53,082 bases of DNA. Origin: Candidatus Poseidoniales archaeon (GTDB lineage Archaea; Thermoplasmatota; Poseidoniia; Poseidoniales; Poseidoniaceae). The stretch covers positions 10,021 to 63,102 of the forward strand of contig QQSC01000005.1 in NCBI GenBank assembly GCA_003602475.1, in the 5' to 3' direction. The notes below the pieces were generated by a model. That model had not been told where the DNA came from, ran no database searches, and was given only the letters and a program-made list of their open reading frames with translations. Of this stretch, positions 1 through 53,082 are shown piece by piece. A program made the translations under genes and the position numbers. The stretch's first letter is position 1. Every line of letters starts with the position of its first letter.

Positions 1-1368
1 CGTGGTGCATCCGCCGGAGCCTACCACGAAACGCTTGAAAATTATGTCACGGTTGAAATTTTCTCCAAACTCACAGCCGAACAGAAACGTGTGCTTTCTG
101 CACTGGCCGTCTTCCGAGAGCCAGTGGGTCTTGAGGCGTTGGCTCGTCAGGAACTCGATACGGATGTGTTGGACACCCTCGTGGAGTCCGGTCTCGCCCG
201 TAGAGCGGACTCTGATGCCTACGACGTCCACGACTTGATTCGTGAATTTCTCTTGCGCAGCATGGCTCCTTCCTTGAAAAAGGAATTCCACCAACGTTGC
301 TCTGAATGGTACAAACAACATTCCGAGAATCAAGACCTTCTGATCGAACACATCTATCACTGCATTCAATCAGAACAACATGAAGAAGCCTCGGAACTGG
401 TTGTCAAGGACGGCAGAGCCCTCGTTTCCGTGGGTCATTTAGAATTGCTGGGCTTGATCGAACAAATCGACCTGTCCGAATTGGCCCTTGATACGGTTCT
501 GAACCTTTCTCAGTTGAAGGGCGAAATGATGGCTTTGCTGGGTCGATTCGACGATGCAGAGCACGTTCTTCAAGGTGCTTTCGACCAAACCGATGACACG
601 TGCCTCATCCTCCGTGCCCAATTGCTTTCTTCGATGGCTGATGTGAGCAGAAAGCAAGGCAACAGCGATTTGGCTTTGACTCGACACAAGCAGGCCTTGA
701 AGCATTACGTTGAATTGAACGACGCTCTCTGGGCTTCTCGGACCTACAACAACATCGGGTACCTCCTTCGCCGAAAGAAGGAACGAAGCAAAGCCCTGGA
801 GGCGTATGCTGAAGTTGAGGCGATACTCGACTCCAACCAAGATCCTACGTTGTTGGCAAGTCAAATCACCTTGGCACGAGCCCTGATCGATTTGGACGAG
901 CTTGATCGGGCCAAGGTCCACGCCTTGACGGCCTACGAACAGACCCAAAACTGCGACGACCCCGGGCTTCATGCACGAGCCCAATCGGTTCTTGGGCGCT
1001 ACTATGCCCGAATGAACCAAGCCGAACTTGCCATGTTCCACTACACTGCTGCCCTCGAAAGCATGAACGAAGCAGGCGACCTGCAATCCTTGGTTGAAGT
1101 GACCATGTTGTTGGGCGGTGTTCTCCAAGACGCCGGGAAAACAGAAGAAGCCCTCGACCACTATCAACAGGCCTTGGTGGTTGCAGAAGCCAACGACATG
1201 CGAATGCAAATCGGTGAGCTTCTCACCAGAATTGGAGGAACTTCTTCGGTTCGACAAGAGCGAATGGAATACCTTCAACGCGCACTGTCAGTTTTCAGGG
1301 AATTGGGAGCTCGCTCAAGAATGAAGGAAGTCCAAACCATGGTTCATCGGGCCGTCATGGGCCGATGA
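1..1368 (+). CDS. STAND/MalT-like ATPase C-terminal part (winged helix + TPR array); 5'-truncated by window edge
   Basis: Frame is open from base 1 (RGASAGAYHETLENYV...). LSALAVF...LDTLVESGL...YDVHDLIREF resembles the winged helix with the MHD-type motif of STAND NTPases. Multiple TPR helices follow (ASRTYNNIGYLL, EEALDHYQQALVVA). Confidence 0.75.
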   Translation, partial: RGASAGAYHETLENYVTVEIFSKLTAEQKRVLSALAVFREPVGLEALARQELDTDVLDTLVESGLARRADSDAYDVHDLIREFLLRSMAPSLKKEFHQRCSEWYKQHSENQDLLIEHIYHCIQSEQHEEASELVVKDGRALVSVGHLELLGLIEQIDLSELALDTVLNLSQLKGEMMALLGRFDDAEHVLQGAFDQTDDTCLILRAQLLSSMADVSRKQGNSDLALTRHKQALKHYVELNDALWASRTYNNIGYLLRRKKERSKALEAYAEVEAILDSNQDPTLLASQITLARALIDLDELDRAKVHALTAYEQTQNCDDPGLHARAQSVLGRYYARMNQAELAMFHYTAALESMNEAGDLQSLVEVTMLLGGVLQDAGKTEEALDHYQQALVVAEANDMRMQIGELLTRIGGTSSVRQERMEYLQRALSVFRELGARSRMKEVQTMVHRAVMGR

Positions 1369-1369
1369 G

Positions 1370-1846
1370 TCATTCCACGGTCGTTGGTCTATCCAGGCCA
1401 ATGCTGGTGACACCGTCTTCGTAAATCACCCAAATTCTGTCAACGCCTGCCAGCGGAATCAGTCCCTCATGAACGCCTCGCCCAGTTCCTGAAATGGGCA
1501 CTTCCATGTCAAGAGGGCCTCCTTCGTCCATGAGAATCACTTCAGTGTCAGTTAATTCGACCCAAAACAAGGATTCGTCAGCTTCAGTAGGTCGCCACAT
1601 CACTTCTTCTGCGTAACTCACGTTACCAAGGCGGCTGGCTTCATCGGCTCGTTCAACCGCCGCTGCGATGTCGTCCATGTTGGCCTGAATCGCCTCCTGA
1701 TTCCATCGCAGTCTGGTGTTTGTTTCAATGTCCCACGCCCAAACGCTGAACATCGTCATCAGCATCACGCCCAGAAGGAACGTGAAAATGTAACCCAGTT
1801 CGGTGGCAGCGGCTTGTACATCTCCGGTGATTCGTCGTCGCCTCAT
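1370..1846 (-). CDS. Small pilin-like protein with class III-type signal peptide
   Basis: MRRRRITGDVQA followed by hydrophobic helix AATELGYIFTFLLGVMLMTMFSVW. ATGA overlap with the upstream gene. Confidence 0.65.
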   Translation of the reverse strand: MRRRRITGDVQAAATELGYIFTFLLGVMLMTMFSVWAWDIETNTRLRWNQEAIQANMDDIAAAVERADEASRLGNVSYAEEVMWRPTEADESLFWVELTDTEVILMDEGGPLDMEVPISGTGRGVHEGLIPLAGVDRIWVIYEDGVTSIGLDRPTTVE

Positions 1847-4074
1847 GAGAGATCCCCCCTGGCTGTGACGTCAAGCATGGAAAGTTGAAGGGTGAATTCA
1901 ATGACCTCTCCGTTGGTATGCCAAACGGCTTCAGCCGTTCCGTAACTCGGATCTGGCACCCAGCCAACATAATCGGTGAGTAAATCCAACCTGCCCGGAT
2001 AGATGGTCCAGTCTTCGCTGGCATCAAGCCCAACAGCAGCGTGGTCGGCAATGGCGGTTCCATAAGGCTCACTCCAGCCCCGGCGAATTTCAAAAGCGGG
2101 AGCCGAAGCCAAGGAACGTCGATTTACCAATTCGATATCCAAGTCCAGGGCACCCCCACCGCTGATGCTGTCACTGGTTGGATGGAGCGACGGCACGGTG
2201 GCTGCAAATCTTGGTCCAGGACCGCCACGGTCTGACGGTGGTACGATGACGTAGGGCCGAAACTCGGGATGGTTTGTCAACACAGCACCACCGCTGAAGG
2301 CCACTTCCATGCCTTCGACGGAGGAACTGAACGTGTAGGCCAATCTTGACAAATGGAAGGCCCATACCGTGCCAACAACAGCATGTGTTTCGAGGTCCGC
2401 ACCACCGATGACCTCGATTTCAACACTGGAGGGGTGGGCTCCGCGAATCCAAGCCTGCTCCACATCAACAGCACTCCGTCCACCCATACGCTCCCAAGGT
2501 AGGTCGGTGGTCAACCAACCACTTGCTTGGGTGCCCACCGTTGTGCATCGTTCCTCTCCGTCGTGGGGGAGTTGATGGACGCCGTGAGATCCAGCGGCTC
2601 GAGTGAGCCGAAGTGGATGGCCGTCAATGACCTGCAAGCTGGTGTTGCCCTGAGCCAATGCAACCGTACTGATTCGGTTGTCTGTAAGGAAGGAACCCGA
2701 TGCATTTGTGGAACCGGTGGTGTTCCATTCAGTGACATAGCCCACCAACTCCACCCTCAATTGTTCTGAGGTAGCATCGGTCTTGATGAACACAAATTCA
2801 CCACCTGAGAGGGCACCGGTGTCATGCGCTGGTACAATGTGATGCCCAACGGCTGAGTTTGTGCTGCTCAAGTTGTCCTCTGCAGACCAGAGCATCATGA
2901 GCGCTCCGTCTGCGATCAACACAGGTGCCCCTTGGGTGTTCTCGGGGGGCCAAGAAACGTGCTCCATGCCTCCAGGTTGAACAGAGATGCCACTTCCAGT
3001 CCATGTGGCGGTGACCACCTCCTCTCCTGGATTGGTCAGTCGCAAGGTCCCTGGCTGTGCTGGAGGGGTAAAGGTGGTGCCCGTGTATTGGCCCGTGCTG
3101 GATGGCCATGGCGTGATACCAAGATCGGCACTGATGTTTCGAACAAACAACAAACGCGACGGAGCGCTTGTGGTGATGTAAACCACCGATGGGTCAGTGA
3201 TGTTTACAGGGGCCACAAACGAGGTTCCAGTTCGCATGGTGCCATCGGGCAGGGCGAAGCCGATTGATGTCTCATCACCGATGTCAATCTGGACTTGGTT
3301 GGCCGTTTTGCTCAGAATTTCAACGGTGTGATTGCCAGCAGGCATCGGAACAGCCCAAGCGTGTCCCTTGTCGTCAACGGGTTGGTGATCGTCCGGCAGC
3401 ATAACGGTCGCTCCTGCTTCGCCTGTGAAGGCCAGCACCGTGAGCTCATGGGTTGAACGAAGGACGAGGTCTTCGTCTGATGATAGAACAATCTCGGTCA
3501 ATTCGTCAACTCGCAATTCACGTTCCTCAATCACATCAACGTCGTTGGACAGGATCAAGTCAACCGGGCCCAAGGGCATGGCAAGGCCGGGTAGGACCGA
3601 TACGAGAACCGAATCAAGGTCGTTGTCGAGCGTGTAGGCATACGGGCGATTGACTCCTTGCCGCAAATCGGTGATGCAAACAGCTTCCACCGGCGACTCA
3701 GCATGTCGAATCTCGACTTCATCGTCAAAATCCAGTGCACCACGTGCTCTGAGTTCTTGCCCCTCTTGCCAGGTGGCAGAATACCACATTCCGCCTCTTA
3801 GGCTGTCCCAATTGAGGTTGCCATCAACTGGAATCAACTCGGCCGAGGTGGAATCTCCGGGCATGCCTCGTTCGCTGAGGGAATTGGTTTGTGATGCCAA
3901 CAGCGTCATCTGAGCCGACATGTCATGTCGTTCAACCGAACCTTCCATCTCTTCGATAACCGGCATCATTGACACCATCATCAGCCCAATGATGGACAAG
4001 ACTCCCCCGAACAGCAACACCGTAGCTACCGCTGCTGATACCGCTTGCTCATCTCGACGCATGGCGCCGTTCAT
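1843..4074 (-). CDS. Large (743 aa) pilin-like protein with class III signal peptide
   Basis: MRRDEQA|VSAAVATVLLFGGVLSIIGLMMV fits the archaeal prepilin pattern. Beta-rich body. ATGA overlaps on both sides. Confidence 0.75.
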   Translation of the reverse strand: MNGAMRRDEQAVSAAVATVLLFGGVLSIIGLMMVSMMPVIEEMEGSVERHDMSAQMTLLASQTNSLSERGMPGDSTSAELIPVDGNLNWDSLRGGMWYSATWQEGQELRARGALDFDDEVEIRHAESPVEAVCITDLRQGVNRPYAYTLDNDLDSVLVSVLPGLAMPLGPVDLILSNDVDVIEERELRVDELTEIVLSSDEDLVLRSTHELTVLAFTGEAGATVMLPDDHQPVDDKGHAWAVPMPAGNHTVEILSKTANQVQIDIGDETSIGFALPDGTMRTGTSFVAPVNITDPSVVYITTSAPSRLLFVRNISADLGITPWPSSTGQYTGTTFTPPAQPGTLRLTNPGEEVVTATWTGSGISVQPGGMEHVSWPPENTQGAPVLIADGALMMLWSAEDNLSSTNSAVGHHIVPAHDTGALSGGEFVFIKTDATSEQLRVELVGYVTEWNTTGSTNASGSFLTDNRISTVALAQGNTSLQVIDGHPLRLTRAAGSHGVHQLPHDGEERCTTVGTQASGWLTTDLPWERMGGRSAVDVEQAWIRGAHPSSVEIEVIGGADLETHAVVGTVWAFHLSRLAYTFSSSVEGMEVAFSGGAVLTNHPEFRPYVIVPPSDRGGPGPRFAATVPSLHPTSDSISGGGALDLDIELVNRRSLASAPAFEIRRGWSEPYGTAIADHAAVGLDASEDWTIYPGRLDLLTDYVGWVPDPSYGTAEAVWHTNGEVIEFTLQLSMLDVTARGDLS

Positions 4075-5129
4075 CCGCTCACCTCAATGCGTTGCAGGTC
4101 CATTTCAAGGAAGAGAGGTAAGCCTTGGTTGCTGACGGTTATGCCGTCGGAGCCGCTTGCCCTTTCATAGGGTGTAAAGCCAATGTACGTGTCAAGAGTT
4201 CCGGCGGCCCGCTGAACGGTGTAGTCGGTCAACCATGTTTCGTGATACTGAGGGGTGACCACGGCATGAAGGGCATTGAACACGTTAAATCGCACGTTGT
4301 ACGCTTCACCGGTAAACAGCATCATCGGTCCTTGCGAAACGAATTCAATGCCGATGTTGCTACCGCTCCCCACTGACCCTTCCGTGACCGCATCGGTCAG
4401 CAGGATGGAGAGCCGCAATTCATCGTTGGCCATTCTGTCGAATTCAACCATGGGCATCTGTGTCACGTCCCACGCTCCGTTTGGAAAGCGCTCTCCGCGG
4501 GCGTTGTTCATCAGCACGATGTCATGTTGACCTTGACCCAACGACGTTGTGACTTGGAGTCCAGAAAGTGAAATGTCTACCGAACGATGCAACTGTTCGC
4601 CGATTTCATCGTACACCGTGACGATCATCCAATGGCTCGAATAGGCGTCATGTTCAATGAGAATTTCCTGATGATCAGCCTCCAGTGTGGTGTTGAACAT
4701 CCCGTTTGGGTGCTCAATCGTGAGGCTTCGCGCGGTTTCATTGGCAGACAGGAGGCCAATGACCGTATCGTTGACATGCCTCACACTGATCCGTTCGGTC
4801 GAGGTCAAATCTGCAGCAATGGTCCACGTTTCCACGTTTTGAACCGACAAGATCGATGTGGATTGAATCGCCAACGTGTTTCTAAATCCTGTTCCATCCG
4901 GAGCATTTCCTGCAACTTGCAAGCGGTCCTCCAGTCGGTCGGCGATCCCCGTTGCGGAATTCCAGTTGGTGTTGTCTTCAAAATCTGAGAGGTACGGGTT
5001 GAGAAACACCCACACACCCCCCATGATGGTAATGACCATGGCAAGAAGCATCACCACGCCGAGGACTTCACTTACGCCACGCTCATCGGCATCCAGCCGT
5101 TGACGAGCGGTTTGACGGCGCCGGCGCAT
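4071..5129 (-). CDS. Archaeal type IV pilin-like protein
   Basis: DERG|VSEVLGVVMLLAMVITIMGG is a canonical archaeal class III signal peptide plus hydrophobic helix. ATG 5129 overlaps the upstream TGA (TGATG). Confidence 0.85.
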   Translation of the reverse strand: MRRRRQTARQRLDADERGVSEVLGVVMLLAMVITIMGGVWVFLNPYLSDFEDNTNWNSATGIADRLEDRLQVAGNAPDGTGFRNTLAIQSTSILSVQNVETWTIAADLTSTERISVRHVNDTVIGLLSANETARSLTIEHPNGMFNTTLEADHQEILIEHDAYSSHWMIVTVYDEIGEQLHRSVDISLSGLQVTTSLGQGQHDIVLMNNARGERFPNGAWDVTQMPMVEFDRMANDELRLSILLTDAVTEGSVGSGSNIGIEFVSQGPMMLFTGEAYNVRFNVFNALHAVVTPQYHETWLTDYTVQRAAGTLDTYIGFTPYERASGSDGITVSNQGLPLFLEMDLQRIEVSG

Positions 5130-6004
5130 CACGATTTGCCACACCTGTTGCTCTCATTTAGCCCTTGACCTTCATGCTCTGTTCGAACCGCCATTGCTTG
5201 GGGGGCTTGAATGCCATCATGCTCGCCCCTGTCCGCTCCGATGTAGTGGGAAAATTCGGGTCCATCTTGGGTCGAGATGGTGAGGTCTCCCGAAAACACT
5301 TCCTCGATGTAATACAGTACGGTGGACTCAGCGATGTGGGGTTGGTTGTTTTTTTGACTCAAGTGGGTCAACACCACACTGCGAGTGTCTTGGGTGCAAA
5401 CTTCGGCCAAAAATTGGCCGGTTTGGTCGTTGGACAAGTGGCCTCCCGGACCTGAGATTCGGTCCTTGAGGGACCGGGGGTACGGTCCGTTGAGCAATCG
5501 TCGTTCATCGTAATTCGCCTCAACGGAAATGTGTTCGCAGCCCCGAACATGACGAACGAGTTCGTCGGTGAAGGTTCCCAGGTCGGTGATAATGGCGGCA
5601 CGCTCACCATTGTGGCTGGCCACGAAAGCCACGTTATCGGAACCGTCATGGGGAACTGGGACCGGGAGGACGCTCAGGTCGTCACCAATCCGTATCAAAT
5701 CCAGCGATTCAAAAAACGTGGTATGCTCGGGATTCAACCCCAGTTCCAGCGACGTTCTTTCGTTGGCGAGGACCTGAAGTTGCCATTTGTTTTGCACAAC
5801 CGCAGCCCCCCCACCATGGTCACCATGGTGGTGAGTGATCAACACGCAATCAATGTCTTCGGGTGAGAGGTTCATCAGTGCAAGTCGTTTTTTGAGTTGC
5901 ACGCCACTGAAGCCCTGATCGATCAGCACATTGACCTTCGGTGTGGAGAGCAGCGTGGCGTTGCCACGGCTCCCCGTTCCGAGGTGCGTGATGGTCATGG
6001 GCAT
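5129..6004 (-). CDS. Metallo-beta-lactamase fold hydrolase (YycJ/WalJ, PhnP-like)
   Basis: LGTGSRGNA, LIDQG, THHHGDH, VPHD, ITDLG, EANYD, GHLSN, HLSQKNN motifs. Start set at ATG 6004 (MPMTITHLG). Confidence 0.9.
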   Translation of the reverse strand: MPMTITHLGTGSRGNATLLSTPKVNVLIDQGFSGVQLKKRLALMNLSPEDIDCVLITHHHGDHGGGAAVVQNKWQLQVLANERTSLELGLNPEHTTFFESLDLIRIGDDLSVLPVPVPHDGSDNVAFVASHNGERAAIITDLGTFTDELVRHVRGCEHISVEANYDERRLLNGPYPRSLKDRISGPGGHLSNDQTGQFLAEVCTQDTRSVVLTHLSQKNNQPHIAESTVLYYIEEVFSGDLTISTQDGPEFSHYIGADRGEHDGIQAPQAMAVRTEHEGQGLNESNRCGKS

Positions 6005-6154
6005 GCTTGGATACCCAGCGCGGGAACCACTTGAACACACCGCCCTGTCGGATGAATAAGCGATGATTTGAAGTCCATTTTCATCAATTCGGATAGGGGT
6101 GTGTATGAACATTGTTCCATCAGCCTCATAAGCAAACTTTCCAAGACACAGAAG

Positions 6155-6169
6155 AGCGAAGTCTTCGCT
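6155..6169. promoter_or_regulatory. 15-bp palindrome AGCGAAG-T-CTTCGCT, putative operator in divergent intergenic region
   Basis: Perfect 7-bp inverted repeat 17-31 nt upstream of ATG 6186. Confidence 0.4.
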
Positions 6170-6185
6170 TTATGGGGTCACCGGC

Positions 6186-9100
6186 ATGCGACGAAGTCAA
6201 ACCGCCTTGCTGACAACCATCGCTGTCGTGTCCAGTTTGCTGTTCATGTCACAATTCCCAGCCATCTCAAGTGTTGCCAACATCCACCCGGATGACACCG
6301 ATGGCTCACCGCCCCCGAACACGGACTCTGATGGGGACATGATTCCCGATGTGCACGAAACCCTGTTTGAAGAATGGATGAACTGGACGGCTGTTGACGG
6401 GAGAGATGTTGTGATCAAAGGGTTGGACAAAAACAACGCTTCCGATGCCTACGTGGACCTTGATCGGGACGGACTTAACGCCACAGAAGAATTTTGCTGG
6501 CCGTATCCTGCCAATTGCACACAACCAGGTTTTCCAAGAGGATTGACAGGGGAACTTGATGAAAACAACGACCGAGTCTACCTTGACCCTCGTTTGTCCG
6601 ACACCGATGGCGATGGGATGCCCGATGGGTATGAAGCGTACATGTGCCAACGAATCGGCGGTTTTGACACGGCAACACTGCGCTACTTGTGTCCTTCGTT
6701 CAACCCTCTGAACGCTTCCGACTTGACGCTCGATGGCGACAACGACGGGTTTGATGTCGATCGAGACGGTATTATGACCCTTTCAGAGCGCTTCACGGCC
6801 CCAGAGGAGTACGCTCACGGGACACCCGACACCTACACGCCAGAACTTGACGGATTGTGGTGCCATGCCACACTGCCAGAAGGATCGTCGCTCAAGGTTT
6901 GGCCTTACATCCCAACGGGTGCCAATGCCACCTTCCAGAACCTTCTCCCGGCTTGCACCAGCAACGCCACATTCCCAGTGGGTGAAGATCTGTGGCTTGG
7001 TACGGACCCGCTTCTTGACGATTCAGACCGTTACAACTGGGATGGTTTCTCTGTGCGGCCGCTCTATCCATCGTTCGGAGACGGAATCCCTGACGGTTGG
7101 GAAGCCCACTTCGGTCTTGATCCACTCAATCGGTCCAACGCCTTGCTCGATTCGGATCAAGACGGTTGGGATGCGAACAGGGACGGTTTCATTTCTGCAG
7201 ACCTTTCGAGAACCTCCACCGCCATGACGCTGGGCGAGGCTCTTTCAACGCTTCAGGAGTATCTCGTTCACGAAGATGGAGGGAACACCGTATATCCCGG
7301 CCTCAAGAACACCGAACTGGGCACAGACGGGGATGTCACTGTTCATCCGCTGATTTATGACAGCACCGAAAACGACCCGTCCGTCCTTCACCACGACATC
7401 AGGTCACTTGACCATTCCAACGGGGATTTGTACGTGACCACACGCTACGGTGTGTCCATCATCGACCTCACGGAGAACACTTCACGGCATTCGTCCATGG
7501 TCCAGGGTGTTGATATCATGGCCTCCACTCTTCTGTCAGCGGACGGTCAGTCCTACGCAATGGTCATGGCCACAAGCGTTGGCATGGTGGTTTCACCCCT
7601 TCAAGCCGATGGCCAGTTGGCTGAAGCATCCGATTGGACTTGGGCTCTGGGGCCGAAAATCACCGCCATGACCGTGCTTCATGGCACCGACGGTGACGCT
7701 CAATTGCTGGGGTTGGGGCACGCAGGTGCAGGCATGGTCGTTGAGGTGGATGGCGCTGGTCAGTTGTCGGCAAGCCACGATGTCGGAACCGGCATCGTCG
7801 AAGCACTTGCGGCCGCCAATGCCTCGGTTACGGCTTTGGATCATGGGTCCGCAGCAGGAACGACACTCACCCTCTACGTGGGGACCGACCGGGGGATGCT
7901 GGTTGTTGACACCCCCTCTGCTCGCGACGAAGCCACCGGACTTTGGCGTTTCTTTTACACCACCGAATCGGTGAGCATCACGGCCAACGTGGATGAACTT
8001 CGCCCACTGCCTTTGGGCACCACGGGCAACCCTGCGGAAGTGCGGGATTTGGTGCTTGAAGGACCAAGTGAGAACAACGCCCAAGCGTTGTGGTTCGGTA
8101 CGCCTTTCGGCCTTCACAAGATGAACCTCAACGATGGCACCATCTCTCACAGTGGCTTGCTTACCCATCCCGGGGTCGATGGTCAGTTGGCACGGGAGAG
8201 CAACAGCATCCGGAGCATCCACCCGACCGGGGACGAACTTCTCATCGGTTCTTCTTGGGGCCTATGGGCCGTCGCAGGCGATTATACTGCGGTTTACGGG
8301 GTTCAGGACCAAACGTGGATACCTGGTGACATCACGACTGTTCTATCGGTTGACATTGATGGCCAAACAACCGTGTTTGCGGGTTCTTCTCCCGGTCAAT
8401 ATGCCAATCTCCGATTGATGGACCCTGGTGCGAACGATTCGGACGCCGATGGGATGCCCGATGGCTGGGAAGTCGTGCACGGCCTTGACCCCACGGACCC
8501 CTGGGACGCCCTTTACGACACGGACAGCGACGGTCTGGACCTCGATCAGAACGGCGACATGAACCTTGAACGCCTATGGACCAACCTTGATGAATTTCGA
8601 TACAGTGCCTCCACGCCTCAAGGGTACAACTCAACCGACCCAAGGGTGGGCGATACCGACGGGGACGGTCTGACCGACGGGTCAGAGTATTTCGGCTTCT
8701 TCTACGATGTCAGCACGTTATGGTGCCATTACTCCGTTCAAATGGAATACATTTGCGGCGATTCAGCTGGCCAAGCAGCCAACGCCACGTACCTTGCCGT
8801 AGCCAACATTGACGCTTCATTGGACCCTACAAACCACGATTCCGACCAAGATGGGATGCCAGACGGCTGGGAAATTGAACACCGACGTTGGGTTGGCTCG
8901 ACCTTTAGCGGCGGCAACAACTGGACACTGGATCCACTTCGCGCTGACGATGCATCATGGGATGCTGATGGGGATGGCTTGGCCAACCTGTGTGAATACC
9001 AATGGTCCATCGTTCGTGACATGGCAGCCAATGGTGACTTGTTCGAAAGTCACGGGGAAGCCTCTGCTTCAGCGGCGTTGTGGTCGGTAGCCGACCCCAA

Positions 9101-11939
9101 CAACGTTGATTCTGACGGAGATACACTCCCAGACGGGTGGGAATCCAAAGGGTTGTGTTCTTGGGACCCGAGCCGTCAAGGTGTCAATCCGCTGAACGGT
9201 TCTGACGCTTTCCAGAATCCGGACGGTGACGGATACGATGTCAACCGTGATGGAGTTCTTTCTCCCAACGAGTCGTTTGTGAATTATCTTGAGTACCACC
9301 TTAGGAGCGACCTCTTTTTGGGCAACGCCACCCTTGACGGTGTGACACTTCCTGACGGGTTCAACACCTCGTTGTTCAACAACATCGCTGCTCTTGGAGA
9401 ACCTGAAGCCACCTTTGCCGCCCGCGCTTCCGGCTCGGTCACGGCGGGGTTGTCCTCCTACAGTGTTGGCGCATCAGACCCGCTTAGCGCCGACACCGAT
9501 GAGGATGGGATGCCCGATGGTTGGGAAATCTGGTTTGCACGTTGGGACCTCCTTTCCGATGAATGGACCCTCAACCCCCTTGACGCAGCCGATCGCTGGG
9601 GTGATGCTGATCAAGACGGCATGACGAATTGGGAAGAGTACAACACCGTTGACCGCAACATGAGTGAAACGGATGCGAACCGTTCTTCTCCACAATGGTT
9701 CGTGACCACCATTGGTCAGGCATTTGCCATTCAACAATGGCCGGGAATCCCCACTTCTGATTCGTTTGGTACCTTCTTGACCACGGATCAGTACAACTTG
9801 ACGGGTCCAACCTCCGACCCCAACAACATTGACACTGACGGCGATGGCATGCTTGACGGTGTTGAACTGCTCTTTACTGCGTGGAACAGCTCCGCACGCG
9901 TTTGGACCCTCAATCCACTGGTGCCTGGAGACGGCGACTTTGACGGTGATGAAGATGGTCTAACGGACCGTCAGGAATTCGCCATCGCGATCGCACAACC
10001 TGACAACGGTGAATCTCACCCAAGCGATGCTCCGCTTCTTCACATCGATGGAGATTTGCAGCAGCCCACAGAAAAGGCACAACGGGTGTTTAACATCCTC
10101 ATCTCAAAAGAAACGAGAGGGAAGCGACTGTTGAACGATTTCAACAACTGGCAGCAAGGTGAACCTCCCAACGCCTTCCTTGAGGTTGTGCTGGGAATGA
10201 CCGATCCAACCATCGCCGACACGGACAGTGATGGCATGTACGACGGTTTTGAATACTGGTTCACGTCATGGGATTTGGACGAAAATCGCTGGTCGATGAA
10301 CCCGCTCATCGATAACGATGTCAACCTTGATTCCGATGGTGACAGTTATGATTGCAATCGTGACGGTACCGTCGATGCCAATGAGACGTTCTCAAACCTG
10401 CGTGAATGGGAATCAAGGACATGGGGCAAATACCTCAACAGGGACACGGTTCCTTCTGCTTTGGGGATTGTTGATTTCGGAAAAGACGCCATGAACGCCT
10501 ACGCAGAGGAATTGGGATATTCAGCGTTCCAGGCTCAACTTGCCCTTTACAACGACTTCGTAAGTAAGGGAACATCGTCCATGGACAGGATGATGAAAAT
10601 TAACGAGTTCGACAGTGAAAACTTCAACAGAAGCCTCCGAGGAGTTGCCGACCCAACCCACTCTGATTCCGACAACGATGGCATCCCCGACGGCTGGGAA
10701 TACTGCTATGCCATTTTCGGGATGGACGATGCGTCCACCTTGACCCATTGGGCAGCCAATCCAATCAATCCTTGGGATGTTGGATACGATGGTGACCGAG
10801 ATGGTTGGTACGACCGCACACCCTTTGACATTCCTGCAACGCAGGGTGGATGGGACAATCGAGAATTCACCCCCTCAGGCCAAGTCATCCAGAACGGCGA
10901 GGGAGACCTGCCGTTCACCAACGCCATGGAATTTGACAACGACACGCGACCCGACCTCAACGACAGCGATGGAGACAGCACCACATACATCACGACAACC
11001 ATCAACGGCGTGGTTCAATCCCACCTGAGGGATTACAACTATTCCGATGGCCGTGAAGTGTTCAAATACGGTTCAAACCCGAACGACAACGATACAGACG
11101 GTGACATGCTCCCGGATTGGTACGAATACAAAATGGCGTGGAACGAGAGCAACGACAACTTCAGCTCCTATTTGGCGATACAGGTTGTTTTTATCGATGT
11201 TGGGACCGGAGGTCCCTGCACAGCGACCACCGCCTCATGCTTGCCGTTGTCTCAAGGTGGCGGCGGAACGCTCAGTCGCCCCGACCTTGCCATGGCTTGG
11301 TTCACATTGGATCCTGCAGATCCTGCAGATGCCAATCTTGACCCCGACCAAGACGGAAGATGGGATTGTTCTGGTGCAGGAGGCTGCCTCTACGAATCGT
11401 ACACCAATTTCCAAGAGTTTTACGCCATCACGACAAGCGATTATTCATCTCCAAATTCGGTTCGCTTGAGTGGGTTAACCTATCAGGGGTCCCCTGTAAC
11501 GGAAGGTTGGCAATTCCGTGCTTCGTTGCTCGGTCTCGGCCAGACCAACGAATTGGTCCTCAACTATCTCAAACTTGACAAATACGCCGGCATGGACCGC
11601 CAATACGGATACATCGTTGACGATATGGACAGCGATTTCCTTACTGTTGACACCAGCGACGATGTGGTCCTTATGGCTGGCAATCGCACGGACCAATGGG
11701 ACATCTACTACGCCTCGTCACCGAACACACCACCGATTCGCAACGTTGGTGAACACGAATTTGGATGGTACCTCCTCGACTTTGACAACGATCATCTCGC
11801 CGAAGGCAGCAACCCCATGAATTGGGATACGGACGGCGACTGGATGAACGATTGGTTTGAGGTTCGAGACGATGAGGAGGACGGGGTTCGTGGCGATTCA
11901 TCACCGATTCGTTACGACTCTCGACAAACCAGTGCCTGA
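6186..11939 (+). CDS. Giant secreted acidic protein with >20 DxDxDG (thrombospondin type 3-like, Ca-binding) repeats and a central beta-propeller-like region
   Basis: N-terminal basic + hydrophobic signal. Recurrent D[ST]DxDG[MLI]PDGWE...L[DN]P...DA..DxDxDG..N.EE units. Beta-rich middle (HDIRSLDH..LYVTTRYGVSII, LYVGTDRGMLVV, LWFGTPFGLHKM, LLIGSSWGLWAV). Confidence 0.85.
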   Translation: MRRSQTALLTTIAVVSSLLFMSQFPAISSVANIHPDDTDGSPPPNTDSDGDMIPDVHETLFEEWMNWTAVDGRDVVIKGLDKNNASDAYVDLDRDGLNATEEFCWPYPANCTQPGFPRGLTGELDENNDRVYLDPRLSDTDGDGMPDGYEAYMCQRIGGFDTATLRYLCPSFNPLNASDLTLDGDNDGFDVDRDGIMTLSERFTAPEEYAHGTPDTYTPELDGLWCHATLPEGSSLKVWPYIPTGANATFQNLLPACTSNATFPVGEDLWLGTDPLLDDSDRYNWDGFSVRPLYPSFGDGIPDGWEAHFGLDPLNRSNALLDSDQDGWDANRDGFISADLSRTSTAMTLGEALSTLQEYLVHEDGGNTVYPGLKNTELGTDGDVTVHPLIYDSTENDPSVLHHDIRSLDHSNGDLYVTTRYGVSIIDLTENTSRHSSMVQGVDIMASTLLSADGQSYAMVMATSVGMVVSPLQADGQLAEASDWTWALGPKITAMTVLHGTDGDAQLLGLGHAGAGMVVEVDGAGQLSASHDVGTGIVEALAAANASVTALDHGSAAGTTLTLYVGTDRGMLVVDTPSARDEATGLWRFFYTTESVSITANVDELRPLPLGTTGNPAEVRDLVLEGPSENNAQALWFGTPFGLHKMNLNDGTISHSGLLTHPGVDGQLARESNSIRSIHPTGDELLIGSSWGLWAVAGDYTAVYGVQDQTWIPGDITTVLSVDIDGQTTVFAGSSPGQYANLRLMDPGANDSDADGMPDGWEVVHGLDPTDPWDALYDTDSDGLDLDQNGDMNLERLWTNLDEFRYSASTPQGYNSTDPRVGDTDGDGLTDGSEYFGFFYDVSTLWCHYSVQMEYICGDSAGQAANATYLAVANIDASLDPTNHDSDQDGMPDGWEIEHRRWVGSTFSGGNNWTLDPLRADDASWDADGDGLANLCEYQWSIVRDMAANGDLFESHGEASASAALWSVADPNNVDSDGDTLPDGWESKGLCSWDPSRQGVNPLNGSDAFQNPDGDGYDVNRDGVLSPNESFVNYLEYHLRSDLFLGNATLDGVTLPDGFNTSLFNNIAALGEPEATFAARASGSVTAGLSSYSVGASDPLSADTDEDGMPDGWEIWFARWDLLSDEWTLNPLDAADRWGDADQDGMTNWEEYNTVDRNMSETDANRSSPQWFVTTIGQAFAIQQWPGIPTSDSFGTFLTTDQYNLTGPTSDPNNIDTDGDGMLDGVELLFTAWNSSARVWTLNPLVPGDGDFDGDEDGLTDRQEFAIAIAQPDNGESHPSDAPLLHIDGDLQQPTEKAQRVFNILISKETRGKRLLNDFNNWQQGEPPNAFLEVVLGMTDPTIADTDSDGMYDGFEYWFTSWDLDENRWSMNPLIDNDVNLDSDGDSYDCNRDGTVDANETFSNLREWESRTWGKYLNRDTVPSALGIVDFGKDAMNAYAEELGYSAFQAQLALYNDFVSKGTSSMDRMMKINEFDSENFNRSLRGVADPTHSDSDNDGIPDGWEYCYAIFGMDDASTLTHWAANPINPWDVGYDGDRDGWYDRTPFDIPATQGGWDNREFTPSGQVIQNGEGDLPFTNAMEFDNDTRPDLNDSDGDSTTYITTTINGVVQSHLRDYNYSDGREVFKYGSNPNDNDTDGDMLPDWYEYKMAWNESNDNFSSYLAIQVVFIDVGTGGPCTATTASCLPLSQGGGGTLSRPDLAMAWFTLDPADPADANLDPDQDGRWDCSGAGGCLYESYTNFQEFYAITTSDYSSPNSVRLSGLTYQGSPVTEGWQFRASLLGLGQTNELVLNYLKLDKYAGMDRQYGYIVDDMDSDFLTVDTSDDVVLMAGNRTDQWDIYYASSPNTPPIRNVGEHEFGWYLLDFDNDHLAEGSNPMNWDTDGDWMNDWFEVRDDEEDGVRGDSSPIRYDSRQTSA

Positions 11940-12009
11940 ACTGCGCTGGATCGTTTGACTGTGTCGGCGAACCGCATGGTTCAAAGTCTATGTTGACCCT
12001 GTGTCAGTC

Positions 12010-15000
12010 ATGCAGGGTAGCGTACAGCATGCCAACTCGTCGCGAGGCGTTCTCTTCTTGCTCGTTGGCCTGATGTTCTTCGTTCCACTGACACCACTTG
12101 TGGATCACGTTGTTGAATCGGTTGAGGCTGCCGCCGGCACTCGCCACGTCTACGAATTCCATGACGGTTCGGTCGACTACATCGCCCTGTACCAAGGTGC
12201 AAATCCCGACGCAGGGGCCATGGTCTCCCTTCCGCGAGGTGCCGAAGTCACCGACGTCAGTCTCACGCTCTCAGGTGCTTCGGCCACGGGATGGTCCCAG
12301 AGCGTTGCGGACGACCGAATTCATTGGGTCTCCGGTGAAGAGAGCGCTACGGACGACCGCAGCGATGATTTGACTCTAGGACTCGACAACAGCATGGATC
12401 TCTTTCTCCCTCACGGTCAAGACGCTTATGTTGACACCAATTCCGACGCCTGGCTGGACAACGGTTCCTACGCTCTTCGCCAACCTCACACCTCCAACGC
12501 TACCGAAACCCTGTTTTCTCAACAACTCACGAAAACTTCACCCAGCTTCAGTGGTTCCTCGCAAGGTGCTATTTTGAGCCACCATGACTGGTTGTTCCTT
12601 TCAACATGGACGTCGTCGAGTTTCACCAATGTCGTTCATCGCTTGTACCCAAACAACGCCACACGGGAGAGCATCATCACCCTTGACCAAGGGGATTGCA
12701 CCCTCCCTCAGAAGCATCCATCCTCTTACTCGGCCTACTACGGGTTCCGAGACTGGACCGTGACCGATGACGAACGTTTGTTTGGCATCCTCTCTGGCTA
12801 CAGGACGACCCAATCTTCGGCCTCTGTGAACTATCACCGGGTGATGGAAATGGACATCTCAAGGGACGACACGTGGACTTGCATCGATTCCTACGACGTG
12901 TCGCCATCGGTTGGTGAATACACTGGCATTGCTTATGACCGCAACACGAGTGACGTGTGGATCGCTCACAACGCTATGAATCGCCTCTATTCCTATGATT
13001 TCGCTGGCGATGGAACGGGCAGTTACACCCGGAGTTCAGATTTTTACACCTACCAATCCTCTCAAGGTTCAACGTGGGACTGTGGAGGGACGGACGCCAA
13101 CGGTGGCCGTCAAATGCTCCGTGGATTGGAAGTGAACGGTTCCACGTTTTACATGCGTTGTCAAAAGGACTTCTATTACAACGACAAGGACTCGCTTGAA
13201 GCCTGGTCTGTCTCAGGCTCATCGCAAGCCCTCATCCCTGAGACCACCACACGTCAAATTTCCCGATTGGGCCACGGGCTCCAATTCGATGGTGAGCGCT
13301 TCATCACGGTAGACAGTGGCTACAGCACGTGGTCAAGCACCACGCTGTATTACCGAGAATTTGGAACCGGATGGTTGTACGAAACGACACCTTCTCCAGG
13401 AACACATACTTGGTACGGAGAGGTGGTTCGCACCGCTGAGGATATCGTAGCCGCCAACGTTCAGACGTACTGGTCGGCCGCATCCATTGGAGACAGCGTT
13501 GAATATTGGGTTTCTGCAGACAACGGGACCCATTGGGAGCAAGTGACGTCGAATTCGACCATCCACTTTGATTTCCCCGGTAACGAACTGGTGTGGAAGG
13601 CTCAACTCATCGGCTCAACAGCAGTGTCGTGGTGGGTCGACATTGAATACGCTTCAGATTACGTGACTTCGGGTGACTGGACCTCAACCCCGCTCAACAC
13701 GGGCACCAAGGTTGGCAAAGTACGACCTTCATGGACCGCCGACGTGCCAGCAGGTACCGGCGTTCAGGTCTTGGTCTCGAACGACAACGGAACATCGTGG
13801 TTGGAGGCAACCAACAATGCTGAGACCAGTTTCTCCGCAGAGGCAGCAGGCAACACCCTTCGCTACTCCATTCTAATGACAACAACGGACAGCAGAATTA
13901 CACCGAGCATCGATCGTTTCCTGTTGGAATACGAAGAAGGGTACCCGGACAGGCCAATGATTGATGTTGGCTCCGACGGTACATTCGACTGGGAATCGCT
14001 GATGTTCCTTAACGAATCCAGCGTTGTGGCTACAGACGACTCAGAGGTGGGTGTTGTGGTCCGTCGGGCTCCTACTCTTGTGGATGCGTTCAACGACTTT
14101 GTTCCCGATAACGGTGACGGAATGGTGAACGTGCCGTTGTCCATCAAAGCCGCCACCTCAGGACGAATTAAGCTGTCCAACATCGACGTGACCTACGCCA
14201 TGCAAACACGTGCACTTGACGCCACCTTTGAGGGAAGTCGTGCCTCTCCAGATGGCATGTATCGCAATTTCATCACCCGTGTGGCTCCCGGTGATGACGT
14301 TGATTACGTCACTCAAGCCACGGTGTTTATCGACCACACTTACGGGGAAAACCCTGGTTTCACTTGGGAGCGTGGTGACAGCTGTTCTTCAGTCAACGAT
14401 GGTGGTGGAATTGTGCTCTTTGACACCGCCAATTGCACCTCCATGACCGACAGCAACGGCATCGTTTCCATTTGGATGCCGACCAAAGTTAACTGGAGTT
14501 GGAACGATCAACCGGATACTGAAGCGATCATCAGCGTCCAAGACGACCTTGGAATGGCCGTAAACGCATGGACCACCAGCGACATGGATTTGGTGATTGA
14601 AAACGATATTCAACTGGACGGCCTTCGAGTCTGGGAAGAAACCGGACGTCAACTCTACCCCATGGATTGGGTCCGAGGTGGGTTTAACCTGAGTTTCACC
14701 GGGAGAATGGTCTTCCAAGATTCACAACTCATGCCTCCGTCAGGAACCTTTGACCTCCAAATACTGGGTCAAAACGTGACCTTTGACGGTGATGCCATAG
14801 GCGAACCAGAATTGCTCTATCAAGAAGCAAATCCGGCGTTTGGAGATTACAACATCACGTTCATGTCACCCATTGAATCAACACCTGGTGGCATGGTGTT
14901 CTATGTACAAGCGGTCAACCTGGAAAACGGTTCCACCTACACAAACCCCAACTACAACACAATTCGACTTATTTTGGACGGTAATTCGCCTTTGGTGCTC

Positions 15001-17430
15001 GCAGCGACACCCGCCGACGGTGATGAACGCCACGTCGGTGCTGAAGGTGCAGGTCAACCCCTCTCAATCGTCGTTCAAGACACGGTGGACCCCCCCAACC
15101 AGATCAACCTCCATTACTGGGTTGGATGCAATCCGAGTGAAGCCATTGGATGCCACGATTACAACTTTGATGGTTTGCCCAATGAAGACGAGTACGAGAT
15201 GACCACGCTGTCCTCTCCCGAGAGGAGGGCTGGAGGTTTGAACATCTTTGACGGATTGGTCGATGATTCCATGCTGCTTCACAAGCAAAAAGTTTCGTTC
15301 TATGTCTCCGGGTCGGACGGTCAAGACAACGAGATTGCCATGGGCCGGGGTCCGGTTTGCCCCCCCAGCACAATCGCCTGCGGGTACCGCCCAGGTGAGA
15401 CGCTTCCTGACTGGTCAGCTGACTTGGTGACGTATTTTATTCGACAAGAATTTGAGCCCACCATCGATCTCGGCAATTCCACCATCATCGGTCACGATGA
15501 CAACGCACCACTCCACCCAAGTGTCCCCTACACCGTTCAGGTGAAACTCATTGACCAAAACGGTTGGAAGGACATTGAAACGGTACAGATTGCTCTTGGT
15601 GGCGACTTTGCAGACGAAGAATCCTCCATGTTCGTGACCCTTGCAGCTGATGAAAACGGCTTGCCTCAAGCGGTCATGGCTTCCGGCAGCGACAACATCG
15701 CCGTCTCCAATCTGTACTCTACGGTGGAACTTGAAGAAAACGACGACACCGTTGTGTTGATACAGGCCCGCTTCCAATTGACTTGGATGTTCCCAGAATC
15801 CTTTGACACCAACGGAGACAGCACCTTCATTCCCAAAGTTAGGGTCACGGATCAACCCTGCAATGAAGGTGAAGTGATCCCATGTTTCGTTGTGGATGAA
15901 GGATTGGGTGACGACCACTGGAGCCTTGACAATGATTTCAGATTTGATGTTGAGCAAGGGCACATTCGGGCGATAGAATTACGCAACAGCGTGAACCATT
16001 ACACCTCGGAAAATTACGAGTCCATCATTGGAGCAGGTCAAGCCCTACGTGTAACGGGTCGTGTGCTGTTCTCGGAAACCGAAACTCCCGCTCCTGCTGG
16101 TGCGTTTGACGTGGTGTTTGGTGATTATGAGAACAACTGGCGGACCTCCACAAGAGACGATGGCGAGTTCTCCCTTGACCTCCTGGTGCCAGCCGTTCGG
16201 TCTGGGCGTCTTGACTTGCGCCTCAACATGGATGACCTTCCAGGATTGGCACTCGATGAATCTGAATTCCAGCCACGACTTCGACTCGCAGTTGACAACG
16301 ACCGTCCCACCATTGACAGCATCTCCCTCAGCGGTGTTGTTGAGGGCCAGCCTCTTCCCATTGGTCAGGCATCAAATCTTGAAGTGATCCTCATCACCAA
16401 CGATGAAAATGGATTTGATTTGACCGAGCCAGCCGTTTTGCATTATCGTGTCAAGGCCGGAGAATCTGAGATTTCACGTGGCAGTGTGTTGCTCCCCGAC
16501 ATCACACCGTTCGGTCAACAATTTTTCTGGAGCGGCGTGTTGGACTTGACCGATTCAGGAGCCACCACCTTGCTCCCGACATACATCGTCGACGTTTGGG
16601 TCTCGGGGTCGGATGAAGCAGGCAATCCATACGATACCACCTCAAACACCATGGAAAGCGCCTTTGCTTCCTGGCCTCTTTCCTTAACGGGTCCTCGTGT
16701 TGATCTTCAAGACAGCAGCACCGTCCTTTCTTGGGATACACCGAGTCCCTACCAGGGCGATTCGGCCACCATGAACATTCAAACCGACAACCTCGGAGGT
16801 AACGGGCGCGTTGCCTTTGCGCTTCAACGCCTCACAAGCGGTGGGTTTTGGGCTACAGAAGCCAACGTCAGCGTCGATACTCGGACAGGAGAAACCGTGA
16901 GAACGAGTCTATCGGTTCTACCGGATGCAGACATCGGTGATGCAGTGGAATACCGAGTCATCGTGCTGGTCGACGATGTAGAAATGGACCGACAAGTCGT
17001 TCCGTCGCTGTTGGTGAAAGCAGAGACTGTCCGAGACGGAGAAGCACTCTCTCAGCAACTTTCAGAAGACGTGTTCAGTGTTACGTTGTTCCTGGTGGCC
17101 TTGGGTTCGGTCTCCTTCGGAATGTATGCCCTTGTGATGCGCCGTCGTTTACTGGCTCCACCCTCTGAGGAAGAGTTGGTTGACCAAACCGAGGATGTGG
17201 TTGAAGAAATGAACGCCGAGAAGACCGTTCCGACCATCGCTGCGGCAGCACCTCATGCGCCCGCTAACAACGCTCCAGCCACCCCTTCCATGACTGCTCA
17301 GCCTCCTGCTCCAACAGGAAATCGTCAGCAAGCACCGCCCGTTCCACCGACCGGATTACCAGACGGATGGACCGAACAACAGTGGGCTTCTTACGGATGG
17401 CAATACATTGACGCTCTTTCGGGGAAGTGA
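12010..17430 (+). CDS. Giant single-pass cell-surface protein (~1800 aa) with C-terminal TM helix and Pro-rich tail
   Basis: Signal-like N-terminus (RGVLFLLVGLMFFVPL). Beta-rich ectodomain with two Asp-box-like motifs (SADNGTHW, SNDNGTSW). TM VFSVTLFLVALGSVSFGMYALVM followed by RRR. Alternative start GTG 12001. Confidence 0.85.
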   Translation: MQGSVQHANSSRGVLFLLVGLMFFVPLTPLVDHVVESVEAAAGTRHVYEFHDGSVDYIALYQGANPDAGAMVSLPRGAEVTDVSLTLSGASATGWSQSVADDRIHWVSGEESATDDRSDDLTLGLDNSMDLFLPHGQDAYVDTNSDAWLDNGSYALRQPHTSNATETLFSQQLTKTSPSFSGSSQGAILSHHDWLFLSTWTSSSFTNVVHRLYPNNATRESIITLDQGDCTLPQKHPSSYSAYYGFRDWTVTDDERLFGILSGYRTTQSSASVNYHRVMEMDISRDDTWTCIDSYDVSPSVGEYTGIAYDRNTSDVWIAHNAMNRLYSYDFAGDGTGSYTRSSDFYTYQSSQGSTWDCGGTDANGGRQMLRGLEVNGSTFYMRCQKDFYYNDKDSLEAWSVSGSSQALIPETTTRQISRLGHGLQFDGERFITVDSGYSTWSSTTLYYREFGTGWLYETTPSPGTHTWYGEVVRTAEDIVAANVQTYWSAASIGDSVEYWVSADNGTHWEQVTSNSTIHFDFPGNELVWKAQLIGSTAVSWWVDIEYASDYVTSGDWTSTPLNTGTKVGKVRPSWTADVPAGTGVQVLVSNDNGTSWLEATNNAETSFSAEAAGNTLRYSILMTTTDSRITPSIDRFLLEYEEGYPDRPMIDVGSDGTFDWESLMFLNESSVVATDDSEVGVVVRRAPTLVDAFNDFVPDNGDGMVNVPLSIKAATSGRIKLSNIDVTYAMQTRALDATFEGSRASPDGMYRNFITRVAPGDDVDYVTQATVFIDHTYGENPGFTWERGDSCSSVNDGGGIVLFDTANCTSMTDSNGIVSIWMPTKVNWSWNDQPDTEAIISVQDDLGMAVNAWTTSDMDLVIENDIQLDGLRVWEETGRQLYPMDWVRGGFNLSFTGRMVFQDSQLMPPSGTFDLQILGQNVTFDGDAIGEPELLYQEANPAFGDYNITFMSPIESTPGGMVFYVQAVNLENGSTYTNPNYNTIRLILDGNSPLVLAATPADGDERHVGAEGAGQPLSIVVQDTVDPPNQINLHYWVGCNPSEAIGCHDYNFDGLPNEDEYEMTTLSSPERRAGGLNIFDGLVDDSMLLHKQKVSFYVSGSDGQDNEIAMGRGPVCPPSTIACGYRPGETLPDWSADLVTYFIRQEFEPTIDLGNSTIIGHDDNAPLHPSVPYTVQVKLIDQNGWKDIETVQIALGGDFADEESSMFVTLAADENGLPQAVMASGSDNIAVSNLYSTVELEENDDTVVLIQARFQLTWMFPESFDTNGDSTFIPKVRVTDQPCNEGEVIPCFVVDEGLGDDHWSLDNDFRFDVEQGHIRAIELRNSVNHYTSENYESIIGAGQALRVTGRVLFSETETPAPAGAFDVVFGDYENNWRTSTRDDGEFSLDLLVPAVRSGRLDLRLNMDDLPGLALDESEFQPRLRLAVDNDRPTIDSISLSGVVEGQPLPIGQASNLEVILITNDENGFDLTEPAVLHYRVKAGESEISRGSVLLPDITPFGQQFFWSGVLDLTDSGATTLLPTYIVDVWVSGSDEAGNPYDTTSNTMESAFASWPLSLTGPRVDLQDSSTVLSWDTPSPYQGDSATMNIQTDNLGGNGRVAFALQRLTSGGFWATEANVSVDTRTGETVRTSLSVLPDADIGDAVEYRVIVLVDDVEMDRQVVPSLLVKAETVRDGEALSQQLSEDVFSVTLFLVALGSVSFGMYALVMRRRLLAPPSEEELVDQTEDVVEEMNAEKTVPTIAAAAPHAPANNAPATPSMTAQPPAPTGNRQQAPPVPPTGLPDGWTEQQWASYGWQYIDALSGK

Positions 17431-17882
17431 ACACGTTGACGGCCGATGAATCGGTGACCGATGGCCTGGTGACCTTACAGGAACGGACGGTTAATCTGAT
17501 CAACCAACTCACCATGCCGGTGGTCGAAGTGGCTTTGGTGCTTCAGAAACACATCAACGCCCTCATGAACACCCTCACGGAACACGTGAGCCTCCAGGGC
17601 GGTGTTCTTCCGAACAATGTGGCCGAACCTTGGCCATTGGAGAGCGGTTTGATCGAGAGCAAGGCCACTTTTTCTCTCGACAAGGTGATGGACATCGTTG
17701 ACGAACAACGAATGGACATCCTTGATACCTTGATTCGGGTGACCCTGGTTGAAATCAACATCAACGTGCTGGAAGCCGTGTTGGCCCTTCGCTCATGGGA
17801 GCATTTGGTTCGCACTCAACTGGCTGCAGCCACCGGACCGGGTCAATTGTTTTCCCCATTGGTCATCCCCGAGGACTGGTAG
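17427..17882 (+). CDS. Hypothetical helical protein
   Basis: 151-aa ORF with GTGA overlap on the upstream stop; no recognisable motif. Confidence 0.7.
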   Translation: MNTLTADESVTDGLVTLQERTVNLINQLTMPVVEVALVLQKHINALMNTLTEHVSLQGGVLPNNVAEPWPLESGLIESKATFSLDKVMDIVDEQRMDILDTLIRVTLVEININVLEAVLALRSWEHLVRTQLAAATGPGQLFSPLVIPEDW

Positions 17883-17890
17883 GGCGTGGA

Positions 17891-17898
17891 TTGAAAAA
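17891..17898 (+). promoter_or_regulatory. TATA-like element TTGAAAAA, 29 nt upstream of ATG 17920
   Basis: The same 9-mer (TTGAAAAAC) occurs at the same spacing before ATG 43170. Confidence 0.6.
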
Positions 17899-17919
17899 CC
17901 ACCAACTCGAGGTCCAACC

Positions 17920-18708
17920 ATGAATGGCTTGCACATCAAAGCCTTGGCAGGATTGTTGCTGCTGCTGTGCAGCCCACTCGCAGGGTGCTTGGGCGATGCA
18001 GTGGACGATTTGCTTCCCGAGCGTAAAGGCATCCCAGGAAGTCTTGCCCTTGCCTGTCTCCAAAGCGATCGATTCACGTCAATGGTCGTGGAGATCGACT
18101 ACGAACCGGGATACAAACCAATGACGAGCAGCACGGACATGCTTCTCGAGCGCTTGGAGGAAGTCTGCGACAAACCAAACGGTATCTCCGTTGAGTTCTC
18201 AGAAGTGAACTACGAGTTTGAGGGAGCATGGACCGCAGATGCGGTGAGAGAACAAGCTTGGATTCACAAGTCTGGAGACGTGATGGATGCAGGCGAACTT
18301 CGGTGGCAGTTGTTGTTCCCGGAAGGTGAGTACAGCGAAAACGGTGTCCTCGGTGTGGCCGTGGACGGGTCAAGCATTGCCTTGTTCGGGGACACCATCC
18401 AAGAATCGGACGGACCCTTTGGACGTCCCTCGGTCGAAAACGTCGAAAACAGCGTTATCGTTCATGAAATCGGGCATCTCTTGGGTTTGGTTAACCTCGT
18501 TTACACCTCTCCAGCCGACCATGAAGATTCCGAACACCCTGGCCACTCCAACAACGAAGATTCAGTCATGTATTGGGCGGTCAATTCGGCAGATTTAGCC
18601 AACATCTTTTTTGGCTCCATTCCAAATGAATTTGACCAAGATGACCTTGCAGACCTCGCAGGGATGGCCGATGGTTCCATACCGGCCGACGATCAGCTCT
18701 GGTCCTGA
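17920..18708 (+). CDS. Lipoprotein zinc metalloprotease (metzincin-like)
   Basis: Lipobox LAGC after a hydrophobic leader. HEIGHLLGL zinc motif. Met-turn-like SVMY. Confidence 0.85.
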   Translation: MNGLHIKALAGLLLLLCSPLAGCLGDAVDDLLPERKGIPGSLALACLQSDRFTSMVVEIDYEPGYKPMTSSTDMLLERLEEVCDKPNGISVEFSEVNYEFEGAWTADAVREQAWIHKSGDVMDAGELRWQLLFPEGEYSENGVLGVAVDGSSIALFGDTIQESDGPFGRPSVENVENSVIVHEIGHLLGLVNLVYTSPADHEDSEHPGHSNNEDSVMYWAVNSADLANIFFGSIPNEFDQDDLADLAGMADGSIPADDQLWS

Positions 18709-19034
18709 GAGCGACTCATGTACGCCACAGCGTCGCGCCATGCATCAAAAATGGACCAGAGGTACAAACCAACCCACAAAACGAGTGTAAATGCGAGAGG
18801 AATTTGCAAAAACGACCACTCAAACGCCCTGCGGTGTTCGCGGTTGAAATGTTGACCGAGAAACAAAAAGGGAACCAAAGCCAAGACTGCCGTCACCAAC
18901 GGACGGAAGGCCCCCCACATGCCAACACCAAAGGTGATTTCTCTCCAAATTTCCTTGATGAGGCGCCCCGGCGACATGCGTTGTTTGGTGGCCGGTGCAT
19001 CGTTCGAAAGCACCACCACCAATTCCTCGTCCAT
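18693..19034 (-). CDS. Small membrane protein, hypothetical
   Basis: 113 aa with two hydrophobic segments; fills the gap between flanking genes. Confidence 0.65.
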   Translation of the reverse strand: MDEELVVVLSNDAPATKQRMSPGRLIKEIWREITFGVGMWGAFRPLVTAVLALVPFLFLGQHFNREHRRAFEWSFLQIPLAFTLVLWVGLYLWSIFDAWRDAVAYMSRSQDQS

Positions 19035-19129
19035 GGGCGCACCTTGGGATGTGGTGGAGCCTTGTGTTTGTGAAGGTGACGCCTGCGCGTAGGCGCATGG
19101 TCCAATAACCGAAGGCAGTAGGGTTTCCC

Positions 19130-20131
19130 ATGGCAGCCCCTCGAGTCCTTCTCACGGGCTTTGAACCGTTTGGAAACCACACGAGCAACATCAGTCAAAC
19201 CGTGGCGTTGGCACTTCAAGGCCATCATTGTCGTCGTTCTCCTTTGGCTGGCGATGAGGTTGAATTTGATGTTGAATCTCAGGTGTTGACCGTTGATGAG
19301 CACGGGGCCAACACCGTTGCATCTCGCTTGGCTGAGGGTGAACAGTGGGACATCATCCTCCATCTCGGATTGTGCGAATCTTGTGATACAACCCGTCTTG
19401 AGGTTCGTGGGTCGGACCGGTTGTCAATGCGAATTCCTGACAACGCTGGTCGGCAATTGCACAACATCGTTGTGAGCGGGCAAGGAGTGCAAGGTGCGGT
19501 GGTTGATCCAACATCTTGGCCCGTCGATCGTTTTTCGATGCCCTTCACGGTGTCAAAGGATGCCGGTGAATTCATCTGCAACGAGTCCTATCATCGAACC
19601 CTCTTGCAATTGCAAGCCGTTCACCACGGGCCGGGATTGCCTGTCCCGTGTTTGTTTATCCACCTTCCACCGTCAAGAAAATGCTCTGTTGTTCAAGCCA
19701 ATGAATTGGTCCTCGAGGTGATTGCGAGCCTCGTTAAATCGCCTCCGGTGATTGACGTGGTGGCGGGCGTGGTTCCTTCAACCGACGGTCGGTTTTTGAT
19801 TGCAAAGCGGATGAAATCCAGCGAACACGGGGGCACATGGGAGTTCCCGGGGGGGAAGCTAGAACCTGGTGAATCATGGTCGGATGCCACGGTTCGTGAG
19901 TGGAAGGAAGAGTTGGATGTGGATGTGGAACCTCTTCATTTGCTTGGAACCCGTTCGCATGTCCATGAGGGCTACATGTACAACGTTCATGCCGTGTTGT
20001 GTCGACCGATCGAGGGCAACCTCAAGGTGATTCTTAAGGACCACGAAGAATGGCTATGGTGGTCTCCAACCGAACGCAAGGAGCGTCGGTGGACCGGACG
20101 AGATGATGAACTGGCTGCCGAACTGCGTTGA
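19130..20131 (+). CDS. Pyroglutamyl-peptidase I (C15) fused to C-terminal MutT-like Nudix hydrolase
   Basis: VLLTGFEPFG, LEVRG, DAGEFICNESY, CLFIHLP (E/C/H triad), then VVAGV...FLIAKR...WEFPGGKLEPGESWSDATVREWKEELDV (Nudix box). Confidence 0.9.
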   Translation: MAAPRVLLTGFEPFGNHTSNISQTVALALQGHHCRRSPLAGDEVEFDVESQVLTVDEHGANTVASRLAEGEQWDIILHLGLCESCDTTRLEVRGSDRLSMRIPDNAGRQLHNIVVSGQGVQGAVVDPTSWPVDRFSMPFTVSKDAGEFICNESYHRTLLQLQAVHHGPGLPVPCLFIHLPPSRKCSVVQANELVLEVIASLVKSPPVIDVVAGVVPSTDGRFLIAKRMKSSEHGGTWEFPGGKLEPGESWSDATVREWKEELDVDVEPLHLLGTRSHVHEGYMYNVHAVLCRPIEGNLKVILKDHEEWLWWSPTERKERRWTGRDDELAAELR

Positions 20132-20133
20132 CG

Positions 20134-20649
20134 TCAATGCCAAGTGCTCGCTTCACCGTCGATGTTCATGCTTTGTTCATCACCGACGCTTCTTGGAACT
20201 TGGGTTCGTCCAGGGTGCCAAGTAGCGGCTTCAAGCCACTCGGAGAGACCCCGCCCGCTGAGGTGGATCTCAAAGGTGCCTCCAACGGGGTGTTCATTCG
20301 GGATTGGGAAGGCTACTTTTCCTTTTACAGCAGCTTGCCGACTGATGTTGAACGTGGTTTGCTCATCGCTGAGACGGCGGCTCATCGCGTCAAGAGCGGT
20401 GTCCAAAATGCGCTGTTGGTGAAGGGCGTCAAGGAACGTGTTCATGCCTTGATGTTCCCAAATAAGTTCAGCATCTTGGGGCGTACCAAACACGGGCTCG
20501 TGAAGGTGTTCAGGACGGTTTGCTTCAGGGAACATGGTTTGCAAAGCATCGAGCACCTTCGTTGGTGAATCGGCTCCTCGCACCCGTGTTGAAACGGTGC
20601 ATTCAATCCCCTCATCAACGCCAGTAAGTCGAATGCGTCCGGTGACCAT
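20134..20649 (-). CDS. UPF0201/DUF54-like archaeal RNA-binding protein
   Basis: DSPTKVLDALQTMFP, LHQQRILDTA, FNISRQAA..GKV resemble this family. Start uncertain. Confidence 0.7.
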   Translation of the reverse strand: MVTGRIRLTGVDEGIECTVSTRVRGADSPTKVLDALQTMFPEANRPEHLHEPVFGTPQDAELIWEHQGMNTFLDALHQQRILDTALDAMSRRLSDEQTTFNISRQAAVKGKVAFPIPNEHPVGGTFEIHLSGRGLSEWLEAATWHPGRTQVPRSVGDEQSMNIDGEASTWH

Positions 20650-20738
20650 GCTTGTTGGAAGCGGTGCATGTTGAAGAACTTGGCCAAAGGGAGGATGGAT
20701 GCCCCAAGGGTCATATGGCCATGCTTGAACCAAGACGC

Positions 20739-21764
20739 ATGGAGGTTCACGAAGGTCCGATGTTGGCCACCGTCATCCCTCTCTACAACGAAGCAAAGCA
20801 CGTTGAAGGTTTGGTGAACAGTTTGGTCACACAGACCATGGATCACACTCAACACATGGTTCTGTTGCTCGATGGTGGCTCAACGGATGGCACGTTGGAA
20901 ATCATCAAACGTGTGTTGGAGGGGCTTGGACCCGAGTCTCCAATTGTTCGCCTTGTCGAGAATCCTCTCCGTACCGTTGCTCATGCTCGAAATTTAGCCC
21001 TGCAGCATCTCCCCGCCTCGGTGGAGTATGTCGTCGAGTTGTTGGGTCATGCCGACATTTCTGATGATCACCTAGAACAACGCATGCTCGCATGGGACCG
21101 GGCTGAAAAACTCGCTCAAAAGCCGCTAGCAGGCGTGGGATGCAAAGTGGAAGGTCTGAACGACACATCCTCAAAGCGAACGATGTGGATTGACGCAGCA
21201 TTGTCTTCGCCGCTTGGCCAAAGCGATGGCCAATTCAGCACGTTCGACGCATTGGAGCCCACACAAGTACCAGCGTTTGTGACCCATCGGAAATCTTCCC
21301 TTGAGGCGGTTCAAGGCTGGGACACGTCCTTTCTGACCAGTCAGGACAGCGACCTGTCCATGCGGCTGCTCAATCAGGGTTATTCGCTCTACAGAGCACC
21401 GTACCCCGTCGTGAAAATGGCCCGCCGGGACACCCTCTTCAAGTGGTGGAAAATGGGCCACAGGTATGGATTTTGGCGTACAAAAGTGGTGCTTCGCCAT
21501 CCACGACGCATCAGGGCGATCGAATGGTTGCCATGGATGGGTGTTGTCGGCTCCATGATCTTGTTGTGGGGCAACGTCGCTCTGTGGTGGCTTGGAGCCG
21601 CCGCCTACGTGGGTGTGTTGATGGTTGAGGGCCTGCGGCATTCACGTCGCCACCCGTCGTTGTTGCTCGGCTTGCCGTTGTGCCTGTTCATTCTTCATAC
21701 CAGTTTTTCCATTGGTTTGATCGATGGTTTTGTCCGTCGCGGCAGGAATGCAAGCGATCGCTAG
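20739..21764 (+). CDS. Glycosyltransferase family 2 with C-terminal membrane helices
   Basis: VIPLYNEAKHV, DGGSTDGT, ARNLAL, QDSDLSMRL, YGFWR; three hydrophobic segments at the C-terminus. Start uncertain (20721-20760). Confidence 0.9.
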   Translation: MEVHEGPMLATVIPLYNEAKHVEGLVNSLVTQTMDHTQHMVLLLDGGSTDGTLEIIKRVLEGLGPESPIVRLVENPLRTVAHARNLALQHLPASVEYVVELLGHADISDDHLEQRMLAWDRAEKLAQKPLAGVGCKVEGLNDTSSKRTMWIDAALSSPLGQSDGQFSTFDALEPTQVPAFVTHRKSSLEAVQGWDTSFLTSQDSDLSMRLLNQGYSLYRAPYPVVKMARRDTLFKWWKMGHRYGFWRTKVVLRHPRRIRAIEWLPWMGVVGSMILLWGNVALWWLGAAAYVGVLMVEGLRHSRRHPSLLLGLPLCLFILHTSFSIGLIDGFVRRGRNASDR

Positions 21765-21810
21765 CACACCACCCCAATAGATACATGAAGGCACGGTGAA
21801 AGCCTACCTT

Positions 21811-22725
21811 ATGGGAGATGCTCGGTACCAAACCGCTCGGGGTTTGGCTCTTCTTCCACTGATTCTGATGGGTGCTTTGCACTTGACAGTGCCTCCGTTG
21901 TCGGGTACGTTTGAACTTGAACCGCTGTTGATGGTGCTGTGGTACGCTGTGGCGTTGGTGTTGGGGCTTGTCCTCTTTCGAAAAACTCGCGTCGTGAAGG
22001 ATCATGAGTACAACAGAGCGAAAGCCATGCGCTCCATTCGACACGTGTACAAAGCCGAAGCAGAAGGCGTTTGGGAACGAGATGTGCCGCTTGATGGTCA
22101 ACTCGCAGGTAGCTCCAACTTGGCCTTTGGCCAAACCGTTGGTTCTCTCGCCCCGGAAACCGATGAAATCGAATTGGACAACGATTCCAAGGTTGAAGTC
22201 AAGGTGTTGACGGGGACCGTTGGTGTGATTTCCTCAAATGCCACCACTGAGTATGACGATGCACCTGTTGTGCAGCGAACCTTAGGCGCACAAACCAAGG
22301 AAGGACCAATGGACAGAATATTGGACAAGGTGTTTGGTTGGTTTGGGCGTGACACCAAGGCTGAACGAGATGCCCAACGACAGGCGAGAATGCTCGAGAA
22401 CGCACGAGCGGCTCCCGTCATCGCTCAACGACCCGTAGCGCCTCTTCGCCTCAACACGAGGGACGATGATGGAGAGGTCCAGATGACTTCGATGAGCGAC
22501 ACTGGGGGCGTTGAAACCGTGTTGACCTCCAGGGGTTCTGAAGTTTCGAATGAAATGCTCCCGGATGATTCCGGTGCTTCACTTCCCATGACGCTTGAAC
22601 AAATGGCTCAACTCCAACCCGTGACCACCTCGTCATCCTCCTCTCAAGTTCCTGCGTGCAGAGGGTGCGGTGGAACTGCTCCGGCCGGAACTGCATATTG
22701 CCCTCATTGCGGTTTGGACCTTTGA
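21811..22725 (+). CDS. Membrane protein with C-terminal zinc ribbon
   Basis: Two N-terminal TM segments. C-terminal CRGC-x10-CPHCG. Alternative start GTG 21796. Confidence 0.75.
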   Translation: MGDARYQTARGLALLPLILMGALHLTVPPLSGTFELEPLLMVLWYAVALVLGLVLFRKTRVVKDHEYNRAKAMRSIRHVYKAEAEGVWERDVPLDGQLAGSSNLAFGQTVGSLAPETDEIELDNDSKVEVKVLTGTVGVISSNATTEYDDAPVVQRTLGAQTKEGPMDRILDKVFGWFGRDTKAERDAQRQARMLENARAAPVIAQRPVAPLRLNTRDDDGEVQMTSMSDTGGVETVLTSRGSEVSNEMLPDDSGASLPMTLEQMAQLQPVTTSSSSSQVPACRGCGGTAPAGTAYCPHCGLDL

Positions 22726-22777
22726 GCGGCGTGAATTTCAAAGGGGACCTGTCCTCGTGGTGTGACGAGGGGACTCC

Positions 22778-23905
22778 ATGACCACCAAGCGAGACTACTA
22801 CGATGTCTTGGGCGTTGAGAAGGCTGCCTCAGAATCAGAATTGAAAAATGCCTTCCGACGATTGGCCCGTAAATACCACCCAGATCGTAGCACTGAAGAT
22901 GATGCTGAGGACCGATTTAAGGAAATCCAAGAAGCTTACGCCGTTCTCTCCGACCAGAAGAAAAGGGCTCAATATGATCGGTTTGGTCATGATGGGGGGC
23001 AAGGAAACCCGTTCGGCGGGTTCGGAGGAGGTTTCAACATCAATCTTGAAGACCTCTTCGGCGGCGACATTTTCTCTTCCATGTTTGGTGGCGGCGGAGG
23101 TGGAGGAGGCCGACGCCGACAAAGCGGCTCAGACATTCTCATCCGGCATTCGATTGAACTCAGTGACGTCCTCAACGGTACAGACCAAGAGGTTGTCATC
23201 GATTTGCCACATGCTTGCGAGTCTTGCGAAGGTACAGGAGCCGAAGGCGGTCGATTGACCACATGTGCATCGTGCAACGGGCAAGGTCAGGTACGTGTTC
23301 GCCAACAAATAGGCCCGTTCGTTCAAGAAGCCGTGCAGGCTTGCCGGGAATGCAATGCTCGTGGTAAAGTCGCAGACAACCCGTGCGACGGCTGCGGTGG
23401 GTCAGGACAGGACATGAAAAGCAGTACGCTTCGCTTCAAGGTTCCTTTAGGGGCTGAACAAGGAACGAGGCTTCGCATGCGGGGCAAAGGCGAACCTGCT
23501 CCCCAAGGTGTTGGTTCTCCTGGCGATCTTTTCATCGAACTCGAAATTGAGCCCCATCCGTTCTTTGAACGTTCAGGGTCGGACTTGATCATGTCCTTGC
23601 CACTCGGTTATCCCGACCTCGCCCTGGGCACAACCATCACGATCGAACACATCGATGGGGATGATTTGCAGATCAAGGTCCCATCTCAATCCAATTCAGG
23701 TGAAACGGTCGAGGTTCGCAAACGTGGACTCCCCCGTCAACGAGGCAACGGGCGAGGTGATGTCGTGGTTCTCTTGAAGTTGCACATGCCCAAAAAGATC
23801 GGACGGTCCACCAAGAAATCACTCGAAACTCTTCGAGGTGATTTGGGACCTAAGGACGTCAAAAGCTCCATTTTAACCGATGCGCAAGAACGACGCCGTG
23901 GTTGA
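22778..23905 (+). CDS. dnaJ: Molecular chaperone DnaJ
   Basis: J domain with HPD, G/F-rich linker, four CxxCxGxG-type repeats, C-terminal substrate-binding domain. Confidence 0.97.
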   Translation: MTTKRDYYDVLGVEKAASESELKNAFRRLARKYHPDRSTEDDAEDRFKEIQEAYAVLSDQKKRAQYDRFGHDGGQGNPFGGFGGGFNINLEDLFGGDIFSSMFGGGGGGGGRRRQSGSDILIRHSIELSDVLNGTDQEVVIDLPHACESCEGTGAEGGRLTTCASCNGQGQVRVRQQIGPFVQEAVQACRECNARGKVADNPCDGCGGSGQDMKSSTLRFKVPLGAEQGTRLRMRGKGEPAPQGVGSPGDLFIELEIEPHPFFERSGSDLIMSLPLGYPDLALGTTITIEHIDGDDLQIKVPSQSNSGETVEVRKRGLPRQRGNGRGDVVVLLKLHMPKKIGRSTKKSLETLRGDLGPKDVKSSILTDAQERRRG

Positions 23906-23906
23906 A

Positions 23907-26111
23907 TTACTCTTCTTCCATCAACACGGTTTGTGGAATCCTTGAAGCAAACGGTACACGGTCCATCCGTCCGTTCAGTTCAATGTCCACCGCTGGCGCT
24001 TGACCTTGCAATTCGACGTAAAGGAACGCTCTGTGCCCCTCGTTGAGGGTGTCCAAAAAGACCTCTTCACCTTGATGGAGGAACCTCGGTTCAACATGAA
24101 CGACCTCGAAGGGTTGTCCGTATGGTGCATCAAATCGGAGAGCTGCCAATTCCCATGTGCCGTTCAGCACATGGACGCCAATCACCAATGGCCAAGTTCC
24201 TTTGGTTCGAGCCAAGCGCTTGTCGACCCTCCAAACGCCCATGGCCATACCGTCCGTGGTGTGGGTTAAGGCTGGTTCGCCCCATGCATTGATGCCCTCT
24301 TCCCACGGCAATTGTGCTACGGCCATCAGGGCCCTGTTCAAGTCCTTCCTCGAGGCTTTGACAGTGGTCTCTCCACTGCTCAACCGTTCACTGTACCAGG
24401 CGAGTCTTGAGGCCTTGCGGACGAGCTCCTGAGCGAATTGTCGGTCGCGCTGGAACGAAACACCCACGTAAACAGCAGGAATTAGGAACAGGAAACCCAA
24501 GAACCAACGGGCGAAACTCCCCCACCAAACGGCTTCATCTGAAGGCTCGAACCAAGGTTCCTCACCTTCATCCATCAGGCTGTATGCTGGGGTGATGAAA
24601 TAGGGCTTTGAGGCAACATCCTCACCCCAGAGGTTGGATGTGGTGGCGTTTGAATCTTGGAGGCGGAATTGAATGTAGTGTGTCCCGCGTCCAACCTGAA
24701 GTCCAATTCGAAGCTGTTCGGAAACTGGCCGAGTGATGTCAGTAGCCAACACCTCTCCAGTGGTTTGGTCAATGTCCCACATTTGTGCTTCCATGCCCGT
24801 TACGTTGCCGTCGAGTGAGAATTGAACATAGTGGATGGAATCCTCCCAACCGTCCACCACGATACGGAAGGTGTCCGAGGTGTCGTGAATGGCGAGGGTC
24901 AATTCCGACACAGTGACGTTGCTAAGGTTGAGGATTGGCCATGAGGCGTTGTTGGTATCCAAACCACCAGGGAGGTACGATGGTGCTTCCAAATGGTTCA
25001 GGTCAGCGTAAGATTCAGCCCTGAGATGGACGGCAAACGCCACGTTCGATTCAACCATCACTCGACCACCTGTGACGCCCGGGTACGGGTAGGTGGTCAG
25101 GGGTGAAGAACCGTTGAGGAGCACCGTTGTGCCAAGAATCCATGAGCCGTTCATCAATTGATCAACACGCACTTCAACTTCCCCATATGGGTGTTCGAGC
25201 GTCAGTTTGGTGTTGACCGGCCAATCGAACAAACCTGTGGTTGTGCCGTGGCCTTGGATGTTGGCTGCCTGCGTGAGATCACGATGTGTCAGGTCTGTTA
25301 CAGGTTGATTTTGATGGTGAAAAACGATGGCTTTCCATGTCACATGCGTGTCTTGAGTTGACAATCTGAACACCAACCTTCCATCCTCAGCAGCCGTCCA
25401 CCAGGCCACCGCCTCATCGCTTGTGGGTTGAAGGTAAGACGAGGTGAGCACAGATTCTCCATCCAGCAAGATTTCTGTTGAATTTGTTTGCGCATAGGCT
25501 TGCAAACGGACGCCGGCTGTGGTGGCCAACCATTGCCATTCGACCGTGTCCCCTTCCTCAACCTCCACGATGTAAAATTCATCGGAGCCGACAAGATGTC
25601 CCGTGGCCGCAAAGTGTTCCTCGTTGCCTTCGGGTACCGTTCCGAGCACCCCACTCCGCTCCAAATCCATGCATGCCATTGGTGTTGGGCACAATCCTGC
25701 AGTATGGTGAGGCATGGCCTGGCCCGGTGCCGGTCGCACCGTTGGGTGTTCCTGAGTCGTTGAATTCGAAAGCGTATATCGAACGTTTTCGGTCTGTTCT
25801 ACGGTCATGCTGAGGTGGTATTGGCCGGTCACAAGATCGGTTTTGACCAAGGATTCAGTAAACGAAAATGACGTGTTGTCTCTGCTCAAGTTCACCGTGC
25901 ACGTTGAACAATCCACCACCATGAAGAAGGTCGAATTTTGCACCAAGTCAACCGTGGTGGAATACACGACGTTTGGTCGGGCCGTGAATTCGTTTATTGG
26001 CCGGTCCAGAGGGAGGGCCAAGTCGTTTTGGGCCGATGCGGCCGGTAGGGTGGCACTCCACGAAGCCAAGAGCACGAGGACCAGAATCCCGGTCGCAGCG
26101 AGGCGCTTCAT
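23907..26111 (-). CDS. Single-pass membrane protein with large beta-rich ectodomain and ~170-aa C-terminal domain, hypothetical
   Basis: Signal MKRLAATGILVLVLLASWSATLPAASA. PPC-like segments (SDEFYIVEV, DTSDTFRIVV). TM FLGFLFLIPAVYVGVSF. TTGAAAGG 29 nt upstream of ATG 26111. Confidence 0.8.
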   Translation of the reverse strand: MKRLAATGILVLVLLASWSATLPAASAQNDLALPLDRPINEFTARPNVVYSTTVDLVQNSTFFMVVDCSTCTVNLSRDNTSFSFTESLVKTDLVTGQYHLSMTVEQTENVRYTLSNSTTQEHPTVRPAPGQAMPHHTAGLCPTPMACMDLERSGVLGTVPEGNEEHFAATGHLVGSDEFYIVEVEEGDTVEWQWLATTAGVRLQAYAQTNSTEILLDGESVLTSSYLQPTSDEAVAWWTAAEDGRLVFRLSTQDTHVTWKAIVFHHQNQPVTDLTHRDLTQAANIQGHGTTTGLFDWPVNTKLTLEHPYGEVEVRVDQLMNGSWILGTTVLLNGSSPLTTYPYPGVTGGRVMVESNVAFAVHLRAESYADLNHLEAPSYLPGGLDTNNASWPILNLSNVTVSELTLAIHDTSDTFRIVVDGWEDSIHYVQFSLDGNVTGMEAQMWDIDQTTGEVLATDITRPVSEQLRIGLQVGRGTHYIQFRLQDSNATTSNLWGEDVASKPYFITPAYSLMDEGEEPWFEPSDEAVWWGSFARWFLGFLFLIPAVYVGVSFQRDRQFAQELVRKASRLAWYSERLSSGETTVKASRKDLNRALMAVAQLPWEEGINAWGEPALTHTTDGMAMGVWRVDKRLARTKGTWPLVIGVHVLNGTWELAALRFDAPYGQPFEVVHVEPRFLHQGEEVFLDTLNEGHRAFLYVELQGQAPAVDIELNGRMDRVPFASRIPQTVLMEEE

Positions 26112-26198
26112 GGCCCATCGCTGTAGGCTCAGCCTTTCAAACCAACCGTTGTGCGGCCGTTCAAACCTTTCAAGAACCTCACTCTGCCACCCCAAACC

Positions 26199-27974
26199 AT
26201 GTCCGGACCGCTTGCCCGAACGGTCCTTGCCCGAACTCGACTTGCTCGGTCATGGGGTCTGGGTGACAGGAAGTCACCATCGGCCATGACCCCAGCCCTG
26301 ATCACCACCAGAATGGATGTAGAACTTCCTGTGGGGTACGCCCCGTTCAGTTCCTCAACCAGCAACACCTTACCGTCAATGCTCTCCATTGAATCGCGTG
26401 GAGCGTTCGTGCCACCTGCGTTTGATGTCCCAGGTCCTTCGTACGCAGTGAACATCGGTCACGTTCTCCCACCATCGTTGGAAGAAGCGAACGCAGGAGA
26501 AGCCCAAGGAACTGGGGCATTGCTACCGGTTTCATGGCAGCGAATGCATCATGATGACGGACTGATGGATGCGTCGTTATCCCCTGAAATCGTTGTTCTC
26601 ACCGATGCGCCTCAATTGGCTGCCCAACCGGGTAAACTGGCCCAAGCCTTGTTGACGCTCAAGCAGCGGTTCCCCGGAGCACTGGTATGGACGCCGGGTT
26701 TGGGTGGGCCCGACAACATGGCGGTTCTGACCCTCATGGGCGTTGACCTCTTCGACATGGCAAGGGCGCACGAAGCCTCTGCACGAAAGGTTCTGCTCAC
26801 CGCCACCGGACCTCGCTGGCCACTGGCACATGAATCCACCACGGTTGAGCACCAAGCATACCATTGGATCAAAGCGCTTGATGAGGTCAGGGCCGCTGTG
26901 CAGCAGGGCACGCTCAGCACGCTTGCAGAACGGCAGAGTTTGTCCAGCCCGCGATTGGTGGAGCACCTTCGACATCACCATCGAATCGTGTCGAACACCC
27001 AAGGTGTATTGGCTTCACACGTGGACGCAAAAACCGAATTCCCGTGTTACAGCAACAACATGCTTCATGATCCGCTCGTCAACGATTGGGAGCGGTTCAT
27101 GAACGAAGAATACCAAGCGCCAGAAGCCACCACAACCGTCATGGTTTTTCTCCCATGTTCTGCAAGAAAACCCTATCGTTTGTCCAGATCTCATGACCGC
27201 TTCCTCTACGCCATGCGCTCATCCGCATGCCATGAAGTCATGATGACCTCTCCGCTTGGTTTGGTCCCTCGCGACCTCGAGGATGTTTGGCCTGCTTCAC
27301 ATTACGACGTTCCCGTGACTGGGCACTGGTCGCTTGATGAGAAGGCTCGGGTTCAACGTATGCTGATGTCCCTGGTGGAGCGCGTGGGCTACAAGTGCAT
27401 CATTAACCACACGGATTTCGATTTGAGTTTCTTGGATGTGGAGGTCATCGACACCCGACAGGGCCGTGGGGCGACCCAACACGATGCCCTCCAGTCACTG
27501 TCGGCTGCCGTGAAATCAGCGGTCGAAACCCACGGGCTTAGGAACCAAAGGAACAATCTGCGATTGAAGGCCAAATTCAAGAGCATTGCACGTAAGCTGA
27601 CGCGCAACGATGCATGGATGGAACCCTTGAGTGTGAAGGGAAAAATACCGCGCTGGCGATTGGAACTGAACGGTCAACAACTTGCAGTTTGGTCCATTGA
27701 CAGGAATGGGTTTTCATTCTCGAGAGCGGCGATAGACCACCTTCACGAACACGATGCCTTGCCCAGAGTTGTCCTCAACACCGGGGTTGACTGGCGCGGG
27801 GATGTGTTCGCCAGTATGGTGGCGAATCACGACCCTCGGATTCGTTCGGGTGATGATTTGCTGGTGATGCAAGACGGACAGGCCATGGGTTTGGCCCGTG
27901 CGGTTTGCCCCGGTTGGGAGTGGAACACCACCGTCGGGACACTTGCCAAATCACACCAACGACGCAAGAAGTGA
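26199..27974 (+). CDS. arcS: Archaeosine synthase ArcS (TgtA2) with C-terminal PUA domain
   Basis: TPAL, GVDLFD, LPCSARKPYRLSRSH, HEVMMTSPLGLVPRDLE, YDVPVTGHW; PUA-like end (GDVFA...DPRIRSGD). Confidence 0.88.
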   Translation: MSGPLARTVLARTRLARSWGLGDRKSPSAMTPALITTRMDVELPVGYAPFSSSTSNTLPSMLSIESRGAFVPPAFDVPGPSYAVNIGHVLPPSLEEANAGEAQGTGALLPVSWQRMHHDDGLMDASLSPEIVVLTDAPQLAAQPGKLAQALLTLKQRFPGALVWTPGLGGPDNMAVLTLMGVDLFDMARAHEASARKVLLTATGPRWPLAHESTTVEHQAYHWIKALDEVRAAVQQGTLSTLAERQSLSSPRLVEHLRHHHRIVSNTQGVLASHVDAKTEFPCYSNNMLHDPLVNDWERFMNEEYQAPEATTTVMVFLPCSARKPYRLSRSHDRFLYAMRSSACHEVMMTSPLGLVPRDLEDVWPASHYDVPVTGHWSLDEKARVQRMLMSLVERVGYKCIINHTDFDLSFLDVEVIDTRQGRGATQHDALQSLSAAVKSAVETHGLRNQRNNLRLKAKFKSIARKLTRNDAWMEPLSVKGKIPRWRLELNGQQLAVWSIDRNGFSFSRAAIDHLHEHDALPRVVLNTGVDWRGDVFASMVANHDPRIRSGDDLLVMQDGQAMGLARAVCPGWEWNTTVGTLAKSHQRRKK

Positions 27975-27982
27975 AACCCTCT

Positions 27983-27997
27983 CACCGTCGTACGGTG
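27983..27997. repeat. Inverted repeat CACCGT-CGT-ACGGTG between arcS stop and the rps15 promoter
   Basis: Perfect 6-bp arms just upstream of the TATA-like TTAAGAA at 28006. Confidence 0.35.
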
Positions 27998-28049
27998 CGG
28001 AGTGATTAAGAAGGGGTGATATTACGGTGGGCTACTTGGTGATGTCTTT

Positions 28050-28508
28050 ATGGCACGTATGTACAAATCTCGAAAGGGCACAAGCGGTTCAACCCGCCCG
28101 CACATTACGACCGCTCCTGAATGGTCGAACACCAACAAAGATGCCGTGACGGCCCTCGTTCTTGACCTCGCCAAGGCAGGACACTCCAGTGCTGAAATTG
28201 GCACTGCACTACGCGACAAGCACGCTGTGCCCAACGCCCGCCTTGTTCTCGGGAAGCGAATCTCACAGGTTCTGGCTGAGCACGACATGCTCGGCACCTA
28301 TCCAGAGGACATGATGAACCTCATGCGACAAGCTGTCGGCATCATCAATCATTTGGGCGCTGGCAACCACAAGGACATTCACAACAAGCGAGCCCTTGAG
28401 ATCACAGAGGCGAAAATTCGCCGTCTGGCCAACTACTACAAGAGCGAAGGTCACCTTCCATCCGACTGGCGATACAAGCGAGACGAACTTCGACTGATGG
28501 TCGAGTGA
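28050..28508 (+). CDS. rps15: 30S ribosomal protein uS15 (archaeal S15/S13e type)
   Basis: MARMY..RKGTSGSTRP, IGTALRD, PEDMMNL, KDIHNKRAL..EAKIRRLANYYK. SD-like GGTGA upstream. Confidence 0.97.
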   Translation: MARMYKSRKGTSGSTRPHITTAPEWSNTNKDAVTALVLDLAKAGHSSAEIGTALRDKHAVPNARLVLGKRISQVLAEHDMLGTYPEDMMNLMRQAVGIINHLGAGNHKDIHNKRALEITEAKIRRLANYYKSEGHLPSDWRYKRDELRLMVE

Positions 28509-28565
28509 TGTCGCCAACGATGCTCATCTTCATGAGGGGTCACCTCTTCATTGGAGTGACCAACG

Positions 28566-29486
28566 ATGCGTGACCTTCTGTCCGTTCCAATGTTTGCTGA
28601 CCTCGTGCAGCACTTGCGTTCACAAGCTGCGGCCCTCAATCGTGCACCGCTGTTGAACCTTCAGGCTCCTTCCTCATTGAGTGGCGTGTTGGCCATGGGT
28701 CAACTCGAAGCCGCTTGCCTTGATGCTGGCCTGATGTACAGTCGCCGGTTTTACCCTTCGCAATCCCACAGGCCGCGAGACGAACCTCCTTCGATTGTTC
28801 GCGCCTCTCACGGTCTCACGGTGGCTTTGATGACGGAGGAATCAACGTGGACCAGCGACGAGGTAACTCTCGATGAAGGCGTGCGTTTGGTGCCCCTCGC
28901 TACATCCGTTTTGACAGGCGACACCAATAAAAATCTCCAAGGAGCTCTTGATGTGGTCGCACAAGCCGCAGCTTTAGCAGCCCTCTTGGCCCCCAACGGT
29001 CGCCGTGTACGTCTACTTCGCCCGATGGCCTCCCTGGGCATGTGGCTTGGCGGCTCGTTGGACACCAGCATGGACGTCTTTCACAACCTTATGATTCATC
29101 ACTTGAATGAAGAAGGAACCCTGCGCCTGGTCCCCTTGCCTGAAGTGCTCGAACCGAAATCAGGCATGTTACCGAACGTCTCCGACCGTCGGGTGAAGAA
29201 ACTCACCAAGGCTTGGGAGAAGATGAACGTTGAAGATCGAGCTCAGGCCATGAGCGAACTCACGCTGCCATGCTTGACCAACACCACACTCTCCACACCG
29301 CGTCTTGAGTCGTTGATTTGGTGCAGAATGTTGGTCGGTGAAGAACCCGTGGATTTGGCCAGCCAACTCAGCTACCTGCAGAGCGAATGGCCTGAAGATG
29401 GAGCCGAGCAAAAACGTCACGCAAGCGACGTGTTGGACGGCTGGCTGGCCTCAGGAAGGTTGTGGTCAAGCCCAGCGACGGATTGA
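28566..29486 (+). CDS. Hypothetical protein, probable degenerate RecJ/DHH (GAN-like) homolog
   Basis: Occupies the position after rps15 where many euryarchaea carry a RecJ-like gene. N-terminus mirrors DHH motif I topology but lacks DxD and DHH. Confidence 0.5.
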   Translation: MRDLLSVPMFADLVQHLRSQAAALNRAPLLNLQAPSSLSGVLAMGQLEAACLDAGLMYSRRFYPSQSHRPRDEPPSIVRASHGLTVALMTEESTWTSDEVTLDEGVRLVPLATSVLTGDTNKNLQGALDVVAQAAALAALLAPNGRRVRLLRPMASLGMWLGGSLDTSMDVFHNLMIHHLNEEGTLRLVPLPEVLEPKSGMLPNVSDRRVKKLTKAWEKMNVEDRAQAMSELTLPCLTNTTLSTPRLESLIWCRMLVGEEPVDLASQLSYLQSEWPEDGAEQKRHASDVLDGWLASGRLWSSPATD

Positions 29487-29511
29487 AGACGAACGGGCCC
29501 TTGGCCAACCC

Positions 29512-29862
29512 ATGGCGATTGAACGACTTCTTACTGGTAGCATCCAAACCCAACTTAACGATCTCCTTTCAACCGAGGATTTGGTCATTGAGGCATTTCG
29601 GGATCTCGTAAAGGACGAGCTCAAAGCTCATGTCCGTGCCAAGGTTGACGCAGACCCAGAACTCAAAGCCGAAATCAAGGAAGCTGTGGCGTATTATTTC
29701 CATTCCAAAGCACGGTCAATTTATGCTGAACTCAAAGCTACTCGGGCGGCGACACGTCTTGGTTTGCGCCTCCTTCCCGACGACATCCAAGGGGAAGTTG
29801 GCAACGCACTTGTGACCTTGTTCGAAAAAGAATTGGGCGACCTTTTGGAAAAGGCCCTTTGA
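29512..29862 (+). CDS. Hypothetical helical protein
   Basis: 116 aa from ATG 29512, with TTGAAG 29 nt upstream. Confidence 0.7.
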   Translation: MAIERLLTGSIQTQLNDLLSTEDLVIEAFRDLVKDELKAHVRAKVDADPELKAEIKEAVAYYFHSKARSIYAELKATRAATRLGLRLLPDDIQGEVGNALVTLFEKELGDLLEKAL

Positions 29863-29917
29863 GTCCGCTTCCGCCCACGAATGAGTACAAGTTATGTGCT
29901 GAACTTTCCTCGGGAGA

Positions 29918-31939
29918 ATGAGCATCATGCGACGGACGGTAATTGTCAGTATGCTGCTGATGGCCACCGTATGGTTTCCCCTCTTCATTGGAACTGCTCA
30001 ATCCGTGAACGACGGCGAATCTGTGGTGTGCTGTGATGCCGCAGAAGTGGATTTGTACCTCATCGGAAGCGACAGCAGTGCGACACTTACACCGTTTGCG
30101 AGTGAATTGGGTGACGACGTGCAGAGCATCGTGGTTGAATCCTCAGCCGTCGGCCAGGAAACCCTCGGTACGTGGTTGCTCCCAGACTTGTGGGAGGGCG
30201 CTGTTCCTGCTGGCGTATGGACATTTTCGCTGGAATACGAAGTTTCAGACGCTGCAGGTGTTCAAATCAACGCAACAGCCTCCATCAACATCGGTTCAAA
30301 GTCGTTTTCAGCCACCACAGACCCAGCATCTTCCTTCCTTGCTCAGGGAACTGGCACGTTGTCGTTCGACATTGATGTTGAAGCGTTCACGTCAAGCGGT
30401 AACTCGAACTTGGAACTGACCCTCACGGCCCAGACCATCGTGTTTGAGGTTCCCAACAGCGATGCATCGTTTGAATTGCTGTGGGGTACGGAGAACAAAG
30501 ACTCCGCACTCAGCGCAACGATTCCACTTCTTGACATATGGATGATTGAGCCAGAGATCGAGGGTTCAGATGTCTACCTCGCCGTTCGATTGGATTCTCC
30601 ATGGGGCTTGTCAACGCTTTCTCTCTCCGACTCGATATCGTTGCTGGTCAACGGACAGCCTGTCACGGGTGACCCAATCGAAACGGCATCCGACAATACG
30701 GTTAGAGTAACATGGACATGGGACGGAGCGGCTGGTGGCGTTGAAACCATTACTGTACAGGTGAAATTGGTGTTCCAACCCGATCAAACCGCATTAACTG
30801 GGTCATCGGTGTTCGAAATTGAAACCTTTGACACAGGGGGCGGCACCGGTACCTATTATCCGCCAGATGAACCGCTGCGCACGGACGGCAGTGGCAGTCA
30901 ATTGGACGTCAATATCCGCTCTGAATTGACCGGCGGAAGCAACAGCAATTTGGTGATGAAGACCACCACCGTAATCACCGTTCACGACGAAGTCGCCTTC
31001 TGGATGCGCTGGGGTTTGGATCACATTGGTGACGATGTGACGCCTCTATCCTCTACTCTCGGTGCTTTTTCAGCAGGTGGAGTCACCGATGATGACCGTA
31101 TAAGTCGGGCCATTGAGGGGGTTGAAGTGGGTGAATTTGAGCGCCAAATGGTCAACCTCGGTCAACTGTTCTTAACCAATGGACTTGGTTTGGACAGCGA
31201 TGAATTGCTCGGCGATTTCCGTAACTTTGACCAACTGCAAATTGAACTTGACCTCATGGGTGAATCCAACGTTGTGAACCACCCGGTTTCCATTGTGTTT
31301 TTGACCACAACCGAAGTACCGGACGGCGTGGCCATGAACTTCATTGAACAATTTGTGGTGTCCCAACCTGCTCCGATTTGGTCCTCGATCAACCTTGACG
31401 CCGAATATCGTTCCTCCATGCTCACCGCCATGACGAACAGCAAGTTGTTGAAATCAGACAACCTCCAGTTGTCCGTATCCCGTAGCCCCTTTGGGGACAC
31501 GATTTCTCTTGTGGGAGAAGGGTTTGATCAGGACGAGAACTTTGCCCTCAACATCATCCCAACCTCGGCCATCACCTACGCCCCGATGCCGTTGGCCGTT
31601 CTTTCGCTGTTGGCCTGTATTGGCGCCATGGTCATTGGCCTACGTCTCTCACGAAACCGAATACGTACCTACCTGTACCTCGAACTTGTGCTGCTGCCGG
31701 TTATCGCTCTCATCTTCCTGTTTGGATTCCCACCAGTTTGGGTCGGCTCATCCATCGCCATCACGACTCTTCTTTGGTGGATCACCGCTGTTGCAAGTCC
31801 GAAAACGGCTGTTCAACCGAGGCAGTGGCCCTCAATTTCTTGCCCCAAATGCAGCACTCCCAACCTCGTGGCGAGCGACGAGCGACCGTATCGATTGTCG
31901 TGCAGCGGATGCAGCCGAACCATCAAAATTGAAGGGTAA
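29918..31939 (+). CDS. Membrane-anchored surface protein with three C-terminal TM helices and zinc ribbon
   Basis: Signal peptide, acidic beta-rich ectodomain, 3 TM segments, terminal CPKC...CSGC. Confidence 0.8.
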   Translation: MSIMRRTVIVSMLLMATVWFPLFIGTAQSVNDGESVVCCDAAEVDLYLIGSDSSATLTPFASELGDDVQSIVVESSAVGQETLGTWLLPDLWEGAVPAGVWTFSLEYEVSDAAGVQINATASINIGSKSFSATTDPASSFLAQGTGTLSFDIDVEAFTSSGNSNLELTLTAQTIVFEVPNSDASFELLWGTENKDSALSATIPLLDIWMIEPEIEGSDVYLAVRLDSPWGLSTLSLSDSISLLVNGQPVTGDPIETASDNTVRVTWTWDGAAGGVETITVQVKLVFQPDQTALTGSSVFEIETFDTGGGTGTYYPPDEPLRTDGSGSQLDVNIRSELTGGSNSNLVMKTTTVITVHDEVAFWMRWGLDHIGDDVTPLSSTLGAFSAGGVTDDDRISRAIEGVEVGEFERQMVNLGQLFLTNGLGLDSDELLGDFRNFDQLQIELDLMGESNVVNHPVSIVFLTTTEVPDGVAMNFIEQFVVSQPAPIWSSINLDAEYRSSMLTAMTNSKLLKSDNLQLSVSRSPFGDTISLVGEGFDQDENFALNIIPTSAITYAPMPLAVLSLLACIGAMVIGLRLSRNRIRTYLYLELVLLPVIALIFLFGFPPVWVGSSIAITTLLWWITAVASPKTAVQPRQWPSISCPKCSTPNLVASDERPYRLSCSGCSRTIKIEG

Positions 31940-31994
31940 TATTGGATTGGCTCAATCGGCTTTGGTGACGCCGTCGAGTGAAGAGTTGTCCAAA

Positions 31995-32405
31995 TCAAAG
32001 TCCAAGTCCCTTCAAACTCTTGACCAAGTCCATCGCTTCTTGGTAGTCTCCAGGAGAGAAGTATCCTGAAAATGTCTCGTTATCGTCGACGGCGACCACG
32101 GCTTGTGGGCTTCGCTGTCGGATGTCCTTGAGGACGGCGGAAAGTCCATCGCTGAGGTTCACCTGAAGAAAATCCATCTCCATATGGGCATGGCATGGCT
32201 CATCATTCGGGTTCACACCGTTGGCAAGGGCTTGGATGAGTTGTCGTTGGCCGATAACCCCCTTCACCCTTTCATCTCCGTCGAGAACAACCAAGATTCC
32301 GCCGGTGATGGTTAACAGCCGCAACGCCGCTTCTTGAAGCGTATCGTCCATGCCGATGGTCATGTGTTCGTCGTCAAGTTTGAGGTCACTGACCTGTTTC
32401 GCCAT
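31995..32405 (-). CDS. CBS domain pair protein
   Basis: TIGMDDTLQEAA...LVVLD...VKGVI...V..SDGLSAVL...VAVD...GYFS..D pattern. Confidence 0.8.
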   Translation of the reverse strand: MAKQVSDLKLDDEHMTIGMDDTLQEAALRLLTITGGILVVLDGDERVKGVIGQRQLIQALANGVNPNDEPCHAHMEMDFLQVNLSDGLSAVLKDIRQRSPQAVVAVDDNETFSGYFSPGDYQEAMDLVKSLKGLGL

Positions 32406-32440
32406 GGACCGAGAGGAAGGTCCCGGCTTAGGTCTTTTCC

Positions 32441-34180
32441 TTACACAGATTCCGTTGTTCGTTCGTGGCAGAGGAAGAATGAACCGTCTTCCATCACCTT
32501 TGCATAACCGATTCGTTCGAGTTGCACGATGGTACCAACAGGATGGTTGTGGGGTTCAATAAGGCCCTCTATGGCCGTGATTTCCCCGCCACTCGTGCTC
32601 ATCAAGACCGCTTCAACGGCGTGTTGCTCTGGAAGCCAGTGTACGATGGGGCGCCGGTCCGAACGGTCCAATGAAACCAGAGCGGCCTTGGAATTCTCAA
32701 TTCTCACATCGGCATATTCCTTGAGCCGCACATCCCCTTTGATGGCATCTTCTGGTTCAAGCCAGATGCCTGTGGTGTTGAGTTCCCAACGACGCTGGCC
32801 CTGATCTGGATGGTTGGGGTGGATGGGGAATTGCAACACTGTAGCGGCATCATGAGCGTTCAAGTCCAAGCGTTGTGGGTGTCGAACGAAGGAAAGTCGA
32901 GGGGCTTGGTCATCCACTGCTTTGGTGTTGTGAGAGTAGAGGGTGGATAGAGGGACTGAGATGTCCTTCTGGGTGATGCCGAGTTCGGTCCAAAACCCTC
33001 GGAGTGCAGCGGCAGTGATGCCTCGACGAGCCAAGCCAGCCAACGTGGGCAAGCGAGGGTCGTCCCATCCTGTGAATTCCCCTGCTTCGATGTTTTTTCT
33101 CATGGCAGAGGTGGAAAAGCCTCCCCATTCGTGCACTTTTACTCGCCCCCAATACATGGTTTCAGGATAGGTCCAACCGAAATGCTCGTAGAGCAAGGTC
33201 TGTTTTCTTGTCGAATCCATGAGGTCCTTTCCACGAATGATGTGGGTGACGCCTTGAAGGTGGTCTTCGACGGCACTTTGGAAATCCAAAAGGGGCCAAA
33301 CGGTGTGGCGGCTCCCGACGTTCGGCCTTGGGTGTGGGTGAGCTTTGGTGTCTTGAATACGCAGGGCCGGCCAATCTCGGAGTGCAGGATTTTTCAACTT
33401 CATGTCGGTTTTGACTCGGACAACGGCGTCTCCCTGTTGGTAGGTGCCGTTGAGCATCGAGGCCCATCGCTCCATGTTTTCAGCAACGTTGTTTGGGCGG
33501 CAAGGGCATTCTGTTTTGTTCACCCGATGTTCTCGAAAGGCTTCCGCTGAGCAGGTGCACACATAGCCGAATCCCTGCGAGAGCATCTCTTTGGCATGCT
33601 GGTGGTAGTGTTCCATTCGTTCTGATGCGATGACCACTCGGTCTGGACCTCGGCCCATAAGCCAAGTTGCTTCTTGCTCTATTTGGGCATAAGCACTCAT
33701 CATGGGCGGTTTCACCTTCGTGTCCGTATCGTCAAACCTGAGGATCAACACGCCATCGTACATCTCTCGATACGAACTGTTGATGACCAGCCCTCGAGCG
33801 TGACCAAACGAAAGCGGCCCGTTCGGGTTTGGAGCGAACCTGAGGACAACGCTCCCTTTCGTGGCGTTTTTGAGTTCTGGCAACCCTTCTCGCTTGGTCT
33901 GTTTTACCTTCACCTCGAGGAGATGAGGTGCCTCTCGAAGGAGGAGGTCACGAACATGGTCGAGGCCTTCGGATGCGGCCAACCCGTTGGCTTGGTTGAC
34001 ATGGGTGGCCACCAGCCCGGAAATCGTTTTCCCGTGTTGGCGTAAATCGCTTCGCGCACCCATTATTCGGCTGATGACAGAGCCAATAGAGGCTTTTCCT
34101 TCGTATTGAAGTGCATTCTGAAGAGCGAGATGATGGATGAATCGAACGGTTTCCTCATCGGGTATCCATTCATTCGTCAT
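32441..34180 (-). CDS. gltX: Glutamate--tRNA ligase, archaeal type
   Basis: RFAPNPNGPLSFGH, LRFDDTD, CTC..CPCR, THIIRGKD, GWDDPRLPTL, QLERIGY. Alternative start 34207 (ATGA overlap with rnhB). Confidence 0.97.
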   Translation of the reverse strand: MTNEWIPDEETVRFIHHLALQNALQYEGKASIGSVISRIMGARSDLRQHGKTISGLVATHVNQANGLAASEGLDHVRDLLLREAPHLLEVKVKQTKREGLPELKNATKGSVVLRFAPNPNGPLSFGHARGLVINSSYREMYDGVLILRFDDTDTKVKPPMMSAYAQIEQEATWLMGRGPDRVVIASERMEHYHQHAKEMLSQGFGYVCTCSAEAFREHRVNKTECPCRPNNVAENMERWASMLNGTYQQGDAVVRVKTDMKLKNPALRDWPALRIQDTKAHPHPRPNVGSRHTVWPLLDFQSAVEDHLQGVTHIIRGKDLMDSTRKQTLLYEHFGWTYPETMYWGRVKVHEWGGFSTSAMRKNIEAGEFTGWDDPRLPTLAGLARRGITAAALRGFWTELGITQKDISVPLSTLYSHNTKAVDDQAPRLSFVRHPQRLDLNAHDAATVLQFPIHPNHPDQGQRRWELNTTGIWLEPEDAIKGDVRLKEYADVRIENSKAALVSLDRSDRRPIVHWLPEQHAVEAVLMSTSGGEITAIEGLIEPHNHPVGTIVQLERIGYAKVMEDGSFFLCHERTTESV

Positions 34181-34203
34181 GATTGTGCGCTGAAGCGCTC
34201 CCC

Positions 34204-34941
34204 TCATGAAATGCTTGGGTCTTCAGATTGAAACAGCGTGTGTTGGACGGTTCGAGGTTGGCCTCGCGTTGGGGGCTGGCCGGCATGATGGCGTGCCCAA
34301 TACCGCTTGACAGTGGCCCATTCCCATCTCACATCCACATCAATCGATTCAGAGGTGATGAGGCTAGGAAGCGCTTGCACAGTAGCAGGGTCACTTGGAT
34401 AGCCAGACCCAAGGGGTCGTTCGAGTCGTTTTGCCATGTCGCTCATGGCTTGGTCACGATGTGTTTTCGCAAGAATACTGGCCATGGCCACCACCGGGTC
34501 GCGATCGTCGGCTTTGTGTTCGCTCACCATCGTGCATTCCACCCATGGCCACCCCGGTAGGAGATTGACGATTCGCTGAGTGAATCGCTCGGCGTTCACA
34601 TCGCATGCGTCCGCCAGAACACTCAACCCGGTCGTTGGGCCCAAATCCTGAATGGCTTTCGCAAAACCTCTGACTTCCAACCAGTTCAGGCCGTCAGCAT
34701 GCAATGCCTCGTCAATGTTTGCGGCGGAATACACCACTAGGCTTGAACACCATCCCCGTTCATTGCCCACTTGTTTGAACCAATTGACCAGCTCGTCACG
34801 ACGTTTAGCAGACAGTCGTTTCGAATCTCGCACACCCGCTTGAACCAGCAGGGGGACGTCTTGTTCGGGAATGCCACAAGCAGCGATGACCAATGGCCCC
34901 AACACGGGTCCTCGTCCCGCTTCATCCAGACCGACTCGCAC
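34204..34941 (-). CDS. rnhB: Ribonuclease HII
   Basis: GLDEAGRGPVLGPLV, VRDSKRL, DACD, HKAD..DPVVAMASILAK, GSGYPSDP. Confidence 0.96.
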   Translation of the reverse strand: MRVGLDEAGRGPVLGPLVIAACGIPEQDVPLLVQAGVRDSKRLSAKRRDELVNWFKQVGNERGWCSSLVVYSAANIDEALHADGLNWLEVRGFAKAIQDLGPTTGLSVLADACDVNAERFTQRIVNLLPGWPWVECTMVSEHKADDRDPVVAMASILAKTHRDQAMSDMAKRLERPLGSGYPSDPATVQALPSLITSESIDVDVRWEWATVKRYWARHHAGQPPTRGQPRTVQHTLFQSEDPSIS

Positions 34942-34950
34942 ATCAGCCCC

Positions 34951-37395
34951 TCAGAAATCCAAATCGTCGTCTTGCCAAATTGGGGGTGTATTGGTGGTGG
35001 TTGTCCCCGGTTTGGTTTGGCTTGGCATGCTGGTTGCGGGCGGTTCAGTTACCTCAACCGGTGGGGCAATGTCCAGCATTGGAGAGGCGATTTGACCAGC
35101 TTGAAGAGCGTTCAGGAGGTCATCAGCACGTTGCAATTCCCGTTCTTCCGTTCGTTTTTCAAGAACGAGTTGTGCGGCGTTGACGAGCTGAGGATTCACC
35201 GGCGTTTGTTGTACTGCGGCGTGGCCGTGTTGTTGACGAAACTGCCTCGCATAGTCCTCTTTGTGGATTGCATCTGGAGTGCTCGCAGGCTCAATTCCGG
35301 GTGGTGTGGCAGGTTCAGAGGGCCCTGGATTGAATTTGGCCATCCAATCGTCAGCGGTTTCGGATGCGCGTTGGTAAGGCATGAGAGTGTTTTCGGCCCT
35401 TCTGCGCTGACGAGCACGCACGGCCACCACAACCAAAGCAAAGGAGAACGCACTCGCCAAGAGGACACCCGCCCATGCCTCAAGATAGGCCAACGACAAG
35501 GACACCCTTTCGGCCCAAACCGAGGCCTCATCATCTTCACCAAGCGGTTGCCAAGGCGTTCCGAGATAATCCGCTTCTGTGGTGTGAACAAACATGTCTT
35601 CGGGCGTGTAGCGAGAACGCAAGGTGGTGTTGAGATACATGGTGCCGTTCGAGGACTGATCTTGTGGCAATTCGGCCCAAGCACGCAAGGTGAAGGTGGA
35701 ACCAATGGGTACTGTATTGATTTCCATCGATCGTGGTTCAACCACGCCATCTTCGTAAACGGCCCCTTCTGGTGGGACGAGTCCCATCTCAACGGCATGA
35801 CTTGATTGGAGTTGAACCATCAGCCCATCCGCAGCGTTCCCGTCGTTACGAACTTCAAAAGCCATGGAGAGCCGGCCGTTTCGGTCAACCGTTTCATCCA
35901 CGACGGTTAGATTCCAACGAATCAAAGGGCTCACGCGCAGATTCACTGATTGTGCGGCCACAACTCGACCGGTATCGTCCACAACCTCAAGGTCCATGGT
36001 TCCCCTGGTGAAGGCCAAGAGTTCAGGACGTGAAACAACGGTGACCACGGCCAATTCCTTTTGCTGACCTCTGAGGAAAAACGCACGGTCTGTTTCCCCG
36101 ACTGAAGTGTTGAAGCCGTCGGTCACATCCGAAATGCGAACCGTGAAGGTGTTGAATGAATTACCTGTGTTTGTTACCGTGGTCTCAACGGCGCAAGAGT
36201 TGATCTCGTTGAGATCGTCGCAACCCTGGTGTTCCACTGAGAACTCAGCCCCAGTGGTTCGCACAATGGTAGCCTGTACCGTTGTTTCTCGTTGCAACAA
36301 CGAGGCACCCTGTGCAAACACAATCAGTTTGACACGAAGTTCACCTGTCAGCTCGTAGGGGGCTTGTATGCCTACTTCGACCACCCTGGATTCGTTGGGC
36401 GACAACGGGACGTCTTCCAAGCCACCAAACAGGGCCACGGTCCATCCACTGACGTTGAATCTGTCTGAGCGTGTCATCCCTGGCAACACTTGACCGTCCT
36501 CATCAACGGCGACCATGCTGATGTTGAGGGTGTTGACCGTGTTGCCCACGTTTCGAACCGTTATCTGTGCCCGACCGTCTTGGGTTGGTGATAGGGTAAG
36601 GTTGGAATCGACATGGTCGATGCTTACGTTTCGTTTTTCATTCATCAACAGATCAAACTGCCACGTGTGGGCAGCGAGGTCCAATCCTGAAACACCCGTG
36701 AGTGTGAACCTCGGCCCTGTTCCTGCCAGAGGCGCGCCGTCAAGAACTTCAGGAACGTCCACCCAAAGGTACACGTAGCCAGTCTCACCTTGCGTGAGGT
36801 TCAACACCGCTTGGCCCTGGGTGTTGCTGTCCATGTTCCAACCCCAGGACCATGACGAAGGCGAGGACAATGAAAACGTCACGTTGTCAACACGTTCGGC
36901 GTTGTTGGTCATGTTGACCGCTACGGAAGTTCTCACCGTTTCATCAACGACAAACTGAGAAATGCCATTCACACCCCAACTCAGGTTTGAGTAAGGTGCA
37001 ATTCGCACACTCATGTTGACCGAGAGAACAGCATCGGTGTCAACATCTCCTGTGATGTGAAAAGTGATGTTGCTGCTCTGAAAAGCTGAGGCATTGGACG
37101 CCATCACTTCAAACGTGAATTGATGGAGATGGTTGGCCGCTAAATTCGCGCTCGTTGGGAGACCAAGCACGGTCAAATCCGTATGATTTGAAACCACATC
37201 GATCGTTACGGTTTGGGTCACGCTGGCCGTGTTGTGAACGGTGACGTACGTGGTTACGGCCTCTCCGGGATGAACGATCACATTCTCTTCAGATACGGCT
37301 TCCAAGTTATCGTTGGAAACGGGCATGGCTTCAGCGGGTACCATGGAAGCAAAAAGTGGCGCCACGAGGATGGTCACCAACACCCACCAACGCAT
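34951..37395 (-). CDS. Single-pass surface protein with tandem Ig-like (NEW3/COG1470-like) domains
   Basis: Signal peptide. Repeated V.N.GN..D/N motifs (VRNVGNTVN, VTNTGNSFN, VRNDGNAAD). TM followed by RARQRRR and a disordered tail. Confidence 0.82.
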   Translation of the reverse strand: MRWWVLVTILVAPLFASMVPAEAMPVSNDNLEAVSEENVIVHPGEAVTTYVTVHNTASVTQTVTIDVVSNHTDLTVLGLPTSANLAANHLHQFTFEVMASNASAFQSSNITFHITGDVDTDAVLSVNMSVRIAPYSNLSWGVNGISQFVVDETVRTSVAVNMTNNAERVDNVTFSLSSPSSWSWGWNMDSNTQGQAVLNLTQGETGYVYLWVDVPEVLDGAPLAGTGPRFTLTGVSGLDLAAHTWQFDLLMNEKRNVSIDHVDSNLTLSPTQDGRAQITVRNVGNTVNTLNISMVAVDEDGQVLPGMTRSDRFNVSGWTVALFGGLEDVPLSPNESRVVEVGIQAPYELTGELRVKLIVFAQGASLLQRETTVQATIVRTTGAEFSVEHQGCDDLNEINSCAVETTVTNTGNSFNTFTVRISDVTDGFNTSVGETDRAFFLRGQQKELAVVTVVSRPELLAFTRGTMDLEVVDDTGRVVAAQSVNLRVSPLIRWNLTVVDETVDRNGRLSMAFEVRNDGNAADGLMVQLQSSHAVEMGLVPPEGAVYEDGVVEPRSMEINTVPIGSTFTLRAWAELPQDQSSNGTMYLNTTLRSRYTPEDMFVHTTEADYLGTPWQPLGEDDEASVWAERVSLSLAYLEAWAGVLLASAFSFALVVVAVRARQRRRAENTLMPYQRASETADDWMAKFNPGPSEPATPPGIEPASTPDAIHKEDYARQFRQQHGHAAVQQTPVNPQLVNAAQLVLEKRTEERELQRADDLLNALQAGQIASPMLDIAPPVEVTEPPATSMPSQTKPGTTTTNTPPIWQDDDLDF

Positions 37396-37487
37396 GAAAC
37401 ACTCAAACCCTCATCGTGTATCAACTCCGCGTTTCGGTGTGTTGGAGAATGCGTAGGTTTCATCAACGCCTCCTCCTACCGCAATTC

Positions 37488-37928
37488 ATGCCTCCGTTCT
37501 GGCCATTTAAGAGAGGGCAACGAGGACCCGAGCAAGTTGAGGAAGAAGCCCCTCCCATATTGACGTACAAAAAAGGCGAGAGTGCGGGTCGAACAACCAC
37601 CACCACAATCGAGGACAGGTCAGCCTACACCGATGCATTGGCCTTGTTTGGTGATGGTTCCTCTACGGTTAAACAAGCTGAGGACCAATCGGTGCGCTAC
37701 GAAGGCGTGACCGACTCACCATCGGACCAACCCGATGCTCACGAGGTTGACGCCCACGCAAGTCCCCTTACGGACGCCAGTACCGATTCCGATATCGGAC
37801 ATGAAGATGGCATTCATTCGTGGATTCATCATACCGATGGCTACCATTACAAGAAAATGGCTGATGGTTCGTTTGAGAGCACGCCTTATGTGATGCTTGA
37901 GAACGGCTCGTACGCTCCTTACGGCTGA
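37488..37928 (+). CDS. Small acidic hypothetical protein with aromatic C-terminal module
   Basis: ATG 37488 with TTCATC 29 nt upstream. Ends WIHHTDGYHYKKMADGSFESTPYVMLENGSYAPYG. Confidence 0.65.
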   Translation: MPPFWPFKRGQRGPEQVEEEAPPILTYKKGESAGRTTTTTIEDRSAYTDALALFGDGSSTVKQAEDQSVRYEGVTDSPSDQPDAHEVDAHASPLTDASTDSDIGHEDGIHSWIHHTDGYHYKKMADGSFESTPYVMLENGSYAPYG

Positions 37929-38591
37929 TCAAAAGAGGGTAGGTAGCGGGTGAATCAGCCCCTTGTGGTCATTGTTTGCATTGTTGACATCTCTAGAGAC
38001 CGCGTGGCATTTCACGGTACCTGCAGGCGTTGGAGACGGCAGAACTGCCTCCCGAACCCAAGCCGAGAGTTCATGCTGCCTGAGCAACACCGGCATCCTG
38101 TGATGCACCTTTTTGCAGTCTTCGTTGGCTTCCGTCGTAAGCATGGCAAACGATGTGTGTGATGTGTTCGAACCCTTCCATTCCTCATGCACAACGGCAG
38201 CATAGAGCACCTCGTCAGCAATGTGAGTGTTGTACCAAGGTTGTTGCCCAACTGGCGTCGTCATCCATTCGTACCAGCCGTCCATTGGAAGCAACCCACG
38301 ACGATGGTTGAAGGCGTCCCGAAACATTGGTTTTTCATTGACAGTCTCCAATCTCGCATTGATTGGTTCCGTGTTTGATGGACGAGACCAAGACGGCCGC
38401 AGCCCCCACGCCATTCGTTTGACCCTCATCGGACCGTTGGGATTGTTGGGGTCAAGATACACAACCGCAGGACGTTGCGTTGGGGCCACGTTCCACGAAG
38501 GGTTCATCGGTTCAAGATCCGACAGGTCAATTGATTCTTCAACAACAAGGGCCTTTTCAAGCGGGGTGGCCAATGCAAAGCGCCCGCACAT
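37929..38591 (-). CDS. SRAP family abasic-site protecting protein (YedK/HMCES-like)
   Basis: N-terminal MCGRF (Cys2), WNVAPTQ, INARLET, DGWYEW, HHRMPV. Confidence 0.93.
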   Translation of the reverse strand: MCGRFALATPLEKALVVEESIDLSDLEPMNPSWNVAPTQRPAVVYLDPNNPNGPMRVKRMAWGLRPSWSRPSNTEPINARLETVNEKPMFRDAFNHRRGLLPMDGWYEWMTTPVGQQPWYNTHIADEVLYAAVVHEEWKGSNTSHTSFAMLTTEANEDCKKVHHRMPVLLRQHELSAWVREAVLPSPTPAGTVKCHAVSRDVNNANNDHKGLIHPLPTLF

Positions 38592-38599
38592 GACGCTCA

Positions 38600-40357
38600 T
38601 CACACAGGGTCTTCAACCACGCCCATCAACGCCATCACATCGATTTCGCCCCCGTTGAGGGGTACGTTCAATTCGTATTGGTCAGCGATTGCGGGGTCCA
38701 ATTCACCAAAGCAGCCAACCCATGTGTCGTCAATGAACAATTTAGCACCTCGGCCAGCCAACCACGGACCATCGTTGGCCTCAAGAGGCTCTGCTCGCCA
38801 GGAGATGATGCCCAGGTCACGGCAGAACGCTTGGATTCGACCACGGACGGCGGCAAAACCTCCCGAACGTTCCGCAGACAAGAACGCCAACCGGTCCGTG
38901 TTGATGTGGTTTCTGACCACGGTCCCCAATTCGTAAACACGTTGCGGCAAGTCGTGGTGCTTGTTGGCAGCCAGCAGACGAATCAACCCTGGCATGAGGT
39001 GTTGCCGAAGAACGGTGTGATCGACGGTTATGGGGTTCGTGATGTGCGTGACATCGTGGTTTGGCTTCCAACGCATCTTGGAAAATTGGTCTTCCATGTT
39101 GGACAGCGTCAGCGACTGTATCTGCAAGAATCCCATGCCTTGGAAGGCTTCCCTTAGCCTTCGCCTCAATTGATGGTCCGGACGAGCCGTTGCGGTCAGA
39201 TGTGATTTGGGCCAATCTTGGCCAAGGTCTTCGTAACCGTGCCCAATGGCGATGTCTTCAACGATGTCAACGGGATGAAGCACGTCAAAACGCCATCGCG
39301 GCATCTCGATGTCGAGCAAGTGCGTTCCACGACTGGCCTGAGCCATCGATTGACTGCTCATTGGGGCTTCGTCCGGAGCGTTGACACGTCCGTGCAATCG
39401 CCCCCCCATTCGTGTTAAGGCCGTGACGATCTCTTGGTCGTTCATGGTCCGGCCCAGAAGGTGTTTGACAAGTTCTTCGGGCACCATATGGCGTTGACCT
39501 TCTGTGGATGGCATGGTGATGGTGTCTCCGTCGCAGGTGGTGATCTCGACCGATTGAACCTCGCCACCGCGCTCCCTGAGTTGCAAGCAAACGAGCATCA
39601 AGGCTGCTTCGCATGCTCTGGTGTCCCAACCTGTTACGTCGATGAAAAAGTCCTTTGTGGCGTGAGTAACCGTTGTGTGGGCCCCATTGATGATGGGTGG
39701 GAAGGAAAGAACATCGTTCGCCTGGTCCAGAATCAATGGAAACCGTTCCATTCCATCAAGCAAGTGAGCGTATTCTGTTCCTTTGGGGTGGTGCTGGAGA
39801 ATGTCACCGATGGACATGGGCTTGGTTTCCCCAAGAGGTACAAACGACGTGTCTGAAGAAACGGCTTCAACCCGGAAGGGGGGATGGAGCTGTTCGAGGT
39901 CGTGGACGCCAATCGATGCTCGTTGACGACCTCGTCCAAGAGCAAAGTGAAGTTTCTCTTGGTGGTCCATGAGGGCCTTGATGAACGCTTCTCGACCTTC
40001 TGAATCGTTGGGCACGGTGACGTTTCTAACGACCGCTCCGTAAATGACTGGACGCACCGATTTTAACTCTGGATCAACGGTCATGGTCAAGCCGCTGGGT
40101 GTTGAGGCCATGCCAGGTTGGCTTTCAGCATCGTGCAGAAAATTCCGCATGGCGAAGGCAAGTGTTTCACCACTCAGTAAATCTGGGCGGTCGGGGAATA
40201 TTTCGATGTCAAGCGTCTCGGGCGTGCACCCATCGATGTCGGTTCCGAGGAGAGGGAGTCGATGCTCGACATCCTCATGGTCGTGCGTGTAGCCGTGATT
40301 GGCCATGAGTTCGGCCAAAAGGGCTTGTGGGACAGAGATGGTGGGCATGGACATCAC
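38600..40357 (-). CDS. pheT: Phenylalanine--tRNA ligase beta subunit, archaeal type
   Basis: MPTI, DRPDLLS, QEKLH..GRGRQRASIGVHD, LSFPPIING, RFDVLHPVDIVEDIAIGHGY. Confidence 0.96.
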   Translation of the reverse strand: MMSMPTISVPQALLAELMANHGYTHDHEDVEHRLPLLGTDIDGCTPETLDIEIFPDRPDLLSGETLAFAMRNFLHDAESQPGMASTPSGLTMTVDPELKSVRPVIYGAVVRNVTVPNDSEGREAFIKALMDHQEKLHFALGRGRQRASIGVHDLEQLHPPFRVEAVSSDTSFVPLGETKPMSIGDILQHHPKGTEYAHLLDGMERFPLILDQANDVLSFPPIINGAHTTVTHATKDFFIDVTGWDTRACEAALMLVCLQLRERGGEVQSVEITTCDGDTITMPSTEGQRHMVPEELVKHLLGRTMNDQEIVTALTRMGGRLHGRVNAPDEAPMSSQSMAQASRGTHLLDIEMPRWRFDVLHPVDIVEDIAIGHGYEDLGQDWPKSHLTATARPDHQLRRRLREAFQGMGFLQIQSLTLSNMEDQFSKMRWKPNHDVTHITNPITVDHTVLRQHLMPGLIRLLAANKHHDLPQRVYELGTVVRNHINTDRLAFLSAERSGGFAAVRGRIQAFCRDLGIISWRAEPLEANDGPWLAGRGAKLFIDDTWVGCFGELDPAIADQYELNVPLNGGEIDVMALMGVVEDPV

Positions 40358-41935
40358 CTAACGAGCAAACCAATGGGGCAGCGGACGACCGTATCCAGCC
40401 AATCTCAAGCCGCTTACGGAGGCGGTTTCCGTATCGAGTGCTCGCAAATGTTGACGCTGAAGCATGTCAACGCTGGTGACCCCGACACGCCTGAGTTCGT
40501 GGGCCAAGTCGTCTTGGGTTCCCATCAACCACAAGGCCATGTCATCGAGGTCAGCGACCGGTACCTCGCTAGCAACGATGTGAACGCCAGCCGCAAGAAG
40601 GACGGCGACATCATGACCCGTGGCTGCGAAACCCAGCAGAACGGCAGATTGTGTGCTGCTGTCGGTGAGGTGTTCTTTGTTGGAACGGCCGATGATGGGC
40701 AGTGCTGCAGCCTCGCTCAAACCGGAACCGTCCTCAATTCGAGCCATGGCGACATGGACGTCGTGATGTACTGCCGAACGGTGGAGTGCCTCAACCCGTC
40801 CAACGGCTTGAATCAACATCGACGGTGCATTTTCTCGTGCGATGGAGCGCAAGGCGACCAGCAATCCATCAAGCTGTTCCGCGTTCATGGATGGCAAGCG
40901 GTCCAAATCCACGGCAAAGCCTCCGGCCATTGGAACAGCGTTCACCACGTCCGTTAGACGATCACCATCCACGATGTAAACGTCCATCGATCGAGGTTGA
41001 TTGTGAACGAGGGAGGGATGCTGGTTGAGCACGGCTTGCGTGGCTTCGCTCGCTGACTCCCCCGAGAGGTCCATGTCAGCGGGGAGATGCGGCATCATGG
41101 GAATTGGCAGTGCGAGTGGGTTGACCTCCTCCGTCACTCCGATGAGTGCGATGGTGTCCACCGTGGCGTAGGGCGGAAGACGAGGCTGGCCGCTTGGTGT
41201 CAATCCGACTGACGAGAGGTCGCTTGAAGACACCATGTCCCCCAAACCTTCCACGGTCAGGCTGTTTTCATGAGCAGACAAGCACACAGCATCGCTGGGT
41301 ACGTGAAGCGATTCATCAGCGAGTTCCTTGTTGATGGCATTGAGTTCCTTGGTTTCAAGTGGTCGGAGAACAACACCGGGTGGCGGTGTGGGGCAACGTC
41401 CGTTCACCACGATACAGCCACCCGTCATGCCGGCTCCGGGGTCGGGTCCGACATCGCCATGGACGACGATCAATCCATCTGACATGCCACCGCCAACTCG
41501 AGCTCCGCACGGTCCACGAACGACAAGACGGCCGCCCGTCATCATGGCCCCTGCATCGTTTCCTGCCCCCTCGAGGACAGTTATGTCGCCGCTGTGCATG
41601 GCGAAGCCGGTGAAATCACCGGAGAGTTGTTCGCAACGAATGCTGGTTCCGTCGTTTCCGGCTCCTAAGAACCCTCCAGAATCCCCTTGGATGGTGAACG
41701 TACCTCCTTTGCCAAAAGCAGCCGTCCATGAACCCAACACACCCAGTGCGCGAATTCTTGCCCCCTCCGGCAACCCGGGGCAAAGACCCAATTCCCCATT
41801 TTTGGGGACAGGGTCTCCAGCGTTTGTCCACCCGATGCGCAGGATAGCGTTCTGTTTGGCAGCTGCCTCGAGGCGAGGAACCAACTTTGTGTTGATGTTT
41901 AGAGAACGCTGGACGACCTCGGACGTGCCCGCCAT
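40358..41935 (-). CDS. Glutamate synthase-related protein: GXGXG (GltB/FwdC) beta-helix fused to a degenerate FMN-domain-like C-terminal half
   Basis: Repeats GDSGGFLG, GDFTGFAMHSG, GNDAGAMMTGG, GARVGGGMSDG, GPDPGAGMTGG. C-terminal LRALDTETASVSGLRLAG resembles the end of stand-alone GltB FMN subunits. Confidence 0.75.
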   Translation of the reverse strand: MAGTSEVVQRSLNINTKLVPRLEAAAKQNAILRIGWTNAGDPVPKNGELGLCPGLPEGARIRALGVLGSWTAAFGKGGTFTIQGDSGGFLGAGNDGTSIRCEQLSGDFTGFAMHSGDITVLEGAGNDAGAMMTGGRLVVRGPCGARVGGGMSDGLIVVHGDVGPDPGAGMTGGCIVVNGRCPTPPPGVVLRPLETKELNAINKELADESLHVPSDAVCLSAHENSLTVEGLGDMVSSSDLSSVGLTPSGQPRLPPYATVDTIALIGVTEEVNPLALPIPMMPHLPADMDLSGESASEATQAVLNQHPSLVHNQPRSMDVYIVDGDRLTDVVNAVPMAGGFAVDLDRLPSMNAEQLDGLLVALRSIARENAPSMLIQAVGRVEALHRSAVHHDVHVAMARIEDGSGLSEAAALPIIGRSNKEHLTDSSTQSAVLLGFAATGHDVAVLLAAGVHIVASEVPVADLDDMALWLMGTQDDLAHELRRVGVTSVDMLQRQHLRALDTETASVSGLRLAGYGRPLPHWFAR

Positions 41936-42070
41936 GGGTTTCGCTCTTGCTCCTTGCACAAATATCCATCCGTTTGGGGGGAAGGTAATCGGGGGTTGGG
42001 CAACCGGTCGCTGATGATGGATGAAGAACCCTTATTGAGGTCGTTCACGACGGGAGGATTGGGGAACAGG

Positions 42071-43108
42071 ATGACCATCAAAGTCGCCATCAACGGATTC
42101 GGTACCATTGGAAAGCGTGTTGCTGACGCAGTCGATGCTCAAAGCGACATGGAGATCGTTGGCGTCACCAAAACGCGACCATCTTTTGGCTGTGACCTTG
42201 CCGTTCGAAAGGGTTACCCATTGTACTGCACCTTCAACGATAAAGAGCGGATCGACGCTTTCGCACCGGCCGGTTACACCTGCATGGGCGGTTTGAGCGA
42301 CCTGCTTGAACAAGCGGATGTGGTCGTGGATTGCTCACCTGGAAAGGTGGGTGCGGCCAACAAAGAAATCTACGTTAACGCCGGTGTAAAATACATTTTT
42401 CAGGGTGGAGAAAAACATGCCATGGCTGAACGGTCGTACACCTCATCCGCCAACCACGAACAGAACCTGAACGCTCCGGGAACTCGAGTGGTTTCCTGCA
42501 ACACCACTGGGCTTTCACGAACCTTGGTTCCGCTCTACGACCGTTGCGGTTCACTCAAGGTTGAGTGCACCATGATTCGAAGGGCAGCAGATCCCGGCGA
42601 CTCAGCAAAGGGTCCCATCAACGCCATCAAACCCGTGCTGAAGGTGCCATCGCATCACGGCCCAGACGTGATGACCGTCAAACCGGAGATTCAAATCAAT
42701 TCCATGGCCGTTGCTGTCCCAACCACCTTGATGCACTGTCATTCCATCGTGGCTTTCCTCCCGCCAGGTCACGGTCTAACCACCGAAAGTGTGCTCGATT
42801 TGTGGCGCAATCAACCACGAATCATCATCATGAACGGAGGAGAAACCAACATCACCACAACCGCAGAGGTCATGGAATACGCTCGGGATATTGGAAGGAA
42901 GTGGGGCGATCTCCACGAAATTTTTGTCTGGGAAGACGGGGTCAAACTCGACGGAGACACCCTCTACTTCTTCCAGGCCATCCATCAAGAGTCCGATGTG
43001 ATTCCCGAAAACGTTGATGCGATTCGCGCCCTCATGGGAACCGAGTCAGATTGGAGAGCCAGTGTGGCGCAAACGGACGCCGCCATCGCCACCTACAACG
43101 GCATTTGA
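42071..43108 (+). CDS. gap: Glyceraldehyde-3-phosphate dehydrogenase, archaeal type II
   Basis: VAINGFGTIGKRVADA, FQGGEK, RVVSCNTTGL (catalytic Cys), PSHHGPDV, HQESDVIPENVDAIRA. Confidence 0.97.
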   Translation: MTIKVAINGFGTIGKRVADAVDAQSDMEIVGVTKTRPSFGCDLAVRKGYPLYCTFNDKERIDAFAPAGYTCMGGLSDLLEQADVVVDCSPGKVGAANKEIYVNAGVKYIFQGGEKHAMAERSYTSSANHEQNLNAPGTRVVSCNTTGLSRTLVPLYDRCGSLKVECTMIRRAADPGDSAKGPINAIKPVLKVPSHHGPDVMTVKPEIQINSMAVAVPTTLMHCHSIVAFLPPGHGLTTESVLDLWRNQPRIIIMNGGETNITTTAEVMEYARDIGRKWGDLHEIFVWEDGVKLDGDTLYFFQAIHQESDVIPENVDAIRALMGTESDWRASVAQTDAAIATYNGI

Positions 43109-43140
43109 ACTTCGTTTGGTTTACGCACCGAAGAGGTGTA

Positions 43141-43148
43141 TTGAAAAA
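43141..43148 (+). promoter_or_regulatory. TATA-like element TTGAAAAA, 29 nt upstream of ATG 43170
   Basis: Same sequence and spacing as the element at 17891. Confidence 0.6.
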
Positions 43149-43169
43149 CGGTCTTGAAGTCCCAACGAC

Positions 43170-46100
43170 ATGCGTTCTCAGTCCACCTTGTGGCTTGTGT
43201 TGTGGCTGATGGTGACCCTCCCGCTCACGGGAATGGCTCAGCCTTCCTCCACAGGCCATGATTTCGATGTGAATGAACAGGCATCAGAGGCCATGGCGGT
43301 TTCGGAGGAGGAGCGTTTGGCAAGAGCAGCTTCACGTTGGAGTTTACTTCCCCAACCTCAGGTGTTGGCTGGCGACGTCGCCAACTCGACAGGCACGATC
43401 CATTTGGCAGCGGGTTCGTTTGACCCCCTTCTTGGAGAAGGGCCCGAAGTCCCCAAAGGCTTTGATCGTCAAAACGACGGGTTGACCACTGGACTGGCCA
43501 TCGTTCAACTTCATGCACCCAACGGTGATGTCATGGAAGAGCTCGCTAAAAATCACGGTTTGAAAGTGTTGGACGTTTTGCATGACGCAGCATGGCTGGT
43601 TCGTTTGCCATCGCCTCCAGCATTGGCCATCGATGGTCTTCAGGTCAGCGAACTGGTCAGGTGGGTCGGTCATCAGCAACCAGGATGGCGGCTTGCGCCC
43701 ATGCTTCACGAAACTTGGGATGAGGTTGACGCCTTGACCGTCGTCCCAACTCCGGATTTGGCCGTTGGAGGGTACGAATCCCTTGCTCGAGATGCTGTTC
43801 GATACGGCGCAGATGATGCATGGTGTGATGCTTGGCTCTGTCGCCTCTCCGTGGACCACACACGTAGCGATGACCTGTTGTTGCACTTGGTCCGTGATGG
43901 TCGTGTGATGTGGGTTGAACCTTCTGCACCAATGGTGCCTCACAACGCCGTGGCATGGACCATTGCTGGCGTGGCGGATGTTTCCAGCAACGCCACCTTC
44001 TCGCTCGACGGTTCTGGCGAAATGATTGCTATTGCGGACACGGGATTGGATCAGAACCATCCCGACCTCACCGGACGTGTGGCAGGTGTGGTGACCCAAT
44101 ACGGGTTGGACTCTTCACCTGCCGATTCCAATTCAGGACACGGCACACACGTGGCGATTACCGTGGTTGGCAACGGCACAGGAGATGCTTCTGCACGAGG
44201 CGTAGCTCCGGCTGCGAACTTGGTCATGTATGCACTGGAATACGACCCTACGGGGGCATTTGGCCGAATCGGCTCGATCTACGACATGTTGCGCGACGCT
44301 GAGCAGTTAACCGCACGTATTGCTGTGAATGCTTGGGGCTTGAACGGGAACTACGGTCAATACACCGCCGATGCTCGCTCGGTCGACATTTTCGTTCGTG
44401 ACCGTTCGGACGTGACGCCGGTGTTTTCGGTGGGGGACCGTGGAACCTTGGGGGCGTCCCAAATTACCTCACCGGCAACCGCCAAAAACGTGATCGCCGT
44501 AGGTGCGTCCACAACCGGAGTCGGCGGAACGGCCGCTGCAGGCAGCGTAGCGAACTTTTCATCTCAGGGACCGGCTTTGGACGGTCGGATCAAACCGGAT
44601 GTCGTTGCGCCGGGTGTTGGGATTTGTTCAGGACTTGCTGAGGAGGCTCAGTATCCGGCCGGCCCAGATTGTCTTTCCGGCTCCCACAGCAGCGGCAACG
44701 CCTACTACATGTCGCTCTCAGGAACATCTCAAGCCACGGCTGTCGCCTCCGGCATCACTGCATTGACCAGAGAGTTCATCCGTGAACAAGTGGGTGTCAA
44801 CGCCCCAAGCAGTGCTCTGGTCAAAGCCGCTGTCATCAACGGGGCTGAAGACTTGGGAACGCCCGACATCCCCAACGCCATGGAGGGGTGGGGTCAAGTT
44901 GACCTCGAACGGACCTTGATGCCCATGAACGGGGCACAAGCGCTCGACACGTTTTTGGGCGACGCTACAACACTCAATCCCGGCTATTCACTCTTGTATT
45001 CTTTCGATCTCAACCCTTCCCACGGGGTGGACATCACCCTCGCATGGACGGACGCTGCAGGCAGTGCAAACGGCCCTCAAAACACCCCTCGGTTGGTGAA
45101 CGATCTCGACGTGACCCTCATCAGTCCCAGTGGTGACGAATGGCACGGTAACGTGTTCTCAAACGGCTTTTCTGTCACCGGAGGGACCGCCGACACCGTC
45201 AACAACGTCGAGCGCATTCGCATTGACGCAGGGACGTTGCCTGATTTGTCGGGAGACTGGACGGTCCAAATTGACCACAAAGAAGGTTCATCCCAGCGCT
45301 TTGGCTTGGTGGTGACGGCCGTCGCTTCCCCCACACCACAGTCCGATTTGGCGGTGTTCAACGAAAGCATTGTCTTGTCTTCGGTCGAACCCCTGCTCAA
45401 CGACCTGATTTCCATTCGACTTGCTTGGGTGAATCAAGGAACAAGCACCACACCGGGTTTTGACATTCTTGTGGAAGACCTGACCACCAACGAAACCCTC
45501 ACCACTTCCACTCGAAGCGGTTTGACTTCTGGGGCGTTGGATTCGTTTACCATTTTCCATCAATTCACCACCACTGGGTTGCACCGCTTACGGCTGTCCG
45601 TTGACACCACAAACGGCGTGACAGAACTCAACGACGCCACAAACGGTGTCAACAACAACATTTGGGAACAAGACATCATCGTACGAGCTCTCGGTGTTCG
45701 TGTCGTGGTCAACAATGCAGACGGGACCGTGCCGCAAACAGCCGAAGAGCGAGAAGACAACGCGATTTTCACGCTCGACGTTGCGAACGAGTCAGGTTTT
45801 GACATTCCGTTGTCTGTGTTGCACGAAGGTACTGGCAACCAATCGGTCACCATCTCATCGACCACGGTTCAGGTTCCTGCGGAGGGGAGGCCAAATTTCT
45901 TCCTTCCAAGCGAAGATGCATGGTCACGAACATTCAACGAAACAACGGAATTCCTCTTGACCCCTCAAGGCACCGATGACGCCAACAAAACCTTGGACTT
46001 GAGATTGGAAGATTTGGACGCAGATTTCACCACCTCTCCCGAAAACCCACGCTTCGTTCGTGCGGGTACCTATGTCGTTGAAATCACCGCTCGTTACGAA

Positions 46101-48155
46101 TTCCAGCCGTCTGTTGCCCACACACAGCGAATCATGTTGATCGTCCCCCAGGTCGACCAAGTACAGGTGGTGGCGGCAGGGACGGCTGGGCTGGAAGCGC
46201 AACCGGGCAGCTCCAGCTTTTTCTCCATCTCGGTTCGTAACACCGGGAATGCTCCAGCCCAATACAGCGTTGAATGCGAATCTCAAAACCGCTGGCAATT
46301 GATGCTTGGTGGATCAAATTCGTCACGGCTTGATTTCGAACCACTGAACATTCTCGAATTTCTCCCCATGTCAATACGAATCATTGTCCCCCTTGTGGCC
46401 AATGGGATGCCTGCAGCAGGGGATGTTGACAGCGTCACCTGTTACGTCACCTCGGCCACAGACCCCTTGATGAATTTCACAGAAACCGTATCCATTGTCG
46501 TATTGCCTCAGGAGTCCTTCACCGTCGACGTCTACGACGATGACGGTCCGCTTGGTCCGAGTCAACTCGCAGACGATATTTCGGTGGATTCTGGGCAGCG
46601 GTATCATCTCAACGTCTCGGTCGAGAACACGGGCAACATTGCGGTCGACCTCGAAGTCTCAGCTCTTCCGGACAATCCACAATGGGCCATGAGAGTGTTC
46701 TATGGGGGCGAAGAGGACAACCGACGGGTGAGATTCACCCTGCAGCCAGGCGAGACCACTCGTGTTGAGTTGCTCTTTGCGGTTCCCATCACTGCAGAAG
46801 AAGACGATTTCAACGTTTACACGATCAGAACCGAACGCAGCGTTCAGAATTTTGTACAAAACACCACACGTTTGGTGGTGCGTGAGGAGCTCGACATTCG
46901 ACTCGACGGCCCTGAAGACGAAACCGTCGGTGTGAATGTTTCAGAATCGTATTCATACGGTGTGTTTGAGGTTCAAAACACCGGTAACGTCCCGTTGAAT
47001 CTGGCATGGACTCACGGCCTTGTGCCAGACGGGTGGACCGTTGGTTTCGCAAACCCCACAGTTTACCTTGAACCAAGGGAATCTCGAACCGTACGGCTTG
47101 GATTGGTGCCTCCGGCCCAAACCCCTGCTGGGCCCCAAGATTTTTCTGTGCTCGTCGTCGTCAATGCCTCCAATGCCGGACGATTCATTGAAGCGTCGAT
47201 GAACGTCGATGTCGAGGTCGCTTCAACCATGTTTGCGAATTTGAGTGCGGCTGGCACGACCAACCCGTTCACGGGTGTTTCTCGCAACGATGAGGCTCAG
47301 CAAACATTCAGTGTGCGCAACGACGGTAACGTCGTTCTCAGTGGCATCGTACTCGAGGCCGTTTTGGTGGACGGTTCGGGTGTTGAACGCTCGGATTGGT
47401 CCGTGTCCTTGTCGGCTGACGATCTCAATGGCCTTGGTGTCGGTGAGGTCCGAGAGGTCGTTCTGACGTTGACACCTTCAGGAGATGCCAACCGAGCACC
47501 GGCTACCCTTTACGTCAACTTAAGCAACGACGAAGGTGTGTTGGTAACGTTTGAATCCAAAGCTTCCGTTGAATCAGCGACGGGAGACGACGGTTTGTTC
47601 GCCACCTTGCCTCCAGCGGTCAGCGTAGCCTTGACCCTCGTGATCTTGCTCGGCTTGATCGTTGGTGCCCGTCGGCTCAAGCAGACCGGCACCATTGCTG
47701 AGGACGGTTTGGAACTCGTGGCGCCCAACACACACGCACGCCCAGATCATCTTGGTGAACGAAGGGATGAAGTCTTGGACATCAGCAGTGCCATTAACGA
47801 CATTGCCAGCGGTGAAGTGAGCGATGATGAAATCGCTGCAGCCATCATGCAATCAATGGACCTCCCTGCAACGCCAGTGGCTCCACCAAGCGGCCTACCG
47901 CCTTCTGGTATGCCTCCTGCCGGCATGCCCCCAGCAGGGATGCCTCCAGCAGGGATGCCTCCTGCTGGCCTGCCACCATCGGCGCTTCCAGCCCTCAAGC
48001 AACTCCCCAGCCTACCAGCCGTCGCTCCGCCATCATCTGTTCTGCCAGCCGTCCCACCCGGGCCACCGTTGCCACCCAGCGGTTTACCTCCCGGTTGGAC
48101 CATGGACCAATGGCGACATTACGGTGAAGAATGGCTTCGTCGCCAGCAGGGCTGA
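43170..48155 (+). CDS. Membrane-anchored S8 (subtilisin-like) serine protease with CARDB/Ig-like domains
   Basis: Triad motifs IADTGLD, GHGTHVA, SGTSQAT; KPDVVAPG; NDLDV..NNVE domain; SDLAV..VDTTNGVTEL CARDB-like; V.NTGN Ig repeats; TM; Pro-rich tail. Confidence 0.95.
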   Translation: MRSQSTLWLVLWLMVTLPLTGMAQPSSTGHDFDVNEQASEAMAVSEEERLARAASRWSLLPQPQVLAGDVANSTGTIHLAAGSFDPLLGEGPEVPKGFDRQNDGLTTGLAIVQLHAPNGDVMEELAKNHGLKVLDVLHDAAWLVRLPSPPALAIDGLQVSELVRWVGHQQPGWRLAPMLHETWDEVDALTVVPTPDLAVGGYESLARDAVRYGADDAWCDAWLCRLSVDHTRSDDLLLHLVRDGRVMWVEPSAPMVPHNAVAWTIAGVADVSSNATFSLDGSGEMIAIADTGLDQNHPDLTGRVAGVVTQYGLDSSPADSNSGHGTHVAITVVGNGTGDASARGVAPAANLVMYALEYDPTGAFGRIGSIYDMLRDAEQLTARIAVNAWGLNGNYGQYTADARSVDIFVRDRSDVTPVFSVGDRGTLGASQITSPATAKNVIAVGASTTGVGGTAAAGSVANFSSQGPALDGRIKPDVVAPGVGICSGLAEEAQYPAGPDCLSGSHSSGNAYYMSLSGTSQATAVASGITALTREFIREQVGVNAPSSALVKAAVINGAEDLGTPDIPNAMEGWGQVDLERTLMPMNGAQALDTFLGDATTLNPGYSLLYSFDLNPSHGVDITLAWTDAAGSANGPQNTPRLVNDLDVTLISPSGDEWHGNVFSNGFSVTGGTADTVNNVERIRIDAGTLPDLSGDWTVQIDHKEGSSQRFGLVVTAVASPTPQSDLAVFNESIVLSSVEPLLNDLISIRLAWVNQGTSTTPGFDILVEDLTTNETLTTSTRSGLTSGALDSFTIFHQFTTTGLHRLRLSVDTTNGVTELNDATNGVNNNIWEQDIIVRALGVRVVVNNADGTVPQTAEEREDNAIFTLDVANESGFDIPLSVLHEGTGNQSVTISSTTVQVPAEGRPNFFLPSEDAWSRTFNETTEFLLTPQGTDDANKTLDLRLEDLDADFTTSPENPRFVRAGTYVVEITARYEFQPSVAHTQRIMLIVPQVDQVQVVAAGTAGLEAQPGSSSFFSISVRNTGNAPAQYSVECESQNRWQLMLGGSNSSRLDFEPLNILEFLPMSIRIIVPLVANGMPAAGDVDSVTCYVTSATDPLMNFTETVSIVVLPQESFTVDVYDDDGPLGPSQLADDISVDSGQRYHLNVSVENTGNIAVDLEVSALPDNPQWAMRVFYGGEEDNRRVRFTLQPGETTRVELLFAVPITAEEDDFNVYTIRTERSVQNFVQNTTRLVVREELDIRLDGPEDETVGVNVSESYSYGVFEVQNTGNVPLNLAWTHGLVPDGWTVGFANPTVYLEPRESRTVRLGLVPPAQTPAGPQDFSVLVVVNASNAGRFIEASMNVDVEVASTMFANLSAAGTTNPFTGVSRNDEAQQTFSVRNDGNVVLSGIVLEAVLVDGSGVERSDWSVSLSADDLNGLGVGEVREVVLTLTPSGDANRAPATLYVNLSNDEGVLVTFESKASVESATGDDGLFATLPPAVSVALTLVILLGLIVGARRLKQTGTIAEDGLELVAPNTHARPDHLGERRDEVLDISSAINDIASGEVSDDEIAAAIMQSMDLPATPVAPPSGLPPSGMPPAGMPPAGMPPAGMPPAGLPPSALPALKQLPSLPAVAPPSSVLPAVPPGPPLPPSGLPPGWTMDQWRHYGEEWLRRQQG
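47892..47981 (+). repeat. Six imperfect 15-nt tandem units encoding G[LM]PP[SA]
   Basis: ggcctaccgccttct ggtatgcctcctgcc ggcatgcccccagca gggatgcctccagca gggatgcctcctgct ggcctgccaccatcg. Confidence 0.9.
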
Positions 48156-48193
48156 TGTGTGAATCTTGAAAGGTGAGAGGTTCTCCCAGCCTC

Positions 48194-48820
48194 ATGGGCA
48201 GCATCGTATTGTTTGGACCTCCCGGCGCTGGAAAAGGCACGCAAGCTGCCAACATCATGCGCGAGACTGGGCTCCCACAGGTCTCCACAGGTGACATGCT
48301 CCGTGCAGCCATCAAGGCTGGCAGTTCCATCGGGTTGGAGGCCAAGGCCTACATGGACCGGGGTGCACTTGTGCCCGACGATGTCATTTTGGGTCTCATT
48401 CAAGGTCGATTGTTGGAAGACGACGCCAAAAACGGCGTGATGTTTGACGGCTTCCCACGAACCATCCCTCAAGCAGAGGCTCTTGCCGACTTGACCACCA
48501 TCACACACGTGTTGGCCATCGAGGTGCCGGACGAGCGAATCGTTGAACGAATTTGCGGAAGGGTCAGCTGTGGTGCATGCGGAGCCGTTTATCACGACGT
48601 GTTCAACAATGTCCCCAGCAGCGGATGCCCCTGCGGGACATTCATCGAAAAACGTCGAGCGGATGACAACGAATCCACGGTCCAAAACAGACTGCATGCC
48701 TACCATGAACAGACCTCACCGTTGGCGGCATGGTATCAAGAGCGTGGCGTGTTCCATGCGGTCAACGGAGACCGCGACATCAATGCCGTTTCGCAAGACC
48801 TTCTTGGCCTTCTGAACTGA
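48194..48820 (+). CDS. adk: Adenylate kinase (bacterial-type, Cys-containing lid)
   Basis: GPPGAGKGT, STGDMLR, GALVPD, DGFPRT, RRADD. Confidence 0.96.
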   Translation: MGSIVLFGPPGAGKGTQAANIMRETGLPQVSTGDMLRAAIKAGSSIGLEAKAYMDRGALVPDDVILGLIQGRLLEDDAKNGVMFDGFPRTIPQAEALADLTTITHVLAIEVPDERIVERICGRVSCGACGAVYHDVFNNVPSSGCPCGTFIEKRRADDNESTVQNRLHAYHEQTSPLAAWYQERGVFHAVNGDRDINAVSQDLLGLLN

Positions 48821-48830
48821 GGTGATTTGC

Positions 48831-49184
48831 ATGGGTCGTCGTCGTCACTCAAAGCGCGGGCAATCTCGCCAAAAGCAGGCTAAACAAGCGCAACATCACC
48901 TTCTCAACCTCCTGGCTTCCCATCAAGAGTTGCCAGAGGAATTGGTTGATTCGGCTGCTGTTCATTTGATGAAAATCACGCGACGCCATCGACTTCGAAT
49001 TCCAGTGACGCACCGTCATTTGGTGTGCCGCGCCTGCTGGGCACCTCACACACGCAGTGTCAACCTTCGAGTTCGGATCAAACACGGACAGCGAATCGCT
49101 ACTTGCACCGTCTGCGGTGACTTACGGCGACAAGGGGGCGGACCCAAATCACATCGCATTCGACCTTCAGAGGTGAGCGTTTGA
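48831..49184 (+). CDS. rnp4: Ribonuclease P protein component 4 (Rpp21)
   Basis: RHRLRIP...CRAC...RVRI...TCTVCG..RR; adjacent to yhbY as is usual in archaea. Confidence 0.8.
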   Translation: MGRRRHSKRGQSRQKQAKQAQHHLLNLLASHQELPEELVDSAAVHLMKITRRHRLRIPVTHRHLVCRACWAPHTRSVNLRVRIKHGQRIATCTVCGDLRRQGGGPKSHRIRPSEVSV

Positions 49185-49447
49185 CCGACATTCCTGCGTA
49201 CATATTGACCCAAGCCAAATCTCGTGAATTGCAACCCAGCGTCCGTATTGGAAAGGCCGGGTTGACCGAAACAGTGGTTGAAGAAATCAATGCTCAACTC
49301 AACAAGCGCGGTCTTGTTAAAATTAAGGCCAACAAAGGATTGTTTGAACGAAATCAACGGTCGGAGGTGTGGTCCTACCTTTCCGAAGCCACCACATCGG
49401 TCGTTGTTCTAAAGCGAGGGAATATCGGAGTTTTGTGGCGCCGATAA
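49181..49447 (+). CDS. yhbY: YhbY/CRM-domain RNA-binding protein
   Basis: LQPSVRIGKAGLTETVVEEINAQL..RGLVKIK...RGN..VLWR. TTG start overlaps the upstream TGA. Confidence 0.88.
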   Translation: MTDIPAYILTQAKSRELQPSVRIGKAGLTETVVEEINAQLNKRGLVKIKANKGLFERNQRSEVWSYLSEATTSVVVLKRGNIGVLWRR

Positions 49448-49508
49448 GGAATGGGACGCAAAGGGTCAAAGAGGGGCTTTCAGTCCCCGTGGGCAGGAAG
49501 CGCACGCT

Positions 49509-51242
49509 ATGAACAGTAACCTCTTCACGAACCGAAGCCGACAGATCTCCTTCGCTTTGTTGCTCATGGTTGGCTTTATGCTGCTCATGGGGTATTCCTC
49601 GGCAGCTGGAGGAGGATCACTTGAACTCGACGTTCACATCAAAGATGGCTACGAATCGCAAGCCATTGCCGTTGGTTTGCTCATCCTCTTTGCCGTGTAC
49701 GCCCTGATTATTTTTGAATGGGTTCACCGAACATTGGCCGCTGCAGTTGGCGGTCTTCTTGCCGTGTTGGCTCTCAATTTCTACGCCGTTGAAGACACCT
49801 TCACACTCGCAGAAATCACCACGATGATCGATTGGGAAACCATCGGTTTGCTGTTGGGTATGATGGTGATGGTTGGTATATTGTCCAATACGGGGGTTTT
49901 CGAATACTTCGCAGTCCTTTCCTACAAGAAAAGCGGTGGCTCGATTTGGACGCTTGTTGTGATCCTTTGCACGGTGACTGCGGTTTTATCCGCCTTCCTC
50001 GACAACGTGACCACCATGCTTCTCCTGACTCCTGTCACCATTCAATTGGCGAAAGTTTTGGACATCAAACCAATACCCCTTCTCATCTCAGAGGTCTTGT
50101 TTTCCAACATTGGTGGTGCGGCGACCATGATTGGCGACCCACCCAACATCATGATCGGCTCTGGCCTTTCTCCTGGCAAAATTGAGAGCGTTGAGGGCGG
50201 CAAGTACGCCTACATGTCAGAATTTGGCGTCACATTCAACGACTTCATCATCGAAATGGGCCCGGGCATTCTCATGTGTATTGTTCCTTCTTTCATGTTC
50301 ATCAAGTGGTTCTACCGCGATGAATTTTCCGGAACCCGGTTCCGCGATGTTGCTGAACTTGAAGCAAAGTACGGCATCAAGGACCCAGCCATGCTCCGTG
50401 TTGCGGGCATCATCCTTGCCATTGTGATCCTGAACTTTTTCATCCACCCCATTACGGGCATCGCTGTTTCATGGATTGCTCTTGTCGGTGCGGTTGTGAT
50501 GCTGTTGGCCACGGACCGTCACGACATAGAAGAGCCACTTCACCATGTCGAATGGACCACATTGCTGTTCTTTGCCGGGCTCTTCGTCCTGGTGCACTCG
50601 TTGCAGTACTTGGACGTCATCGACTTCATCGGCAATTACGTTGAGCGAGCAATCGCTGCATTCGGCGATGACACCGCCGAGGGTCAAACCACCCGTCTTG
50701 CTGCGGCCGTTTTGATCGTCCTCTGGGTGTCGGCCATTGCTTCGGCTTTCATTGACAACATTCCGTACACTGCGACCATGATACCCATTGTTCTCATCAT
50801 TGCGGACAACCTTGGTGCTTACCTCCTCGAACCCATGATTTGGGCATTGGCCTTCGGAGCCTGCCTCGGAGGCAACGGGACGCTCATCGGTGCTTCTGCG
50901 AACGTGGTGACGGCTGGCATGTCAGAAGACGCTGGTTATCCAATATCGTTCAATGAATTTTTCAAGGCTGGGTTCCCAATTATGATCCTCACCACCTTCA
51001 TTGTCTCGTTCTACATGTTGGCCGTTTATGTGATCGGTGGGGAAGAGTTTGGTACATACATGAAACTCATCCTCGTTGGTATCACCACAATTGGCATCAT
51101 CATGCAGGTTTCACGGGGCAGAGGCAAAGGAAAATCCTTCGCCGAAGCCCTTGTTGACGATGAAATGAGCGGCATCAGCGAATTGGTGACCACCACCAAG
51201 TCCGTCGCTGCAAGCATCGTTCGTGGCAACGAAGAGGAATGA
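49509..51242 (+). CDS. ArsB/NhaD (IT superfamily, P-protein-like) ion transporter
   Basis: IDWETIGLLLGMM, SAFLDNVTT, SNIGGAATMIGDPPNIMI, SAFIDNIP, GACLGGNGTLIGASANV. Confidence 0.92.
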   Translation: MNSNLFTNRSRQISFALLLMVGFMLLMGYSSAAGGGSLELDVHIKDGYESQAIAVGLLILFAVYALIIFEWVHRTLAAAVGGLLAVLALNFYAVEDTFTLAEITTMIDWETIGLLLGMMVMVGILSNTGVFEYFAVLSYKKSGGSIWTLVVILCTVTAVLSAFLDNVTTMLLLTPVTIQLAKVLDIKPIPLLISEVLFSNIGGAATMIGDPPNIMIGSGLSPGKIESVEGGKYAYMSEFGVTFNDFIIEMGPGILMCIVPSFMFIKWFYRDEFSGTRFRDVAELEAKYGIKDPAMLRVAGIILAIVILNFFIHPITGIAVSWIALVGAVVMLLATDRHDIEEPLHHVEWTTLLFFAGLFVLVHSLQYLDVIDFIGNYVERAIAAFGDDTAEGQTTRLAAAVLIVLWVSAIASAFIDNIPYTATMIPIVLIIADNLGAYLLEPMIWALAFGACLGGNGTLIGASANVVTAGMSEDAGYPISFNEFFKAGFPIMILTTFIVSFYMLAVYVIGGEEFGTYMKLILVGITTIGIIMQVSRGRGKGKSFAEALVDDEMSGISELVTTTKSVAASIVRGNEEE

Positions 51243-51300
51243 ACTCAACTCAGCGTTCACTTCAAGGGCTGTGGCGTAGAGCACCCGTTGGGGGACCGCC

Positions 51301-52872
51301 GTGTTTGAATGCCGTGTTTGTGGTTTGCTGTCCTTGAAGGGGCCATCATGCCCCGGGTGCGGGAGTCAATTGCGCACGGACCTCTCCCTTGAACTGGACG
51401 ATGATGAGTTCGTTCCAACAGAAGTTCCTGGTCTGGAAGATGCTGCGGAATCGTGGTACGAACTCGAAGGCATGGACCGTCCCAAAGAGAATCCAGCCTC
51501 TCCTCCCGCTTCCACCTCCTCACCAGGGAGTTTGCCGTTTGGATTTCAGGGTGAGTCCAACACCTACCAACCCAACCTTCTTTTTGGCATTGGAAGCTTT
51601 GCCAACGGTATGCCCTTTTCCGGACCGGCAGAGCCCCAAATGGCTGCACCAGCCTCGTTGCAGACGCCAACGATGGCCGCTCCGGTCACAACACCACGTG
51701 CGCCTAAAATGCCCGCTCCCCCCTCCGTATTGCCCTCAAAATCACGAGAGGGAGAGATGGCTACAGTCCCCCTCCCAAACTTCGCTCCGCCTTCATCCAA
51801 GCGAGCAGAAGTGGCCGGGTCGGTTTCTGCCCCGGTGCCTCTGCCCTCCTCGTCCACACCAGAGATGGAACACGTGCCGCTCCCGGTCGTTGAATCTCCT
51901 TCGTCCGCGGTTGATGATGGACACGAGCCCGTTGGGCCCGAAGACGCCCCCATTGAGCCATTGGACATGCCGACCGATGCGTCCCCCCCCACGCCGCTGA
52001 CAACGCCGCTGCCCCCTCCTCCTGCTCCAGTGCAGACCGAAGTGTCGCAACCCGTACGATTGGAGCCCAGCCGCCTGGTCGAGGCAGGACAAGGGTCATT
52101 CGAGCACTTGCCTGAACCTGCAGATGAGGCGGTCCCGGATTACTGGCGCATTGATGCTCCGATCCCAGATTACACCACCATCTATGAAACGCCCGAAGAG
52201 GTGGTGGAGGTTGTCCATGACGTGGACGAAACCGACGTTGTGGTCTACCAACACGAAGCGACCCAAGCAGCAGCGGTGTTCAAGACGCCCTTGGAAGCGA
52301 GTCAGCCCGATCAACGGACCTCTGGGTTCCGACTTCGACTTCATCCCGCACAAGCCTTGGCCGTGGATGTTGAAGGTGAACCAGAGCATGCCGAATGGGT
52401 CAAGGAAGGCTACGCTGGATTGGCTTCCTCCAATTGGGGCTCTGCGGCCCGTTCATTCCAACGGTTGGCAGGTCAACGCCCACAAGATGCTGCGGCGATG
52501 AACAATTACGGCATCTCACTTCTCCAACGAGCCATTGGGATGGCAGAATCGTCTCCAGGCGACCAAGATGCGACCGTGTCGGCCCAATTTGAATCGGCGA
52601 TCCTGGCGCTGAGGGAAGCGGCCAAGGCCGATCCGACAAACGGTGATATCCTCGTTAACCTGGCACACGCCCTCATCGAGAGCGGTCGGTCGGAGAAAGC
52701 ACTGGGCATCATGAACGTCCACAATCAGCGGACACCCGGCGATGCCAAGGGCATGAACACCCAAGCGGTTGCCCTTTCACAGCTGGGTCAAATGGCCCAA
52801 GCCATTGACGTCTTGAAGTCAATTCACGGTGACGCTGTAGCCACTTCGAATCTTGCGCAATTCACCGGCTGA
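51301..52872 (+). CDS. Zinc ribbon - Pro-rich linker - TPR protein
   Basis: N-terminal CRVC..CPGC, long P/S/E-rich region, C-terminal TPRs (AMNNYGISL, ILVNLAHAL, MNTQAVALSQLG). Confidence 0.8.
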   Translation: MFECRVCGLLSLKGPSCPGCGSQLRTDLSLELDDDEFVPTEVPGLEDAAESWYELEGMDRPKENPASPPASTSSPGSLPFGFQGESNTYQPNLLFGIGSFANGMPFSGPAEPQMAAPASLQTPTMAAPVTTPRAPKMPAPPSVLPSKSREGEMATVPLPNFAPPSSKRAEVAGSVSAPVPLPSSSTPEMEHVPLPVVESPSSAVDDGHEPVGPEDAPIEPLDMPTDASPPTPLTTPLPPPPAPVQTEVSQPVRLEPSRLVEAGQGSFEHLPEPADEAVPDYWRIDAPIPDYTTIYETPEEVVEVVHDVDETDVVVYQHEATQAAAVFKTPLEASQPDQRTSGFRLRLHPAQALAVDVEGEPEHAEWVKEGYAGLASSNWGSAARSFQRLAGQRPQDAAAMNNYGISLLQRAIGMAESSPGDQDATVSAQFESAILALREAAKADPTNGDILVNLAHALIESGRSEKALGIMNVHNQRTPGDAKGMNTQAVALSQLGQMAQAIDVLKSIHGDAVATSNLAQFTG

Positions 52873-52940
52873 ACGCCGTCACTTCATCAATTCGTGGATT
52901 TTAGCGAAAAAACGACGCTGTGTCGCATTCAGAAGACCAA

Positions 52941-52972
52941 TGAAGACCGATTTCTTGATATAGGGGTCTTCA
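52941..52972 (+). promoter_or_regulatory. Putative promoter: TATA-like TTGATATA flanked by inverted repeat TGAAGACC-N16-GGTCTTCA
   Basis: Perfect 8-bp arms at 52941-52948 and 52965-52972; TTGATATA at 52955. Confidence 0.5.
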
Positions 52973-53082
52973 GTCGGGGGGTTGCTTAGCACCCTGTTAT
53001 GCACGTAGCGGGGGAAGGGCTGAGGAGGACTTCCCGAGGAGGAGTCTTCTGTTGAGGCCGAATTGGCATGACTAGATACCGA

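What the first reader, a model, noticed from the sequence alone, without database searches (positions are those of the whole stretch)
17335..17430. Shared C-terminal tag PPxPPxGLPxGWTxxQWxxYG on unrelated giant surface proteins: candidate sorting/docking system
Seen: the ~1800-aa protein ends PPVPPTGLPDGWTEQQWASYGWQYI and the S8 protease, 30 kb away, ends PPLPPSGLPPGWTMDQWRHYGEEWL (48063-48155). 14 of the first 21 positions are identical. Both have the architecture signal peptide - ectodomain - one TM - basic residues - acidic/Pro-rich linker - motif at the extreme C-terminus, while their ectodomains show no evident similarity. Known: it differs from archaeosortase PGF-CTERM and LPXTG signals, which lie before the TM helix. 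LPxGW recalls the start of a WW domain, but the rest does not match. Inference: a mobile cytoplasmic mini-domain that recruits diverse surface enzymes and adhesins to a common intracellular partner (localisation, export or clustering). I do not know a characterised family for it.
Basis: partly seen in the sequence, partly recalled or inferred. Interest (0 to 1): 0.85.

Follow-up and report, generated by a model that had tools for sequence, protein, structure and literature searches.

The report
Shared cytoplasmic tail tag, MGII archaea
A strongly conserved 30-residue peptide sits at the inner, cytoplasmic end of many otherwise unrelated giant surface proteins of Marine Group II archaea, matches no described family, and probably ties these surface enzymes and adhesins to a common, still unidentified, partner inside the cell.

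Summary
Both window proteins end in xPP(L/V)PxxGLPxGWT(M)(E/D)QWxxYGxx(W/Y)(L/I). The same tag ends 9 large single-pass proteins in this genome.

- **Distribution:** it was found in all 77 sampled genomes of the window's order. Record titles name the order as Poseidoniales, Marine Group II. It was not found in 45 genomes of the sister lineages of the class. Only 5 of 203 out-of-order phylum genomes hit, all marginally.
- **Position:** it always follows one transmembrane helix, a basic cluster and a 50-148 aa linker. It usually lies 19-22 residues from the stop.
- **Selection:** synonymous sites among paralogous tags are scrambled, so the peptide itself is under selection.
- **Carriers:** at least 10 ectodomain families carry it, including the S8 protease.
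- **Known families:** Pfam, NCBIfam, PDB sequences, fold libraries and the literature gave no family.
- **Structure:** AlphaFold2 predicts a Pro-rich arm followed by an aromatic helix.

The best reading is a cytoplasmic docking mini-domain, but no partner was found. The window's TPR protein and a second tail module are missing from many tag-bearing genomes.

The parts
12001..17430 (+). Gene for a 1809-aa tagged single-pass surface protein with an ectodomain of no known family
   Evidence: ORF and translation. No Pfam or NCBIfam family. A hydrophobic N-terminal segment and a single C-terminal TM-like segment.
17080..17148 (+). TM-like helix VTLFLVALGSVSFGMYALV (residues 1694-1712) followed by MRRR
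   Evidence: Kyte-Doolittle scan. Across 110 tagged proteins, K+R counts are 34 in the 15 aa before the TM and 265 in the 15 aa after it. This places the tail in the cytoplasm by the positive-inside rule (established knowledge).
17149..17334 (+). Acidic then Ala/Pro-rich linker of 62 residues between the TM and the tag
   Evidence: Translation. In 79 related loci the linker is 50-148 aa, median 72, and is not conserved in sequence.
17335..17409 (+). Tag core PPVPPTGLPDGWTEQQWASYGWQYI. Six more residues (17410-17427) and the stop (17428-17430) follow.
   Evidence: HMM hit with E 1.2e-17.
43170..48155 (+). Gene for a 1661-aa tagged subtilase (Peptidase_S8 at residues 281-575, CARDB at 726-827)
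   Evidence: Orthologues of about 1600-1700 aa carry the tag in both families of the order, including the small f3 genomes.
47607..47663 (+). TM-like helix LPPAVSVALTLVILLGLIV (residues 1480-1498), followed by GARRLKQ
47889..47990 (+). Pro-rich repeats in the linker (GLPPSGMPPAGMPPAGMPPAGMPPAGLPPSALP)
   Evidence: The coordinates are approximate and read from the ruler.
48063..48137 (+). Tag core PPLPPSGLPPGWTMDQWRHYGEEWL. Five more residues and the stop (48153-48155) follow.
   Evidence: HMM hit with E 2.1e-18. The AlphaFold2 model was built on this copy.

Best explanation
The motif is a lineage-specific cytoplasmic mini-domain of about 30 residues. I call it the GW-helix tag: xPP(L/V/I)PxxGLPxGWTM(E/D)QWx(H/Y/W)YG(Q/E)(Q/E)(W/Y)L.

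It hangs on a flexible acidic/Pro-rich tether at the C-terminal, intracellular end of a defined subset of single-pass (type I) surface proteins of Marine Group II archaea (Poseidoniales).

**Shown**
- Its position, topology and distribution.
- Purifying selection on the peptide.
- The diversity of the proteins that carry it.

**Predicted**
- A short proline-rich arm followed by one aromatic helix.

**Inferred**
- The folded or fold-on-binding module is a docking epitope. One common cytoplasmic or cortical factor recognises it, which couples the secreted-side enzymes and adhesins (subtilase, PKD/CARDB, LamG/PA14, propeller-like and unknown ectodomains) to the cell interior.
- The purpose would be positioning, clustering or turnover.
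- The factor itself is not identified.
For: 1. **Recurrence.** The tag is on 9 proteins in this genome. It occurs 1-12 times per genome in 31 of 31 relatives. In the class sample it was found in f1 49/49 and f3 26/26. f2 gave 2/2.
2. **Restriction.** It was not found in f4 (0/43) or f5 (0/2) of the same class. Five of 203 out-of-order phylum genomes hit, all at marginal E values of 0.001-0.008. A scan of one genome per species across prokaryotes gave 479 confirmed hits. Of the 80 best record titles, 54 name Poseidoniales-group taxa, 25 carry generic euryarchaeal names and 1 a bacterial label. No viral contig hit.
3. **Breadth.** 646 clusters at 50% identity match at E<=1e-3, out of 1.84 billion representatives.
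4. **Position.** GW lies 17-24 residues from the end in 116 of the 150 best representatives and in 53 of 80 genome loci. In 79 of 80 loci a TM-like segment lies 50-148 aa upstream. K+R counts are 34 before and 265 after the TM in 110 proteins.
5. **Selection.** Among the 8 paralogous tags, identical degenerate residues share the codon in only 144 of 390 comparisons. Ectodomains are unrelated except one pair. 97 carriers fall into 10 ectodomain clusters.
6. **Conservation on all faces.** Besides the columns fixed by my selection regex, P-10, P-9, L-8, P-7, G-4, L-3, T2, M3, E4, Y9, G10, W/Y13 and L14 are near-invariant in 112 tails. Polar positions 11 and 12 are Q or E. Only position 7 of the helix is free. 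This fits a specifically recognised epitope better than a generic amphipathic helix (inference).
7. **Structure.** AlphaFold2 on 24 tails gives mean pLDDT 79.6. It predicts a helix at residues 20-35 and a non-regular Pro-rich arm whose block pLDDT is about 84.
8. **Tether.** The long, variable, acidic tether suits reach into the cytoplasm (inference).
Against: - No partner was found. Genes flanking the 9 tagged genes share no recurrent family.
- The window's TPR protein (f1 44/49, f3 9/26) is absent from many genomes that keep the tag. So is the Trp-rich beta tail module (f1 49/49, f3 9/26).
- MIT and Snf7 families were not found in this genome.
- The fold rests on one AlphaFold2 model of a 36-residue peptide. 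I could not inspect its coordinates, so packing of the Pro arm on the helix is not verified.
- Signal peptides and TM helices come from my own hydropathy scripts.
- Nothing shows that the tail stays attached in the mature protein.
Confidence: 0.5

Rival explanations
1. Self-association module. The aromatic helices of different tagged proteins pair with each other, or with related GW-helix tails, beneath the membrane. This would cluster the tagged surface proteins without a separate partner.
For: - A conserved Gly lies in the middle of the aromatic face (Y9-G10).
- Some tails in the same genome carry two GW-helix units in tandem. Examples are the 1781-aa protein on contig C8 and the tails on C13, C24 and C20.
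- Profile comparison of the tag with the three tandem tails gives E 5e-4 at 32% probability. It gives 90% probability only when the C8 copy, itself tag-like, is included.
Against: - The polar helix positions and the Pro arm are conserved too, which a simple zipper does not require.
- The link to the tandem tails is weak without the C8 sequence.
Confidence: 0.15
2. In-plane membrane anchor. The Trp/Tyr-rich amphipathic helix lies in the cytoplasmic membrane interface and stabilises or orients the single TM anchor of very large ectodomains.
For: - The predicted helix is rich in W, Y and L.
- Interfacial Trp/Tyr preference is established knowledge.
Against: - The tag is separated from the TM by 50-148 mostly acidic residues.
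- Nearly every helix position is conserved, including T, E, Q, Q/E and Q/E, and an invariant PPxPxxGLPxG arm precedes it. Lipid binding alone would not demand this.
- A quarter to a third of copies carry a further 25-70 residues after the helix.
Confidence: 0.1
3. Turnover or trafficking signal. The exposed C-terminal module is read by a cytoplasmic protease, unfoldase or vesicle-forming machinery. This would control the lifetime, shedding or vesicle loading of the tagged surface proteins.
For: - The near-terminal position is strongly preferred.
- All 27 extended copies examined end in a second terminal motif, LLDDLD(F/L). This suggests that free C-terminal ends matter in these tails.
Against: - No MIT or Snf7 (ESCRT) family was found in this 88.75%-complete genome.
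- A 25-residue epitope conserved on all faces is much more than known C-terminal degrons need (my recall of ssrA-type tags).
- This rival also needs an unidentified reader, so it differs from the best explanation only in outcome.
Confidence: 0.15
4. Ligand of other tail modules. The PPLP arm is bound by the Trp-rich beta module that ends other surface proteins and a soluble acidic protein, or by the Zn-ribbon/TPR protein of the window. This would build a tail-to-tail network.
For: - Both candidate modules are restricted to the same order.
- The TPR gene lies 4-6 kb downstream of the tagged subtilase gene in many genomes of both families. I compared the coordinates.
- Pro-rich arms are classical ligands of small beta modules and of TPRs (established knowledge).
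Against: - Both candidates were found in only 9 of 26 f3 genomes, while the tag is in 26 of 26.
- Five small f3 genomes showed neither candidate, even at E<=10.
- Profile comparison of the tag with the beta module shows no relation.
Confidence: 0.07
5. Chance resemblance, or a recent one-off recombination between two genes of this genome.
For: None after testing.
Against: - 8 regex hits against 2 hits in 50 shuffles.
- Order-wide presence.
- Scrambled synonymous sites, with 144 of 390 codons shared.
Confidence: 0.01

Closest known systems
PGF-CTERM / archaeosortase and other C-terminal sorting tags (LPXTG, PEP-CTERM, MYXO-CTERM)
   Same: A short, lineage-wide C-terminal signature shared by many otherwise unrelated surface proteins of one proteome, with several to a dozen carriers per genome.
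   Different: - Those tags put the signature directly before the TM helix. They end in a short basic tail and are cut by a sortase-type enzyme (recalled; abstracts of PMC11980579 and PMC1569441 seen in the listing).
- Here the signature lies 50-148 residues after the TM, on the cytoplasmic side.
- No exosortase-family match was found in the genome. That is a weak test, because the control did not ring in Haloferax.
WW domain
   Same: The stretch GLPxGW equals the start of many WW domains. WW domains of Salvador and Itch are the only PDB sequences that the tag profile touches.
   Different: - Those hits have E 0.035-0.55 and cover little more than LPxGW.
- No Pfam hit at E<=10, and no PF00397 match anywhere in the genome.
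- The conserved Trp residues are 5 apart, not about 20.
- The protein ends about 20 residues after the first Trp.
- AlphaFold2 predicts a helix, not a three-stranded sheet.
Miniproteins made of a polyproline arm packed on a helix (pancreatic-polypeptide fold, Trp-cage). Recalled, not tested.
   Same: About 30 residues, with spaced prolines, Gly turns and a helix whose conserved face is aromatic. Conservation covers nearly all positions, as expected if most residues form a tiny core.
   Different: - No sequence or fold match was obtained.
- Packing of the arm on the helix could not be inspected.
- Those miniproteins are hormones or designs, not membrane-protein tails.
Cytoplasmic tails of eukaryotic surface-protein families (integrin or cadherin tails, the conserved tail of Giardia VSPs, Trichomonas BspA tails). 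Recalled; only titles and abstracts seen in the listings.
   Same: Type I topology. A variable ectodomain is joined to one TM and a short conserved cytoplasmic motif that is read by intracellular machinery.

Membership tests
WW domain (PF00397) | Significant match to the family profile | tested here: not met
   - 0 Pfam families at E<=10 for both 33-aa tails.
- No PF00397 match in the whole genome at E<=1.
- PDB WW chains hit only at E 0.035-0.55.
WW domain (PF00397) | Two signature Trp about 20-23 residues apart with a Pro after the second, in a three-stranded sheet (recalled definition) | tested here: not met
   - The invariant Trp residues are 5 apart.
- The chain usually ends 19-22 residues after GW.
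- The AlphaFold2 model is helical over residues 20-35 (a prediction only).
PGF-CTERM / archaeosortase substrates | Signature motif immediately N-terminal to the C-terminal TM helix, followed only by a short basic tail (recalled definition) | tested here: not met
   The motif follows the TM by 50-148 residues in 79 of 80 loci. This also holds in all 9 proteins of this genome.
PGF-CTERM / archaeosortase substrates | An archaeosortase/exosortase gene in the genome | tested here: inconclusive
   PF09721 was not found in the 88.75%-complete genome. The control rang only in Methanocaldococcus and not in Haloferax, so the model is insensitive.
LPXTG sortase signal | LPXTG before a hydrophobic segment and a basic end (recalled definition) | tested here: not met
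   No LPXTG lies before the TM in the two window proteins. The conserved motif is on the other side of the TM.
MIT-interacting motifs of ESCRT-III type | A MIT-domain reader and Snf7-family proteins in the same genome | tested here: not met
   PF04212 and PF03357 were not found at E<=0.1 in this genome, which is 88.75% complete.
C-terminal peptide ligand of the neighbouring TPR protein (window 51301-52872) | Co-occurrence of reader and tag across genomes | tested here: not met
   The TPR domain was found in f1 44/49 and f3 9/26 at E<=1e-5. It was not found in five small f3 genomes, where the only match at E<=10 had E 4.4. The tag was found in f1 49/49 and f3 26/26.
Polyproline-arm/helix miniprotein fold | Pro residues of the arm interdigitate with aromatic residues of the helix | not testable with these tools
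   Only secondary structure and pLDDT are returned. Fold searches gave nothing above Z 2.8, with Foldseek E around 9.

The most novel reading that the evidence does not exclude
Marine Group II archaea run a eukaryote-like 'cytoplasmic tail code'.

- About 80 single-pass surface proteins per genome end inside the cell in interchangeable small modules.
- The modules are the universal GW-helix tag, a single propeller-blade-like Trp-rich beta module, zinc ribbons, tandem GW helices, SAP-like stretches and an acidic LLDDLD(F/L) end.
- Together they would wire the surface proteome to a cortical scaffold or to the nucleoid.
- The GW-helix tag would be the one module kept by every member of the order. 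It would mark the core set (subtilase plus two or three others) that must be positioned or clustered together for particle and protein degradation.
Probability: 0.25. Interest if true: 0.85.

Novelty: new variant of a known kind. Interest (0 to 1): 0.62.

Why it matters
Marine Group II archaea are among the most abundant archaea of the surface ocean and remain uncultured. [quoted passage not shown]

- **A definable set of surface proteins.** A 37-column profile now picks out a conserved subset of that surface proteome in any MGII genome or metagenome. The sets are 1-8 proteins in family f3 and 6-12 in f1.
- **A link inside the cell.** The tag shows that these proteins share something on the inside of the cell.
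- **An experimental handle.** The tag gives a bait peptide for an organism that cannot be grown.
- **A taxonomic marker.** It is also a sharp peptide marker for the order.

Tried and rejected
**Family and fold searches that gave nothing**
- Pfam and NCBIfam on the tails and on whole proteins gave no family for the tail.
- The word-based homologue search with the 50-residue tail mostly returned orthologues of the subtilase and a TSP3-bearing group, so I dropped it in favour of profile searches.
- The ESM Atlas look-alike search returned only unnamed clusters scoring under 0.9.
- Foldseek against PDB gave E about 9, and the wide VIA search gave a best Z of 2.8. Such tiny models are poorly searchable, so this does not show that the fold is new.

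**Literature**
- The four motif strings occur in 0 papers.
- 'Poseidoniales' plus 'cytoplasmic tail' occurs in 0 papers.
- Three broader searches listed nothing relevant.
- Passages on adhesion, transmembrane and C-terminal in PMC4511931 and PMC6336850 mention no such motif.
- Supplements were not seen. Subscription papers on MGII genomes are outside the library.

**Partner hunt**
- The flanks of the 9 tagged genes share no family.
- The TPR protein and the Trp-rich beta module fail co-occurrence.
- MIT and Snf7 were not found.
- A profile comparison of the tag with the beta module found nothing.
- Complex prediction with two copies of the tag returned 'no answer' (score 0.01, mark 0.42). This is no evidence either way.

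**Expression and other checks**
- Sequencing runs: no RNA holder was listed. Runs of marine metagenomes from 8 studies hold the stretch, but I did not lay reads.
- A 111-aa open frame with the tag in G023 turned out to be the shifted end of a 1162-aa gene.
- I first called the beta module 'WW-like'. I withdraw that, because its model resembles single propeller blades and no WW domain is among the 50 best rows.
Full report
**1. What is in the window**

- ORF 12001-17430 (+) encodes 1809 residues and ends ...QAPPVPPTGLPDGWTEQQWASYGWQYIDALSGK.
- ORF 43170-48155 (+) encodes 1661 residues and ends ...GPPLPPSGLPPGWTMDQWRHYGEEWLRRQQG.
- The coordinates in the finding (17335-17430 and 48063-48155) start exactly on the first Pro codon of each motif and end on the stop. 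Fourteen of the first 21 residues are identical.
- The second protein is a subtilase: Peptidase_S8 E 8e-44, plus CARDB. The first has no Pfam or NCBIfam family.
- Both have a hydrophobic N-terminus, one strongly hydrophobic segment 100-160 residues before the end, basic residues right after it, an acidic/Pro-rich stretch and then the motif. These segments come from my own hydropathy scan, not from a dedicated predictor.

**2. It is not a two-gene coincidence**

- The window is G000:C45:10021-63102 in a 1.95-Mb assembly of 53 contigs.
- A six-frame regex scan found 8 strict copies, all in open frames of 838-1823 residues. In seven of them GW lies 18-21 residues from the stop. In the eighth it lies 82 residues from the stop.
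- A ninth protein (contig C8, 1781 aa) carries two degenerate copies in tandem.
- Fifty shuffles of the translated frames gave 2 hits in all.
- All nine proteins show the same architecture.
- Their ectodomains differ. They include S8+CARDB, a propeller-like stretch, TSP3/NHL, CARDB/Ig-like, PKD+CARDB, LamG+PA14, and two with no family at all.
- Only one of the 36 ectodomain pairs shares BLASTP similarity.
- Within the 25-codon core, residues that are identical and degenerate use the same codon in only 144 of 390 paralogue comparisons. The peptide has therefore been held by selection for a long time and was not copied recently.

**3. Distribution**

- A profile of the nine tails hit every one of 31 related genomes: three families, ten genera, 1-11 hits each, E 1e-14 to 1e-20.
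- In a class-wide sample it hit f1 49/49 and f3 26/26, but f4 0/43 and f5 0/2. Per genome, f1 has 6-12 hits and f3 has 1-8.
- A broader profile (24 tails, alignment A2) was run over 251 genomes of the phylum. It hit f1 30/30 and f3 17/17. Only 5 of the 203 genomes outside the order hit, all at E 0.001-0.008, which is the level of noise.
- A pattern scan of one genome per prokaryotic species gave at least 598 pattern matches, of which 479 were confirmed. Of the 80 best records, 54 are titled Poseidoniales, Poseidoniaceae, Poseidonia or Thalassarchaeaceae. Another 25 carry generic euryarchaeal names, and one is labelled Verrucomicrobiales, probably a mis-binned contig.
- The window therefore comes from Marine Group II, and the tag is a signature of that order.
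- Viral contigs gave nothing.
- In the library of 1.84 billion representatives, 646 clusters match at E<=1e-3 and 392 at E<=1e-10. Most are short gene fragments from metagenomes.

**4. Anatomy**

- In 24 loci from both families, GW lies 19-22 residues from the stop in 21.
- Among the 150 best representatives, it lies 17-24 residues from the end in 116.
- Among 80 named loci, this holds in 53.
- The other copies continue for 25-70 residues. All 27 such tails in the named loci end in LLDDLD(F/L) or a close variant, as does the contig C53 protein of this genome.
- In 79 of 80 loci a TM-like segment lies upstream, separated by 50-148 residues (median 72).
- Over 110 proteins, the 15 residues before the TM hold 34 Lys+Arg and the 15 after it hold 265. 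By the positive-inside rule the tail is cytoplasmic.
- In 112 tails the following positions are near-invariant: P-10, P-9, L/V/I-8, P-7, G-4, L-3, T2, M3, E/D4, Y9, G10, W/Y13 and L14. Positions 8 (H/Y/W), 11 and 12 (Q/E) are restricted. Only position 7 within the helix is free.
- The selection regex for that set fixed P-2, G0, W1, Q/E5 and W/Y/F6. These columns are also invariant in alignment A2, though its loci were picked with the same GW...[QE][WYF] core.
- The 97 carriers with enough upstream sequence fall into 10 ectodomain clusters.

**5. Structure**

- AlphaFold2 on alignment A2 gives mean pLDDT 79.6 and pTM 0.47. It predicts a helix over residues 20-35 (MDQWRHYGEEWLRRQQ). The preceding PLPPSGLPPGWT is non-regular but confident, with a block pLDDT of about 84.
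- The conservation pattern (W1, Q5, Y9, W/Y13 and T2, W6, G10, L14 as two adjacent stripes) fits a helix and not a hairpin. This is my reading.
- The arrangement recalls polyproline-arm/helix miniproteins. That is recall only, and I could not inspect coordinates.
- Fold searches were uninformative.

**6. Known families**

- No Pfam or NCBIfam model touches the tail, even at E<=10.
- The tag profile touches only WW domains in the PDB, at E 0.035-0.55 and over little more than LPxGW. PF00397 finds nothing in the genome.
- The topology excludes PGF-CTERM, LPXTG and similar tags, whose signature precedes the TM.
- Text searches found no description. Two MGII genomics papers mention adhesion domains but no tail motif in the passages I saw.

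**7. Mechanism**

The tag has these properties:
- It is cytoplasmic and tethered by a long, variable, acidic/Pro-rich linker.
- It is near-terminal.
- It is conserved on every face, including polar positions.
- It is shared by unrelated ectodomains.

The simplest reading is a docking epitope for one common intracellular reader. It would link the subtilase and several adhesin-like proteins for positioning, clustering or turnover. This step is inference.

- Neighbours of tagged genes share no family.
- The window's Zn-ribbon/TPR protein (51301-52872) is specific to the order and often lies 4-6 kb downstream of the tagged subtilase gene. It is found in only 9 of 26 f3 genomes, and not in five small ones even at E<=10.
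- MIT and Snf7 families are not found.

Rivals remain open: self-association, interfacial membrane binding, a turnover or vesicle signal, and a tail-to-tail network. The single complex job returned no verdict and is reported only under Tried and rejected.

**8. Context found on the way**

My crude gene call lists 83 type-I-like proteins in this genome, of which 9 carry the tag. Other tails end in other recurrent modules:
- **Trp-rich beta module.** A module of about 35 residues ends 8 membrane proteins and one soluble acidic 248-aa protein. It is predicted at pLDDT 91.2 as a four-stranded meander. It most resembles single propeller blades: Foldseek E about 1, TM 0.72-0.79, rmsd 1.2-1.6 A over 32-36 columns. 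It is found in f1 49/49, f3 9/26 and f4 0/43.
- **Tandem GW helices**.
- **Zinc ribbons**.
- **The acidic LLDDLD(F/L) end**, also present on the window's 814-aa protein at 34951-37395 (-).

The GW-helix tag is the only one of these modules seen in every genome of the order that I sampled.

**9. Verdict**

The tag is real, cytoplasmic, shuffled among carriers, lineage-wide and undescribed. The partner is still hypothetical.

Noticed in passing
G000 contigs C7:28368-32675, C48:3060-12233, C48:12243-14840, C50:113254-117456, C53:33322-40656, C6:14507-18604, C1:3941-8230, C46:115-2517, C28:21593-22339: A second cytoplasmic tail module of about 35 residues (consensus ..DEDGTEWWEDEDGxWWYRxEGxEDWxPY) lies at the extreme C-terminus of 8 large membrane proteins and of one soluble, very acidic 248-aa protein.
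- AlphaFold2 gives pLDDT 91.2 and four short strands.
- The best Foldseek rows are single propeller blades (Pizza designs, PknD) at E about 1. No WW domain is among the 50 best rows.
- It has no Pfam or PDB sequence match.
- Distribution: f1 49/49, f3 9/26, f4 0/43.
- Single blades that assemble into a ring would be a way to cluster tails. This is speculation.
   Followed up: partly
window 34951-37395 (-); G000 C53:8371-12090; loci L076-L145 (27 of them): A third tail signal, an acidic-hydrophobic extreme C-terminus ...LLDDLD(F/L).
- It ends all 27 extended GW-helix tails examined.
- Without a GW-helix, it also ends the window's 814-aa single-pass protein (...PPIWQDDDLDF).
- Only these two proteins of the genome end this way.
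   Followed up: partly
window 51301-52872 (+): A soluble 523-aa protein with an N-terminal CxxC...CxxC zinc ribbon, a long Pro-rich spacer and a C-terminal TPR domain.
- It is specific to the order (f1 44/49, f3 9/26, f4 0/43).
- It lies 4-6 kb downstream of the tagged subtilase gene in many genomes (one search compared).
- Its f3 genera (g3, g4, g9, g17, g18) are exactly those that keep the Trp-rich beta module.
   Followed up: partly
G000 C13:1-2712, C24:17289-22181, C20:13474-19305, C8:110511-115856: Tails with two GW-helix-like units in tandem (for example VPGWTEAMVKEYMLQGWTMAQLIDYYNEEV). Their profile relation to the tag is weak: E 5e-4 at 32% probability without the C8 copy.
   Followed up: partly
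G000 C3:12683-15241, C3:20639-25174, C39:22-2277, C48:30505-34626, C53:10-4575, C35:4134-5243; window 21796-22725 (+): Membrane proteins whose C-terminal ends carry CxxC...CxxC zinc-ribbon-like motifs. Two further tails, on C8:63921-66524 and C9:7992-10484, look like winged-helix DNA-binding domains by eye. None of this was tested.
   Followed up: no
proteins P0089, P0149; locus L009: SAP-like stretches (for example LTVSELKQRLRDAGKKVSGKKAELIARLLE) sit next to the GW-helix tag in some cytoplasmic tails. The SAP label is my recall and was not tested.
   Followed up: no
G000 C46:15269-18760 and loci L003, L006, L007, L012, L017, L018, L021: A conserved linker motif, (D)xVANSMYGGAxxIFxxP, lies between the TM and the tag in one orthologous group.
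   Followed up: no
window 6186-11939 (+) and 1843-6112 (-): The 1917-aa protein upstream of the first tagged gene is full of Asp-rich calcium-binding-type repeats (weak TSP3_bac) and has no C-terminal TM or tag. Three divergently oriented genes begin like archaeal pilin-type proteins. One of them gives a sub-threshold DUF7289 match at E 3.6e-5.
   Followed up: no
locus L078 (record titled Verrucomicrobiales bacterium ARS100): A contig filed under a bacterial MAG encodes a typical tagged protein with the LLDDLDF end. It is probably a mis-binned MGII contig.
   Followed up: no
L149 (G023:C4:63500-69500): The tag of one f3 gene lies in a different frame from the 1162-aa body of the gene (ORFs 1412-4900 and 4653-4976). 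This is either a frameshift or an assembly error at the tail.
   Followed up: partly
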